A stretch of DNA of 64,000 nt from Limnothrix sp. BL-A-16. Lineage in GTDB: Bacteria > Cyanobacteriota > Cyanobacteriia > CACIAM-69d. Shown piece after piece: positions 1-64,000 of this stretch. Numbering within the stretch: position 1 is the first letter of the stretch; every line of letters starts with the position of its first letter. Below the pieces are notes generated by a model. The model made no database searches. It was not told the origin of the DNA and was given only the letters and a program-made list of their open reading frames with translations. The translations under genes and the position numbers were made by a program. The DNA lies in assembly GCA_041937175.2 (NCBI GenBank), contig CP166615.1, positions 1,664,001 to 1,728,000 on the forward strand, written 5' to 3'.

Positions 1-474
1 TCGTTGAGTGCGCCGCAGCTCCTCCTCCGCCTGTCGCTGCTGCGTCACATCAATCACCAAGCCATCCCAAAGCGTCCTCCCATCGGCCAACCGTTCCGGC
101 CGGGACACCAAGCGCAACCAACGCTCTTTCCCCGAGGGCAACATGAACGGCCCTTCCCAGTGAAAATCCGACAGGCTTTGCCGCGATCGCTCCGTGGCCT
201 GCTTCATCGCTTCCTGATCAGCCGGTGACAACATTCCAAACACCTGCGCCATGGCCGCCGGTTCCACCTCGAATAGCTCACGACAGCCGATCGAGGCGTA
301 GGGAAACGTCATCTCACCCGCCGCGTCTACTTGGAATTGGTAGACCACGCCCGGTAAGTTTTGCGTTAGACGATCAAACTGAGTTTGCTGCTGATGAACC
401 TTCAGGCGCAGGGTTTCCAGCTCTTGCTGAAGAGCATTGAACACTTCAGGTTCCAGAACAATCGAAGCAGTCAT
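1..474 (-). CDS. 5' part of a PAS/PAC-domain signalling protein; runs off the left edge of the window
   Basis: Manual translation (not in ORF track): MTASIVLEPEVFNALQQELE...NLPGVVYQFQVDAAGEMTFPYAS...DFHWEGPFMLPSGKERWLRLVSRPERLADGRTLWDGLVIDVTQQRQAEEEL, a typical PAS+PAC signature. Confidence 0.85.
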   Translation of the reverse strand, partial: MTASIVLEPEVFNALQQELETLRLKVHQQQTQFDRLTQNLPGVVYQFQVDAAGEMTFPYASIGCRELFEVEPAAMAQVFGMLSPADQEAMKQATERSRQSLSDFHWEGPFMLPSGKERWLRLVSRPERLADGRTLWDGLVIDVTQQRQAEEELRRTQR

Positions 475-1583
475 GGCAGGCGCAGGATGGGGAGAAGGAG
501 CAACTAGGAAGCAATTAGAGATGAACTAGAGCCAATTGGTCAGCCTTGGTGAGTAAATCTGAAGGGCAACTAGAGCCAATTGGTCAACCTCAATTGATTC
601 AAATTAATCACTTTAAAATGGTGAAATATGAGCGAAACATGATGAAAATTCAGCAAAAACACAATATTTTACGGCCCTGCTTTATGTCATGGCTCGTACC
701 TCAGTTGCAAAAAGAAATTCATGAGTTTGCTGGTGGAAATTGGCAGAAACTGACAGTAATTAATCACCGTTGATTCATGACTCAATCACAATCATCTGTA
801 AAAGCATCCACGATTACCATGCACGATCGATCTTTACGATTAATGATTACCATTCATCATGGTCACTAGCGATAGTCACTGATTATTGCATCCATAGCAA
901 TTGATCATTTCCCCCGAAACTAATCAACCATAGGAGTACAAAATCTGTGAATGCTGATTAATGATCTAGAAATGGTCGATCGGGGCAGGATTTCGGAATT
1001 GCAGATGAAATGCAACCTCAACTTGTGAAATTGCGCCCCAAGATTGCTCCAAAAGATCACCAATCTCCCAAACCCATGCCCAAAGTCAAGGCAGAACGTA
1101 GACGTTAGCAACTGAGCTGGCAAAAACGAAGAACCCAGCAGGGCTGACTCAAGGCGCTGCTGCCCAAAGGTTGGCTAGCATTTGTTTCGTTTTTGTGAAT
1201 GAATTTTCGAGAACCCGGATGATTTGACCCGATCGACCTGAGTTCAGCCTATTGACGCAAATCCGGGAGTGATGCATTTGCTGATAGTCTAAGTCTATTC
1301 ATCCAAGATCCCCAAGCATGAGGATGCCAAAGTTTTTTGAGGCTTGGAGATTGCAACTCAAAAATGTGCATCGGGATCGTGCCTCGGAAATGCGCAATCG
1401 AATCTTCAAATTGCAGTATTGGGTAGAGCAGTGACGGGTTTAGCTGCGATCGAGAGAGCATTAAGGCGGTGGTCATCCCTCGGACTCTCAACAAGACTGA
1501 AGAAGCACCCAAAACCGGATGATTACCCATGCATCACCCGTGAATCATTATCACTCTTTGCAGCAGAAGGGAGCGTAAGTAGA

Positions 1584-2015
1584 ATGGCTCAGCGGGCGAT
1601 CGCCCAATGGTGGCCTTTGGCTCAGTTGCCGGGGCTAAGTGCGAAGGATTTGTTGCAACTTCAGGAATTGGGATTGGTCGATACCCGATCGCTCCTGCGA
1701 TCGGCCGCGAGTCGCGATCAACAACGGGAGATCGCCGCCCAATTGCAGCTCCACGAGCACCATGTGCGTAAATGGGTTGCCTTGGCGGATTTGGCCCGGG
1801 TTCCCAGTGTTGGCCTAGATTACTGTGGTTTGCTGTTGCATTCAGGCATCATTAGCACCGTTCAACTGGCCCAGCAACCAACCCACAAACTCCATCAGCA
1901 GGTGTTGCGGTTGCATGTGCGAGAGTTGCAGCGGCGCAATCTTTGTCCCGGCCCGGGTGAGGTGACGCGCTGGATTTTGCAGGCCCGAGAGTTGGTGGGG
2001 CGATCGTCGTCCTGA
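1584..2015 (+). CDS. DUF4332-type helix-hairpin-helix protein
   Basis: WPLAQLPGLS...WVALADLARVPSVGLDYCGLLLHSGI pattern; ATG at 1584 chosen over the longer ORF start. Confidence 0.7.
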   Translation: MAQRAIAQWWPLAQLPGLSAKDLLQLQELGLVDTRSLLRSAASRDQQREIAAQLQLHEHHVRKWVALADLARVPSVGLDYCGLLLHSGIISTVQLAQQPTHKLHQQVLRLHVRELQRRNLCPGPGEVTRWILQARELVGRSSS

Positions 2016-2086
2016 TCGCCTCCCCCGATTGCTTGAGTCCCCAGTGGATTCCCAGTTAATTCCAGAGCGAATTCCAGCGGCGATGG

Positions 2087-3391
2087 CTAAATCACGCGCA
2101 GGACGCTAGCTACCGATCGAATGGCATCACTGGCGTGGATGTCGGCCAGGGCGGCGCGGAAGTCCCCTTCTCGCACCGCATGGGTGACCACCACCACTTG
2201 GGCTTCATCGCCGTTCACCTCCGTTTGCACCAGCGATTCCAAGCTGACCAGACGGTTCCCAAAGCAACTGCCGATATGGCCGATCGTGCCGGGGCGATCG
2301 CTCGTCAGGAAGCGAACATAGAACCGGGTTTCCAGGTCATCCAGCGAGGCGATGGGGCAAAAATCGCTGTGGCTACAAGCCAGCATGGGATTAATGACCG
2401 GTGTAGCCCGATCGCCCATGGCTTGCATGGCCGCCGCCACATTCAACACGTCGGAAACCACGGCGCTGGCGGTGGGGCCAGACCCGGCCCCGGGGCCAAA
2501 GAACATCACCTGCCCGATCGGCTGGCCTTCCACAAAAATTGCGTTGAATGCGCCATCCACGCGGGCTAGGGGGTGGCTGTGGGGCACAAGGGTGGGATGC
2601 ACCCGCAGAGATACGGCAGGCCCCTGGCGACGGGCGATCGCCAGCAATTTGATCGCAAAGCCCAACTTATCTGCGTAGGTGATATCCGTGGCGGTGATGT
2701 TGCGAATGCCTTCCGTATGCACCGCGTCCCGCTTGATGCGGCCTCCAAAGGCCAAAGATGCCAGGATTGCGATTTTGTCGGCTGCGTCCAGGCCATCCAC
2801 GTCGGCGGTGGGGTCGGCTTCCGCATAGCCCAACCGCTGGGCATCGGCGAGCACATCGCCAAAGTCGGCTCCTTCGGCGGTCATCCGCGACAGGATGTAG
2901 TTGGTGGTGCCGTTGATGATGCCGGTGATGCCATTGAGGCGATCGCCCCCCAGGGATTGCTTCAGGGGTTGAATAATCGGGATGCCGCCGCCCACGGCCG
3001 CTTCCAGCATCAAATAAACCCCCGCTTGCTTGGCCGCATCAAATAGCTCTGGGCCAAAGCGGGCGATCGCGGCTTTGTTGGCGGTCACCACATGTTTTCC
3101 GTGGCGAATGGCTTCCAACATCAGCGATCGCGCCGGTTCTAGTCCGCCAATCACCTCCACCACAATATCCACATTGGGATCGGTGACGATCGATTGCAAA
3201 TCGGTTGTGAGCTGTTCGCGGGGAATTTCCACCGGCCGGGGCTTATCAAGCGATCGGGCCCCCACCCGATAGAGTTCCAACGATTGCAGGAGCGGGCTGC
3301 GGCCGGTCGCGTCCAGCAAAATCTGCGCCACACCCGCTCCAACGGTTCCGAGACCCAACAGACCGACTTTGAAACCCACGACTTTTCCCAA
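2087..3391 (-). CDS. hom: Homoserine dehydrogenase with C-terminal ACT domain
   Basis: GLLGLGTVG Rossmann motif, HVVTANK, EAAVGGGIP, GIINGTTNYIL, GYAEADPTADVDG. Confidence 0.96.
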   Translation of the reverse strand: MGKVVGFKVGLLGLGTVGAGVAQILLDATGRSPLLQSLELYRVGARSLDKPRPVEIPREQLTTDLQSIVTDPNVDIVVEVIGGLEPARSLMLEAIRHGKHVVTANKAAIARFGPELFDAAKQAGVYLMLEAAVGGGIPIIQPLKQSLGGDRLNGITGIINGTTNYILSRMTAEGADFGDVLADAQRLGYAEADPTADVDGLDAADKIAILASLAFGGRIKRDAVHTEGIRNITATDITYADKLGFAIKLLAIARRQGPAVSLRVHPTLVPHSHPLARVDGAFNAIFVEGQPIGQVMFFGPGAGSGPTASAVVSDVLNVAAAMQAMGDRATPVINPMLACSHSDFCPIASLDDLETRFYVRFLTSDRPGTIGHIGSCFGNRLVSLESLVQTEVNGDEAQVVVVTHAVREGDFRAALADIHASDAIRSVASVLRVI

Positions 3392-3695
3392 CTTTCTCTA
3401 AACAATTCGTCCTGGGCCAGGGTGGCCACCCACGGGAGCCACTGACGGAGGAAACGCCCGATCGCAATTGGGATCGCTTGCTCAACGAGCCTGCTCAGCA
3501 AACCACCCAAACCAGTTTTCGGAGTTTCGCGATCGATCAAAGTCCCAATCGTCAAATTCCTGACCATGGATATTCTGACATTGGGCGGCCCGCTCAAACG
3601 GGCCGGTTCCCCGGGTTCACCCATCACCAAACGATCGCCAGGCAATCACCAGACAACGGCTGGGCGATCGCTAGACAACGGCTGGGCGATCGTCC

Positions 3696-3947
3696 CTAGG
3701 ATTCCGAATCCATTTGCTCTAGGTCGATTTGATTCAGGTCGATCGGTTGCAGTTGCGATTCAAAGGGCTTGGTGAATCGGGCGGCCGCAATTTCGTTTAG
3801 CTTGTCCAGCGGCGTATCCCAAATAAATTGGGTTGCAGCCTTGGCAAATTCCTGATTTGGGCATTGGTCACCCAAAGCACAACCATTGACACAGGCGGTT
3901 TTACAGTCGATCGACTGGGGATCCAGGGAATTCGTGATTTGGCTCAT
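3696..3947 (-). CDS. Small Cys-rich hypothetical protein
   Basis: CKTACVNGC...CPN motif, 83 aa from the ATG at 3947. Confidence 0.6.
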   Translation of the reverse strand: MSQITNSLDPQSIDCKTACVNGCALGDQCPNQEFAKAATQFIWDTPLDKLNEIAAARFTKPFESQLQPIDLNQIDLEQMDSES

Positions 3948-4047
3948 GGTGATGATTCCGGCTCTTCTCTGGCCCCTTAACATAGCTGATTTTCCCGTTC
4001 AAGCCATCGTAGGTAAGGTGACCTTGCGGGTCTCATCAACCGACACA

Positions 4048-4078
4048 GACAAGGGGCTTAAGCCCCTTGCCCCCACGA
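4048..4078. repeat. REP-like palindromic dispersed repeat, copy 1
   Basis: Perfect palindrome CAAGGGGCTTAAGCCCCTTG; also present at ~30336 and ~32290. Confidence 0.8.
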
Positions 4079-4201
4079 CTGCTAATGATTGCCCTCTACC
4101 ACAAGACACGCTTCAGATATCCTCTCAAAATCAGGGTTTCAAGGATTTTTGGTCGATCGCAAGTCGATCGCAGGTCGATCGCAGGGATCTAAAAACTCGC
4201 C

Positions 4202-4825
4202 TTAGCTGTGAACCCGTGCTTGGGGATGCAGCGTCGCCAAAACATTGCTTTCGATCGCCGCTAACTCCGCCAGCCGTTCCATCACCACCGGGCGATCGTA
4301 GTAGGTATCCGCCAAAACCCAATAAATCCCGTAATGTCGCGCTTCGGAAGCCATTAGGCTGCGATAGAAGGCCGCCAACTTCGGGTTAGGGCAATGTTGC
4401 GCCAACAGGCCTAGTCGTTCATGGCTACGGGCTTCGATTAGCCCCGCCACCAGCAGGGAATCCAGCAGGCGACCGGGTTCTTGGCGGCGAATTTGCGATC
4501 GCAGGGTGGCCCCATAGGGCGGAGCTGCCAAGGCCCGAGGGGCAATTTCCAGGCGATCGAGCCATTGGTTCACCTGTTCAAAATGCTCCAGCTCTTCCTG
4601 GGCGATCGCGGTGAGCTTGCGCACCAGCAGCGTTTTTGTGGGGTATTGGCCCATCAGTTGCAAGGCCACCCCGGCCGCCTTTCGCTCGCAGTTGGCATGA
4701 TCAATCAGCACCTCATCCAAATGGGCGATCGCCTGGTTCACCCAAGCTTGGGAGGTGGGCTGCTGCAAAAAACGCACCGAGGGCAACTCAGAAACGGCCG
4801 GCTGCGGCAGGGAAGGGGAAGACAT
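4202..4825 (-). CDS. miaE: tRNA-(ms2io6A) hydroxylase MiaE
   Basis: DHANCERKAA, EELEHF, IEARSHER, SEARHY di-iron motifs. Confidence 0.93.
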   Translation of the reverse strand: MSSPSLPQPAVSELPSVRFLQQPTSQAWVNQAIAHLDEVLIDHANCERKAAGVALQLMGQYPTKTLLVRKLTAIAQEELEHFEQVNQWLDRLEIAPRALAAPPYGATLRSQIRRQEPGRLLDSLLVAGLIEARSHERLGLLAQHCPNPKLAAFYRSLMASEARHYGIYWVLADTYYDRPVVMERLAELAAIESNVLATLHPQARVHS

Positions 4826-5143
4826 GGCGATCGGGAGGAAATTGCAAAGAACTTGAATTGTCGATGAAGTAATCGATCGGGCAAGTTCACCAACCTGGCG
4901 ATCGATCGGGCGATCGATTGGGCGATCGACTCAATGCGAACAAATCCAGTGAACCAGGCCATTGAACAACTGGGCAACCCAAGAGACCAAAACACCTCAA
5001 ACCGGCCGCGGGCGATCGGGACTGCCTCGAAACCATCCCGGAATTCGCGAAATACAATGGCAAACGTTTCCTAGCCGATCGGGCCAGTTCGCCGCCCCGT
5101 CCGCAACCTACGCCGCCGCCCCTCACTCTCCCCACCCCCGTCT

Positions 5144-6889
5144 ATGGCCGTCGCTCGCAAAGCCAAAGCCCGCCCCACGAAAGCCAAAAAACGCAACACC
5201 AAAACCAAGAAAAAACGCAATCAGAAACGCAAAAATGCCAAGGTCAAAGTTGATCCCAAGGAGCTGAAAAAGCGCCAGCGGGAACAAGCCAAAGCTCGCC
5301 AAGCCTTTATTCAATCCCTCACACCGTCCCTCATTGTGGGTGTGATTTTAGGGGCAATCGCCGCCGTTACTGTTGATCCCAAAATGGGCGTAGTGGCCGG
5401 TGCGGCCATTCCGGTTTTGTCCCTGTCCTTGAAATATCCGCGTCAGGCCTTTTGGGGCTTTTTAATGTATTTGCCCCTCAGCGGCACGGTTACCTACGCC
5501 TTGGGTGGCAGCGTGGTGTTGCAATTGGCCAAAGACGGGATTTATTTACCTGCTTTGATTGGCATTTGGCGATCGTGTCGGCAAATGAGGATCCCGTTTT
5601 GGGCCTCGAAAGCCCTGAAACCCACGCTTCTGATTTTGTTGACTTGCTCCGTAATTACGCTGCTGTCCGTGAATGGAATGCAGCAGCTTAAAAAGCCCTT
5701 CCCCGACGACAAATCGCCCCTTGCTTTGGGGATTTTGGGCTTCAAGGTTTTCATGGGCTATATTCCCATTATCTTCTGTACCTATCACCTAATTCGCAGC
5801 AAAAAAGAACTGCTCTTTGCCACGCGAATCACATCGGTTTTGGCCATTATTTGTTGTGCATTAGCCTATGTGCAATATTACTTTCTACTGACGGGGCGCT
5901 GTGCGGGCACTGACCACTTGGAAGGATCGGGATTGTTTAAGGCCTCGATCGATGCTCGTTGTTTTGTGGGTGGCTCCTTGGTGTGGAGTCCATCGCAAAA
6001 CATGGTGCGATTACCGGGAACCTTTGTGGCCCCTTGGCAGTGGGCTTGGTTCCTAATTTCCAATGCCTTTTTTACCTATACGACGGCTTTTAATGACCCA
6101 TCTCCCCTGTGGCGGCTGATTGGCTTGGGAGCCATGGGTGGCATCTTCATGAATGCGGTGATTTCAGGCCAGCGAATTGCCTTGGCGCTCGTGCCAGTGG
6201 TGACGGTGATTCTGTTGGTTTTAACGGGACAAGTCACCAACTTAAAACGCTTTTTGCCGATCGCCCTCGGTTTGGTGTTGCTGTTGGGTGGCGCTGCGGT
6301 TTTATTCCCTGATGTGTTGCAAGAGCGGATCGATAGTTTCACCAGTCGTTGGGCTGCTTCTCCGGCCGATGAATTCATTGGGGAACAGTTTGGATTTGTG
6401 CTTAAAAAAGCCCAAAACAATCCGTTTGGAGCGGGCTTAGGCCGAGCCACCAACTCAGCGCGGGTTTTTGGTCGCACAACCTTGATTGAAACCTGGTTTC
6501 CCAAGGTGATGTGGGAGGTGGGTTTTCCGGGCATTGCGGCGTTTTTGGCCTTCGTAACGGTGATTACCGTAACCACGTTTAAGGCCTATCGATCGGTCAA
6601 GGAAAAAAATCTGCGCGGCATCGGAGCCAGCTATTGGGTGTTTGTGCTGTTCATCAGTTATCAAACCTATTACTACCCGTTGGATGTGGATCCAGTGGCG
6701 GTTTATTACTGGTATGCAGTCGGGGTGCTGTTGCGATTGCCCGAGATCGATCGCGCCGATCGCAAGCAACGACTCCTAAACTCTGAGGACGATTCAGAAG
6801 ACTTAGAGGCAGATTTAACCGATGATTTAGAGGAATCAGCCAATAATGGAACCAGCCGCCGGGGAACCGCCAAGGCCGCTCCCGGTTAG
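5144..6889 (+). CDS. Polytopic membrane protein, HpsL-like (hormogonium polysaccharide / O-antigen ligase-like)
   Basis: Many TM segments; RLPGTFVAPWQWAWFL, GAGLGRATNSAR, YYYPLDVDPVAVYYW; Lys-rich N-terminus. Confidence 0.7.
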   Translation: MAVARKAKARPTKAKKRNTKTKKKRNQKRKNAKVKVDPKELKKRQREQAKARQAFIQSLTPSLIVGVILGAIAAVTVDPKMGVVAGAAIPVLSLSLKYPRQAFWGFLMYLPLSGTVTYALGGSVVLQLAKDGIYLPALIGIWRSCRQMRIPFWASKALKPTLLILLTCSVITLLSVNGMQQLKKPFPDDKSPLALGILGFKVFMGYIPIIFCTYHLIRSKKELLFATRITSVLAIICCALAYVQYYFLLTGRCAGTDHLEGSGLFKASIDARCFVGGSLVWSPSQNMVRLPGTFVAPWQWAWFLISNAFFTYTTAFNDPSPLWRLIGLGAMGGIFMNAVISGQRIALALVPVVTVILLVLTGQVTNLKRFLPIALGLVLLLGGAAVLFPDVLQERIDSFTSRWAASPADEFIGEQFGFVLKKAQNNPFGAGLGRATNSARVFGRTTLIETWFPKVMWEVGFPGIAAFLAFVTVITVTTFKAYRSVKEKNLRGIGASYWVFVLFISYQTYYYPLDVDPVAVYYWYAVGVLLRLPEIDRADRKQRLLNSEDDSEDLEADLTDDLEESANNGTSRRGTAKAAPG

Positions 6890-6975
6890 TATCTGGTTTT
6901 AGCATCTCGCTATTTTTGTGCCAGTCTTGTGGGATTGAATCAACGAATCGTCAGGAGCGTCAGGGAGCTTTGTGG

Positions 6976-7893
6976 ATGAGACTGACACCCAACACCAAGG
7001 TTTTGATTTGTGGGATTGCCGAACCGCTGGCGATCGCCCATGTGCCGCTGATGAGGGACTACGGCACACAGGTGCTGGCGGGTGTCAGCCCCGGCGAAGG
7101 GGGCCGATCGATCAATGAAATTCCCGTTTTTGATTTGGTAGAAGAGGCGATCGCCACGGTGGGGCCGATCGATGTGGTGATTGTTTTTTCGCCAGCCTAT
7201 GCGGCGGTGGATGCGGCTTTGGAGGCGATCGCGGCCGGCATTCGCCAGGTGGTGATGGTGTCGGCCGGTGTGCCGCCGTTGGATATGGTGCGCCTGGTGC
7301 GGCGGGCAGAGGCCACCGATACGTTGGTGCTGGGCCCCAATTGCCCGGGAATTATTGTGCCGGGACAGGTGTTGTTGGGAATGCACCCGGCCGAATGCTA
7401 TCAACCGGGGTCGATCGGGATTGTCAGCCGATGCAGCACCCTGGCCTATGAGGTGGCGCTGCAACTGACGCGGGCTGGGTTTGGTCAATCGATCGCCGCT
7501 TGCATTGGGGCCGATCGCGTGGTGGGATCGTCGTTGCTGCAGTGGCTGCAAATGCTGGATGAGGACGATCGCACCGAGGCCATTGTGCTGATTGGCGAAG
7601 TCAGCGGCGATGGGGAACTGCGGGCCGCGCGTTACATTGCCGAAACGATCGATAAACCCGTAATTGCCTACATTGCCGGACACTTTGCCCCCGTGAACCG
7701 CTCGATCGGCCATGCCAACCAGATCGTGGCCTCGCGCACGGAGTTGGGCAAACGGGGCAAAACCGATGTGGCTACCAAGGTCGCCGCCCTCAAGGCCGCC
7801 AAGGTGAGAGTGGCCGATCGGCCCTCCAAAATTCCCGAGCTATTGCAAAGGGCCCTGAACACCAAAGCCAAGGCCCCTAGTGCTAAGTCGTAA
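6976..7893 (+). CDS. sucD: Succinyl-CoA ligase alpha subunit (cyanobacterial type)
   Basis: GVSPGEGG, LGPNCPGIIVPG, IVLIGE, phospho-acceptor His retained in IGHA. Confidence 0.88.
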   Translation: MRLTPNTKVLICGIAEPLAIAHVPLMRDYGTQVLAGVSPGEGGRSINEIPVFDLVEEAIATVGPIDVVIVFSPAYAAVDAALEAIAAGIRQVVMVSAGVPPLDMVRLVRRAEATDTLVLGPNCPGIIVPGQVLLGMHPAECYQPGSIGIVSRCSTLAYEVALQLTRAGFGQSIAACIGADRVVGSSLLQWLQMLDEDDRTEAIVLIGEVSGDGELRAARYIAETIDKPVIAYIAGHFAPVNRSIGHANQIVASRTELGKRGKTDVATKVAALKAAKVRVADRPSKIPELLQRALNTKAKAPSAKS

Positions 7894-7924
7894 TCGGTTG
7901 AGCTAGATCTGCTCTGCGGCGAAC

Positions 7925-8188
7925 CTAAGAAGCAGCCAGCAACTCATCTAGCTTGCCTTCCTGTTCCAGGGCGTGGATATCATCACAGCCGCCCACATGC
8001 TGGTTATTGATAAAAATTTGGGGAACCGATCGCCGACCATTGGCCCGTTCCGCCATCTTGGCCCGCCCTGGCTCATCGCCGTCTAGGACATATTCCGTAT
8101 AGTTCACCCCTTTGCGGTCGAGCAATCGCTTGGCCCGAATGCAAAAGGGGCAAGTTGTCCAGAGATAAATTTCAACGTTGGCAGCCAT
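7925..8188 (-). CDS. grxC: Glutaredoxin 3
   Basis: CPFC active site, SVPQIFI, GGCDD. Confidence 0.95.
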   Translation of the reverse strand: MAANVEIYLWTTCPFCIRAKRLLDRKGVNYTEYVLDGDEPGRAKMAERANGRRSVPQIFINNQHVGGCDDIHALEQEGKLDELLAAS

Positions 8189-8381
8189 AGGACGCGATCG
8201 CAGTGGTGTTCAAGATTTATGAAGGATTGTATCTAGTTTCTCGATCGCTTGTGGCCTAGCCCAGGTGCCAGCCCGCCTTCAGACACCAGAAGGGCGATCG
8301 CCCCGTCGGTCGATCGCCCTTCTATTCAGACCCAGTTGAGCCAAGACGCATTGGGATCAGCACCCCAGCGAGCCACCGCGA

Positions 8382-11300
8382 TCAACCGGTGTTCCGCATT
8401 CCGGCCGCAATTCCGTTAATGGTCAGCAGGGCCCCGCGCAACAGCTCGCTGCGGCTATAGCGCGATCGCGCCATGCCGGTGGCTGACTGTTGTTTGTGTT
8501 GGCGTAACCGCTTGAGCAACGACGCTTGCAGGAAGCCCAGGGGCACGATCGTGCCGTTGCGCAACTGCACCGATCGCTGCAACGCCGGGTCTCCATCCAA
8601 CAGGCGATCGTGGCCCGTAATTTTCAGCACCAGATCCCGAGTCGTCATGTACTCATGGGCAATTTGCTCAAACAGCGCCTCAAACCGATCTCGGTTGGCC
8701 GGCTGCGTCAACTCATTGGTGTAGTGGCGGGCAATTTGCAGATCCACCTTCGCCAGGGTCATTTCCACCTTCGAGATTGCCATCTTGAAGAACGGCCACT
8801 TGAAGTAGAAATATTGCAGTAGCTTCAGGTGTTCTTCCGGCTCCTGATCCACAAAGTCTTGCAGGGCCGTGCCCACCCCATACCAAGCGGGCAACAGGAA
8901 GCGGCTTTGGGTCCAGCTAAACACCCAGGGAATGGCCCGCAGGCTGCTGAGATCCTTCTTGCCACCCCGGCGGGCCGGCCGCGAAGAGATTTGCAATTGA
9001 CTAATTTCCTCGATCGGGGTGACCTCATGGAAAAAGTCAATGAAATCCGGTTGTTCGTAAATCAGCGATCGGTAATGTTCCCGCGATCGCGCCGACAGGG
9101 ACTCCACAATCTCATTCCAAGCCTCGATGTCATCAAACCCCGTGCCCAGCAGGCTTGATTGAATCGTGGCGGCGGCCACCTTCTCCAGGTTATAGAGCGC
9201 CAACTCGGGCAAGGAATATTTGGAAGCCAGCACTTCCCCTTGCTCCGTGATTTTGATCCGGCCTTGGATACTGCGGCCCGGTTGGGCCAAGATGGCTTCG
9301 TAAGCTGGGCCGCCGCCACGCCCCACGGATCCACCGCGCCCGTGGAAAATCTTGAGGGCCACCCCAAAGCGATCGGCCACCCCTTGCAGCGCCTTTTGGG
9401 CCTTGTGAATTTCCCAATTACTGCTGAGGAAGCCCGAATCCTTGTTACTGTCCGAATAACCGAGCATCACCTCTTGCTGATTGCTGGTGGGGGTGTGGGG
9501 GCGCATTTTGGCAAATTCTGCGCCCGTTTGCCCTTCGGTGGCCGCTTCCAAAACGGCATCGAGGCGATCGTAGCCACCCGCCAACAATGCGCGGTAAAGC
9601 CGCATGGAGAACAGCCCCTCCATCACCGACGGCGCACATTTCAAATCTTCCACCGTCTCAAACAGCGGCACAACGCGCAGGGTTCCTGACCCGGTGGCGG
9701 GGTCATAGAGGCCCGCTTCCTTAGCCAGCAACAACACCTCCAGCAGATCGCTGGCGTTGTGGCTCATGCTGATGATGTAGGTTTGGCAGACTCCGGGGCC
9801 AAACTCGTGCTGTAGCTGCCGCACCACCCGCAGGGTTTCGATCGCCTCGCGGGTTTTGTCGGAAAAGGGCAACTCCGCCGGAATCAGAGGACGACGGGTG
9901 CTTAATTCCTGCACCAGCCAGGCCGTTCGTTCTGCCTCGTCCATGTCCCGATAGGGCTTGGGCAACAGTTGCAGATATTCCGTGATCTCATCGATCGCAG
10001 CCGAGTGACGGCTGCTCTCTTGGCGAATATCCAAATGGGCCAAACTAAACCCAAAAATTTCCACCCGACAGATCAGATCTTCCAAATCCGAGCAAACTAA
10101 GCCCGTTTGTTGCAAACTGCGCCGAATGAGGTTCAATTCTGCCAAAAATTCCGTGCCCGATCGATAGATGCTGACCGGATTGTTTTCCAACATATCCGAG
10201 TGCAATTCATCTCCTTCATAGAGCCGGTTCGATCGAGCCAGGGTGTTAATCAACCGCTGTTCAATGTAAGCCAGCTTCAGGCGATAGGGTTCTTGGCGGA
10301 AACGCACCGCATATTTTTCGTAAATATCCGGTAGTCGAGCCTGCTCCTGCTCCAAGGATTCCAGCAGCTCCGGCAGCACATCGCTCCAGTGCAAAGAAAG
10401 GCTCAACAAACTGCTGAGACTTTTCACCGATTGCAGATATTTCTTCAGCACCAAGTTGCGCTGATAGCAAGCGGTTTTCCAGGTCACTTCTGGAGTCACG
10501 GAAGGGTTGCCATCGCGATCGGAACCCACCCAAGATCCAAACCGACAAAAATCGAAACGGGGCGGAGTCAGGCCCGGAAATGATGATTTCAAGGCCCGAT
10601 CGAACCGGTGATAGAGCTGGGGAATCACCTCAAACAGCACTTCTTCAAAATAGTGCAAGGCGTAGTCCACCTCATCGAGCACCGTTGGCTTGAATTGGTG
10701 TAATTCATCAGTGCGCCACCAAAGGCGAATTTCCTCCGTGAGTTTTTGGCGCAGGGTTTGGGCCTCGATCGAGGTGCTTAATCCCCGATCGCGCAAATCT
10801 TCCTCCACCAAATCCAGCTCCCGTAAAATTTTCACCAACCGCCGCTGTTTGTCGCGAATCGTGTGGCGCACAATTTCCGTCGGGTGAGCCGTAAAGACCA
10901 ACTGAATATCCAATTGATCAATCAGCTTTTGAATTTGCCGAGGCGGCACATTCAATTGTTGCAAATAGGGAAATAGCCAATAGAACGTCCCGCAATTATC
11001 CGGAATTTGATCTGGCTTCGGAATGCTCCGCTCCAGCACCTTTGCTTCAATTCCGCCCTTCGATTCAGGATTGTCAAAGGGACTATGGTTGCTAAAAAGC
11101 TTCGTCGAAATGGGTTGGCTACTGGCGGTTTCGTATTGCCGTTGTTGATCGCGTTGTTCGTAATGTTGCTCAACGATATTAATCAGTTGAAAATAAAGGG
11201 CAAAGGCACGCGCAGCCCGAATTGCCGAATTAAGGTCTAGGTTTTCAACCAGCTTCAAAACATCAGCTTCGCAAAAATCAGCGGCTTGGCCGTCCGGTGC

Positions 11301-11501
11301 GCAGAGATCCAACAGTCGATCTAGCAGGGATACCAATTCCTGACCGCACTCCTGTTGCAACACCTGCCGCCACAGGTCTTCCATCACCTTGAGACGATGC
11401 CGCAAAAACAAGTCTGATGCCGAGGCTGCGGCAACTTCTCGATCGAGCGAATGGATGGTCGAACTCATAGAGCGATCGGCTGGCTCGGTAAGGTTGGTCA
11501 T
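8382..11501 (-). CDS. ppc: Phosphoenolpyruvate carboxylase
   Basis: [44 protein letters not shown]-terminal GMRNTG. Confidence 0.98.
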
Positions 11502-11676
11502 GCTCCCTAGATTATAGGAAGGCGGGGCTTTAGAAACCCATCCGCATCCCGCCAGCTCGCCAGCGGGTGGGTTGTTGATGAGGGAAGGGAAACCTGAATC
11601 CTGTTTGGGTTTGGGGGTGGGCAGTTCCCCCCCAAGGAGGCCACATGGTGCATGAAATCCCGGATGGATTGTGCGT

Positions 11677-12198
11677 TTAAACGGCCCCAGAATCGGTATA
11701 GCCCTGTACGGTTTCCGGGTTTTGCAGCCGAATTAAATCATTTGCTTGGCGGGTTTGCATCGGATCAAGATTTTTGATCACCAACAGGTATTGATCTTGG
11801 TCAAGTCGATTGCGATAGGCCAGCACATCGCCGTTACCTCCCGTCAGGCCCAGGCCGCCCCCAACGGTCACGCTGCCCATGGCTCCCCCGATCGCCCCCA
11901 ACAGGCCACCCACCAGGTGATTGCCCACCGGGCCGGCCCATTCCGTGAAGGTTTGCAACCCCGTTGCCAAGCTGAATCCCACACCGGCCAAAAAGCCAAA
12001 GGGAATCGTCCAAAAAGCCATCATCTTAATTTGGCGACGAGCCTGCTGGCTGGGGTCAATGAATCCAAATTCATCGGCGGTTTTGTAGCCCTTGCCCAAA
12101 ATGGCCATTTGCTTGAGGTCAAAGCCTGCCGCTTCCAGGGCCGTGTAAGCCGCTTCCACGCCCATGCGATCGGCAAAGACAGCAATTAGGTAGTTCAT
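11677..12198 (-). CDS. Conserved membrane protein (general-stress-protein-like)
   Basis: 173 aa with two Gly-rich TM segments. Confidence 0.65.
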
Positions 12199-12348
12199 AA
12201 ACCAGTTCCAAGAAACAAGCCCTAAAAACCAAAATCAGGATTGAGCTTACACTCCATCCTGATTCTGACTCGACAGGCATCATAGCCTACGCACTGTCTT
12301 GAGGATTGCCACCGGGCAATCTGACGAGTTGCGGGGCCGGTTGCTGGT

Positions 12349-13119
12349 CTAGTTGCTGGGCAGGTTAATGGCCATCAGCGATCGATCCAAACCCGCCGAA
12401 GTGGCCAGCGCTTGCCAAGCGGCTGCCCGATCGCCCGAGCGATCGGCTTCAATCACGCTGCTCACCGCGTCGTACCAAATGCCCGCACGAGCATAGGCCG
12501 CCGCCGCCGCCAGCCGATCGGGAGCTGCCGTTGCTTCCGCCACCGCAGAGCTGGCTTCCACCCGTTGAATCCAGCCGCTAGCGAAGGTGTTGCGCGGTTC
12601 TTCACCGTTGGCCGTTTCGCAAGCTACCGAAACGTACCATTGATAGGCTTTGCCAGCGGTCAGGCCTTGGCCCTTATCCCGCAGCTTCACCTGCACCAAG
12701 CCACCTTCCTGGGGAAGAGCAATGGTTTGCTCGTCCAGGTCGGCTTCCGTTTCGTCCGTCAACCGGAAACGAGCCGTGCTGCCCATCCCGGCGGGCACAT
12801 AGACCCACAGCGAAGGATGAGCACTGGCCGTCAGCGCACCCTGTTGGCCTGGAACTAAGGGCATGAGGGCCAAGGCCGAGGAACCACAAGCACCGCGCCG
12901 GCCTCCACTGACCGTGTGGCGAAGGGTGCGGTTACCCCGGGGAGCGAACCCAGCTTCTTGGCTCGGGAGCGAATTAAAGCTAACGGCGGGCCCTTCTGAG
13001 CCAGCTTGACCGTTAACCAAAGGCATTCCTGCCGAAGCGGTGAAACTTGAAAGGGCGATCGCCCCGGCCGTCAAAACCGAGGAAACAAAGAATCGGGAGA
13101 GCATGCGATTGGGCACCAT
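12349..13119 (-). CDS. DUF928 family exported protein
   Basis: Signal peptide, GGRRGAC, HPSLWVYVP, YQWY, YARAGIWYDA. Confidence 0.85.
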   Translation of the reverse strand: MVPNRMLSRFFVSSVLTAGAIALSSFTASAGMPLVNGQAGSEGPAVSFNSLPSQEAGFAPRGNRTLRHTVSGGRRGACGSSALALMPLVPGQQGALTASAHPSLWVYVPAGMGSTARFRLTDETEADLDEQTIALPQEGGLVQVKLRDKGQGLTAGKAYQWYVSVACETANGEEPRNTFASGWIQRVEASSAVAEATAAPDRLAAAAAYARAGIWYDAVSSVIEADRSGDRAAAWQALATSAGLDRSLMAINLPSN

Positions 13120-13789
13120 AAGAACTACCCCTCATGAGACTGATACAAGCAAAAGCAGTAGCGACCTACAAGGGCTGGATGTCATCTGTCCTCGCGGCTG
13201 CTGTTCCCTACCCCTGAGACTCTATTGAAAACGATACTCGGGAAAAAGTAGTGAACCATGTTCCGATCGCGGCTTCGGTCGGGCCATAGTCTTGACTGAT
13301 CGTGACCATAGCTGTGCCCTGCGAACCGCAAACTCAACACCAGGCGAGGACGGAAGCGAATTCCCCTTCAGTCAATAGATGCCCCTGGAAGCCGAGTCCG
13401 TCTAGACAGTTAACAAACTGTCTCCCAGTGTATGGCATTCCCCCAAACCAGCTATGTACCGATCAACACTCAGTTCACGGTGAGCTGACTGATCTTACCG
13501 GCGGGATGACGCGAAACAGGAACCAGATCGATCGCGCTAAATCCTACGCTGAGCAGGATTCAGAAGGCAAATTTGGGGGAAGCTTGGCGAAAGCAACCCC
13601 CTATTCAGGGTTTTGAAGAAATGTAAAGAATCGCAAACAATCGAAAGCTTGAATTGGGCTTCCTCAAGCTGGATCGAAAAGCTAGATCGAATTTGATTCA
13701 ACTGAATTTTCGGAAGCAGGGCAACACCTCGCCGGCCGGTTCTGAAATCTGAAAACCGCGCTTTTGCCGTTGATTAACCCATTGGCTCC

Positions 13790-14191
13790 CTAACCCATCA
13801 GAATTACCCGATCGAGCACATGGATCACGCCATTGGCCGCTTCGATGTCGGCCGCCACCACCGTGGCATTTTTCACCTCGAAGCTTTTACCAATCCGCAC
13901 CGGGATCGGAGCACCTTCGAGCGATTCCAATTGGGTCATCTGGGCCAAATCCGCTTGGGTGTATTTACCAGCCACCACGTGATATTTCAGGATGCGAGCC
14001 AGTTGTGGGGGGTTTTGCACCAGGGTTTGCACCGTGCCGGGTGGGAGCTGAGCAAAGGCCTGGTCGTTGGGCGCAAACACGGTGAAGGGGCCTGGACTTT
14101 TCAGGGCTTCGACCAATCCAGCCACCTTGACGGCGGTTACGAGGGTTTCAAAGGAACCGGCATTAATGGCAATGTCAACAATGTCGGGCAT
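13790..14191 (-). CDS. Fasciclin (FAS1) domain protein
   Basis: [28 protein letters not shown]; start MPDIVDIA. Confidence 0.93.
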
Positions 14192-14499
14192 GGTCAAGGA
14201 TGGGGGTGAAGTCCAGGTACAGGGCAATGCAGAGCCGCTGGGGCCCAAGGTCGCCGCTAAATCCCAATCATCCTACCGCCGATCGCCCGATCGATTGGGG
14301 ATGGGCAATTTTGGAGTTTTAATACCTTCGATTGGACATGGTTGGCCCGCCCCGCTGTCCTGGGTGTAATGATTGCCAACCCAAAACAGCGGAGCAGGAC
14401 TCAACCTAGCGACTGGGAGCTACATCGATCGACCTTGAGCGATCGACCTTGATTGATCAACCTTGAGCGCGATCGATTCGGCAACGAGTCACCGCCTCG

Positions 14500-15474
14500 T
14501 TACCAGCCCAACACGTAGGCAAACACCAACGGAGCCACGATCGTTGCATCACTTTCAATCACAAACCGGGGCGTGTCGATCGACAGTTTGCCCCAAGTAA
14601 TTTTCTCGTTGGGCACGGCTCCCGAATAGGAACCATAGCTGGTGGTGGAATCGCTGATTTGGCAGAAATAGCCCCACAGCGGCGTTTCCCGCAGCAGGTC
14701 TTGCTGCAACATGGGCACAACACAAATGGGGAAGTCGCCCGCAATGCCGCCCGCAATTTGGAAGAACCCGATCGACTGGCCGCTTTCGATCGAAACCTTC
14801 GTGTAGTAGTCCGCCAGGGCCATCATGTATTCAATGCCCGTGCGTACCGTGTGGACATTTTTGATGTCGCCCTCAATGCAGCGAGCCGCAAAAATGTTCC
14901 CCAGGGTCGAATCTTCCCAGCCGGGCACAAAGATCGGCAAATTCCGTTCAGCCGCCGCCAACATCCAGGAATTCTTCGGATCGATTTGGTAATACTCCTT
15001 CAAGGAGCCATTCAGCAGCACTTCATAAAAGAATTCGTGGGGGAACTTCCGTTGCCCAGCCGCATCGGCCGCTTTCCACACATCCAGCACGGCCTTTTCC
15101 ATGCGGCGAATGGCTTCCTCTTCCGGAATACAGGTATCGGTGACCCGGTTCAGATGCTTGTCCAGCAGTTTTTGTTCATCTTCTGGGGTCAAGTCCCGAT
15201 AGTTCGGAATCCGCACATAGTAATCGTGGGCCACCAGGTTAAAGATGTCTTCTTCCAGGTTGGCCCCCGTGCAAGAAATCGCGTTGATTTTGCCTTGGCG
15301 AATCATTTCCGCCAGCGACAGGCCCAATTCTGCCGTGCTCATGGCTCCGGCCATGGCCAGCAACATCGGATTTCCGGCTTCCACATGCACCTTAAATGCT
15401 TCAGCGGCATCCACCAAGGCCGCTGCGTTGAAGTGGCGGTAGTGGTGTTTGATGAACTGACTGACGGGGCCCAT
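14500..15474 (-). CDS. Deoxyhypusine synthase-like protein (probable homospermidine synthase)
   Basis: AGAMSTAELG, ISCTGANLEED, YSGAVPNEKITWGK, SDATIVAP. Confidence 0.88.
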   Translation of the reverse strand: MGPVSQFIKHHYRHFNAAALVDAAEAFKVHVEAGNPMLLAMAGAMSTAELGLSLAEMIRQGKINAISCTGANLEEDIFNLVAHDYYVRIPNYRDLTPEDEQKLLDKHLNRVTDTCIPEEEAIRRMEKAVLDVWKAADAAGQRKFPHEFFYEVLLNGSLKEYYQIDPKNSWMLAAAERNLPIFVPGWEDSTLGNIFAARCIEGDIKNVHTVRTGIEYMMALADYYTKVSIESGQSIGFFQIAGGIAGDFPICVVPMLQQDLLRETPLWGYFCQISDSTTSYGSYSGAVPNEKITWGKLSIDTPRFVIESDATIVAPLVFAYVLGW

Positions 15475-15677
15475 AGGTTACTTGCCTTTCAACAAAAGAG
15501 TGCGACACAACCAGCAGCCCCGGAATTTGCGTTCAAGGGTCGATCGCGCTGCCCCAGCGTTGACCGAGGATGATTCAAACCCAGCATCCTTCGGCCCAGG
15601 GGGGCGATCGCGCGCGATCGAAAAAACGGGGCTGCAATCCAAAACGATCATCCTACCGCCTTGGCCTCAACGAAACA

Positions 15678-16697
15678 TTAAGAAGCGGCACAAACCCGGT
15701 TCCGTCCTCCATGTTTGGCGGCATAGAGATAGCGATCGGCCTCTGCGATCATCGCCTCATAATCTCCCAAGGCTAAGTGGTCAGAAACACCAATGCTGAG
15801 GGTGACGCTGAGTTCTGGGTGAATTTTGGGCCAAGGCGCTTGCTCGATCGCCTGGCGAACTTTGTTGCAAGCCGCCACCGCATCCGCTAAGCCTATGCCC
15901 GGCAGTGCAATCACAAATTCTTCGCCCCCATAGCGGGCACAAAGATCACTCGATCGCAGATTTTTTTGCAGAATTTGCGCCACACCTTTCAAGACCCGAT
16001 CGCCCACCGCGTGCGAAAACCGATCGTTGATTCGCTTAAAGAAATCCACATCCCCGATCGCCACGCTCAAGGAAGAACGATAGCGCTGAGCCTGCTCAAA
16101 TAATTGGCTCATTTGCCCATTAAAGTGGCGGCGATTAAACAGTCCCGTCAGCTCATCTCGAATGCTCAATTCTGTGATCTTGGCGTTCGCCTTTTCCAAA
16201 TCCAAGATCTTTTGATTCAGGGCCTGTTGCAGTCGATAAATCTGTAAATGGGTGTTGACCCTTGCCAACACTTCCAACTCTTGAAACGGCTTGGCGATAT
16301 AGTCCACACCGCCGACCTCAAACCCCTTAACCTTGTCGTGAACGGCGTTGGCCGCGCTGATAAAAATGATCGGAATAGATTGCGATTGGCGATCGGCCTT
16401 CAAGCGTTGACAAACTTCATAACCATCTAGATTCGGCATCCGAATATCCAACAGGATCAGGTCTGGGCGATGGGCCGCGATCGCCTTCAGTGCCTGTTCT
16501 CCGCTGTTGACCGGCCGCACCTTGTGCCCCTCCCGCACCAGCAACTGGCTCAAGACTCGCAGGTTCACCAAATTATCATCCACCAACAGGATGTTGCCCT
16601 GCACTGTGGGGATTGTGCAGGGCGGTTGCGCCAGCTCATGGATGGCTTCATGCTGGCCATCTTCTGGGGGGACACGATCGATCATTGAATAGTTCAT
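15678..16697 (-). CDS. Response regulator diguanylate cyclase (REC-GGDEF)
   Basis: LLVDD...DLILLDIRMP receiver; RSSD I-site followed by RYGGEEF. Confidence 0.93.
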   Translation of the reverse strand: MNYSMIDRVPPEDGQHEAIHELAQPPCTIPTVQGNILLVDDNLVNLRVLSQLLVREGHKVRPVNSGEQALKAIAAHRPDLILLDIRMPNLDGYEVCQRLKADRQSQSIPIIFISAANAVHDKVKGFEVGGVDYIAKPFQELEVLARVNTHLQIYRLQQALNQKILDLEKANAKITELSIRDELTGLFNRRHFNGQMSQLFEQAQRYRSSLSVAIGDVDFFKRINDRFSHAVGDRVLKGVAQILQKNLRSSDLCARYGGEEFVIALPGIGLADAVAACNKVRQAIEQAPWPKIHPELSVTLSIGVSDHLALGDYEAMIAEADRYLYAAKHGGRNRVCAAS

Positions 16698-16905
16698 CGG
16701 CTCTGCATCCTGAAGATTGTGGTCTTGAGTTTTTGAGAATTTGCAAATTTAATTCACAAATTATGAAACTCGAATCATGAAATTCGTGAATTTATACTAA
16801 TTGCTAATGCAGCGAAGGAGCAAAATACAAGCACAATACTTAAAAAAATTCACTAAGCGCTAATTGTAAATACCAATCAAATATCAATCAAATATCATGA
16901 CAGTT

Positions 16906-19374
16906 TCATAGCAAATTCATACTCAATAATGACTGTAGTTGCTCATAATCATAATCATGCAAAATACGATTCAGTTGAGCAATGATTAATGCCTCTTCTG
17001 GGGGCAGCTTATGAATCAAATATTCCAGTTCAAAAAAGTCCGCTTCTTGGGCTGCTTTCAGCATTTGCTTACGCCAAAGTTCTGGCAAATTTCGTAATTT
17101 TTGACTCACACGATCCGTTAGTTCAGGGCTGCCCACGGGCGATCGCCCGCTGAAACTGCTGCTGATCTCGCTTTCCAGACCGGTGGATAAGTTGGCATAT
17201 AGATAGCGAACCTGGAGATGATGGGCGATCGCATCTAGAATCGTTTGTTCTCGGAAGGGCTTGCGTACAAATCCATCAAAGCCTGCAGACAAAACCCGTT
17301 GCTCATCTTCCTGGAACGCACTGGCTGTCAGGGCCAAAATCGCTACAAACTGTTGTTTTGACTGGGCTAGCTGCTTAATCTGTCTCATGGCCGAAATGCC
17401 ATCAAGCTGAGGCATTCGTAAATCCATCCAAATCAGGTGAGGCTGCCATTTAGACCACTCCTCGATCGCCTGGTAGCCATCATGAACCTCCCGTACTTCA
17501 AACCCTATGCGCTTGAGCAATTGACTCAAAAGGGTGCAATTTTCCGGGCGATCGTCAGCAATCAAAATGCGGGGAATTGGGGAATCGGGCGCTAACCCAA
17601 TAATTTGCCGGGGATCGGGGTTGGTGCTGTTGGGTTCTCCGATAGGCGCACGGATCCAAAAATGAAAAGCAGTTCCCTGATTGGGCTGGCTTCTGACCGT
17701 AATTTCGCCCCCCATGAGTTGTATAAAAGAGCGACTGAGGGCTAAGCCCAATCCGGTTCCCACGCGGCTCGATCGCCCCGATGCAGTTTGCTCAAAAGAC
17801 TGAAATAACTTGGGTAACTCAGCCGGTTCAATGCCCACCCCGGAATCAATAACCTCCACCATCAGGCGATCGGGCGGGGCATATCGCACTTGCACCGAAA
17901 TGCCCCCTTCCGGCGTGAACTTAATAGCATTGCCTAATAGATTGACCAACACTTGACGCAATTTTCCATCATCCATCACCAGATAGGCAGGCAAGGCTGA
18001 ATCCAGTTCAAAATCGAGGCGCAAGCCCTTTTGATGGGCAGCTAACTCGAACATAGCCACGATTTCTTTAAAGAGCGATCGCACCTCGATCGACTGTGTA
18101 ATTAACTCCGCCTTGCCCGCCTCAATTTTGGCCATCGATAGAAAATTATCAATGAGCCTTAATAGATGCTCACCGCTCATTTGAATTACGGCTAGATTCG
18201 TTTTTTGTTCCTCAGTTAAGCCCACATCACGCTTCATCAGTTGCGAAAATCCAATGACAGCATTCAGCGGCGTTCGCAACTCGTGACTCATATTCGATAA
18301 AAACTCACTCTTAGCCTGATTAGCTAATTCCGCCTGGTGCTTGGCTACTTCGGCCTGCTGTTTTTGGCGGGCTAATTTTTGCTCTGCCAATTGCCGTTGG
18401 GATCGCATGGCCACAAACTCAGTTGCCAGTTGGCCAATTTCACCATTCGCCCTAACCTTGATCGCGCGGTCTAAATTACCTTGCTTCATCAAACGAACGG
18501 CTTCTGTTAATTGCTCCAAAGGCTGAGCGATCGTATTTCCCAAAAAATAACCCATCATGCCAATGGGAAGCGTTGTGACCAAAAAAGCCAACAGAAAACT
18601 AACTCGCACACTTTGTTCATAGGCCAGGAAGCTATCATCTACTTCCGAGTCATTTTCAAATACAATGAAGCCAATGGTTTGATCCTTCAATTGCAGCTCA
18701 GAAATGCGCTGCGACCATGCCTGAGACCACCAACGTTGCAGGCCAAAAAACGGGACACGATCGCCCCGTGCGGCCCGCTCAGGGGGCAGGATATAGTTGC
18801 CTTCTGAGTCCACCACGGAAAACAGCGGTCGGCCGGGGAGCCAGGCTCGCTGATTGGTTCTGGGTTGTCCTGGTTTGGGGGGCAAGAACAGGCCAGGAAT
18901 CGTTGCTGAATCTTCTGGCAACTCCGGGAAATTCGGCGGCAAAGCGGCTTCCGAATTGCACGATGATGCATTCAAGCTGCCCTGAGCCATGGGAGGCGGG
19001 GAAGGCCGCCCAAACATCACCAGGGGGCCTAACCAGGCTTTGAGCCGCTGAAGCCAGCTTTCAACAGGACAATCGATCGGGCGGGGATCCCTAGGCAGGT
19101 CAGCGCTGTGACTACGGGCTAGTTCTGCCCGCCGGCGCTGGATGAAGTGGCCTAAATCTTCCCGCTGCTTGGCCGCATCCCAAGATCCAGCCGATTGGTA
19201 ATAGGCCAACACATGCGATCGATACTTTTCCTGGTGTCCCTGCACGGTGGCCGGCGAAAAGGAAGCCCGCATCATTTCCAGGGTTAAGTGACCGACCAGC
19301 GCCGCCCCCAGCCAGCCACTAGCCATCACAGCCAGGACAATTTTGGTGCGCAGGGGCAAAAACTTCATGGGCAA
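16906..19374 (-). CDS. Membrane hybrid sensor histidine kinase (HAMP-HisKA-HATPase-REC)
   Basis: [43 protein letters not shown]. Confidence 0.93.
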
Positions 19375-19488
19375 ATTAGGGGCTGAAGACCCTTGCTTCT
19401 CACTAGTTCAGTCCAGGATCAAAGTCCACGATCGCACGCCACGATCGTCAGAGGGTAGGCTTGGGGATCAAGAGATCAACTGCACAAC

Positions 19489-20157
19489 CTATCCCTTGGC
19501 GCGGCGGCGATGCTTGCGGGCAGCCCGCTCCACCTGATCTTGCTCGTAGTCAATTAGTCGGCCAAAGTAGGGATGTTGTCCCAAGTCGAGCGACATGTAA
19601 ACGTGGCGGCGCACATTGTCAAAGCCCTTGCGGGTAAAGAACTTCACCGCCGGTTCATTGGCGGGATCCGTGTCAATGAATAGGCTGCGGGCCCCTTGGT
19701 GGATCGTGCGCTCCACGAATCGATCGACCAAGGAGTCGGCCACGCCCCGGCGCTGGAATCGGTGATCAACCCCTAGCCAATTGATGTAGCCGTAGGTCAC
19801 CTGCTTCTCAATCACCGTCCCCAACACAAACCCCGCAAACTCGCCCTCCACTTCCGCAATCAGGCAATATTCCGGATCCGTGTTGTAGAGGCCCGTGACC
19901 TCCCACTCATCCCAAGTGCGGTAAAGCGTGGGATACAACTCATTTTGGAAAAGCTGCTCGCCCAGGTGAAAGACCGGAGCGAGATCATCGATCGTCATGT
20001 CGCGAGTAACCACCGCATTGGCCGGGGCCGGCTTGGCGGCCGCAGATTCCGCAGGGGGTGAAGACTCAGACCCGAGACCAGCGTTAGCCCCAGCCTGCAA
20101 TTCGGACGGCTGAGAAGATAGATGAGGCGGATGAGAAGGTGATGCGTCAGTGGTCAC
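19489..20157 (-). CDS. GNAT family N-acetyltransferase
   Basis: LGVDHRFQRRGVA acetyl-CoA motif, NEPAVKFFTRKGF. Confidence 0.85.
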   Translation of the reverse strand: MTTDASPSHPPHLSSQPSELQAGANAGLGSESSPPAESAAAKPAPANAVVTRDMTIDDLAPVFHLGEQLFQNELYPTLYRTWDEWEVTGLYNTDPEYCLIAEVEGEFAGFVLGTVIEKQVTYGYINWLGVDHRFQRRGVADSLVDRFVERTIHQGARSLFIDTDPANEPAVKFFTRKGFDNVRRHVYMSLDLGQHPYFGRLIDYEQDQVERAARKHRRRAKG

Positions 20158-20245
20158 AGTAAACCTTAGGGCTGGTTGAACAACACCAAAACCAGCCCGC
20201 GATCGCCATTTTATGCGATCGTCATTTGTCCAGGATCAATGGGAA

Positions 20246-20319
20246 CGGATGCGGAGGGACTCGAACCCCCGACCCTCAGAACCGGAATCTGATGCTCTAT
20301 CCAACTGAGCTACGCATCC
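20246..20319 (-). tRNA. tRNA-Arg(CCG)
   Basis: GGATGCGTAGCTCAGTTGGATAGAGCATCAGATTCCGGTTCTGAGGGTCGGGGGTTCGAGTCCCTCCGCATCCG cloverleaf. Confidence 0.96.
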
Positions 20320-20492
20320 AGGGTCGGCTACGCCAGCGGCCGCACAAGCGCCACTCAACATCGCTTGGCTATATTACCACTTCTGCCAGCGATCGCCCCT
20401 CTCATTTTAAAATTTTAGGGTTGTAAAAATGGTTTGATATTCGCCAACCCCATCACAACCAACCATTACACCCAACTAAGGAGAAGCTCGCT

Positions 20493-21791
20493 GTGGTTGC
20501 CACTGCCCTTAACACCACCCGTTCAGAAGAAATTTTTGCCGCTGCCCAAGCGCTGATGCCCGGCGGCGTGAACTCGCCCGTGCGCGCCTTCAAGTCCGTA
20601 GGTGGTCAGCCGATCGTGTTCGATCGCGTCCAAGGAGCCTATGCCTGGGATGTGGACAACAACCGCTACATCGACTACGTGGGCACTTGGGGCCCTGCCA
20701 TTTGTGGCCATGCCCATCCCGAAGTGTTGGAAGCCCTGAAAGCCGCGATCGACAAAGGAACCAGCTTCGGCGCGCCCTGCTACCTAGAAAACGTGCTGGC
20801 CCAGATGGTGATCGATGCCGTCCCCAGCATTGAAATGGTGCGCTTCGTCAACTCCGGCACCGAAGCCTGCATCGCCGTCCAGCGCCTGATGCGCGCCTAC
20901 ACCGGCCGCACCAAACTGCTGAAGTTTGAAGGCTGCTACCACGGCCACGGCGATATGTTCTTGGTCAAGGCCGGCTCTGGCGTGGCTACCCTCGGCTTGC
21001 CCGACTCCCCCGGCGTGCCGAAAACCGTCACCGCCGACACCCTGACCGCCCCCTACAACGACCTGGAAGCGGTCAAGGCCCTGTTCGCGGAATATCCCGG
21101 TGAAATCGCGGGTGTGATCCTGGAGCCGATCGTGGGTAACGCGGGCTTCATCGTCCCCGAACCCGGCTTCCTGGCGGGCCTGCGCGAAATCACCAAGGAA
21201 GACGGGGCGTTGTTGGTGTTCGACGAAGTGATGACCGGCTTCCGGATTGCCTACGGTGGCGTGCAAGAAAAATTCGGCATTACCCCCGACCTGACCACCC
21301 TCGGCAAGGTGATCGGTGGCGGGTTGCCCGTGGGTGCTTACGGTGGCCGCCGCGAAATCATGCAAATGGTCGCACCCGCTGGCCCCATGTACCAAGCGGG
21401 AACCCTGTCGGGCAACCCCCTGGCCATGACCGCCGGGATCAAAACCCTGGAGCTGTTGCGTCGTCCCGGCAGCTACGAATATCTCGATCAAATCACCGGC
21501 AAGCTGATTAACGGTTTGCTGGAAATTGCCCGAGAAGCGGGTCACGAAGTCTGCGGTGGCCACATCAGCGGCATGTTCGGCATGTTCTTCACGGCGGGCC
21601 CCGTGCGCAACTACGAAGAAGCCAAGGCCGCTGACCTGACCAAGTTCAGCCGTTTCCACCGGGGCATGTTGGAGCGGGGCGTGTACCTGGCTCCCTCGCA
21701 GTTTGAGGCGGGCTTCACGTCGTTGGCCCACACCGACGAGGACATTGAGGCGACTTTGGCCGCGGCCCGCGAGGTACTGTCGAGCCTGTAA
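20493..21791 (+). CDS. hemL: Glutamate-1-semialdehyde 2,1-aminomutase
   Basis: [43 protein letters not shown]. Confidence 0.98.
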
Positions 21792-21952
21792 TCGCCAACT
21801 GCGCTGAATGACTCAGTTTATGAACGGGGACAGGTTTTGGATCTGTTCCCTCGCTGAGTTTCATCAAACAGCAACCCAAGTCCGACAAGCCAGCAACTGT
21901 AACTCCGACAAGGGCCGAGTTTGATAGAGATATCGAGTTCGGAGGACAGCCC

Positions 21953-22120
21953 ATGGAAACCCTCGAAGACATCAAGTTGTTGTTGGAGGTGACGGCGGCT
22001 TTGGCGGCGTTGTCGCAAACCTTTCCGGTGGCGGCAATGTTGGCTGGTTCGGCGGCGATCGCCTGGTTGGTGTTTCCTGGCTTGAAGCGATCGCGTGACA
22101 AGAAGTGTGACAAGAAGTAG
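21953..22120 (+). CDS. 55-aa small hydrophobic protein (not in ORF track)
   Basis: GGAGG RBS 7 nt before ATG; METLEDIKLLLEVTAALAALSQTFPVAAMLAGSAAIAWLVFPGLKRSRDKKCDKK. Confidence 0.6.
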   Translation: METLEDIKLLLEVTAALAALSQTFPVAAMLAGSAAIAWLVFPGLKRSRDKKCDKK

Positions 22121-22158
22121 GGGCGATCGAGGGCGTGGAGGCTCACCACTCTGCGCCC

Positions 22159-22578
22159 TCAATTCGTTTGGCGCAACAGGGCAACAAAACCGGCTTGTTC
22201 AAAGTGGCGATCGTGGGCGAGGGCTTCGCGAATTTGCCGATCGCCCATCACGCAAAAGGAGATGCAGTCGGTGTGGCTCCAATTGGAATCGGGGCGATCT
22301 CGATAGAGCTTCAGGGCGCGATCTAGCAACCTCAGTTCAGGTAAAACAATTTCAACTCTGGATGAATTTTGAAGGGTTTCGATTGTTTGTAGGGCAAGCT
22401 GTCTTGTGAATTGACCTCGTTTGGCAGCGCCATTGAGTAATTCATTCAGAACAAAGTGTGTCGTAATCAACTTGTGGTTTGCAGTTTTTGTGGCCCAAGC
22501 GATCGCTTGCCCGTGTAGTGCATCATTGGGACTGATCAAGGCGACTAAATAGCCTGTGTCAATGAATAGGAGATTCAT
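22159..22578 (-). CDS. vapC: PIN-domain VapC family toxin
   Basis: LFIDTG, VLNEL, WSHTDCISF, AHDRHFEQAGF. Confidence 0.9.
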   Translation of the reverse strand: MNLLFIDTGYLVALISPNDALHGQAIAWATKTANHKLITTHFVLNELLNGAAKRGQFTRQLALQTIETLQNSSRVEIVLPELRLLDRALKLYRDRPDSNWSHTDCISFCVMGDRQIREALAHDRHFEQAGFVALLRQTN

Positions 22579-22856
22579 TCTTCAACCTTGGGAGCACCGT
22601 AGAGATAGTGATCCAGGTTGATGGAAAAGTCGGGTGGTAAATCTTTCCAGGCTTCTTCGGGTATGTCTTGGGTCGCCATTTCTGCGAGCTTGAGCAAAAC
22701 ATTAGACTCATCAGCAGTGGCATCGCTGGTTGTGAGCGATCGACCAGTAATGTTTAGGAAGCGATTTTTCAGGAATAGGGCAAAGTCAAGAAGTTGTTTA
22801 ATGATCGCGTCAGGCAGTTGATCAATGACGAGAAGAAGTTGCTCTTTATCAGTCAT
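22575..22856 (-). CDS. Putative antitoxin partner of VapC
   Basis: 4-bp overlap with vapC; QLPDAIIKQLLDFALFLK and LPPDFSINLDHYLYGAPK motifs. Confidence 0.75.
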   Translation of the reverse strand: MTDKEQLLLVIDQLPDAIIKQLLDFALFLKNRFLNITGRSLTTSDATADESNVLLKLAEMATQDIPEEAWKDLPPDFSINLDHYLYGAPKVEE

Positions 22857-22869
22857 GGTGGTTGGCCTG

Positions 22870-25230
22870 CTAGGGTTGGTAGAAGGCTTTGTTGGTGCGA
22901 TCGATCTGGCGTGGGGCATCGAACGATCGATAGAGTTCTTGGGCGCGATCAAGAGATTCTTGAGCCTTGACCGAGTTGCCCATATCCCGATAGGTCAATG
23001 CTTGGAAAAAGTAAGCTTCCGCTAAATCACAGATGGCAGAAATCTTATCAAGGGTCTGAATTGCAGTTTGTTGATAATCCAGGGAGTGATCATAATCTTT
23101 ATCTCGATACAGTTCTCCCAAAATAGATTGAGCTTTAGCTTGCCCTTGAAAGAACGATGACTCTGATGCAAAAAACAAAGCTTCTTCTAATAAGGTGAGA
23201 CTCTGGGATTTGTCTTTTAAATTCAGCATGGCTCGACCCGAAAAGATCAAAAAATATACTCTTCCCCATACAGTTGAATCAGATTTATGTAAATCAAATA
23301 ATTTTCTGGAATCATCTAGTAGATATTTTATTTCTTTGATTTCTGCCTTTGCTATTGATTTGGAAATTTCTTCTTCCGATCTTATCATTGCCTCCATTGC
23401 TTGAAGAAGAGGCTGATAAACATCAGTTGAGGGTGGTTGTGATTCTTCTATGGCTAAGTCAAGGTTTTGAAGACATTTTCTCAAGTCCCACAAATCAAAA
23501 TAGCAATTTACCAAGTTGATATAAGCACAGATTTTGAGTCGAACTTGATTGGGGGTTAACAAACTAGATTCACAAGAAGTGATACAAGCAAGAGATTTAG
23601 AGTGAAATTGAATACCCTTTATAGGGTCGCCAGACATCCAAAAAGAGTCACCAATCAAGTTGTAGAGGTGATATATCATGGGGTGATCTGGGAGAATCGC
23701 TGCCAGATTCTGGCATGTCTCGCAAACTTCCGTAAATAAACCTAGCCTCCATAGATCAGAGCCGAGACTCTGATCCTTACCCCAAATATTTTTTCGTTTT
23801 TTGATTATTGTTTCTAATGCCAACTCATATTCACTGGCAATGTAGTAGTGATAATAAGCTTCAAGGGCAGATCTGGCATCGACAATATCTAGAATTTGTC
23901 CAACGAATTGATCCCAATATTCAGCTGCCTTCGTATGGACTTGATGCCATTGACTAGTATCTACTTCTAAGCGATTTCTGGCTTCAGCTTGAATGACAGG
24001 ATGCAACCAAAATTCCTGAGAAGATGATTCGATCAGTTTTCTTTGTTTCAGGAAGATAATTAGTTTATACTTATGGGAGTCTTCAACATCCCACATCATA
24101 ACAAGCAAAGCTTCGGCGGGAACTTTAGGTACGTCCTGATAGCGATAGCATCCCATTCGACAGAGCAATTTGTAAGCTAGAGAATTGACCTTTTCTAGCC
24201 GATCAAATTGCCCAGCGATTAGAGATTTTAATTCTGGGTTTGCCAACAAATCATTGCGGTAAATTTCCCAGAAACCTGTTAGATTCCCAGAAAAATCAGT
24301 AATAATCTCACCGCATAAACTGCTCATGGCTTTGGCATTTCCACCGTAGGCTTTGTGCATTTCTGCTAAGACAGTTTCATCGATCGCCACTTGCTGCCCC
24401 AAGAAATAAGCCCGCCAAGTTTCCAGATCCAAACCTGAGAGCGAATATTCGGTGATGCCACATTCATAAACCCGGCTACGACTGGTCAGAACCGTAAACG
24501 ATCGCACCGAAGGCTCTGTTAAAACCTCCAACAGATCCACATAGTTACGATGCTCAGGAATGAGCTTGCCAACTTCATCCAAAGCCGGTTCTAGATTGTC
24601 AATTAAAATCCCCACTTGCTTGTCTTGGAGCTGGCGGCGCAATCGCAACAAAGACGTGCCAAAATCGCGTCCCGCGTTTTGTTGAAACTCATTCACCAGC
24701 CAATCTTCAACCACACTCTCAGCAGGCGTAATATTCTTGGTTTCCTTCGCCATCGACAACTCAAGCACCTGCTCAAACCGCGATCGCAAAAAATTCCGCG
24801 CCAGCGTGGTTTTGCCCACACCGCCCACACCCTGAATCACGATCGCCCGATGTTGCGCCGCCAACCGATCGAGATCCGCTAGCGCCTGCTCCCGCCCCAA
24901 AAAATTGAGATTCAACCGATCGCCCGACATTGCCAATAACCGTCCCGCACCAACAAGCTCCGTTGATGCCACTGAGATTGAATTTGTGTTGGCTGGCGGC
25001 TGGGGATCAGCTCCCGTGTCAATCAGCTCGCGCCAGTCCAAGGCCAGTCGATCGCAAATTTCGCTAAATATTGATCGATCAACCGACCCACCATTGAAAA
25101 ATTTTGAGATCGTACTGCGGTGAATCAACAGATCTTCCGACAACGCCTGGTGACTGGGATAGCCACTGCGCGTAAAAGCTCGCTTGACCAATTCCCGCTT
25201 ATTTTCCGCAACGCAGAGCGATCGACCCAT
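22870..25230 (-). CDS. HTH (XRE-like) + NB-ARC/STAND NTPase + TPR protein
   Basis: N-terminal SHQALSEDLLIHRSTISKFFNG helix-turn-helix; FLGRE; Walker A GVGGVGKT; Walker B ILIDNLE; LHPVI; TPR-like C-terminus. Confidence 0.85.
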   Translation of the reverse strand: MGRSLCVAENKRELVKRAFTRSGYPSHQALSEDLLIHRSTISKFFNGGSVDRSIFSEICDRLALDWRELIDTGADPQPPANTNSISVASTELVGAGRLLAMSGDRLNLNFLGREQALADLDRLAAQHRAIVIQGVGGVGKTTLARNFLRSRFEQVLELSMAKETKNITPAESVVEDWLVNEFQQNAGRDFGTSLLRLRRQLQDKQVGILIDNLEPALDEVGKLIPEHRNYVDLLEVLTEPSVRSFTVLTSRSRVYECGITEYSLSGLDLETWRAYFLGQQVAIDETVLAEMHKAYGGNAKAMSSLCGEIITDFSGNLTGFWEIYRNDLLANPELKSLIAGQFDRLEKVNSLAYKLLCRMGCYRYQDVPKVPAEALLVMMWDVEDSHKYKLIIFLKQRKLIESSSQEFWLHPVIQAEARNRLEVDTSQWHQVHTKAAEYWDQFVGQILDIVDARSALEAYYHYYIASEYELALETIIKKRKNIWGKDQSLGSDLWRLGLFTEVCETCQNLAAILPDHPMIYHLYNLIGDSFWMSGDPIKGIQFHSKSLACITSCESSLLTPNQVRLKICAYINLVNCYFDLWDLRKCLQNLDLAIEESQPPSTDVYQPLLQAMEAMIRSEEEISKSIAKAEIKEIKYLLDDSRKLFDLHKSDSTVWGRVYFLIFSGRAMLNLKDKSQSLTLLEEALFFASESSFFQGQAKAQSILGELYRDKDYDHSLDYQQTAIQTLDKISAICDLAEAYFFQALTYRDMGNSVKAQESLDRAQELYRSFDAPRQIDRTNKAFYQP

Positions 25231-25345
25231 AGGACGCAGCACAGTAGGGAGAGCAGTTGCCTCATTATAAAAGGCGAAACCTTAGCCCTTCTCAGTGTTG
25301 GCGGCGATCGCTGGGTGACGAGTCACGCCACCCAGCGCCCCAGTC

Positions 25346-25606
25346 CTAGCCCACACGCACCACCAACTGATTACCGTTGTCGTAGCCCACAACCTCCAGG
25401 CGATCGCCCTCTTTGAGCTGCAACCCGTCCCCATTGGCGATCGACCAATAGGACGACTGAAACCACACCCGCCAACCCCCAGTCACCGAGCTGCGATATT
25501 TGACGATCGCCGTCCCGATCGCCGCCGCCTTGCGATCGCCATAGCGCCGCACTTGTTGACTGGCTTGCACACCCACCGCAGACGACCACAACAGTCCCAT
25601 CGACAT
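25346..25606 (-). CDS. NfeD C-terminal-like (OB-fold) small protein
   Basis: GWRVWFQSSYW...LKEGDRLEVVGYDNGNQLVV. Confidence 0.65.
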   Translation of the reverse strand: MSMGLLWSSAVGVQASQQVRRYGDRKAAAIGTAIVKYRSSVTGGWRVWFQSSYWSIANGDGLQLKEGDRLEVVGYDNGNQLVVRVG

Positions 25607-25891
25607 GACCTTGACCTCTCACAACTCTCTAAACAGCGGTGTTTGAACCGATGAATTTAGTTTGAGCGACGGCTGTTGGAGTTACGGATGGTACTGCGTG
25701 GGTGGCTGTCGGACTTGCTGAGGCAATTTGTCGGACTTGTGTTGAAGTTGTGGGCGATCGCCCGCAGAAACATTTTGGCAGTGACCCTCGAAGATTATCG
25801 TACTAAAATCAAGTGACGGTTGCTGTAACCGTCGTTGTTACAGCCGCTGTTGCGGCCGTTCAAATAGTCTCTGATGGAGGAGGCGCGATCG

Positions 25892-26323
25892 ATGAAAGGT
25901 CACTGTCTGTGTGGGGCGATCGCCATTGAAGTTCCCGACAGAACCACCGTGGAGGCTTGTCACTGTGGGATGTGTCGTCGATGGAGTGGTGGCCCAGCGT
26001 TGGGGATTGCTTGCGGTTCCGATGTGCAAATCGAAGGAAGCGAGAAACTGAAGGTTTACCGATCGTCAGACTGGGCCGAGCGAGCATTTTGCGGTGAATG
26101 CGGCACTCATTTGTTTTATCGGCTGGTTCCTACTCAGGACTATTTTGTGCCAGCGGGATTATTTGCCGATGACCAGCCTTTTGAATTCACTGAGCAAATC
26201 TTTGTCGATCGCAAGCCCCATTACTATGACTTTGCGAATCAGACGGTGAACCTGACGGAGGCGGAAGTGTTTGCTAAGTTTGCCGCGATCGCCCCTGACT
26301 CCTCGGAAGGGGAACCCGCATAG
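25892..26323 (+). CDS. GFA / CENP-V family Zn-binding protein
   Basis: GHCLCGAI, CHCGMCRR, RAFCGECGTHL. Confidence 0.92.
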   Translation: MKGHCLCGAIAIEVPDRTTVEACHCGMCRRWSGGPALGIACGSDVQIEGSEKLKVYRSSDWAERAFCGECGTHLFYRLVPTQDYFVPAGLFADDQPFEFTEQIFVDRKPHYYDFANQTVNLTEAEVFAKFAAIAPDSSEGEPA

Positions 26324-26534
26324 TTCCGAATTAATTTGCTGAGTTGAAATGCCCCATGATTTTGAGTTTCCAACTCGATCAGGGCATTGCAGTTTTGACT
26401 GTGAATCATGAAAAACACTGGCAGGGCGATCGATTATTTTCGATCAACTTGCCAGTGTTTTTGATGGACTGGTTGTCTATGGATTGCCCCAAAAGCCCAT
26501 CAACGTTGATTTCTGGGTTGCAAAAATGCAGTTC

Positions 26535-27443
26535 CTAGATTTGCTCGGGAACCCCAATTTTCATCACCTTCATGGGAGTGGTGATCCGTCTGGATTGCAA
26601 GGCTGCGGCGAACTGTTCCGGTGTACCCGGCAACGAGAACAAGCCGTAGTGCATGGGCACCACTAATTTGGGGCGCACCAATTCCACCGCTTCAGCGGCG
26701 CGATCGGGGCCCATGGTGAATTTGCCGCCAATGCAGGTCAACATCAAATCCACGGGGCCAAATTTAGGAATTAGGGCCATATCTCCGAACAGGTCTGTAT
26801 CGCCAGTGTGGTAAAGGGTGGGGCCGTTTTTCACCTTGATCCAAAAGCCACCTGGGTTTCCTGCATAAAAGGGTTGCGGGTTGCCATCGGTGCTGACGGT
26901 GGAACTATGAACCGCTGGCACGAAGGCCACTTCCACATCCCCGTCCAGCAAGGAAATTTGACCGCCAAAGTTACCGAGGGCCGGAAATTGCATTTGTTCT
27001 TGGGGGTAGCCCAACACGGAAACCAGGGCCTTGGCTAGGTCAAAGGTGGCCACCAGTTGGGCTCCGGTTTTTTTGCCGATCGCCACGGCATCTCCCACAT
27101 GGTCGTTGTGTCCATGGGTGATGAGCACCAAATCAGCGCGATCGAGCTGGTTCAGGACTGCTTTGCCTTCGGGGTTGGCCGGATTTTGCAGCCAGGGATC
27201 GAGCCACAGCACTTTGCCCGAAGGGGTGGTGAGCTTGAAGGCCGATTGGCCATACCAAACCAGTTCCGTGCCGCCGGGGGTTGCGGCCTGGCTGGGCTGG
27301 GTGGCTCCCCAACTGACGATGCCCCCGATCGCGGCCAGGCCAATGACCAACATGGTTAAGAGTCCCCATTTCAGACTGCCCAAGGGGGGCCAGTGGGGTC
27401 GCCAACGGGGCGATCGCGCCGCCAAATTACGCATACTGATCAA
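26535..27443 (-). CDS. Exported metallo-beta-lactamase-fold hydrolase (UPF0173-like)
   Basis: ITHGHNDHVGD, YHTGDT, PMHY; N-terminal TM/signal. Confidence 0.88.
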   Translation of the reverse strand: MISMRNLAARSPRWRPHWPPLGSLKWGLLTMLVIGLAAIGGIVSWGATQPSQAATPGGTELVWYGQSAFKLTTPSGKVLWLDPWLQNPANPEGKAVLNQLDRADLVLITHGHNDHVGDAVAIGKKTGAQLVATFDLAKALVSVLGYPQEQMQFPALGNFGGQISLLDGDVEVAFVPAVHSSTVSTDGNPQPFYAGNPGGFWIKVKNGPTLYHTGDTDLFGDMALIPKFGPVDLMLTCIGGKFTMGPDRAAEAVELVRPKLVVPMHYGLFSLPGTPEQFAAALQSRRITTPMKVMKIGVPEQI

Positions 27444-27745
27444 CCTCTTAATCTCTGAATTTCTGCAACCAAGGTTCTACGCAGGCTTGACGAAGGCTCG
27501 ACGGTCGAGTTTTCTCGAAGTTTTGCGATCGAATCACCGTCCCATCACCCCCTCATCACCGCTCCAAACGGCATGAGGCGATCGATCCTCTGCGGAGATA
27601 ATGACTACCCCATTTAGAATTCCCTGGGGTAGATCAAGCCAATGGTAAAGTAGACGGCGTTTGGTGTGCGGGTGCTAACGGCATTCTTGGGCCCCGCTCC
27701 CTTAATTTCCCGTCACTTTCCTGTTTTTTGAGGCGATTATTTCGC

Positions 27746-28690
27746 ATGAGTAGCAATCCCCCAAGCATCGCTAACCATCCCGCTCTGGTGGATCAAAATG
27801 AGCCAGGCGATCGCTCTGGGGAAATAGCCTATCCTGCTTTTTCTTTGGTGTTGCCGGTTTTTAATGAAGAATTGGGCGTTGCCCCCACCATTGAACATTT
27901 GCAAGCCACCCTCAGGGCCTATCCGGGTGTCTATGAAATCATTGCGGTGAACGATGGTTCCAGCGATCGAACCGGTGAAATTTTGCATCAACTGCCCGGT
28001 CTTCGGGTCATTGATCACAACATCAATCGGGGCTATGGTGCGGCCTTAAAAACCGGAATTCGTCACGCCAAATATTCTTTGATTGTGATTACCGATGCGG
28101 ATGGAACCTATCCCAATGAACGGATTCCAGCCTTGGTGAATTTAATTCAACTGGCGGAAGCGGACATGGTTGTGGGGTCGCGAACTGGGGAGAATGTGCA
28201 ATATTCCAATTTGCGGAAAATTCCCAAGTGGTTTCTCGTTCGCTTTGCGGAGTGGATTACCAAAACCAAGATTCCTGATTTGAACAGTGGCTTGCGGATT
28301 TTTCGGAAGGAAATTGTCGATCAATTTTTGAATATTTTGCCCAATACCTTTAGCTTCACCACCACCATTACGGTGGCCATGCTCACCAATGGCTATACGG
28401 TGCATTACGAGCCGATCGACTATCACCCGCGCCAAGGCCGCAGCAAAATTAAACCGATTCGGGATACTTTGCGATTTGTGCAAATTATTCTGCGCACGGG
28501 GCTTTATTTTGCGCCGATGCGAATTTTGATGCCCGTTTCAGCGGCCTTTGCGATCGGGTTTTGTGTTTCGTTGGCGCAAGATATCTTTGTGCGCAATGAC
28601 TTGACGGAAACCACCCTAATTCTGCTGTTGGCTGCCACCCAAACGGCCATTTTGGCCTTGCTGGCCGACATGATTGATAAACGGCTTTGA
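27746..28690 (+). CDS. Glycosyltransferase family 2 (Dpm1-like) with C-terminal TMs
   Basis: LPVFNEE, VNDGSSDRT, NRGYGAALKTG, TDADGTY. Confidence 0.9.
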   Translation: MSSNPPSIANHPALVDQNEPGDRSGEIAYPAFSLVLPVFNEELGVAPTIEHLQATLRAYPGVYEIIAVNDGSSDRTGEILHQLPGLRVIDHNINRGYGAALKTGIRHAKYSLIVITDADGTYPNERIPALVNLIQLAEADMVVGSRTGENVQYSNLRKIPKWFLVRFAEWITKTKIPDLNSGLRIFRKEIVDQFLNILPNTFSFTTTITVAMLTNGYTVHYEPIDYHPRQGRSKIKPIRDTLRFVQIILRTGLYFAPMRILMPVSAAFAIGFCVSLAQDIFVRNDLTETTLILLLAATQTAILALLADMIDKRL

Positions 28691-28769
28691 GGGCTGTTTC
28701 GTGGGTTTTACGTGGCGTTTGCGTGGGCTTGGCGAGTCAGCGCGAATCAACCGATCGCCCCGTGGCCCC

Positions 28770-29378
28770 TTAAAACTTATTGGGTTCGGGCTTGGGGGCT
28801 TCGCAGGGTTGCCGCACCAACGTGCCATTGGGCAGGGTTGCCCCACATAACTCGGCTCCGTCGCTCCGAATATTCACCAGGTGAGCATCTCTGAGGTTGG
28901 CATTGGCCAAGCTGGCTCCCCGCAAGTCCGCGAACATCAAATTAGAACGAGCAAAGTTCACTCGATCGAGCTGGGCTGCACTGAAATTGGTGGCCCGTAA
29001 ATTCGCCCGTTCTAAGTTGGCTCCCCGAAAATCGGCCCTGGTGCAGTCGGCTGCGCCTAAGTTGGCCTCTGCCAAGTTTGCCCGCTGGAGATTGACGTTT
29101 CGCAGGTTGGCTCCGTAGAGGTTCGCCGATCGCAGATCCGCGTCTTGCAGGTTCAAACTGGTGAGGTCTCGATAGCGCAAATCGCAGCCTTGGCAACGGT
29201 TGAAAGCCCGCAGTTGCGCCAGCGGATCCAAATTGGGACGGGCGGCAGAAACTTGGGCCACAGGGGCCAACGGCAACCCGATCGCCAGGCCGACCCCCAA
29301 AGCCATGCCCCTGATCGGCCCTAAACGGGCCAGTCGATCAAGATTGCGCCAAGACTGGTGAGCGGTAATTTTGGCCAC
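28770..29378 (-). CDS. Pentapeptide repeat protein
   Basis: CQGCDL followed by A(N/D)Lxx repeats. Confidence 0.88.
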   Translation of the reverse strand: MAKITAHQSWRNLDRLARLGPIRGMALGVGLAIGLPLAPVAQVSAARPNLDPLAQLRAFNRCQGCDLRYRDLTSLNLQDADLRSANLYGANLRNVNLQRANLAEANLGAADCTRADFRGANLERANLRATNFSAAQLDRVNFARSNLMFADLRGASLANANLRDAHLVNIRSDGAELCGATLPNGTLVRQPCEAPKPEPNKF

Positions 29379-29605
29379 GAATCCAAATCCTCAGGGGAAA
29401 TTGCCAATGATGACGGGGTTAGGGTGCAACGTTCGGCAGCAACGCTTGGGAAAGCGCCTCTATCCTAGCCAGACCCGGGGGCAACTGGCAGCCACTGAAG
29501 ACCGCCTGATCGCCCCCAACGCACTGCTCGCGAAAAAACCTTGAAAAACCTTGGTCAAAGCTTTGCGTTTTTTCAAGAGATCATGGTATGGTGATAACCC
29601 GTTGC

Positions 29606-29679
29606 GGACGTATAGCTCAGTTGGTTAGAGCACCACGTTGACATCGTGGGGGTCACTGGTTCGAGTCCAGTTACGTCCA
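29606..29679 (+). tRNA. tRNA-Val(GAC)
   Basis: GGACGTATAGCTCAGTTGGTTAGAGCACCACGTTGACATCGTGGGGGTCACTGGTTCGAGTCCAGTTACGTCCA. Confidence 0.96.
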
Positions 29680-29740
29680 TTCAGGCTCCGCAAATTCTTC
29701 TACAACACCTGGTAAAAGAATCTGGCAAAAATTAGCCGAA

Positions 29741-30181
29741 TCATTTGCTCGATCGCAATTGGGTGACCAACGCCCGCAGCCCCAACCGGTAGCTTTCGGG
29801 GCCAAAACCGGAAATTTGCCCGATCGCCACGGGAGCAATATAGGAATGGTGGCGGAAGCTCTCCCGTTTGTGGATATTGCTGAGATGTACTTCCACGGTG
29901 GGAATCGCAACCCCGGCGATCGCGTCGCGGATGGCCACGCTGGTGTGGGTGTAGCCACCGGGATTCATCACCAAACCGTCAAATTGCCCCAGAGCTTCAT
30001 GGATCCAGTCAATTAAGGTTCCTTCGTGGTTGGACTGGCGACAGTCGATCGCCACTTGCAGCTCTGCCGCATCCTGTTCCAAACGTTCGTTAATGGCCGC
30101 CAGGGTCAGGGTTCCATAGACTCCCGGTTCCCGTTGCCCCAGCAAATTCAGATTAGGGCCATGCAAAATCAAGATTTTCAC
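29741..30181 (-). CDS. aroQ: Type II 3-dehydroquinate dehydratase
   Basis: [34 protein letters not shown]. Confidence 0.97.
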
Positions 30182-30326
30182 GCGGATTTCGGCGCTCTTT
30201 CGCGGTCTAATTCAAGGGATTGAGTAGCCCATTCTCGCAAAATTTCAGCCCCAGTTTTTCTGAGGGTTACGCCAACCTCAGCTCGGAATTCGCTACCCCA
30301 ATCTCCTAACTCCACCGTGGCGAGAT

Positions 30327-30358
30327 CGTGGGGGGCAAGGGGCTTAAGCCCCTTGTCT
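30327..30358. repeat. REP-like palindromic dispersed repeat, copy 2 (opposite orientation)
   Basis: tcgtggggggCAAGGGGCTTAAGCCCCTTGtc. Confidence 0.8.
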
Positions 30359-30362
30359 GCCA

Positions 30363-30433
30363 TGGTTGGGTCTGCCGTGGTTGGGACTGCCGTGGTTGGG
30401 ACTGCCGTACTTGGGACTGCCGTACTTGGGACT
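30363..30433 (+). repeat. 15-bp tandem repeat, about 4.7 copies of T(GG/AC)TTGGGACTGCCG
   Basis: Read directly from sequence. Confidence 0.9.
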
Positions 30434-31065
30434 ATGGTTTGGATCAGAAAATCAGCATTTCCATGGGGTTAACTGACCGTGCCCAACCCCTTCTTAAAGC
30501 ACAAGCAAGAGGATAGTCCCCTTGCTTGGCGAATCGTCGGTTTAAATCGGTTGTTGAAAGATACGAACGCTTGACGCTAACTTCTCAGGACAAATATCCA
30601 ATTAGCGGCGGCGATAGGCGCGATCATCCACAGGCACGGGGATCGGTTCCGCCTCCGGCTGGGCCTGTGGGCCAAGCAGCGCTTCGATCACCTTCTGTGC
30701 CCACTGTTTCAGCTTTTCTATCACCTGTTCGATATAGTCCATTAATCGAAGGCTCCTTGACGGCGGTTCGATCGACTGTTGAGGGATCGCTCAGAGTCGC
30801 ATGTCTTTAGATTAACCCAATCCTCTGTTGAGATGGTGCAAATTTGGTTGCAGTTTGCCCATTGATTTTGCCCTGAATCCCGATCGAAGGACGGGGTGGC
30901 CGCTCTGGGGCGTTAGGTATGGATCCGTTAAATTTGCTAAATTTGCGAAGTTAAGTGTAAAGCCGAGCGCAATGTTGTGCCCTTGGCGCGGGGCTGACCG
31001 ATGCTTTGGCTCTCCTGCGCTCTGGTTAGGGAACGAGCGATCGCGCAACGAGCAAGGACGAAACT

Positions 31066-31740
31066 GTGAGTGTAAGTGATCTGTTTACCAAGGGCGGCCC
31101 GGCCATGTGGCCGTTGTTAACGCTGTCGGTGCTGTCAGTGGGGACGGTCTTTGAGCGCTGTTGGTTTTGGGGGCGCATTTTGCTGCGGGAACGGGAAGTG
31201 GCCGATCGAATTTTGGAGTCGGCCCGCAATGACTGGAGCAGCGCCGGCCCGATCGCCAGCAAGGCCCGCGACCAACCGATCGGGCGGTTTTTGGCAGCTC
31301 CCCTAAAGCTGGAAGACCCAGACCCAGAACTCTTTCGCCTGGCCCTGGAGTCGGCCGCCGAAGAAGAACTCAGCGCCATGCGCAAGGGCGACAAACTGCT
31401 AGAGGCGGTGATTGCCCTCTCTCCCCTGTTGGGCCTGTTGGGTACGGTGTTGGGGCTGATTGGCTCCTTGGGATCCATCCGAATTGGGCAGTTGGGAACC
31501 GATGCCACGGCGGGGGTCACCCTGGGCATTGGGGAAGCACTGATCAGCACGGCGACGGGGTTGGTGGTGGCGATCGGGTCGTTGGCGTTTTATCGCCTCT
31601 TTCAAGGTTTAGTGTTTACCCAAGCCAAGCTGTTTCGGCGGGCGGGCAACGATTTGGAATTGCTCTATCGACAACTGTGGGCCCAGCGGCGCGATCGCCC
31701 CGTTCCCCATGGAGAAACGGAGCCAATCCCGGAAGCCTAG
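31066..31740 (+). CDS. exbB: MotA/TolQ/ExbB proton channel family protein
   Basis: [34 protein letters not shown]. Confidence 0.88.
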
Positions 31741-31919
31741 GATTTTTAATCCATTGCGATTGATTCTGTATTGATCTGCATTGACCTGTGCCGATCTGTC
31801 CCGATCTGTACTGATCCATTTCATATTGATACTGATCGCTATTGATCGATATTGATCGCGGCGATCAGCCACAGCCGATCGACCCTTGTTATCTCGACTT
31901 ATCATCGACCGTAGCGATT

Positions 31920-32204
31920 ATGGCGCTGTTAAATTCTGATTCCATGCGGCAAGCGTTAACCTGCGATCGCCTACCGCTGGCGGTTTACCGTGAACTGGCG
32001 GCCCACCTGAACTTGGTGGTTGGGGTGCAGGCGGTCTTGCTGCCCCAAACTTCCCAGGAGTTTGATTATTTGCAAAGTCAGGTGGGAGGCGTGGCGATCG
32101 AGCTGGATCCGGTGCTGGGCGATCGGGCCCGGCAGCAGGTGGAAGCCATTTTGAATCACTATGCCGATCGGTTTGGCCCCTGGCGATCGCTCCCCACGAC
32201 CTAA
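31920..32204 (+). CDS. Conserved cyanobacterial hypothetical protein
   Basis: LPLAVYRELAAHL...FDYLQSQVGG; likely ATG start at 31920. Confidence 0.6.
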   Translation: MALLNSDSMRQALTCDRLPLAVYRELAAHLNLVVGVQAVLLPQTSQEFDYLQSQVGGVAIELDPVLGDRARQQVEAILNHYADRFGPWRSLPTT

Positions 32205-32365
32205 GAGGATGTCTGCAAAGTCGAAACAGCAACCTTTTGGCTCTCATCAACCAGCGCTCTCATCAACCAGCAAGGACAAGCAACCAAGACAAGGGGCTTA
32301 AGCCCCTTGCCCCAACGATGACCAGTGCTTTGTAAGTACCCCAATTTGCTTCTCAGACATTCCCT
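32204..32365. mobile_element. MITE-like non-autonomous element containing REP-like palindrome copy 3
   Basis: Imperfect terminal inverted repeats AGAGGATGTCTG ... CAGACATTCCCT around CAAGGGGCTTAAGCCCCTTG; similar end CAGATATCCTCT follows copy 1 (~4114-4125). Confidence 0.5.
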
Positions 32366-32486
32366 AACAAGTTGCGGGGATTAATCAACAGAATTTGCAG
32401 GATCTCGGGGCCCCAACCGCTCTAGGATATTGAACGCTTCACCGCCATTTCAATTCGATTTTTTTACCTCGACTCGATCGCCTGCC

Positions 32487-33770
32487 ATGACTGCCATTCA
32501 AGCCCTACGCGGAACCAAAGACATTTTGCCGACCGAAATCGGCTATTGGCAGCATGTGGAAGCCACCGCCCGCCAAGTGCTGGGCCGCGCCGCATTTCGG
32601 GAAATTCGTACCCCCATCTTTGAGCAAACGGAGCTGTTTGCCCGGGGCATTGGGGAAGCAACGGATGTGGTGGGTAAGGAAATGTATACCTTCACTGATC
32701 GGGGCGATCGCTCCTTGACCCTGCGGCCGGAAGGCACGGCGGGCGCAGTACGGGCCTTTGTGGAGCACAAGCTCTTTGCGGCTGGCGGCCCCCAGCGACT
32801 GTGGTATTGCGGCCCCATGTTCCGGTACGAGCGGCCCCAGGCGGGTCGGCAGCGGCAGTTTCACCAAATTGGCGCGGAACTGTTGGGCAGTGGGGATGCG
32901 CGGGCGGATGTGGAAGCGATCGCGGTGGCCGTGGAGCTGCTGAATTGCTTGGGGTTGAAATCCTTGCGGATGTTGCTGAATTCCGTGGGCGATCGGGTCG
33001 ATCGCGCCACCTACCGGGCCCAACTGGTGGACTACCTCACCCCCTATTTTGCGGATTTGGATCCGGATTCCCAAGATCGCCTCAATCGCAATCCCCTGCG
33101 AATCTTGGATAGCAAAGTGGCCAAAACCCAGGAAATTTGCCGGGAAGCCCCCAGCATTTTAGATGCCCTCTCGCCCGAGTCGGCCGCACGGTTCGCCAAG
33201 GTGCAACAGGCCCTGACGGATTTGGGCATTGCTTATCAGGTGGATTCACGACTGGTGCGGGGATTGGACTACTACAGCCACACGGCCTTTGAAATCCAGT
33301 CCGATGACTTGGGCGCACAGGCCACCGTTTGCGGCGGTGGTCGCTACGATGGCTTGGTGAGCGAGCTGGGGGGCCCGGAAACGCCGGCCGTGGGCTGGGC
33401 GATCGGGATGGAACGGTTGATTTTGCTGTTGCAGCAGTTGCAACCCTTGACGGGCGATCGGGTGGATTTTTACGTGGTTTCCCGGGGCGAACAGGCGGAA
33501 CAACAGGCCTTAAAAGTGGCCCAAGTGCTGCGTCAGGGAGGCTTTGCGGTGGAAATGGACTTGAGCGCCAGTGCTTTTGGGAAGCAATTCAAACGGGCCG
33601 ATCGTGCGGGAGCCGCCGCTTGCGTCATTTTGGGTGATGCGGAGGCCGAAAACGGCACGGTGCAGCTCAAATGGCTGGCTTCTGGGAATCAGGAGGCGAT
33701 CGCCCAAACGGACTTGGCGGCCAAGGCTGAACAGCTTCGTCAGCAGATCACCCAGCAAATTTCCCAGTAA
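32487..33770 (+). CDS. hisS: Histidine--tRNA ligase
   Basis: RGTKDILP, LRPEGTAG, FRYERPQAGRQRQFHQ, LVRGLDYY, GGGRYDGL. Confidence 0.98.
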   Translation: MTAIQALRGTKDILPTEIGYWQHVEATARQVLGRAAFREIRTPIFEQTELFARGIGEATDVVGKEMYTFTDRGDRSLTLRPEGTAGAVRAFVEHKLFAAGGPQRLWYCGPMFRYERPQAGRQRQFHQIGAELLGSGDARADVEAIAVAVELLNCLGLKSLRMLLNSVGDRVDRATYRAQLVDYLTPYFADLDPDSQDRLNRNPLRILDSKVAKTQEICREAPSILDALSPESAARFAKVQQALTDLGIAYQVDSRLVRGLDYYSHTAFEIQSDDLGAQATVCGGGRYDGLVSELGGPETPAVGWAIGMERLILLLQQLQPLTGDRVDFYVVSRGEQAEQQALKVAQVLRQGGFAVEMDLSASAFGKQFKRADRAGAAACVILGDAEAENGTVQLKWLASGNQEAIAQTDLAAKAEQLRQQITQQISQ

Positions 33771-33833
33771 ATTCCCCAATAAATCTGCAAAAGCACTGCA
33801 ACTGAGCCAAATCAGTGCTTATGTCTGATCTGC

Positions 33834-34628
33834 TTATGGCTGATCTTCAGGGGTGCGATCGGGAATGCGAGCCGCCGTGCGCAGGATTTGGCCCGCCAGG
33901 ATCGCCGCCCCGAAGCCATTGTCAATGTTCACCACTCCCACGCCCGCCGCGCAGGAGTTGAGCATCGTCAGCAGCGGGGCCAATCCGTCGAAGTTGGCCC
34001 CATAGCCCACGCTGGTGGGCACGGCCACCACCGGCACATCCACCAGCCCCGCCACCACACTGGGCAAGGCCCCTTCCATCCCCGCCACCACAATCAACAC
34101 GTCCGCCTGGGCCAGGCGATCGCGGTGGGCAAACAGCCGATGAATGCCCGCAATGCCCACATCCCAGAGCCGATCGACCCGAAATCCCATTAACTCAGCG
34201 GTCACCGCCGCCTCTTCCGCCACGGGTAAATCAGCCGTCCCCGCCGACACCAGGGCGATCGTGCCGGGTCGAAGTGGGCGACGCAGGGCGGCCGGCGACT
34301 GCCAAGCACAAATCCTCGCCAAGGCGTGGTAGTACAAATCCGGCACGATCGCGGCAATTTGGTCATAGGCCGCGCGATCGACCCGCGTCGCCAAAATCAC
34401 CGACGCGCCCCGATCGCGCATCGCCAACATAATTGCTGCAATCTGCTCCGGGGTCTTGTTTTGGCCCCAAATCGCCTCCGGGAACCCCGTGCGCCGTTCC
34501 CGTTGCCAGTCCACCTTGGCAAACCCTTCCACCGCAAAAAAACCCTGGTCTTGCAGGTTGGCCATGGCCTGGTCAGGAGCCACCCGCCCTGCGGCGACCG
34601 CCTCCAGCAACCGTTTCAAGTCCTCCAT
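33834..34628 (-). CDS. larB: LarB/CpmA family (PurE-like) protein
   Basis: RRTGFPEAI, SAGTADLPVAEEA, DVGIAGIHRL, AGMEGAL, PTSVGYGA, VVNIDNGFGA. Confidence 0.92.
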   Translation of the reverse strand: MEDLKRLLEAVAAGRVAPDQAMANLQDQGFFAVEGFAKVDWQRERRTGFPEAIWGQNKTPEQIAAIMLAMRDRGASVILATRVDRAAYDQIAAIVPDLYYHALARICAWQSPAALRRPLRPGTIALVSAGTADLPVAEEAAVTAELMGFRVDRLWDVGIAGIHRLFAHRDRLAQADVLIVVAGMEGALPSVVAGLVDVPVVAVPTSVGYGANFDGLAPLLTMLNSCAAGVGVVNIDNGFGAAILAGQILRTAARIPDRTPEDQP

Positions 34629-34697
34629 GGGTTCGCCCTGCTCCATCCTTGCCTTAACGTTTCCCAAACTGCCCAGATTGTGCGGCCATCTTGGCTC

Positions 34698-35495
34698 CTA
34701 GAGATCCAGTTGCAAAATGGGCGATCGGGGATTGGCAATCGTTCTGGCGATCATTTCCGCCACCAATTCCGGTGCTTCCTGAATGCGTTGCCCCCCTTCC
34801 AGGGGCAAAAAAGCCTGTCGAGTGCGGGCCAGCCAAGCCGCGTGGGGCCCCTTGGCCGAACGCTCCCGATCGCGCCCGGTTTCGCGCACAGCCCGCAACG
34901 TCCAAACCGGACAAACCAGGCTATCCCAATTCTTCGTTTCCAGAATTTCGGCCCGAACCGTGCCCCATTCCAGATTGATCGGTAATTCAGGCGATCGAAC
35001 CGCTCGCTTCAGCAAGGATGGGGCCGCCGTTTGTCGCCTGCGACGGGGGGAACCCAACTGCGGCCACCGGAATCGTAATTGAGCGCCTTTCAGGGGTTGC
35101 TCCGGATCCACCAGCAACACCCCCAACACACGCTGGGGACGATAAAGGGCGTAGCTGATGGCAATCCAAGCGCCCAAGTCGGCTCCCAACAGCCACAGTC
35201 GATCAACCCGCAGCGCGTCCAACCACTCATCGATCGCCGCCAGCAACCCCGGCAACGACTCCCAGCGTGGCCGCCCCGACTCCCCCACTCCGGGCAAGTC
35301 CGGCGCAAGGCAATGGGTCGATCGCCCCAAGGCTTCCAAAAGTCCCTGCCATTGGCCGCCGTCATGGGCCGCCCCGTGCAAACAAACCACCGCCAGCGAG
35401 TTCGGCTTTCCCGCCTCTCGCCAAAACCAATCCCCTCGCGGCAGCCGCATTCGGGCATTACGCACCAGTTGAGCCGTTTCCTGGGGCTTAATCCA
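34698..35495 (-). CDS. Alpha/beta-fold hydrolase-like protein (start uncertain)
   Basis: VVCLHG, APDLPGVGES; nucleophile elbow reads GADLG. Confidence 0.7.
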   Translation of the reverse strand, partial: WIKPQETAQLVRNARMRLPRGDWFWREAGKPNSLAVVCLHGAAHDGGQWQGLLEALGRSTHCLAPDLPGVGESGRPRWESLPGLLAAIDEWLDALRVDRLWLLGADLGAWIAISYALYRPQRVLGVLLVDPEQPLKGAQLRFRWPQLGSPRRRRQTAAPSLLKRAVRSPELPINLEWGTVRAEILETKNWDSLVCPVWTLRAVRETGRDRERSAKGPHAAWLARTRQAFLPLEGGQRIQEAPELVAEMIARTIANPRSPILQLDL

Positions 35496-35967
35496 CAACG
35501 GCTTGGCCTCTGAAATAATCCTGGACTTGTCTCGCATGATCGTGCGCCAACAACATCCCCCCGATCGAACCTGGCGCAAACAAGCCCACTTCTGCGATTT
35601 CCAGTTGATCCACCGGGGCGATCGCCCCGGTTACCTGCACTTCCACGGAAATGTTCACGGCATGGATTCGAGGGTCGCGGTCAAATGCCGAATAAACCCC
35701 CACTAACCGCCCCACTGCCACAACGGTGAGGCCCGTTTCCTCCGCCAACTCACGGTGAATGGTCGAAGCGATCGTGTCGCCCCAATCCACCAAACCACCG
35801 GGCAGCGACCAAAGGCCGTTATCTCGCCGCTTCACCAGCACGAACCGGCCATCCGGCATCACCGGAATCATCGTCACACCCACCAGGGGATGGCGAAACA
35901 CCACACCCAGAACTGTTTTGACATAGCGCCAAACTTGGGCCCAAGGACGAAAACCGGTCACGGCCAA
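35488..35967 (-). CDS. NUDIX hydrolase
   Basis: LPGGLVDWGDTIASTIHRELAEETGL Nudix box. Confidence 0.92.
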   Translation of the reverse strand: MAVTGFRPWAQVWRYVKTVLGVVFRHPLVGVTMIPVMPDGRFVLVKRRDNGLWSLPGGLVDWGDTIASTIHRELAEETGLTVVAVGRLVGVYSAFDRDPRIHAVNISVEVQVTGAIAPVDQLEIAEVGLFAPGSIGGMLLAHDHARQVQDYFRGQAVVD

Positions 35968-35977
35968 ACTTCCCAGT

Positions 35978-36457
35978 TCATTCAGGGGATGCCAACGAGG
36001 TTGAGAGGTCAGCGAGAACCTGAGTTGGATGAATTTCAGGCTTCACTTTCCGATAGATTTGCTCAATCCTACCATCTACCCCAATAACGAAAGTCTGTCG
36101 GAAAACTCCGATATATTCTTTGCCCATGAATTTTTTCGGGCCATAGCTCTCATAGGCTGTGGCGACGGAACCGTCGAGATCACAGAGTAACGGAAAGGGA
36201 AGTGAAAATTTTTGAGTGAATTTCTGGTGAGCTTTTGCGTCATCTGTGCTGATACCCAGAATCACAGTGTTTGCTGCTTGAAATTCAGCGTGATGGTCGC
36301 GGAAACCGCAGGCCTCTTTGGTGCAACCGGGCGTGTTGTCCCGGGGATAAAAATAGAGCACCACCCGCTGGCCCCGCAGCGCCGACAGTTGCACAAGGTT
36401 GCCCTCGCCATCGGGCAAGGTGAAATCGGGGGCGAGATCGCCAACTGAAAGGGTCAT
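35978..36457 (-). CDS. bcp: Peroxiredoxin Q / thioredoxin-dependent thiol peroxidase
   Basis: YFYPRDNTPGCTKEAC. Confidence 0.95.
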   Translation of the reverse strand: MTLSVGDLAPDFTLPDGEGNLVQLSALRGQRVVLYFYPRDNTPGCTKEACGFRDHHAEFQAANTVILGISTDDAKAHQKFTQKFSLPFPLLCDLDGSVATAYESYGPKKFMGKEYIGVFRQTFVIGVDGRIEQIYRKVKPEIHPTQVLADLSTSLASPE

Positions 36458-36659
36458 AGGCCAAAAAACTCACTGCAAGATGGATTTGGAAGCAACGGAG
36501 CTGAACTCAACCTGAATTCAACCTGAATTCAACCGAAATTCAACCGAAATTCAAATAGCCAATTCCATCGCAAAACAGCAAAACCCGATCGAGTCAGGCC
36601 AATCCCACAGCAGGGCAGCACCTGAACGAGATCGGGTTGCCAATTCGTTCATCAAGCCT

Positions 36660-37995
<1,336 letters not shown>

Positions 37996-38239
37996 TCAGC
38001 TTGCCTGAAGGGGCTGCCGCACGACCCTTGGGCGATCGGGCGATCAATAGCAGCAGTCTATTCGGGCCATTTTTGTAAGCTTTCTAAAAAAACCATTAAA
38101 CTCTTTATGGCTATCCAGTTATACTTATCGGGTCACCATTGGGCCATGACGCGCCAATGCTGCATCGCCCTCGCCCACGGTTTGTTTGCGCCCAACCGCT
38201 TGTTGATTCTCCAACGCCATTGCTTGGCCCCCTTCTGGC

Positions 38240-38635
38240 ATGACTGATCAAGATTGCAACCCGCTGACCCCTGAAGTTTTGACCTCGATCGCTGACTACT
38301 TCAAGGTGCTTTCGGAAGTGAGCCGCTTGCAGATTTTGTGTTGTTTGCGATCGGGGCCCATGAACGTGATGGAACTGACGGAAGCAACGGGTTTCAGTCA
38401 AGCCAACTTGTCCAAACACCTGAAGATTATGACCCAGGCGGGCATCTTGTCTCGGCAGCCCAAGGGCGTTAGCGCCTATTACGAAGTGGCGGATCCCAAG
38501 GTGTTTGTGCTTTGTCAGAGTGTTTGCGATGGCATTGGCGATCGACTGCGGCAACAGGCTCAACAATTCCAATTGGGCCCGACGGGAATGGGCGATCGAG
38601 CAGGGCGATCGGCCGCCCAAAGCCACCCCGGATGA
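38240..38635 (+). CDS. ArsR/SmtB family transcriptional regulator
   Basis: FKVLSEVSRLQIL, SQANLSKHLK. Confidence 0.9.
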   Translation: MTDQDCNPLTPEVLTSIADYFKVLSEVSRLQILCCLRSGPMNVMELTEATGFSQANLSKHLKIMTQAGILSRQPKGVSAYYEVADPKVFVLCQSVCDGIGDRLRQQAQQFQLGPTGMGDRAGRSAAQSHPG

Positions 38636-38730
38636 TCGCGGCAATTGCGCCAGAGCAACTATTCAAGCGGCCATGAGTAGCGATTAAACAGGCCGTTAAC
38701 CGAATTCATCGATAGGAAATCACGGACTTT

Positions 38731-39450
38731 ATGGACGTGCAAGAACTGATTCAGCGCGGTGCAGCGGGTGAACAAAAATTCCATCTCATCCAAATGCGGG
38801 ATGTGGAATTAACCGCCATGAATTTCCAGGGCTTTGATTTTAAGCAAGCGGATTTTCGGCAAGCAAGATTAGGCAAAAGTAACCTCAGCCATTGCAATCT
38901 ACAACAGGCGGATCTCAGTGAATCCTTACTTTGGGGAACGAATTTACATGGAGCAAATTTGAGCGAGGCAACGCTGCGAGAGGCAGATTTAACGGGGGCA
39001 ATTTTGACGCAAACTTGCTTGAAGTTCGCCAACTTTTGCAAGGCAATTTTAAGCGGCGCGGATTTGGCGCGGGCAGATTTGCAAGGGGCCGTTTTATATG
39101 AAGCGGATTTTCGATCGACCCCCAATCACCACACCAATTTGCAGCACGCCAACTTTGCAGAAGCGGACTTGAGCTATGGCCAGCTCAGTGGGGCCCTGTT
39201 GCGCTATGTATCTTTGGAGGGGGCGAAGCTCTGTCGCGCCAATTTACGCCGTATTTCCGGCGCAACCCCTCTGATTACGGATCTAACCGGGGCCAATCTG
39301 AAGCGTGCTGACCTCAGCTATGCGGATCTGACGGGAGCGATTTTGCGGGATGCGGATTTGCGCGGGGCAGACTTGACAGGAACCCTGTTGGGACAAGCGG
39401 ATTTGCAGGGGGCAGCCCTACCGGATGGATTTGCGTTGCAGATGTCCTAG
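38731..39450 (+). CDS. Pentapeptide repeat protein
   Basis: Extensive A(D/N)L/F repeats. Confidence 0.9.
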   Translation: MDVQELIQRGAAGEQKFHLIQMRDVELTAMNFQGFDFKQADFRQARLGKSNLSHCNLQQADLSESLLWGTNLHGANLSEATLREADLTGAILTQTCLKFANFCKAILSGADLARADLQGAVLYEADFRSTPNHHTNLQHANFAEADLSYGQLSGALLRYVSLEGAKLCRANLRRISGATPLITDLTGANLKRADLSYADLTGAILRDADLRGADLTGTLLGQADLQGAALPDGFALQMS

Positions 39451-39568
39451 GGGCGATCGCCTGATCAGGTCAATAGCTCGATCGGCTCCCTATCGTTCTG
39501 GCTGTTAAAGCCGCTCAAGATTGCCACCCACTGCCAGCGCTCATCTTTCAGCTATTGCTTCGGGAAAA

Positions 39569-40654
39569 TTAGAGATCATCCGTTTCCTCGATCGCCTGGT
39601 GCTGCAATCGGCGAGAGGTGCGGCGAAATCGTTTGCTATTCAACCGGGGTTCCAGGGCTTCGCGCCCGTCCCGCTGGATTTTGCGCTTAAAGGAGCTTTC
39701 GGTTTGGCGTTGGCGCTCTTGGGCCGCTTCGTAGGCGATCGCCTCCTCAAGCAACTCCAGGTAGAAAGGATATCGTTCCCAGTCGCCACGCACGGCACAG
39801 TCCGGCTCATTGCGGTGGCGACAATCCCCATAGCGACAGGGGGCGATCGCCAACCGTTGCTGAATTTCGGGAAATAGGGCCGGAATGGCGGCGGGGCCAC
39901 AGGTCAGTTGAGGCTGGTTGAATCCCGGCGTATCCGCCAGCAGGCCGCCACCCGGCAGCTCAAATAGCTCCACGTGGCGGGTGGTGTGGCGGCCGCGGGC
40001 TAATTTGCCAGAAACGGCAGCCGTTCGCAGATCTGTGCCAATTAAGGCCCCGATCGTGCTGGATTTGCCAACGCCGGACGGGCCCGCCACAACGGTTGTT
40101 TGCCCCGAAAGGGCCGCGTGCAGGGTTTGAAGCCCCTGTTGTTGATAAACACTAATCAGCAATGGGTCATAGCCCCAACTTCGCAGCCGATCGCGCCATT
40201 GTTGGCAGTCCGCCGCCGACAGCAAATCCCGTTTGTTCAAACAAAGGGTGACGGCTAAGCCCGTAGACTCCGCTTTCGCTAAGAATCGACTCAGTTGATG
40301 GGGATCCAAGGCGGGTTCCGCCAGGGCAAACACCAACAACACCCGATCCACATTGGCCACGGGCGGCCGATCGAGCCAACTGCGACGGGGTAAGACTTCT
40401 TCGATCGCCCCCCGTTGGCCTTGCCAGTCCGGTTCCACCACCACCACTCGATCGCCCACGGCCACTTGCTGACCCACCTTTTTCAGGCGGGCCCGCCGCA
40501 AACACAGCAACCGTTGAGTGGCGCAGGTGTCGGGAATGGGGGAGCCAGGGTCAAGCTGCACCCAGTAATAGTTGGCTTGCACGGCCAACACCGTGCCCGT
40601 TAACCGCTCGATCGCGATCGGCTCTGGGGTGGGAGTCGTCGCTGGCCCGGTCAT
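39569..40654 (-). CDS. rsgA: Ribosome small subunit-dependent GTPase A
   Basis: NKRD, GPSGVGKSS, GRHTTR, DTPGF, CRYGDCRHRNEPDC Zn finger. Confidence 0.96.
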   Translation of the reverse strand: MTGPATTPTPEPIAIERLTGTVLAVQANYYWVQLDPGSPIPDTCATQRLLCLRRARLKKVGQQVAVGDRVVVVEPDWQGQRGAIEEVLPRRSWLDRPPVANVDRVLLVFALAEPALDPHQLSRFLAKAESTGLAVTLCLNKRDLLSAADCQQWRDRLRSWGYDPLLISVYQQQGLQTLHAALSGQTTVVAGPSGVGKSSTIGALIGTDLRTAAVSGKLARGRHTTRHVELFELPGGGLLADTPGFNQPQLTCGPAAIPALFPEIQQRLAIAPCRYGDCRHRNEPDCAVRGDWERYPFYLELLEEAIAYEAAQERQRQTESSFKRKIQRDGREALEPRLNSKRFRRTSRRLQHQAIEETDDL

Positions 40655-40935
40655 GACTCCGCAGCAGCAGCGGCCGGCTTGCGCACTTGCAGCACAAAGT
40701 GACCATCCGCCGCCTCGGGTTGGGGGCCCAAAAACTCGATCGCGTAGCCCGCCATGGTTAAACTATCGGGCACTTGCTCGATCGGCTCCCCCGCATCCAA
40801 CCACACCTCCAGTAGCGATCCAGCCGCCATCTGTTGCAGTTTCAACTTGGTGCGCACAAAGTTGATGGGGCAGGGTGTTCCCCGTAGATCAAGCCGTTCA
40901 TCCGGTTCCAGGGCGATCGCCGCCATCCTGTCCAC
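40651..40935 (-). CDS. tusA: TusA/SirA family sulfur carrier
   Basis: LDLRGTPCPINFVRTKL. Confidence 0.85.
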   Translation of the reverse strand: MDRMAAIALEPDERLDLRGTPCPINFVRTKLKLQQMAAGSLLEVWLDAGEPIEQVPDSLTMAGYAIEFLGPQPEAADGHFVLQVRKPAAAAAES

Positions 40936-40950
40936 TCCCCTTCAAATCCT

Positions 40951-42089
40951 CTAATGGAACAAATTACCTAAAAAACCGCGGCCCCCCTTATGGGTTGAGT
41001 CGCCACGCAGGGCCGCCAGCTTTTCGAGAATTTCCCGTTCCTCATTGCTGATCCGCGTGGGAATTTCAATTTGCACCGTAATCAGATGATCGCCCCGCTG
41101 GCTGGGGTTCCCCAGGCGAGGCACGCCCTTGCCTTCCAGGGTTAACACCGTGCTGGGTTGGGTTCCGGCCGGAATTTCCAGCGCCTCCGTGCCATCGATC
41201 GTTTCCACCTCGATCGTGGCCCCCAAAATAGCCTGCAAATAGCTCACGGACAGTTCCGACAGAATATTGATGCCATCCCGTTGGAACTGTTCTTCCTCAT
41301 TCACAAACAGGTAAACGTAAAGATCCCCAGGCGGGCCGCCGGCCTTGCCTGCGTCGCCTTCGTTGGAAACCCGCAGTCGCGTGCCGTTGTCTACCCCTGC
41401 CGGGATGGAGATTTTAAGCTTTTTGGTAACCTGTTTGGTGCCGCGGCCGCCGCAGTCGGTGCATTTGTCCTCAATCACCTGACCCGTACCGTTACAGGTC
41501 GGGCAAACGGACACTTGTGCAAAACTGCCGAAGGGCGTGCGGGTGGCTCGGCGCACCTGGCCCGAACCGCCACAGGTGCCACAGGTTTTGGGGCTGGTTC
41601 CCGGCTTGGCTCCAGAACCGTTGCAGGTGTTGCAGGTTTCCAGATGGCTAATCCGGATTTCCTTTTCCCCTCCAAAGATGGCTTCCTTGAAGTCCAGGCG
41701 CAAATCTAGGCGGAGATCATCCCCACGCACCGGCCCGCTGCGTCGTCGGCCACCCCCTGGCCCCCGACCCCGCCGGTTCCGGCAAACCCCCCAAAGAAGG
41801 TCTCGAAAATGTCGGCGAAGCCCCCCATATCGCCCACACCAAAATCGCTGAAGCCTGGCCCCCCGGCGGCTCCCGACACACCGGCTTCACCAAAGCGATC
41901 ATACCGGGCCCGCATTTCTGGCTCCGAGAGCACTTCGTAGGCTCGGTTAATTTCCTTAAACCGCTCTTCTGCCCCCGCCTCTTTGTTCACGTCGGGGTGA
42001 TACTTCCGAGCTAACCGACGGTAGGCTCGCTTAATTTCGTCCTTATCTGCGTCGCGAGATACGCCGAGAGTCTCGTAGTAATCAGCCAT
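40951..42089 (-). CDS. dnaJ: Chaperone DnaJ, split by a 1-nt frameshift near 41755 (probably sequencing error, otherwise pseudogene)
   Basis: J domain with HPD (41706..42089) and CxxCxGxG zinc-finger/C-terminal part (40951..41730) lie in different frames; one extra G in a Gly-codon G-run joins them. Confidence 0.9.
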
Positions 42090-42308
42090 AGCGCGATTTC
42101 AATCGGTGTGTGGGTGGTTAGGGGCAACTCCAACAGACGAAACTTAACAAAAGGGGGTGTAACGCTGCAACTGGCGAGGGGGCGTAATTGCCGTCTATGG
42201 ATCAGGGGGGTTACGAAGGCCCGTTTTTGCAGGTTGGCCTTGACGGTTGACTGTTGGAATAGGTCGGAGCTTGATCGGAAATTGATCGAGACTGGCGTGA
42301 TCGGGCGC

Positions 42309-44510
42309 TTAGTCCTCGATCGCCTCGTAGTCGGCCGCGATCGTGGAGTCATCGTATTCCGAATCGTCATCGTCCGGTAACTCAATGCCCAAATCCGTGA
42401 GGGCGATCGAGGCGATCGGGGACGGCGGATCCACACTCAATTCCGGCATCGCCAGGCTATTCCCATCCCCGTTGGCCAACAGGTTCACCGCAGGCGCAGC
42501 AGGGGTGACCGCCGGAACTGGGCTGGGGCTGGGGACGCTGACAGGCGCGGGACTGGCGGCCACGGGAGTCACGGGCGGCGGCGTGACCGGGGTGGGGGCA
42601 ATCGGGGGGGAGCTGAATGCTGAACTGGTCGGCCCCGTCACGGAAGGAGCGGGAGCGGGGGATGGGAATTGTGGGGAAGATGGGGGCTTGTTGGCAGCTT
42701 CCGAACTCTGATAAGCCCGTTTACCCACCGAGAGCAGGGATTCCTGAAGTGCATTGAACGCCGATTGCAAATCCTCAAAGCGTGCTTCTGGATCGCTATC
42801 CAATCGCCCAAGGGTGTCGGCCTGGGTTTTCAGCACTTGGCGCAACGAATCATCGATCAGATCGGCATTACTTTGGAGCGCCGATTCATAGCTATACATC
42901 AGGCCATCAATCTGGTTTTTCAGATCCACGCGCTGCCGTCGGCTGCGATCGAGATCTGCAAATCTTTCCGCATCCTGCCGCATCCGCTCCACTTCTTCCG
43001 TGGACAGGCCACCAGTATTGGTGATGCGAATACTTTGCCTTTGGCCCGTGCCCTTGTCCACGGCGGAGACCTTGAGGATCCCGTCAGCGTCGATTTCAAA
43101 GGAGACTTCGATTTGTGGCAGGCCGCGGGGGGCGGGGGGAATGCCGGTCAGCAGGAACCGGCCAAGGCTCTTGTTGTCGGCAACCATGGCCCGCTCCCCT
43201 TGGGCCACATGGATTTCCACGGAGGTTTGACCATCGATCGCGGTGGAAAAGACTTGCGATCGGCAGGTGGGAATCGGGGTGTTGCGATCGACAATCCGCG
43301 TAAACATGCCCCCCAGCGTTTCCAACCCCAAGGACAGGGGAGTCACATCTAGCAACAGCAGGTTTTGCACCTCGCCGCCCAAGACCCCCGCTTGGATGGC
43401 GGCCCCCAGGGCCACGGCCTCATCGGGGTTCACGGAGCGATCGGGCTGACGACCCGCAAACCGGGCACTGACAGCCTGTTGAACGGCGGGAATGCGGGTG
43501 GAACCACCGACCAAAATGATGCGATCGATCTGATCGGGCGAAAGACCCGAGTCCCGCATGGCTTGATCCACCGGGTCGAGCGTGGCCTGCACCAAGTGTG
43601 CCACCAGTTCTTCAAACTTGGTGCGGGTCAGCTCCATTTCCAAATTCTTCGGCCCCGTTTCGTCGGCGGTGATGAACGGCAGGTTCAGGGAGGTGGTGGG
43701 GGAGCCGGACAGTTCAATTTTGGCCCGCTCTGCCGCTTCTCGCAGGCGCTGGAGGGCCATCTTGTCTTCGAGCAGGTCAATGCCCTCGATCGCTTTGAAC
43801 TCTTCGATCGCCCAGCTAATGATGCAGTTATCAAAGTCATCGCCCCCCAGGTGGTTATTCCCGGCCGTGGCCTTCACTTCAAAAACCCCATCCCCCAGTT
43901 GCAGCACCGACACATCAAACGTGCCGCCGCCCAGGTCAAACACCAGCACCGCCCGATCGACATCCTGCTTATCCACGCCGTAGGCCAAAGCCGCCGCCGT
44001 TGGTTCATTCACGATCCGCAGCACTTCCAGCCCCGCAATCTGGCCCGCGTCTTTCGTGGCCTGGCGCTGGGCATCGGTGAAATAGGCAGGAACCGTAATC
44101 ACCGCTTGGGTGACCGCCTCCCCCAGGTAGGACTCCGCGTCCTGCTTCAGCTTGTTCAGCACCATGGCAGAAATCTGCTGGGGCGTGTAGGACTGGTCGC
44201 GAATTTTCACATCCACGGTCTCATCCCGTCCGGCCACGCAGGTGTAGGGCATGACGCGCCGCTCGGAATCGGTTTCGTTCCAGCGACGACCGATAAAGCG
44301 CTTAATGCTGAAAACCGTATTTTCGGCGTTGGTGACCGCTTGCCGTTTCGCCATTTCCCCTACAAGTCGTTCGCCTCCCTTGCCAAACCCGACGATGCTG
44401 GGCGTGGTGCGGGCCCCCTCCGAGTTGGGAATGACGATCGCTTGGCCGCCTTCCAGAACGGCGACGCAGCTATTGGTTGTGCCAAGATCGATCCCGATAA
44501 CTTTTCCCAT
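42309..44510 (-). CDS. dnaK: Chaperone DnaK with long Pro-rich, acidic C-terminal tail
   Basis: [38 protein letters not shown]. Confidence 0.97.
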
Positions 44511-44982
44511 AGTTTTCAACTCAATGGCAGCAGCGGTTCGATCATCCCCAATAATTGCAAGATTGATCGATACCTGATCAATACCCAGGCAGTTTCCATC
44601 GGCCTTCATATTGACCGGTTTTTGGAACAAACGCACCGCAACCAGGCGATGGATGGTTCAAAACTCAATTTCTAGAACTTAAATTTTTAGAACTTAACTT
44701 TCTAGAACTCAAATTTTTGAGAACCCCAACGGTCAGAACCCAAATTTCTAGAACAAGCTGCTAGAACGAATTGCCAGGTAGAGTCAATGACGAAGCTAGG
44801 CTGAAGAGGAGGCCACCACATCAGCACTGAACCCGGAACCATACCCAGAGTCGTTGGGCCAGGGCCTGGGACGATCGATTCACCGATCACTAACCGATCA
44901 CCGAGGCGATCGCCCCATGGCCATCGCTGAATCATCATTGACCCCGGGCCCAACGGGTGCGCCATTGCTCATCCGGCGGCCC

Positions 44983-45717
44983 TTAGGACTCAGAGGCGGC
45001 CTGGTCGTTGTCCTCAGACGCTACCACAGGCTCACCGGGAGCGGCAACTTTCACCATGGCATGGCGCAACACCCGATCGCCCAACAGATAACCATCCTGC
45101 AACTGCTCCAGCACCGTGCCTTCCGGGTGCTCATTGGACGGCTCCCGCATCACCGCCTCATGCAGATTCGGGTCAAATTCTTGGCCTTCGGGGCGCATTT
45201 TCACCACCCCTAGCCGCTTCAGGCTGTCCACCAATTGGCGATAGATGCCTTGATAGCTCTTGTGCAGATTCAATTCCCCATCGGTTTGGGGCTTGATGAA
45301 CGATCGGGCCCGCTCAAAGTTATCAATAACGGACAACAGCTCGCGGATCGTATCGCAGCGAATCCGCAACTCCAATTCCTCGCGCTCTTTGGCGGTGCGG
45401 CGGCGGAAGTTCTCAAAGTCAGCCGTTAAACGCATGTGCTGGCTGGTGCGATCGTCCAGTTGCCCCTTCAAGCCCTCAATTTCCCGCAACAAATCCGCCA
45501 CCTGTGGCCCATGGGTTCCTTCGGCTGCCGGTTCTTCCAACTCAGACAAGTCCAGGTCATCCAGGGTGGCCGGTGCTTCCTCGGTGGCGCTGGTTTCGGG
45601 GGTAGCGGCTTCGGTGGGCGGGGTTTCGGTGGCCGGGGTTTCGACTGCCGCTTCGGGGGCCGGGGCATTCACCGAGGCATTGTCTTCCGCCAGGTTTTCT
45701 TCAGGGCTGTAGGTCAT
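44983..45717 (-). CDS. grpE: Nucleotide exchange factor GrpE
   Basis: ADFENFRRR, FDPNLHEAV, GYLLGDRVLRHAMVKV. Confidence 0.96.
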   Translation of the reverse strand: MTYSPEENLAEDNASVNAPAPEAAVETPATETPPTEAATPETSATEEAPATLDDLDLSELEEPAAEGTHGPQVADLLREIEGLKGQLDDRTSQHMRLTADFENFRRRTAKEREELELRIRCDTIRELLSVIDNFERARSFIKPQTDGELNLHKSYQGIYRQLVDSLKRLGVVKMRPEGQEFDPNLHEAVMREPSNEHPEGTVLEQLQDGYLLGDRVLRHAMVKVAAPGEPVVASEDNDQAASES

Positions 45718-46373
45718 TGGTTCCTCGCTAGCAGTGATCACAGTTGAGTTTTTGTTGAGTTCTTGTTGAGTTTTGACAATCAACAGTCCAACAACGGTCA
45801 AATTTCCTGACCTGTGCAAATTGGCCAAATCGGGGCGATCACCCGTGGGTAGACCTCACCACTCCAGTGCTCGCTGGAGTGCAGATGGCCCATCACCCAC
45901 TTGTCCCGCAGGGCTGCCCGGACAGTGACCCGCACAGGCTCAACCTATGTTAGAACGCCACCCGACCGAATCGAACATTTCCCGCCCTGGCCCCTGCCTC
46001 CGATGCGAGCTTTCCCGAGACCTTTAGCTTAGGATTGATTTGGTTTTGATCCATTGGCTTTGCCTGACCCGCCAACCAACCCTGAAACCGGCCCGAGAAC
46101 AGGCTCGAAACCATGGCCCAAAACTCAAAACCATGGTCCAAAAACCAATCAGTGTCAATGCCTTCTATTTCTAAGGATCCAGCTTCAGGATCCAGCTTCG
46201 ATCCTGAAGCTGCATGGCTGTGGGCTGTTGTTTTAGGGAGGTAGACCGGGGTATACCTTGGTCATGCTGGAGCTGAGTTAGACCCTGTAGCTGAATTGAT
46301 TGCCCGTCCGTTTCGCTTCTCGCGCCCGATCGCCCGATCGATGCGCCTTCGATCCCGCTAGGTGTCACCTGCT

Positions 46374-48404
46374 ATGACAAACTCCATAAACCGGCGCGCC
46401 CTGGTTGTCCAAAGCAATTTTTCGCCCTTCGGTAACAAACTTGTGCAGTCGGGCTATGTGGATCCCGACCAAATGAGCCGCGCTTTGGCTGAACACCGCC
46501 AGTCGGGCCGGCCGCTGATGGAAGTGCTGGCAGCGATCGCCGGCAAAGAAGTGCCACCGGAATTGGTGCGCCAGTACAAAAAGCAACTGCTGTTTGAACT
46601 CAAAATTCTCCACGGGGTTGAGGCGATCGACCCGGAAATTGAAGAGGTGTCCGCAGCCCAGGTGGAGCAATGCATTGAAACCCTGATTCCGGTGGATGTT
46701 TGCCGTCGCTATCGGTTGCTGCCCCTGGGGCGGGCCCAACGGGGCGACTCGCCGGCCATGATGGTGGCCATGGCTGACCCGGACAACCTGGACGCGCTGG
46801 ACGATTTGAATCGCATCCTGCGGCCCCAAAACCTGGCCCTGATTCGGCGGGTGATTGCCCCCGAAGATTACCAGGCGATCATTAGCCAATACCTAGACGA
46901 AGCGGCTCGCAAGTCCCAACAGGCTTCCCGCCAAACTTCCGCCGCCGTCAGTTTCGATGAGTCGGATTTGCAGAACCTCGAAGCCATGCAAATGGAAGAG
47001 GCTTCCGACGAATTGGAGACGGACGACCTGGCCAGCTCCATGAACGATGCGGAGTCGGGGCCGATCGTCAACCTGGTGAATAAGGTCTTGATTAAGGCCC
47101 TGCAAGACGGCGTTTCGGATATTCACGTGGAACCCCAAGAGGAAGAAATGCGGATTCGGTTCCGCAAAGATGGGGTGCTGCAAGAGGTGTTCCGGCTCCC
47201 GAAAAAGGTGGTTCCGGCCGTAACTTCCCGGTTCAAGATCATTTCCAACCTGGACATTGCCGAACGACGGGACACCCAGGATGGGCGGATTCGCCGGGTC
47301 TTTGAAGGGCGGAAAGTGGACTTTCGGGTCAATGTGCTGCCCAGTCGCTACGGCGAAAAGATCGTGTTGCGGATTTTGGATAACTCCTCAACACAACTGG
47401 GGCTGGATAAGCTGATTGGTCGGCCAGAATCGTTGCAGTTGGTGCGGGAGATGGCCAGCCGCCCCTTTGGGTTGATTTTGGTGACGGGGCCGACGGGTTC
47501 CGGGAAGTCCACCACGCTCTATTCAATTTTGGCGGAACGGAACGACCCGGGCATCAACATCAGTACCGCTGAAGACCCGATCGAATATGCCTTGCCCGGG
47601 ATTACCCAGGTGCAGGTGATTCGGGAGAAGGGGCTGGACTTTTCGCGGATCCTGCGAGCATTCCTGCGCCAAGACCCGGATGTGATTCTGGTGGGTGAGA
47701 CGCGGGACAAGGAAACAGCCAAAACAGCGATCGAGGCGGCCCTCACGGGTCACTTGGTGTTAACCACCCTGCACACCAACGACGCATCCGGGGCGATCGC
47801 CCGTTTGGATGAAATGGGCGTGGAGCCTTTCATGGTGGCGGGGGCCCTGTTGGGCGTGGTGGCCCAGCGGCTGATGCGGCGCGTGTGTAGCGAATGCCGC
47901 GTTCCCTACACCCCCACTCCCGAAGAGTTGGCCCGCTATGGCATGAGCGCCAACCAAGAATCCCATCTGACCTTCTACAAAGCCAATGTGGTGTCGCCCG
48001 ATGAGCGCAAGGCCCTGGGCGAAATGGGCAAACTTTGTCCCAAGTGTGGCGGTGTGGGCTACAAGGGCCGTTGCGGGGTTTATGAGGTGTTGCAAGTGAC
48101 GGAAACCTTGCAAAATCTGATTACCCAAGGGGCCCCGACCGATCGCATCAAAGAAGCCGCCGTTGAAGAAGGGATGGTCACTCTGTTGGCCTACAGTTTG
48201 GATCTGGTGCGGGAAGGGCTGACCACCTTTGAGGAGGTGGAACGGGTCACCTTCACCGACACCGGGCTAGAAGCAGAACTGAAGGCCAAACGCAAGAGCG
48301 CCCTCACCTGTCGCACCTGCGCGGCAGAACTCCAGCCAGATTGGATGGACTGTCCCTATTGCCTCACGCCTCGGTTTGAAGAGCCGTTGGTGACTGGTCG
48401 CTAG
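46374..48404 (+). CDS. pilB: Type IV pilus assembly ATPase PilB
   Basis: SDIHVEP, GPTGSGKST, LRQDPDVILVGETRD, C-terminal CxxC...CxxC. Confidence 0.95.
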   Translation: MTNSINRRALVVQSNFSPFGNKLVQSGYVDPDQMSRALAEHRQSGRPLMEVLAAIAGKEVPPELVRQYKKQLLFELKILHGVEAIDPEIEEVSAAQVEQCIETLIPVDVCRRYRLLPLGRAQRGDSPAMMVAMADPDNLDALDDLNRILRPQNLALIRRVIAPEDYQAIISQYLDEAARKSQQASRQTSAAVSFDESDLQNLEAMQMEEASDELETDDLASSMNDAESGPIVNLVNKVLIKALQDGVSDIHVEPQEEEMRIRFRKDGVLQEVFRLPKKVVPAVTSRFKIISNLDIAERRDTQDGRIRRVFEGRKVDFRVNVLPSRYGEKIVLRILDNSSTQLGLDKLIGRPESLQLVREMASRPFGLILVTGPTGSGKSTTLYSILAERNDPGINISTAEDPIEYALPGITQVQVIREKGLDFSRILRAFLRQDPDVILVGETRDKETAKTAIEAALTGHLVLTTLHTNDASGAIARLDEMGVEPFMVAGALLGVVAQRLMRRVCSECRVPYTPTPEELARYGMSANQESHLTFYKANVVSPDERKALGEMGKLCPKCGGVGYKGRCGVYEVLQVTETLQNLITQGAPTDRIKEAAVEEGMVTLLAYSLDLVREGLTTFEEVERVTFTDTGLEAELKAKRKSALTCRTCAAELQPDWMDCPYCLTPRFEEPLVTGR

Positions 48405-48685
48405 CTTTTGGCGATCGCCCATGAATGGCGTGCAGGTGGGCAGGGCATCCAGTCTTGATACGATCGCCCACACAATTGGGCATCCTCAGGCCAAATTCAT
48501 GGCTGAACTCACGGCTAACCGTATCCCCAGTTCCGATGGTTCGCGCTGGTTTGCCCCGTTTAGACTCTTCAAACCCCGCCAGCCTTTCGGGTTCTTCAAG
48601 CGTTGTGATTGCGATCGAACCCCATTCGATCAAACCCTCATTCAACCCCTATTCGACCTAACCTCACTCGACAGGAGTAGCGACC

Positions 48686-49774
48686 ATGCCACTGGATTAC
48701 ATGATCGAAGACGTGATGGAATCGCTGATCGAACAAGGCGGCTCCGACATGCATATCCAAGCCGGTGCGCCCATCTATTTTCGGATTAGCGGCAAACTGA
48801 CCCCCCAACCGCAATTTGGCGAAGTCCTCGACTCCCAGGACTGCCAAAAGCTGATTTTCAGTATGCTCAACAACAACCAGCGGAAAGACCTGGAGCAAAA
48901 CTGGGAATTGGACTGCGCCTATGGGGTGAAGGGCCTGTCGCGGTTTCGGGTGAATGTCTATCGCGAGCGGGGCTGCTGGGCCGCCTGTTTGCGGGCCCTG
49001 GCTTCCCAAATTCCCAACTTTGAAAAACTCGGTTTGCCCCAGGTGCTGCTGGAGATGGCGGAGCGGCCCCGGGGCATGGTGCTGATCACGGGACAAACGG
49101 GATCCGGCAAAACCACCACCCTGGCCGCCTGCCTGGACTACATCAACCGCACCCGCGCGGAGCATGTCCTAACGGTGGAAGACCCGATCGAGTATGTGTT
49201 CCCGAACATGAAAAGCCTGTTCCACCAGCGGCAAAAGGGCGAAGACACCAAGAGTTTTGCCAACGCCCTAAAGGCAGCGCTGCGGGAAGACCCGGATATC
49301 ATCCTGGTGGGGGAAATGCGGGACTTGGAAACCATTTCCTTGGCCATCTCCGCCGCTGAAACCGGTCACTTGGTTTTCGGAACCCTGCACACCAACTCCG
49401 CCGCCGGGACGATCGACCGGATTTTGGACGTGTTTCCCCCCATCCAACAGCCCCAAGTCCGAGCCCAGATGGCCAACTCCCTCGTGGGGGTTTGCTCACA
49501 AAACTTGGTCAAGAAAGTTGGGGGCGGTCGCTGTGCAGCACACGAAATTATGCTGAATACCCCCGCTGTGGCGAACCTGATTCGGGAGGGCAAAACCTCG
49601 CAAATCTATTCCACCATTCAAATGGGTGGTAAGCAGGGGATGCAAACCATGGAATCTTGCCTGGCCAAGCTGTACCAAGAAAACAAGATCACCTACGAAG
49701 ATGCCCTGGGTAAAAGCTCCAAACCCGACGAGCTACAGCGGTTGCTGGGGGGCAAGGTCGGCGCTGGTCGCTAG
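48686..49774 (+). CDS. pilT: Type IV pilus retraction ATPase PilT
   Basis: GQTGSGKTT, ALREDPDIILVGEMRD, AVANLIRE, GMQTM. Confidence 0.96.
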   Translation: MPLDYMIEDVMESLIEQGGSDMHIQAGAPIYFRISGKLTPQPQFGEVLDSQDCQKLIFSMLNNNQRKDLEQNWELDCAYGVKGLSRFRVNVYRERGCWAACLRALASQIPNFEKLGLPQVLLEMAERPRGMVLITGQTGSGKTTTLAACLDYINRTRAEHVLTVEDPIEYVFPNMKSLFHQRQKGEDTKSFANALKAALREDPDIILVGEMRDLETISLAISAAETGHLVFGTLHTNSAAGTIDRILDVFPPIQQPQVRAQMANSLVGVCSQNLVKKVGGGRCAAHEIMLNTPAVANLIREGKTSQIYSTIQMGGKQGMQTMESCLAKLYQENKITYEDALGKSSKPDELQRLLGGKVGAGR

Positions 49775-49986
49775 GAACGCCGCATCACTGCGACATCACT
49801 AATGCGACACAACCGATCGGGTGGATAACCGATCGACCCATGGCAACGGACGGGGCGCGATCGCTCGGTAAACCCCCAGGGCGATCGCCCCCATCCCCAG
49901 CCCGATTGCCTCCCACCCCTGCCGCCACCCCTGGCCACAGACCCTCGACAGAATTCTTAGGACTCACGTAGTTTGAGCAGCGCCCT

Positions 49987-51246
49987 ATGGCTAAATTCAT
50001 CGCCACCATCGCTGGCCCCGACGGCAAAGGCAAGCGCGAAGTTGTTGAAGCAGAAAGCATCAACGGGGCGCGTAATAAACTGATTGCCGCTGGGTTTAGC
50101 CAAGCCCAAATCCGCGATCTCAAGGAACAGAAAAGCGGCCTAGACATTGACCTCGCTAGCCTCACGGCCAGCGTGACCGTAAAGGATTTGGCTGTGTTTT
50201 CTCGGCAATTTTCCGCCATGTTCAATGCGGGCATTGCCATGGTGAAATGTTTGGATATTTTGAGCAATCAATGTGAAAATCCCAAACTGAAAAAAGCCCT
50301 ATTTAAAATCAATGCTGATGTGCAAGAAGGGGAAACCCTGTCTTCTTCGCTGAAACGACACGGCGACATCTTCAGTAAGCTCTATTGCGCCATGGTGGAA
50401 GCGGGTGAAATTGGGGGGGTGCTCGATGAAGTGCTCACCCGACTGGCAACCCTGCTGGAAAATGCCGCCCGGCTACAAAACCAAATTAAGTCCGCCATGT
50501 CCTATCCCTCAACGGTGGGATCTTTGGCGGTCATTATCTTTTTGGGAATGACCATTTTCCTGCTGCCAACCTTTACGGGAATTTTCGATAAGTTGGGAGC
50601 TGAATTGCCGGCGTTCACGCAAATCATGATTAATATCAGTGAATTTTTGCGTGGCCCCACCTTCCCCGACGATGATCCCAAGGGGCGCAAGAATTTCTAT
50701 GTGGTGTTTTTGGTCATTGCTTTGGTTGCCGGCAAAGTTGTCTATGACCTGTGGTATAAAACACCGGCTGGCAAGCGCCAAATGGATGCCGTTTTTCTGA
50801 AGTTGCCGATTTTTGGAGACATCATTCAGAAAAGCTCGGTGGCTAGTTTTTGCCGCACCTTTGGAACGTTGACGCGATCGGGTGTGCCGATTATTCAAGC
50901 CCTCGAAATTTGTAAAGATACCGCCGATAACCAGGTGGTTTCGGATGCGGTGGCTTCCTCCATTACCGAAATTCAAGGTGGGGGAACAATCAGTGCGGCG
51001 ATCGAGCGATATAAAGTCTTCCCGGCCATGGCCATTCAGATGATGATGATTGGTGAGGAAACCGGGGAACTCGACAAAATGTTGATGAAGGTGGCGGACT
51101 TCTATGAAGATGAAGTGGAGCAAGCGATCAAGGGTCTAACCAGTATGTTGGAGCCGTTGATGATTGTGGTGATTGGGGGGATGGTTGGTTCGATTCTGTT
51201 GGCGATGTATTTGCCCATCTTTGCGGTAATGGATGCGATTAAGTAG
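49987..51246 (+). CDS. pilC: Type IV pilus platform protein PilC
   Basis: AGEIGGVLDEVL, IKSAMSYP, GEETGELDKML; pilBTC synteny. Confidence 0.95.
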   Translation: MAKFIATIAGPDGKGKREVVEAESINGARNKLIAAGFSQAQIRDLKEQKSGLDIDLASLTASVTVKDLAVFSRQFSAMFNAGIAMVKCLDILSNQCENPKLKKALFKINADVQEGETLSSSLKRHGDIFSKLYCAMVEAGEIGGVLDEVLTRLATLLENAARLQNQIKSAMSYPSTVGSLAVIIFLGMTIFLLPTFTGIFDKLGAELPAFTQIMINISEFLRGPTFPDDDPKGRKNFYVVFLVIALVAGKVVYDLWYKTPAGKRQMDAVFLKLPIFGDIIQKSSVASFCRTFGTLTRSGVPIIQALEICKDTADNQVVSDAVASSITEIQGGGTISAAIERYKVFPAMAIQMMMIGEETGELDKMLMKVADFYEDEVEQAIKGLTSMLEPLMIVVIGGMVGSILLAMYLPIFAVMDAIK

Positions 51247-51647
51247 TGCTGCAAGGCAATGCTATTAACCATCAAAACTCCAAATACAGCCTTTACCTAA
51301 AAAAGTTGGCACACTACATCGCAAATGCCATGAGGCAATGATTCGGTGGGCAATGTCCATCCTAACGGGCTACTGTGCTTAGTAAGCGAGGTAAGGGCTG
51401 TATCAACCAGCAAAACCCCAAGGCAAAGCGGTCGATCATCAAAACTTCAGGCGGATTTCTTTCGGGCAAATTCTTCTAGCAGATGGTTCTTGCGACTGGG
51501 TAGGTTAGAGACATGACTAATGGAGTCTGTTGAGTTGATCAATGACAAGCTAACGAAGTTAGCTTTTTTTACTTCTCAAACATTTCAAACATTCTCTAAC
51601 CTTCAACCCAGCGATCTAACACCGGTTAGCTACATTGGATGCGACCA

Positions 51648-53780
51648 CTACTTAGACACAGCCCACGATCGCACCTTACCAAGAGTGACTGGCATTCGAT
51701 CACTCACATCAATCGTGAATCGAAAAATCCGCTTGGCTCGCCGTCCATTGTCAGGGTCAAAAAACTTCAATTTTACGTCCCAGCACTCGCTGCCATAGCG
51801 ACAGAATGGACTTTTCTCAACTTCAATATCTGCTAACTCCATTCCCTGGGCTACAGCCTCTGAAAAAGTCTGGACAGCTTGGAAGGCATTTGTTGTTGCA
51901 AAGTTCAGTGCCCGATCGCGCGCCAATTGTCCCAAGTTTCGCAGGTCATAGTAAACCCGATTAAGAAAACTAGTCAGTGATCGTCGCATTCGACTCTCAT
52001 CAGCAACTGCTTGATTGGCACTAACCGTCTGCAAGGCCGATTCCACCAATGAATTGACTTTCCAGCCATACATTCCACGCGGACTATTAACCTTCAAAAT
52101 TGGTACTTCCTGACCAGAAAAGAGGCGCACCGTTTCGTTGATCACAATTCCCGGTATACTGACTCGCTCGATATAGTTATCATCATCCTCCGCTAATACT
52201 TGCCCACCCAGCAAGTAGGTCAAAATCTCATAGATCTCTGCCCCAAAAGCTCCTACGGGTTGAATGGCATACACCGGAGTTAGCTCTAGATTAAGTGTCC
52301 AAATCAGTGATTTTGCTTCAAAGAGATTTTCGTCCAGATAGTCCACCATTTGACGGGCATCATAGGGATTGGCAGGAATCTGGACATTCCCTACCGTAGC
52401 GGCCGGCATAAATTGTTTAAAGGTGTCACGCCGGGCCTCAGTGCCAAAATCATATCCAATCGTCCCAAGGGTGTAAGCCAAGTTGGAGCGAGGGCTAGTG
52501 GTGGCAGCAGAAGGCGTGATCGGGGTGGCCGAAATCACATTCGTTGTTGCATTGGCTGTGGTCGCTGCGGATTGAACAGCCGCAGCGACCACTAATTGCT
52601 CCTCCGGCGAAGCGATCGCAGTTTTAGGACTAGGTTCAGAAACTACGGTTAGATGAGATTGGTTATTAACGCCTAAATAGCCTTGGTCAATACCAGTTTC
52701 CGGAGCAATAATTTCCACCCCTGAGTCATCATCCACAGGGCGATTGCTCACCTCAGCCTTCGTCTGCTGGTATTGCAACGGTGTGCCCATAATTAACTCA
52801 TAGGCTCCGGCAATGTTAATTCTGCCCAGTAAGCACCGTTCTGGCTCTTCCGTCGTTTCCGGGTCGCAGGGAATAGCACTATTGAGCAAGGCTGCCCGCA
52901 CCGCTTCTGCATCGGGAGCCAAACCCTGTTCCAATTGCAAACTCATCAGGAGGGCGGCTGTTCCTGTAATGATCGGGGCAGCACAGCTCGTACCTTTTTG
53001 GCGGATGGGGATATCGGTACCCGGTAGCGCACCAAGAACATTTTCGCCAGGGGCTAAAATGCCTTGGCTGGCGTATTTACCGCCAAAGTTACTGAACTTA
53101 AATGGTTCGCCCGTATCTTTCATCGCACCGACCGTCAGCACATGATCGAGGACGGCCGGAATACACCAACATTCACCCTTATCGTTACCGCCTGGGGCAA
53201 TGACTAAAATATTATTTTCCTGCGCTTGTTTAATAGCTTTTTCAATAAATTCGTGGGCGATACCACTTTGGGTAGGATGGCAAGCGGCACAGTGAATAAT
53301 GTTAACGTCCTGCTCGATCGCGGTGCTAATAGCTCGAGATAGATTCAAAGGATTGATGAAATCTTCCCCATTAACCGCAATAGGAATATTAATTACTGTT
53401 GCCCTAGGAGCAATACCTTCGACAGGAGAGCCGGGTTGACCGCAAATGGTGCTGATGATGTGGGCAGCATGACTCTGTAGGTGAATACTTCGGCGAATGT
53501 TTTCATCGGGGATAGCCGCTTCCATTAGCTTCCCCGATTCCTCCTCACTGAGACCTGCTGCTTTGGCATGGAGGTCAATTTCAACAAAGGCTTGAATATC
53601 AGCTGGGTCGATTTCAAATGATTCGATCCAGTAGGGATCAATTCGAGTTAGATTTCCCCCTTGAAAGCAAGCCCGATCAAGATCAACCTTCCCATCAAGC
53701 ACAGCAATTTTGATGCGCGGATCGCCAAGGGTACGCGATCGCAAGGCAGACATTCCAGAAATATCGGCTAGATTCGGCAT
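51648..53780 (-). CDS. Cyanobactin C-terminal protease/macrocyclase (PatG-type, no oxidase domain) with DUF C-terminus
   Basis: IAVLDG, helical insertion before SHAAH, KGTSCAAP; C-terminal GYDFGTEARRDTFKQ...FTIDVSDRMPVTLG. Confidence 0.93.
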   Translation of the reverse strand: MPNLADISGMSALRSRTLGDPRIKIAVLDGKVDLDRACFQGGNLTRIDPYWIESFEIDPADIQAFVEIDLHAKAAGLSEEESGKLMEAAIPDENIRRSIHLQSHAAHIISTICGQPGSPVEGIAPRATVINIPIAVNGEDFINPLNLSRAISTAIEQDVNIIHCAACHPTQSGIAHEFIEKAIKQAQENNILVIAPGGNDKGECWCIPAVLDHVLTVGAMKDTGEPFKFSNFGGKYASQGILAPGENVLGALPGTDIPIRQKGTSCAAPIITGTAALLMSLQLEQGLAPDAEAVRAALLNSAIPCDPETTEEPERCLLGRINIAGAYELIMGTPLQYQQTKAEVSNRPVDDDSGVEIIAPETGIDQGYLGVNNQSHLTVVSEPSPKTAIASPEEQLVVAAAVQSAATTANATTNVISATPITPSAATTSPRSNLAYTLGTIGYDFGTEARRDTFKQFMPAATVGNVQIPANPYDARQMVDYLDENLFEAKSLIWTLNLELTPVYAIQPVGAFGAEIYEILTYLLGGQVLAEDDDNYIERVSIPGIVINETVRLFSGQEVPILKVNSPRGMYGWKVNSLVESALQTVSANQAVADESRMRRSLTSFLNRVYYDLRNLGQLARDRALNFATTNAFQAVQTFSEAVAQGMELADIEVEKSPFCRYGSECWDVKLKFFDPDNGRRAKRIFRFTIDVSDRMPVTLGKVRSWAVSK

Positions 53781-53964
53781 AATTTTAAGAACTTTATGAA
53801 CAATGCATCAATTACGCACGCATCAATTGCGATTAACCCGTGGGAAGTCAATCGCATTGCTTGCTGTCCAACTGCAACTATTGGGAGTTGATCCTGAAGC
53901 TTGTGGGCTACCTGGCGGCAGTGGCTTTGATTCGACTTAGCAGCCCATGCTTAGTCGCAAATGG

Positions 53965-54180
53965 TTAGCACCAGATTCGGCCGCGCCGAAACGGTTTTTC
54001 GTTCTTTGGGCGCTGGTAGACTTGGTAAAACGTGCGCCAACGACCGTAATCCTCCAAGCCGGTTGTCAAGGGTTGTGGTTCCTTCTTGGTTTTGGGTTCT
54101 GAGGATTGATCGTTGGTTTCAGCCGACTCTGTTTCGGCCACTTGCTCGGCTGATTTTTTTGATTTTTTATCGTTTGCCAT
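53965..54180 (-). CDS. Cyanobactin PatC/TruC family protein
   Basis: TTGLEDYGRWR...KPFRRGRIWC. Confidence 0.88.
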   Translation of the reverse strand: MANDKKSKKSAEQVAETESAETNDQSSEPKTKKEPQPLTTGLEDYGRWRTFYQVYQRPKNEKPFRRGRIWC

Positions 54181-54244
54181 GGTGTTGTCTCCCGAAGATC
54201 ACCGATTGCTGTGGCGAGTTTGTCGCATATCTAGACGACTTGAT

Positions 54245-54451
54245 CTAGTAAGAACGCCCTTGTCCTGACATTTTCAAGTAGCCATAGGCCGGATATTGAA
54301 ACTGAGCCGGATCGTTGTAATTAGCGCCGTGCATGATGTCCATGCGAATGCTCAACAGGTCTTCACCACCACCATGAAGGACATCCACACAGTCATGGAT
54401 GTGGACGAAATGAGGGCGTTTGACTGGGGGAGATTGTTTAGGAAGTGCCAT
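54245..54451 (-). CDS. Cyanobactin PatB/AcyB family protein
   Basis: LPKQSPPVKRPHFV...DLLSIRMDIMHGANYNDP. Confidence 0.9.
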   Translation of the reverse strand: MALPKQSPPVKRPHFVHIHDCVDVLHGGGEDLLSIRMDIMHGANYNDPAQFQYPAYGYLKMSGQGRSY

Positions 54452-54562
54452 CGGAGTTGCCAGAATGATTGTGATGGGACGTGGCGAGAAATGAGATGGG
54501 CAGGCATCCTCTTCACTCCTCGCCTCTAGTTCTTGATGTTTTTTGTGGCTGCGCGGTTGCCC

Positions 54563-56545
54563 TTAGTAAGGCGACGACCAGGAACGCACCTCGCCCAGGG
54601 TGACAGGAATGAGGTCGCTCACATCAATCGTAAAACGGAAGACCTTCTTGGCGCGGCGGCTGTTTTCCGGATCAAAGAACTTCAGTTGCACGTCCCAACA
54701 ATCGCTGTCCATCCGACAGAAGGGACTCTTGGACACATTGATGCTGTCCAGTTCCATCCCCGCGCCAACGGCTTCCGAGAAGGTTTGGGCGGCTTGGAAC
54801 GCATTGGTGGCAGCGAAGTTGAGAGCGCGGTCTTGGGAGGTTTGGCCCAAGTTGCGGAGATCGTAATAAATTCGATTCAGGAAGCTGCTGAGCGTGCGGC
54901 GCATTTGGCTTTCATTGCCGTCCTGTTCGGTACCCACGGCTTCTAGGGCGGTATCTACCAGGGTGTTGACGTGCCAGCCGTACATCCCACGTGGGCTTTG
55001 GGGTTCGATGACGGGGACGACTTGACCAGAGAACAGACGCACGGTGCGACCCGTAATCAGGCCGGGAATGCTGACCCGCTCAATGTAGTCTGGGCTGTCT
55101 TCAGCTTCGACCTGACCTGCCAAGAGGCCTTGGAGGACAGCATAGACTTCACGGGAGAAGGAACCCGTAGGCTCAATTGCATAAATCGGGGTCAATTCCA
55201 GGTTCAGCGTCCAAATCAGCGATTTGGTTTCTGATAGGTTTTCCCCTAGGTAATCGACCATTTGCCGCGCATCGTAGGGGTTGGCGGGAATCTGCGTTCC
55301 TTCAATGGCGTAGGGTGGCATGAGTTGTTTGAAGGTGTCGCGGCGGGCTTCGCTGCCGAAGTCGTAACCGAGAGTACCGATCGCGTAAACCATGCCATTA
55401 GCGGGTTCAGCAGCTTGGCTGGGGGTGATGGGGGCGCTGGTGGTTTCGGGCATAGGGGTTCCTGATGAAGTAATGGCGTTAACAGGGGTTTCGATCGCAC
55501 TGACCGTTACCAGGGCGGGTTGGCGCTCCTGTGGGGGAGAAACAATTTCTTCTGCTTCTTCCACGGGCGGGGAGGAACCGCCGCAACTGCAACCGGAGGC
55601 TTCTATCAGTGCGGTTTCTAAGCTTTGATCTTGGTCGTCAGACATACTGACTCCTATTAATTTTTCTCCGGTTAACTTTTGAACAGCCCCAGGAATATTC
55701 AGAACACCGACCAAACATTTGCGATCGTGTTCGGTGTCGGCAAGGGGACAAGGCAGAGCGGTTGCGAGGATGGCATCCCGCACCGCTTGGGGGTTAGGGT
55801 CGTCGCCCCGTTGCACCTGAAGGCTCAGCAGCAGGGCAGCCACACCCGAGATAATGGGAGCGGCAAAGCTAGTGCCACTGAGCCGAATGATGCCACCACC
55901 GGGACTAGCGCCGGGGATGTTCTCACCGGGGGCGAGAATGCCTTGGCTTTGGTAGGTTTCTCCCCAGTTGCTGAAATCTAGGGGATGACCTCTGGCATCC
56001 ATTGCACCAACCGCGAGGACGGCGGGTAGGGCGGCGGGGACATTCAGGCAGTCGCAACCATCGTTTCCGGCGGCGGCAACGATGAGGATGTTGCGTTCTT
56101 TGCAGGTTTGCACGGCGCGATCGAGCCAGTCTTCTGCTTCGCCAATATCGGTGAGAGCACCACCGCTGATGTTGATGATGTGCGCTCCGGCTTCGGCGGC
56201 TTGTTCTATGGCGCGGGCGAGATCCAGTTGGGAGAGTTTGCGGTTGTCGTCGGAGAAGACGGGGGCGAGGATGCCGCGACAGTGGGGGGCGAGTCCGGGA
56301 ACTTCGGTGTTGGGCTGCCCGAAAATCAGGCTGGCAATGTGGGTGCCGTGGGTGGACATGGCCCCGGTGGTGGCTTTGCCCAGGGCGAGGGTGGGGAGGC
56401 GGCTGAGGGTGGCACCAGCAAAGCAGGGATGGTCGGTATCGACAATGCCATCGAGGACGGCGACACGAATATCGGAAGAGCCTTGGGTGCGGGTTTGTAA
56501 GCTCAGAAGACCAGGAATTAATTCTTTCGCCAAACTCTGACTCAT
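54563..56545 (-). CDS. Cyanobactin N-terminal leader protease (PatA-type subtilisin) with DUF C-terminus
   Basis: VAVLDG, HGTHIAS, AAAGNDG, SGTSFAAP catalytic motifs; C-terminal domain paralogous to that of G. Confidence 0.94.
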   Translation of the reverse strand: MSQSLAKELIPGLLSLQTRTQGSSDIRVAVLDGIVDTDHPCFAGATLSRLPTLALGKATTGAMSTHGTHIASLIFGQPNTEVPGLAPHCRGILAPVFSDDNRKLSQLDLARAIEQAAEAGAHIINISGGALTDIGEAEDWLDRAVQTCKERNILIVAAAGNDGCDCLNVPAALPAVLAVGAMDARGHPLDFSNWGETYQSQGILAPGENIPGASPGGGIIRLSGTSFAAPIISGVAALLLSLQVQRGDDPNPQAVRDAILATALPCPLADTEHDRKCLVGVLNIPGAVQKLTGEKLIGVSMSDDQDQSLETALIEASGCSCGGSSPPVEEAEEIVSPPQERQPALVTVSAIETPVNAITSSGTPMPETTSAPITPSQAAEPANGMVYAIGTLGYDFGSEARRDTFKQLMPPYAIEGTQIPANPYDARQMVDYLGENLSETKSLIWTLNLELTPIYAIEPTGSFSREVYAVLQGLLAGQVEAEDSPDYIERVSIPGLITGRTVRLFSGQVVPVIEPQSPRGMYGWHVNTLVDTALEAVGTEQDGNESQMRRTLSSFLNRIYYDLRNLGQTSQDRALNFAATNAFQAAQTFSEAVGAGMELDSINVSKSPFCRMDSDCWDVQLKFFDPENSRRAKKVFRFTIDVSDLIPVTLGEVRSWSSPY

Positions 56546-56558
56546 AACTTCAGTGAGA

Positions 56559-57443
56559 TTAGGGATTTTGGCTCGTAAAAGCTTTGCTGTAATACAGATT
56601 CACGTTGTTAATTCTCCCCGCTTTCATCTCTGATTCTGAAAGGGCAACCCACATTCTTCTAGAACCCTCTTGTTGGAGATAAAAATCGTGAACTCGACGA
56701 GCCGTGTCGTTGATGGGAAAGTAGGATAAAAAATCTTCAATATTTTCTAGATGGTAGTAGAGAACATTGGCTTCATTGGCAGGACTCAAACCGATTCCAA
56801 ACAAACTGCAAAGAGGCAAGGGCTTGAGAGCTTCAGGAGACAGTATTGTTTTTAACTGGTTGTAGATGAAAGGATGATTAAATTCATCTTTTTTTAATTC
56901 AGGATAGAGTTCGATCGCACTACGACCATCTAAATAAAAGTCAAAGCCGATCTGCAAAGTATCTGATCGCAGCATGGCTTCGGACTCTGGAGTGATGTTG
57001 CAGAGGTGCTTGGCCACAGCCATTTTTTCGGGATAGTCACCAATGCGGATAAAGAGTTTGAGTTTGGATTCGCCAAGATTTTGACGCAGATCGATGCCCG
57101 CGAGGACAGTTTGAACTTTGCTGTAGTCAAAGTTGCCTGCCAAAAAGGTGGCAAGAATGTCGAGATTGAGATTGACATCGGTTCTGGATGCAGCGCGTTT
57201 TAGGAAGTCAATAGAGGTGTGAATATTGCGGGAATGTTGTTTATCGGAAAACTGAAGATCGATGCGGGCTGGGTAAAGCTGGTCTTGTTTGATTTTGCCC
57301 GAACATTCGATTAGACAGTCCCCTGTCGTGGCAACAAACTCTTCAAATAGTGCTAGGGGATAGAGCGGTTCGATATCAAAGACTTGTTTGTGGTTGCCAA
57401 TATATCTTAATTTTTCTTCTGGTGCGATCGTTGACTTAAACAC
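56559..57443 (-). CDS. Cyanobactin ABBA-fold prenyltransferase (LynF/TruF/PatF family), LimF-like
   Basis: FDIEPLYPLALFE, IECSGKI, GIDLR...SKLKL, IGFDFYLDGRSAIELY, NLYY; similarity to LimF is from memory and needs alignment. Confidence 0.92.
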   Translation of the reverse strand: MFKSTIAPEEKLRYIGNHKQVFDIEPLYPLALFEEFVATTGDCLIECSGKIKQDQLYPARIDLQFSDKQHSRNIHTSIDFLKRAASRTDVNLNLDILATFLAGNFDYSKVQTVLAGIDLRQNLGESKLKLFIRIGDYPEKMAVAKHLCNITPESEAMLRSDTLQIGFDFYLDGRSAIELYPELKKDEFNHPFIYNQLKTILSPEALKPLPLCSLFGIGLSPANEANVLYYHLENIEDFLSYFPINDTARRVHDFYLQQEGSRRMWVALSESEMKAGRINNVNLYYSKAFTSQNP

Positions 57444-57497
57444 TTTGCTGCCCTTTCGTTTTTTGATGAGTCACTCATTCACAATTTGCACAAAGCG

Positions 57498-58283
57498 ATG
57501 CCCAGAAAACCGAGAATTTTCAAGCAGGGATACGCTTATCACATCACAACCCGCTGCAACAATCGGGAGTTTAAACTATCGCGGCGAGAATGTCGGGAGG
57601 TGTTTCTTTATGCCATTCGCAAGGCATTGGATAAGTTCGGGTTCAAGCTGTACGGGCTGTGCATTATGTCGAACCACGTTCATTACCTGCTGGAACCCAC
57701 TCAACCCGAGGATTTGCCGAAAATTATGCACTTCCTCAATTGGTACACGGCGATGTGTTTTAATCGGATGCTCGGAAGAACGGGGCATTTTTGGGAAAAG
57801 CGGTATTTCTGCGATGGGTTTCCGGCGACCGACCGAGACAGAACTTTAAATACCCTGCGTTACATTCACGGCAATCCAAAAGCGGCAAAAATGCGTTCTA
57901 CCTTCTTCTATGAATTCGGTAACTACGGCAGCTACGAACGCTTGACTGATGATGGATTAACCCAGTGGCATCCAGCTTTTCTGCGACTGGGCAGAAGTTT
58001 GGAGGAATGTGCCAAGAAATACAAGGGTTTTTGTCAGCGATATAAGCCGAAGTCTAAAGAGCCAAGGAAATATGCTTGGGGTAGCCGCCTGCTGGCTGAT
58101 GCTCGTTTATCCAGTCGGGGAGGTGGGGAAAAAAGCCAGGTTGAGGGTCGAGAAAGACTCAACCCCAACCGTCTGGCTGACCCCACCCGGTGCCAGGTAT
58201 CGGAATGCCCTGAAGTGACGAGGGTTGCCCGTCAATTCATTGAGGCGAACCAAGCGCCTTGGCACTCAGAAAAAGGGTTTTGA
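57498..58283 (+). mobile_element. HUH Y1 tyrosine transposase (TnpA-REP/RAYT-like), apparently intact ORF
   Basis: MPRKPR, YHITTRCNNRE, MSNHVHYLL (HUH), GHFWEKRY, LRYIHGNP (catalytic Tyr). Confidence 0.9.
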
Positions 58284-58316
58284 CCTGTTTTGAGGTGGAT
58301 GATAGAATGAGGCGTG

Positions 58317-58466
58317 TTACTCCGCATCGTCTCCCGCAAAAGGATTGTATTCATGACTACGTCCGTGGGGCGTGATCGCATTCCCATCACGAGAAACAGT
58401 CGCGGAAGTTTCGCGCTGCACGGGAGCCACGGTTTGCGGCATCAGCGCTTTCAGATCTTTCTTCAT
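58317..58466 (-). CDS. Cyanobactin precursor E1, core GRSHEYNP (not in ORF track)
   Basis: MKKDLKALMPQTVAPVQRETSATVSRDGNAITPH-GRSHEYNP-FAGDDAE. Confidence 0.92.
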   Translation of the reverse strand: MKKDLKALMPQTVAPVQRETSATVSRDGNAITPHGRSHEYNPFAGDDAE

Positions 58467-58820
58467 GGTCTTTGCCTCAAGTTGAGTGAGGGGCATTGTT
58501 CCTATCAGGAACTACAGAGAAGCTAGCCCTCTTTATTCAGCATCGTCAAGACTAGGGTATAAAAGATTGCATCTACAATTTCTTTATTTTTGATGCAATC
58601 AAGCTCAGTGAAAAGAGAGCAAAAATGGTCAGGCAACTGCAGTAGAGAAATAATTCAGTTGCCTGTTTTGGAGCCTTGCGATCTAACAACCTAGTGCCAG
58701 GTATCGGAATGCCCTGAAGTGACGAGGGTTGCCCGTCAATTCATTGAGGCGAACCAAGCGCCTTGGCACTCAGAAAAAGGGTTTTGACCTGTTTTGAGGT
58801 GGATGATAGAATGAGGCGTG

Positions 58821-58976
58821 TTACTCCGCATCGTCTCCCGCAAAAGGATCCCAACTCCTAAATGAACCCGAATCGTGGGGCGTGATCGCATTCCCATCAC
58901 GAGAAACAGTCGCGGAAGTTTCGCGCTGCACGGGAGCCACGGTTTGCGGCATCAGCGCTTTCAGATCTTTCTTCAT
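58821..58976 (-). CDS. Cyanobactin precursor E2, core DSGSFRSWDP
   Basis: Same leader; AITPH-DSGSFRSWDP-FAGDDAE. Confidence 0.92.
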   Translation of the reverse strand: MKKDLKALMPQTVAPVQRETSATVSRDGNAITPHDSGSFRSWDPFAGDDAE

Positions 58977-59330
58977 GGTCTTTGCCTCAAGTTGAGTGAG
59001 GGGCATTGTTCCTATCAGGAACTACAGAGAAGCTAGCCCTCTTTATTCAGCATCGTCAAGACTAGGGTATAAAAGATTGCATCTACAATTTCTTTATTTT
59101 TGATGCAATCAAGCTCAGTGAAAAGAGAGCAAAAATGGTCAGGCAACTGCAGTAGAGAAATAATTCAGTTGCCTGTTTTGGAGCCTTGCGATCTAACAAC
59201 CTAGTGCCAGGTATCGGAATGCCCTGAAGTGACGAGGATTGCCCGTCAATTCATTGAGGCGAACCAAGCGCCTTGGCACTCAGAAAAAGGGTTTTGACCT
59301 GTTTTGAGGTGGATGATAGAATGAGGCGTG

Positions 59331-59554
59331 TTACTCCGCATCGTCTCCCGCAAAAGGATTAAAAGGATTACTCATCACTTCACTTCCGTTCCGCAATTCA
59401 ACCCAACATGATCAAACCAACACAAACCACCCCCGGGGCGTGCAATCCACGCCCGGGGCGTGATCGCATTCCCATCACGAGAAACAGTCGCGGAAGTTTC
59501 GCGCTGCACGGGAGCCACGGTTTGCGGCATCAGCGCTTTCAGATCTTTCTTCAT
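59331..59554 (-). pseudogene. Cyanobactin precursor E3 with scrambled, out-of-frame core
   Basis: Leader intact to AITP; 224 nt from ATG to the follower stop (not a multiple of 3); reading frame stops at 59375; NPFAGDDAE present in another frame. Confidence 0.85.
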
Positions 59555-59908
59555 GGTCTTTGCCTCAAGTTGAGTGAGGGGCATTGTTCCTATCAGGAAC
59601 TACAGAGAAGCTAGCCCTCTTTATTCAGCATCGTCAAGACTAGGGTATTAAAGATTGCATCTACAATTTCTTTATTTTTGATGCAATCAAGCTCAGTGAA
59701 AAGAGAGCAAAAATGGTCAGGCAACTGCAGTAGAGAAATAATTCAGTTGCCTGTTTTGGAGCCTTGCGATCTAACAACCTAGTGCCAGGTATCGGAATGC
59801 CCTGAAGTGACGAGGGTTGCCCGTCAATTCATTGAGGCGAACCAAGCGCCTTGGCACTCAGAAAAAGGGTTTTGACCTGTTTTGAGGTGGATGATAGAAT
59901 GAGGCGTG

Positions 59909-60064
59909 TTACTCCGCATCGTCTCCCGCAAAAGGATTACTATGAGTAGGATGTAGTAGTCCGTGGGGCGTGATCGCATTCCCATCACGAGAAACAGTCG
60001 CGGAAGTTTCGCGCTGCACGGGAGCCACGGTTTGCGGCATCAGCGCTTTCAGATCTTTCTTCAT
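59909..60064 (-). CDS. Cyanobactin precursor E4, core GLLHPTHSNP
   Basis: Same leader; AITPH-GLLHPTHSNP-FAGDDAE. Confidence 0.92.
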   Translation of the reverse strand: MKKDLKALMPQTVAPVQRETSATVSRDGNAITPHGLLHPTHSNPFAGDDAE

Positions 60065-60429
60065 GGTCTTTGCCTCAAGTTGAGTGAGGGGCATTGTTCC
60101 TATCAGGAACTACAGAGAAGCTAGCCCTCTTTATTCAGCATCGTCAAGACTAGGGTATAAAAGATTGCATCTACAATTTCTTTATTTTTGATGCAATCAA
60201 GCTCAGTGAAAAGAGAGCAAAAATGGTCAGGCAACTGCAGTAGAGAAATAATTCAGTTGCCTGTTTTGGAGCCTTGCGATCTAACAACCTAGTGCCAGGT
60301 ATCGGAATGCCCTGAAGTGACGAGGGTTGCCCGTCAATTCATTGAGGCGAACCAAGCGCCTTGGCACTCAGAAAAAGGGTTTTGACCTGTTTTGAGGTGG
60401 ATGGTAAAGTGCCATCGTCACCAAACGGC

Positions 60430-60545
60430 GAAGTAGTGATACACCGCTATGCGGGGTCGTCCACCTGCCTTGATGTGACGGGCAACAGGGCTTCCCGGAG
60501 TTGCCATTGGTCATCAGTTAAATCACCTGGGTAGGATAGAGACAC
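60430..60545 (-). pseudogene. IS5-family transposase N-terminal remnant
   Basis: VSLSYPGDLTDDQWQLREALLP then frameshifted AGGRPR, matching the IS5 YPSDLTDxQW...GGRPR start. Confidence 0.75.
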
Positions 60546-60695
60546 GGCTAACGGGGTCTATTGAGTCGATCTGTTGATCTAGTGACAAAATCTAATGACA
60601 ACCGGCTGATATCGTTAGCTTTTTTGCGTTTCAGATATTCCCTCAGGCAAACTTTTCCAGCGATCGAGTGAGCAGTAGCATCAGCGAGGCAGCCT

Positions 60696-61439
60696 ATGTC
60701 CATAAAGTCTGCGGACTATGAGGAAATTCTGGCGACTTATAGTGGGCGGCAGGCGGCGATCGAGCTGCTGCGGGAATATCGGCCCTACTTGGAACTGTTG
60801 CCCAGTATGCGGCGGCCCCTGGACAGCACCGTGGTGATTACGTTGCCGTTGGCGCGGATCGATCCCGACGTGTTGGAAATGACCCAACTGGCCGAGGTGG
60901 CCGATGTGAGCCGATCGCGCCGTCGCCATCCGATCGAGTCCGAGCGATCGACCAACAAGCCGGGCCGACAGGCGGTGCGGTTGCCCTGCGAGATTGCCCT
61001 CCTGATGTGCGATCCCGAGTGGCAGGTAACCACGGGCGTGGCGGTGTTTGTGTTTGTGCATCGGCCCAACGAGGATTTTTATGGGCTGATGAGTCGCTGG
61101 CGACAGACGCAATTGCTGCTCGATCGGGATTATGAATGGGTGATGCCCCTGGCTTACCGCCATGTGGTGGGCGATCGGGCCGATCGGATCTATCCGCTGT
61201 TTTTGCTGTCGGAGCGATCGCCCGAACGATTGCAACGGGGCTTGAAGGGCGCAACCTTACCCTATGTGGTTTGTCCAACCCAGGCGGAACCCCCCGCCCG
61301 ATTCGATCTTCAGGCCGACCATACCCCCGCTCCCACCACCGATCTGACCCGCGAAACGCCCCATCCGGGCCCGGGGCGATCGGCCCGCGATGCCCAACCC
61401 ACCTCTGATCCAGAGCTGGAAGGCGATCTTTGGGTTTAG
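60696..61439 (+). CDS. Conserved cyanobacterial hypothetical protein
   Basis: 247 aa ORF with host-like codon usage and many HIP1 sites. Confidence 0.7.
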   Translation: MSIKSADYEEILATYSGRQAAIELLREYRPYLELLPSMRRPLDSTVVITLPLARIDPDVLEMTQLAEVADVSRSRRRHPIESERSTNKPGRQAVRLPCEIALLMCDPEWQVTTGVAVFVFVHRPNEDFYGLMSRWRQTQLLLDRDYEWVMPLAYRHVVGDRADRIYPLFLLSERSPERLQRGLKGATLPYVVCPTQAEPPARFDLQADHTPAPTTDLTRETPHPGPGRSARDAQPTSDPELEGDLWV

Positions 61440-61643
61440 TGAGGGTCACCGATCGTTTTCTTTGGGGCCAATTCGGTCTTAGGCAACGACTGAGACCCGG
61501 ATTGGGCCCGGTATCCAATCGGTTGCTTTTGTACCTTGAGTGGCATTGGGCGACACAGCGCCGTTTTCAGCGTGATCGTATAATGCCAAAGCCATCCCAC
61601 AAGGCTGGCCATCCCCTCCCCACAGCGTTTAGCTAGGTTAACG

Positions 61644-62987
61644 ATGGACTTGCTGGAGTATCAGGCAAAAGCCCTGTTTGCCGCCATGGGCATTCCGGTG
61701 CTGCCTTCCCAACCAATCGCCAGCTTGCAGGAATTGCGGGAATTGAAGATTCCCTACCCGATCGCCCTGAAATCCCAAGTGCGGGCCGGGGGGCGGGGGC
61801 GTGCTGGTGGGATTCGGTTCGCCAGCAACACGATCGACGCGGTGGCCGCCGCCCAAGCCATTTTCAGCTTGCCGATCGGGGGGGAATGTCCTGCGTTGCT
61901 GTTGGCGGAGGCCAAATACAACGTGGAGCAGGAGTTTTATCTGGCGGTGGCGCTGGATGACAACGCCCGGCGGCCGGTGCTGCTGGGATCCACCCAAGGG
62001 GGGATGGATGGCAAGCTTTCCGCCGGTACGGTGCATCAGGTGTTGGTGGATGGGGAATTTTCGCCCTTCTATGCCCGCCGTTTGGTGCTGAAGATGGGGC
62101 TGCGGGGCGACTTAGTGCCTTCCGTCAGCGAGATTGTGGAGCGGATGTATGCCCTGTTTGTCCAAAATGATTTGGATTTGGTGGAGATTAATCCCCTAGG
62201 GGTCGATCGCGCCGGGGGACTGATGGCCCTGGACGGCAAAGTCACCGTGAACGACAGTGCGATCGATCGCCACACGGAGTTGAAATGCTTGCTCAACGGC
62301 GTAGTGATGCCGCCCAGCCTCAAGCCCGTTTGGATTGAGGGCGGAACCGCGCCCACTCCGGCGGCCAATGCGGCCCATGGTGCTCAGGGGGCCGTGAACG
62401 GTCAGGGCAGCAATTCCACCAATGGCGATCGCAGCAAAAAGAACGCCAGCGCCTCGATCGGGATTGTTTGCAATGGCATGGGGCTAACCCTAGCGGCCTT
62501 GGATCTGGTTTGTCGCTTTGGGGGCAACGTGGCCGGGTTCATCAATGTGGGCTGGACCGTGGGCGGTGGCCGCCCCGAAACCCTAGAAGAGCGCCTCGAA
62601 CAGGCCTTAGCTAGCCTCAGCAGTCCGCACCCCATGCGGGTGGTGCTGCTGGATCTGTTGGGCAGTGCCATCACCCTGGATGGCGTTTTGGCAGTCATTC
62701 ACCAGTATGCCAAGCGCCATGGTTGGTGGCGACAGGAAACCCAACCGATGGAGGAACTACCACAACCCCTCACAACCACCCGCAGTGAAGGGGACTTGGC
62801 TGTGAATAGTTTGGCTAATAATTTGGCCCTGAATAAGGGACGGGGCCCCGCGATCGTGCTGCGGGTGTTGGGAGAACCCAGTGATGAAACGCGCGAGTTA
62901 ATTGAAAGCTTGCCGATTTCCCTAGCTGACAGCCTCGAAGCCGCCGCAAAACTGACGGCCGTTTTAGCCAGTGCTCCTCAGGCTTAG
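61644..62987 (+). CDS. sucC: Succinyl-CoA ligase beta subunit (cyanobacterial type)
   Basis: MDLLEYQAK, KSQVRAGGRGRAGG, EINPL, LDGKV, NGMGL. Confidence 0.88.
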   Translation: MDLLEYQAKALFAAMGIPVLPSQPIASLQELRELKIPYPIALKSQVRAGGRGRAGGIRFASNTIDAVAAAQAIFSLPIGGECPALLLAEAKYNVEQEFYLAVALDDNARRPVLLGSTQGGMDGKLSAGTVHQVLVDGEFSPFYARRLVLKMGLRGDLVPSVSEIVERMYALFVQNDLDLVEINPLGVDRAGGLMALDGKVTVNDSAIDRHTELKCLLNGVVMPPSLKPVWIEGGTAPTPAANAAHGAQGAVNGQGSNSTNGDRSKKNASASIGIVCNGMGLTLAALDLVCRFGGNVAGFINVGWTVGGGRPETLEERLEQALASLSSPHPMRVVLLDLLGSAITLDGVLAVIHQYAKRHGWWRQETQPMEELPQPLTTTRSEGDLAVNSLANNLALNKGRGPAIVLRVLGEPSDETRELIESLPISLADSLEAAAKLTAVLASAPQA

Positions 62988-63001
62988 GGAGCTGGTTGAA
63001 A

Positions 63002-63074
63002 TGGAGAATAGCGGACTCGAACCGCTGGCCTCTGCGGTGCGATCGCAGCGCTCTACCAACTGAGCTAATTCCCC
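63002..63074 (-). tRNA. tRNA-Ala(CGC)
   Basis: GGGGAATTAGCTCAGTTGGTAGAGCGCTGCGATCGCACCGCAGAGGCCAGCGGTTCGAGTCCGCTATTCTCCA. Confidence 0.96.
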
Positions 63075-63826
63075 GAGGCAATTGGCGTATCGGACATGGT
63101 AGCACCAATCGGCGGTTCGGGCCGTTCCCGACCGGAAAAAAGCCGCTGCACCCGATCGAGATCCAAGGTATTCAAAAAATCCACCACCCAATCGGCCCGG
63201 CGATGCACCATTTGGAATGGGTGACTAGTGGCCACGCCCACCACTTGCATTCCAGCAGCCTTGGCCGCCGCAATCCCCGGATAGGTGTCTTCGATCGCCA
63301 AACAATCTTGGGGTTGTAGATCCGGCCGATCGAGCTGCGATCGCAACTGGGCCACCGCTTGCAAATAACCATCGGGAGCGGGTTTGCTCTCTAGGCCCAG
63401 ATCACCCGTAATCAGCACGCTAAAGAACGATCGCAGCCCCGCTCGACTCAAAACCGTCTCCACCTCCGCCGCCAGGGCCCCGGTCACAATCCCCATGGGC
63501 AAACCCAAGGTGCGCACTCGGCTGCAAAAATCCACCACGCCCGGATAGATCGGCAGTTGGGGCAAGTGGGCCAGGCGATCGAGATACAGTTGCGACTTCC
63601 GGGCCACCAACCGATCGAGCGTGTCATCATCCACCATCCGCCCCCGCCGCGCCAGCAGATCCCGCAAACAGGCCCGATCGCTCCGGCCCAAACAGACCTC
63701 GCGGAATTCCTCCGAATCCGGCCGCAAATTTTCACTCAGCAACATCTCTTGCAGAAGTTGCCCGTGCAGCGGTTCGTCATTAATGATCGTGCCGTTAAAG
63801 TCCAGCAGAATTGCTTTGAGGGTCAT
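63065..63826 (-). CDS. HAD family phosphatase (beta-PGM/CbbY-like)
   Basis: LLDFNGTIINDE, IVTG, SKPAPDGY, IEDTYPGI. Confidence 0.88.
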   Translation of the reverse strand: MTLKAILLDFNGTIINDEPLHGQLLQEMLLSENLRPDSEEFREVCLGRSDRACLRDLLARRGRMVDDDTLDRLVARKSQLYLDRLAHLPQLPIYPGVVDFCSRVRTLGLPMGIVTGALAAEVETVLSRAGLRSFFSVLITGDLGLESKPAPDGYLQAVAQLRSQLDRPDLQPQDCLAIEDTYPGIAAAKAAGMQVVGVATSHPFQMVHRRADWVVDFLNTLDLDRVQRLFSGRERPEPPIGATMSDTPIASGN

Positions 63827-64000
63827 GGGCAATTGGGCAAACAACGGCCAACGGAGCCATTACCGATTCCCAACCTTGGAGCTGGATCCTCGGTGCGGAT
63901 TTGAGTCCTGAATCTTGGGAACGGGAATTGCGTCCTAAAAGTTTAGCGCCAAACCAGTACCCAACCGTTGAACACCAAAGACCAGGGCCCGATCGCCCGC

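Follow-up and report, generated by a model that had tools for sequence, protein, structure and literature searches.

The window analyzed here is a stretch of 64,000 nt from Limnothrix sp. BL-A-16 (contig CP166615.1), and all positions are counted from its first base. It contains a set of cyanobactin biosynthesis genes next to a gene of the Y1 (HUH) transposase family:

51648 to 53780, reverse strand: PatA/PatG-family cyanobactin protease of 710 aa (TIGR03895, 841.7 bits; Pfam Peptidase_S8, PatG_D and PatG_C)
53965 to 54180, reverse strand: PatC-family small protein (TIGR04447, 46.5 bits, cut-off 30)
54245 to 54451, reverse strand: PatB/AcyB-family small protein (TIGR04220, 115.3 bits, cut-off 55)
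54563 to 56545, reverse strand: second PatA/PatG-family protease, of 660 aa (TIGR03895, 912.3 bits; also Pfam)
56559 to 57443, reverse strand: PatF/LynF/TruF-family prenyltransferase (TIGR04445, 307.4 bits; DUF5838)
57486 to 58283, forward strand: RAYT-like Y1 (HUH) transposase-family gene (Pfam Y1_Tnp, 63.5 bits), with a probable start at ATG 57498, as in homologues

The cut-off for TIGR03895 is 421. Among the 10 ORFs scanned near the array (46362 to 62987), no cyclodehydratase family was found, and no reverse transcriptase, the criterion for a diversity-generating retroelement. By its gene families, the locus is a cyanobactin cluster of the piricyclamide/anacyclamide type, prenylated and lacking a heterocyclase, with three intact precursor cassettes and one broken cassette.

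The cassettes form an array with the repeat R, beginning within the 3′ end of the Y1 gene:

58190 to 58301, forward strand: R1, the Y1 gene's own 3′ tail plus 18 nt; 15-nt motif at 58190 to 58204
58280 to 58308, forward strand: sigma70-like promoter-like site, TTGACC-17 nt-TAGAAT with TG before the second hexamer; repeated at 58784 to 58812, 59294 to 59322 and 59872 to 59900, and in weaker form at 60382 to 60410
58317 to 58466, reverse strand: E1 precursor, 49 aa from MKKDL; core at 58341 to 58364; AITPH-GRSHEYNP-FAGDDAE
58497 to 58693, no strand assigned: U, the upstream region of the precursors, which contains two hairpins (58565 to 58600 and 58630 to 58665); present in every unit
58694 to 58805, forward strand: R2; motif at 58694 to 58708
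58821 to 58976, reverse strand: E2 precursor; core at 58845 to 58874; core peptide DSGSFRSWDP
59204 to 59315, forward strand: R3; motif at 59204 to 59218; single substitution at 59238
59331 to 59554, reverse strand: E3, broken; leader intact; a 98-nt block at 59355 to 59452 shifts the frame
59782 to 59893, forward strand: R4; motif at 59782 to 59796
59909 to 60064, reverse strand: E4 precursor; core at 59933 to 59962; core peptide GLLHPTHSNP
60292 to 60403, forward strand: R5, the terminal copy; motif at 60292 to 60306
60447 to 60545, reverse strand: fragment similar to the N-terminal part of an IS4/IS5 transposase, at the outer array edge (a weak match: DUF4096, E = 0.061)

The order R-E1-R-E2-R-E3-R-E4-R spans 58190 to 60403, with units starting at 58190, 58694, 59204, 59782 and 60292, unit lengths of 504, 510, 578 and 510 nt, and a 112-nt R closing the array at 60403. 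R consists of the last base of codon 235, codons 236 to 265 and the stop codon of the Y1 gene, and 18 nt of 3′ sequence. The five copies shared 112, 112, 111, 112 and 112 of 112 nt with R1. An earlier note on this DNA had described this layout, with R as the 3′ end of the transposase gene, and the repeat coordinates and 111 to 112 identities of 112 nt bear it out. Each cassette has four parts: R, the promoter-like site, the precursor gene and the precursor's own upstream region, in which the second of the two hairpins has a folding energy of -10.0 kcal/mol (z = -2.3). Exactly two substitutions were present outside the cores, at 59238 (G>A) and 59647 (A>T); the note had the right count and the first position, and had placed the second at 59649. 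Two contigs lend the tandem order partial independent support: a metagenome contig matched exactly across 58365 to 58904 and an RNA-library contig across 59877 to 60317, and one of the runs behind these two contigs may be the window's own source sample. The outer edge, with its IS4/IS5-like fragment, was the same in the sister species G002. A PFGDDG-like stretch to the right of R5 (about 60404 to 60440) was considered as a fifth, degenerate precursor and was too weak to claim.

The variable blocks of the four precursors, at the positions listed above, measured 24, 30, 98 and 30 nt and their cores were not alignable, as the note had reported. E1, E2 and E4 matched the PirE-type precursor family TIGR04446 at 69 to 70 bits (cut-off 35), and E3 matched it in the leader only (43.7 bits). 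Because 98 nt is not divisible by three, the block of E3 puts its FAGDDAE-coding end (59331 to 59354) out of frame. Judged from its reading frame, E3 is a broken gene as assembled.

The Y1 gene lies between patF and the precursor array and is present as one copy in the 4.56-Mb genome. Consistent with the note's description of an intact HUH transposase, its product retained the HUH histidines and the tyrosine within NHVH, FWEKRY and RYIHGNP (the HUH motif, the catalytic Tyr and the Y---NP signature, the last as given in Table 1 of PMC6006769), and the catalytic set H64, H66 and Y126 was invariant in 66 of 66 relatives. The best Foldseek match of the structure model, whose core has a pLDDT of about 70 to 85 and whose C-terminal part is poor, was the REP-associated tyrosine transposase 4ER8_A (E = 7.5e-5, TM(target) 0.55). 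The protein scored 56 bits against the curated TnpA_REP/RAYT model NF047646, below its cut-off of 80, and 22 bits against the IS200/IS605 model NF033573, below its cut-off of 55. No conserved left-end element was found 5′ of the gene. An attempt to define element ends from multi-copy genomes left them undefined; the copies were 77 to 88% alike, and homology hardly exceeded the ORF. We infer that the Y1 protein may be a domesticated single-strand DNA nuclease, with the motif as its probable substrate.

R opened exactly at the 15-nt motif GTGCCAGGTATCGGA. Across 79 related loci, the motif was found in the 3′ end of the Y1-family gene in 59, in three reading frames and sometimes past the stop codon, and never on the opposite strand. 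In a clade chosen from the tree, the Cys, Gln and Val codons of the motif were identical in 22 of 22, 22 of 22 and 20 of 20 rows; for comparison, the share of the commonest codon averaged 0.64 over 179 conserved columns. Judged from these frames and codons, the gene family conserves the motif at the DNA level, across different reading frames. The window's own genome held five copies, all of them in the array. With up to one mismatch, the motif was present in 121 of 401 genomes among the matches listed, a figure to be read against a chance estimate of about 0.4 per genome and a reversed-pattern control that also matched, so that exact copies alone are informative.

In the window and in loci L025, L032, L065 and L061, the left edge of the repeat fell no more than 1 nt from where the motif starts, as it did for some of the copies in L031 and L056. 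The 11 copies in genome G351 were 0.88 alike over 60 nt from the motif start, and likeness dropped to 0.28 in the preceding 40 nt; the upstream sequences fell into five groups at an identity threshold of 0.65, at least three of them plainly unrelated. The copied piece reached well 5′ of the motif in L021, L037, L043 and L052, and with gaps in L023, L026 and L042. RNAalifold gave 0 pairs over 55 copies of R. A hairpin before R was considered as a transposon-like end and was present in 5 of 26 copies, from three lineages. Because R lacks conserved structure and the hairpin before R is confined to these 5 of 26 copies, the classical hairpin-guided IS200/RAYT mode is unsupported. That the transposase acts like an integrase stays a conjecture of the note: no conserved hairpin was found, and the R boundary lies farther upstream in some lineages.

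The arrangement recurred in many genera. In at least 27 of the 79 related loci, a TIGR04446 or TIGR03678 precursor lay directly after the Y1-family gene in convergent orientation (the precursor scan covered 150 of 157 small ORFs), and 22 of the 24 loci that carry PatF have it immediately upstream, transcribed away from the gene. The 21 loci that an initial scoring had linked to cyanobactins all sit within one starred clade of 31. Extra tail copies preceded extra precursors in the cyanobactin loci of other genera, and these copies were 75 to 100% like the gene tail of their own genome, with far lower likeness between genomes. The Y1-family gene tree tracked host taxa, and in trees PatF was swapped between two deep types; co-inheritance of the two genes gave a Spearman coefficient of -0.02 over 120 pairs, a value that, given the PatF-type swaps, leaves linkage unaddressed.

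The motif also bounded precursors of other peptide classes. In L052 and L065, motif-bounded cassettes encoded double-glycine-leader peptides beside a C39-peptidase ABC exporter, an assignment made by eye and from the neighboring exporter in these two loci; NCBIfam gave these peptides no names, and Pfam gave faint, sub-threshold leader matches. No peptide-processing enzymes were found within 6 kb of L032, L050, L043, L045, L072 and L080. Nif11-leader (prochlorosin-like) precursors were bounded by the motif in 11 of 11 cases tested. Collectively, these comparisons show a Y1 gene and cassette design that are, by homology, conserved across cyanobacterial genera, with a motif that bounds two further peptide classes. 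The link between transposase and cassettes drawn in the note is real to this extent: many genera have this gene at this position, with its tail repeated ahead of further precursors. The note had asked whether transposase and R always go together; in G002 the array persists with the gene internally deleted.

In G002, a remnant of the Y1 gene was present at the same position and the array was retained. The flanks of its two cassettes were 79% alike, compared with 100% in the window, in a contrast that involves one species pair (n = 1). The window unit was a mosaic of the G002 cassettes, with a left flank 96.8% like cassette b and a right flank 86.7% like cassette a. Because the G002 flanks are mosaic, these data suggest that flanks may be homogenized separately around kept cores, with old, unlike cores persisting and cores not hypermutating. 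The note's proposal that cores are replaced faster than neutral drift is not needed, as homogenization around old cores fits the mosaic flanks.

We favor, at an even chance of being correct, a reading in which enzyme action at the motif drives the cassettes over one of passive duplication and gene conversion. The Y1 protein would nick each motif at its 5′ edge, both in the tail of the Y1 gene and in all R copies, and the nick would lead to copying or strand exchange. Copying or exchange from motif to motif would duplicate, delete and homogenize whole cassettes, with exchange passing through the conserved flanks and halting at unlike cores. Because exchange would stop there, old or imported cores would be retained while flanks stay alike, and core diversity would arise without targeted mutation. 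This reading is supported by the conserved placement of the gene (PatF divergent upstream in 22 of 24 loci, a precursor after the gene in 27 of 79), by its long residence (a gene tree that follows hosts, with PatF swapped), by invariant H64, H66 and Y126 and the 4ER8 fold, by the DNA-level motif with the sharp left edge at its start, and by the three peptide classes and the natural contrast of G002. It is weakened by the lack of conserved structure in R, by the copied pieces that extend 5′ of the motif in several loci, by the persistence of the G002 array without the enzyme and by the ability of homologous recombination between 460-nt repeats alone to alter copy number and homogenize flanks, and the authors of a preprint on prochlorosins saw no strong evidence either way on causality. 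More tentatively, a RAYT-like HUH clade and one 15-nt site could form a general machine that nicks the 5′ edge of the site and multiplies and reshuffles the precursor cassettes of at least three unrelated RiPP classes (cyanobactins, double-glycine-leader peptides and Nif11-leader lanthipeptides), building natural peptide libraries.

A passive origin, which we consider rather unlikely, would leave the Y1 protein uninvolved: a tandem duplication took the tail of the convergent gene along, host unequal crossing-over and gene conversion expanded the units, and R persisted as part of the repeat unit or as the holder of the precursor's downstream signals. The precursor lies 34 nt from the gene end, so that any duplication reaching farther than 34 nt past the precursor will carry the tail, and the likeness of tail copies to their own gene tail is a signature of concerted evolution. 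The mosaic flanks of the window and G002 are those expected of exchange that halts at the core, and the left edges that vary among lineages, the absence of conserved hairpins from R copies and from the sequences before R, and the survival of the G002 array without the gene are also consistent with this origin. It does not explain why the same gene family is convergent beside three unrelated precursor classes, why the motif is conserved at the DNA level in different frames, why unrelated upstream sequences abut its very first base or why the catalytic residues are invariant.

The promoter-like sites raise the further alternative of regulatory domestication, in which the Y1 protein binds the motif without cutting, controls an antisense promoter in each R and sets precursor expression; selection for control would keep R, and host recombination would change copy number. 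In R1, TTGACC overlaps the transposase stop codon and the site is directed at the 3′ end of E1, antisense to the precursor. Four R copies matched at 10 of 12 positions and the fifth at 9 of 12; a scan of the window gave 9 such sites, compared with 3.5 expected, and all five R copies were matched. Over 55 R copies, T114, A115, T119 and the preceding G112, which lie outside the coding region, were at least 90% conserved, and a promoter-like match was present in 45 of 64 copies. The geometry was fixed: with the motif at 0, the first hexamer began at +90 in most of the 45 matches (+85 to +97 in five), and the second lay about 8 to 13 nt before the precursor stop. RNA contig depth was far greater over cassettes than over the transposase gene (78.7 compared with 1.7 to 7.3, and 4500 and 750 compared with 3.4 in two metatranscriptome runs), in crude, contig-based depths across four runs that carry no strand information. 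These contigs gave no joints or circles, a result that carries no weight either way. However, in the elements of picocyanobacteria the motif is kept and a hairpin takes the place of the promoter-like site, so that the site is not a universal part, and the family-wide invariance of the HUH histidines and tyrosine argues for retained catalysis. Regulatory domestication is improbable in our estimate.

For the art, sph, pag and Limnothrix pir clusters, several papers speak, in the parts available, of a transposase that is "inserted" or "present" between E and F (PMC4663559, PMC6162287, PMC9366434, PMC6256058). The remaining possibility, which the earlier note had raised against itself, is that a common insertion sequence jumped in between patF and the precursors not long ago and had its tail duplicated by chance. 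It is extremely improbable and appears largely refuted by the single copy in the genome, the remnant at the same place in the sister species, the same placement in many genera with a gene tree that tracks hosts, the 77 to 88% likeness of copies within other genomes, which indicates no recent bursts, and the lack of a conserved left-end element.

How RiPP libraries, with many cores on one conserved leader, arise is unsolved for cyanobactins and prochlorosins. If a motif-directed machine of the kind proposed here exists, it would explain the origin of peptide libraries, a question that dates from the patellamide and prochlorosin studies. TnpA_REP has been the only proposal to name an enzyme, and it rested on one peptide class in one organism group; the cyanobactin loci, at least 27 in number, and the C39-exporter class are independent replicates of the association, with the shared edge motif as candidate substrate. 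For the annotation of cyanobactin clusters, the "inserted transposase" is to be treated as a resident part, and R and the leader flanks would provide a practical handle for recovering core diversity from environmental DNA.

Like integrons, the window has a cassette array beside a recombinase gene, a recurring bounding site and a variable number of cassettes. Unlike integrons, its enzyme is an HUH nuclease rather than an IntI tyrosine recombinase, attC-like hairpins are absent, and each cassette has its own upstream region instead of a common promoter, with differences confined to about 24 to 30 nt. IS200/IS605 elements and rolling-circle elements of the IS91/ISCR type have one fixed end and a variable other end. 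They too use HUH enzymes on single strands, and such a pattern would fit copying that starts at the motif; unlike them, the window has no subterminal hairpins, left end or transposon structure, and the copies in other genomes are diverged.

RAYT/TnpA_REP systems (E. coli 4ER8; Quentin 2018, PMC6006769), as far as that account was available, share with the window the HUH-Y1 fold, the Y---NP signature, low copy number, the lack of transposon ends and a short DNA element multiplied near the gene. Unlike RAYTs with REP or REPIN elements, the window has no palindromic REPs and no genome-wide spread, and a whole expression cassette is multiplied; subclass 2.1 is listed as having no REP (PMC6006769, table portion).

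The piricyclamide, anacyclamide and prenylagaramide clusters (PMC3428304, PMC9366434, PMC6256058) resemble the window, in the parts of those papers available, in having A, B, C, E, F and G, no heterocyclase, and several E genes that differ in the core. E copy number varies among strains, from 1 to 12 for pagE (Leikoski 2012, PMC3428304; Entfellner 2022, PMC9366434; PMC6256058), and an IS200-like transposase between F and E is described in these clusters. As far as their available text goes, these papers regard the transposase as an insertion or oddity and do not state a tail repeat for each precursor or conserved membership. As a separate observation, the primer PreR, as printed in PMC6162287, resembles the window R by eye in the tail-coding region.

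The closest known system is TnpA_REP-procA of marine picocyanobacteria, for which Laurenceau et al. proposed diversifying recombination (bioRxiv 10.1101/2020.03.09.984088) and later stated that there was no strong evidence for or against causality. As in the window, a Y1 gene of the RAYT group 1/subclass 2.1 type and its C-terminal fragments face the precursors at a fixed distance, and the leader and intergenic region are conserved with a hypervariable core; this layout was also found in genomes G351 and G400. The 15-nt motif is not named in the main text of the preprint, which mentions a hairpin and a G-quadruplex instead. Unlike that lanthipeptide system, the window encodes cyanobactins, and its Y1 gene is part of the biosynthetic cluster, adjacent to patF. 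The preprint reported that the closest cyanobacterial relatives were not colocalized with lanthipeptide-related genes and called the link unique to marine picocyanobacteria; relatives analyzed here are linked to other peptide classes. No literature extending the prochlorosin case to cyanobactins was found in a search that did not include Donia & Schmidt 2011 and Leikoski 2013, which may say more on the transposase. The prochlorosin idea is already in print, and the presence of the same gene family and motif with cyanobactins extends it beyond one peptide class and one group of organisms.

Between 58190 and 60403, four units stand head to tail, with lengths of 504, 510, 578 and 510 nt, and 112 nt of a fifth unit complete the array. 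Every unit opens with R, a 112-nt direct repeat, and the first copy (R1) is the 3' end of an intact plus-strand gene of the RAYT-like Y1 (HUH) transposase family (the Y1 gene), comprising the last base of codon 235, codons 236 to 265, the stop codon and an 18-nt spacer. The five copies of R match R1 at 112, 112, 111, 112 and 112 of 112 positions. Downstream of R, each unit carries a minus-strand precursor gene (E1 to E4) and then about 190 nt of the precursor's upstream region with two hairpins. With the cores excluded, just two positions (59238 and 59647) differ among the four units, and the variable blocks measure 24, 30, 98 and 30 nt. The layout of repeats and near-identical flanks around variable cores, described in an earlier note, was thus borne out almost to the base.

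57486-58283, plus strand: Y1 gene open reading frame; homologues start at the ATG at 57498
Minus strand: precursor E1, core GRSHEYNP
Minus strand: precursor E2, core DSGSFRSWDP
59331-59554, minus strand: precursor E3
Minus strand: precursor E4, core GLLHPTHSNP

E1, E2 and E4 are members of TIGR04446, the anacyclamide/piricyclamide precursor family, and share the layout AITPH-core-FAGDDAE, with cleavage after TPH placed according to a motif quoted in the accessible text of PMC9366434. The claim of one precursor gene per unit holds for these three but not for E3, where the 98-nt block shifts the frame and leaves the conserved FAGDDAE end unread; as assembled, E3 is a non-working gene. Its variable block holds small duplications of flank sequence. 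In E3, 9 nt are duplicated in tandem beside the stretch coding for FAGDDAE, and part of the leader-core junction sequence occurs a second time; both features resemble scars left by exchange that was imprecise at either border of the core. The minus-strand order runs from E4 to E1 and on through a PatF-type prenyltransferase, a PatA/G-family protease, PatB, PatC and a second PatA/G-family protease. No heterocyclase was found among the ORFs scanned around the cluster, which is a prenylated-type cyanobactin cluster. Just past it, at 46362-51246, lie ATPase and platform genes of a type IV pilus or type II secretion system (T2SSE, T2SSE, T2SSF). At the other end, just outside R5, 60404-60545 holds a short minus-strand piece similar to the N-terminal end of IS4/IS5-family transposases (DUF4096, E = 0.061); the stretch between R5 and this fragment bears a weak likeness to the precursor 3' end, and the same outer edge was found in the sister species G002.

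The Y1 gene is present as one copy in the window's genome and contains a Y1_Tnp domain. Its best curated model is the REP-associated tyrosine transposase, at a score below the model cut-off. In a structure model of moderate quality, confident in the core and poor in the C-terminal third, the top match was the E. coli REP-associated transposase 4ER8, followed by IS200/IS608/ISDra2 transposases. H64, H66 and Y126 were invariant in all 66 relatives. Because most of the 18 homologues aligned, out of 707 found, carry the same C-terminal motif behind a variable linker, R derives from the Y1 gene and not the reverse.

Conservation of the arrangement was assessed in 79 loci fetched around the closest Y1 gene relatives. 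PatF was present in 24, and in 22 of these it lay directly upstream and divergent, 40 to 65 nt from the Y1 gene start, as in the window. The small minus-strand ORF right after the Y1 gene stop matched a cyanobactin precursor family of the prenylated or patellamide type at 27 loci, in a scan covering 150 of 157 small ORFs. Further copies of the gene's tail, each about 40 nt ahead of another precursor, occurred in Dolichospermum, Microcoleus, Nostoc, Microcystis, Arthrospira and others, and of 60 sequences whose tail is complete (the window and 59 of the loci), 20 had at least one additional tail copy at DNA level. All 21 loci first scored as cyanobactin-linked sit in a single clade, which is well supported and has 31 members; on inspection, at least two others in that clade also proved cyanobactin-linked. 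The Y1 gene tree places Nostocales with Nostocales and Microcoleus with Microcoleus; the neighbouring PatF divides into two deep types that follow neither host taxa nor the Y1 gene groups, which suggests that prenyltransferases have been exchanged inside otherwise stable clusters. From its conserved placement and taxon-following tree, the Y1 gene is therefore an old resident of these clusters, and the proposed link between transposase and cassettes is upheld across many genera. Among 401 genomes sampled separately from the class, PatF was present in 7, with the Y1 gene adjacent in three of these and a remnant in a fourth, G002.

Each R opens with a 15-nt sequence, GTGCCAGGTATCGGA, that was present at the Y1 gene 3' end in 59 of the 79 loci, allowing up to 2 mismatches, and was never seen on the opposite strand in the 79. 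The distance from the motif to the gene end is 94 nt, in one frame, for the cyanobactin clade and its sisters and 30 nt, in a different frame, for a distant clade; at four loci the motif is located after the stop. In rows picked by tree and not by motif, the codons covering it were identical for Cys (22/22), Gln (22/22) and Val (20/20); over 179 conserved columns the commonest codon had a mean share of 0.64, and only 11 columns reached 0.95. Frameshifted gene copies retained the motif in another frame. What is conserved in the motif is the DNA and not the protein.

The window's own genome contains the motif exactly five times, all within the array, where the copies and the gene's own sequence part ways at the base preceding the motif's first G. 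Elsewhere, the repeat edge fell within 1 nt of the motif start at L025, L032, L065 and L061 and in some copies of L031 and L056, 3 to 15 nt upstream at L022, L023, L026, L030 and L051, and further upstream at L021, L037, L043 and L052, with some calls blurred by a low-complexity linker. In G002 (locus L007), two of three R copies had the motif altered or with a small duplication. At the Microcoleus locus L021 (9113-9850), a second near-full Y1 gene lies inside the precursor array and is followed by three more tail-plus-precursor units. At L025 (4590-4714) and L051 (4593-4720), patF separates a tail copy and a precursor from the Y1 gene, with which they form no tandem, and the edge is 1 to 4 nt from the motif; a cassette can therefore sit apart from the Y1 gene. 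At three loci of a distant clade of the gene family (L069, L079, L089), the convergent neighbour is not a peptide precursor but a larger ORF that looks GUN4-like by eye, from its domain signature, and no extra motif copies were found there.

All five window copies of R also contain a TTGACC-17-TAGAAT-like site, with TG before the second hexamer, aimed into the precursor 3' end; a promoter scan of the window returned 9 sites versus 3.5 expected. Among 64 motif-anchored copies the spacing is constant: in most of the 45 with a promoter-like match the first hexamer lies at +90 from the motif (+85 to +97 in five), overlapping the Y1 gene stop codon. An alignment of 55 copies showed at least 90% conservation, within non-coding DNA, at the TG and at three bases of the second hexamer. 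The site is a conserved feature whose function as a promoter we infer from sequence. In metatranscriptome run X11, the conserved 3' end of the precursors (58317-58344, 59909-59937) was covered by 31-mers at depths of 4500 and 750 and the transposase region at about 3, as contig depths carrying no strand information; this suggests very high precursor expression in nature.

The association extends to other peptide classes. In Nostoc, loci L052 and L065 have genes for a GNAT enzyme and a C39-peptidase ABC exporter upstream of and divergent from the Y1 gene. Convergent small ORFs, two or three in number, come after the Y1 gene and have a common double-glycine-type leader and differing cores; at L065 the motif is the exact starting point of the tandem unit. 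No family model was found that names these peptides, and the double-glycine assignment is a probable one, made by eye from the leader and from the neighbouring exporter. Exact motif copies are numerous in some small-genome picocyanobacteria. In two of these genomes, G351 and G400, the stop of a convergent Nif11-leader precursor follows most copies at a distance of about 100 nt (19 motif copies, with 10 motif-ORF pairs noted; TIGR03798 matched in 11 of 11 tested ORFs), with C-terminal Y1 gene fragments between cassettes. The 11 copies in G351 were 0.88 alike over 60 nt from the motif start and 0.28 over the preceding 40 nt; their upstream sequences formed five groups at an identity threshold of 0.65, at least three plainly unrelated, and invariance began at the motif's first G. 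At L096 in G400, a short GC-rich hairpin lies directly ahead of the motif copies at 4863, 7979, 14967 and 15353, unlike most cyanobactin arrays.

In G002 the locus and its outer edge are the same as in the window, and the Y1 gene (about 825-1100 of L007) retains only the first few dozen bases and the tail, with a short repeat-like insert between. The flanks of its two cassettes are just 79% alike. The left flank of the window unit is 96.8% like cassette b and 78.8% like cassette a, and the right flank is 86.7% like cassette a and 77.7% like cassette b. The window unit is a mosaic of the two, with flanks of separate history that meet at the core, a pattern that exchange through homologous flanks halting at unlike cores would give. 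Environmental contigs agree with this: in one run, the E1 unit carried 12 substitutions and 2 indels, all within 58345-58364, with one change elsewhere; another run had a longer, different core at the E2 position, and a third yet another core on the same leader. The suggestion that cores are replaced faster than drift is not needed to explain these data: homogenised flanks around retained or imported cores suffice, so core-directed mutation need not be invoked.

With catalytic residues intact and a DNA-level motif coinciding with repeat edges in a conserved anatomy, we propose that the Y1 protein may cut at the motif and that such cutting would drive cassette gain, loss and homogenisation, a reading to which we give even chances. 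Against it, no conserved hairpin was found among the R copies compared, hairpins were absent ahead of most copies examined, and some edges lie upstream of the motif. Moreover, the G002 array persists without the enzyme, and host recombination could bring about the same changes. Duplication that is wholly passive, joined with gene conversion, is a serious if rather unlikely alternative. It is improbable that the Y1 protein instead binds DNA in a regulatory role and does not cut. A recent accidental insertion, which in multi-copy form the earlier note had set against its own proposal, is hardly credible for a single-copy gene conserved in clusters of many genera with a tree grouped by host taxa.

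Precursor genes in varying number, alike save for the core, are well known for cyanobactins, as described in the accessible parts of PMC3428304 and PMC9366434. Text available from PMC4663559, PMC6162287, PMC9366434 and PMC6256058 credits the art, sph, pag and Limnothrix pir clusters with "a transposase" lying between E and F, called an insertion or exception. PreR, a published primer that amplifies anacyclamide-type precursors across strains (listed in the part of PMC6162287 consulted), resembles by eye the tail-coding R at 58240-58270, and the field's "conserved downstream region" may be the Y1 gene 3' end. A full-text search, with some subscription papers outside its reach, found no literature linking the Y1 gene or its tail to cyanobactin precursor cassettes. 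The picocyanobacterial case is already described for prochlorosins (bioRxiv 10.1101/2020.03.09.984088), with procA genes and, facing them at a conserved distance, TnpA_REP genes and their C-terminal fragments; the authors proposed a role in diversifying recombination, later finding no strong evidence for or against causality. They also stated that the closest relatives in cyanobacteria show no colocalisation with lanthipeptide-related genes, and they took the association as unique to marine picocyanobacteria. As in that system, a RAYT-like gene is paired here with RiPP precursor cassettes, and the cyanobactin case is a variant of a pairing already proposed, not a category of its own. That the pairing extends to cyanobactin and exporter-type clusters, with a shared motif at the cassette edge, is new within the literature searched and makes the question of cassette mechanism directly testable.
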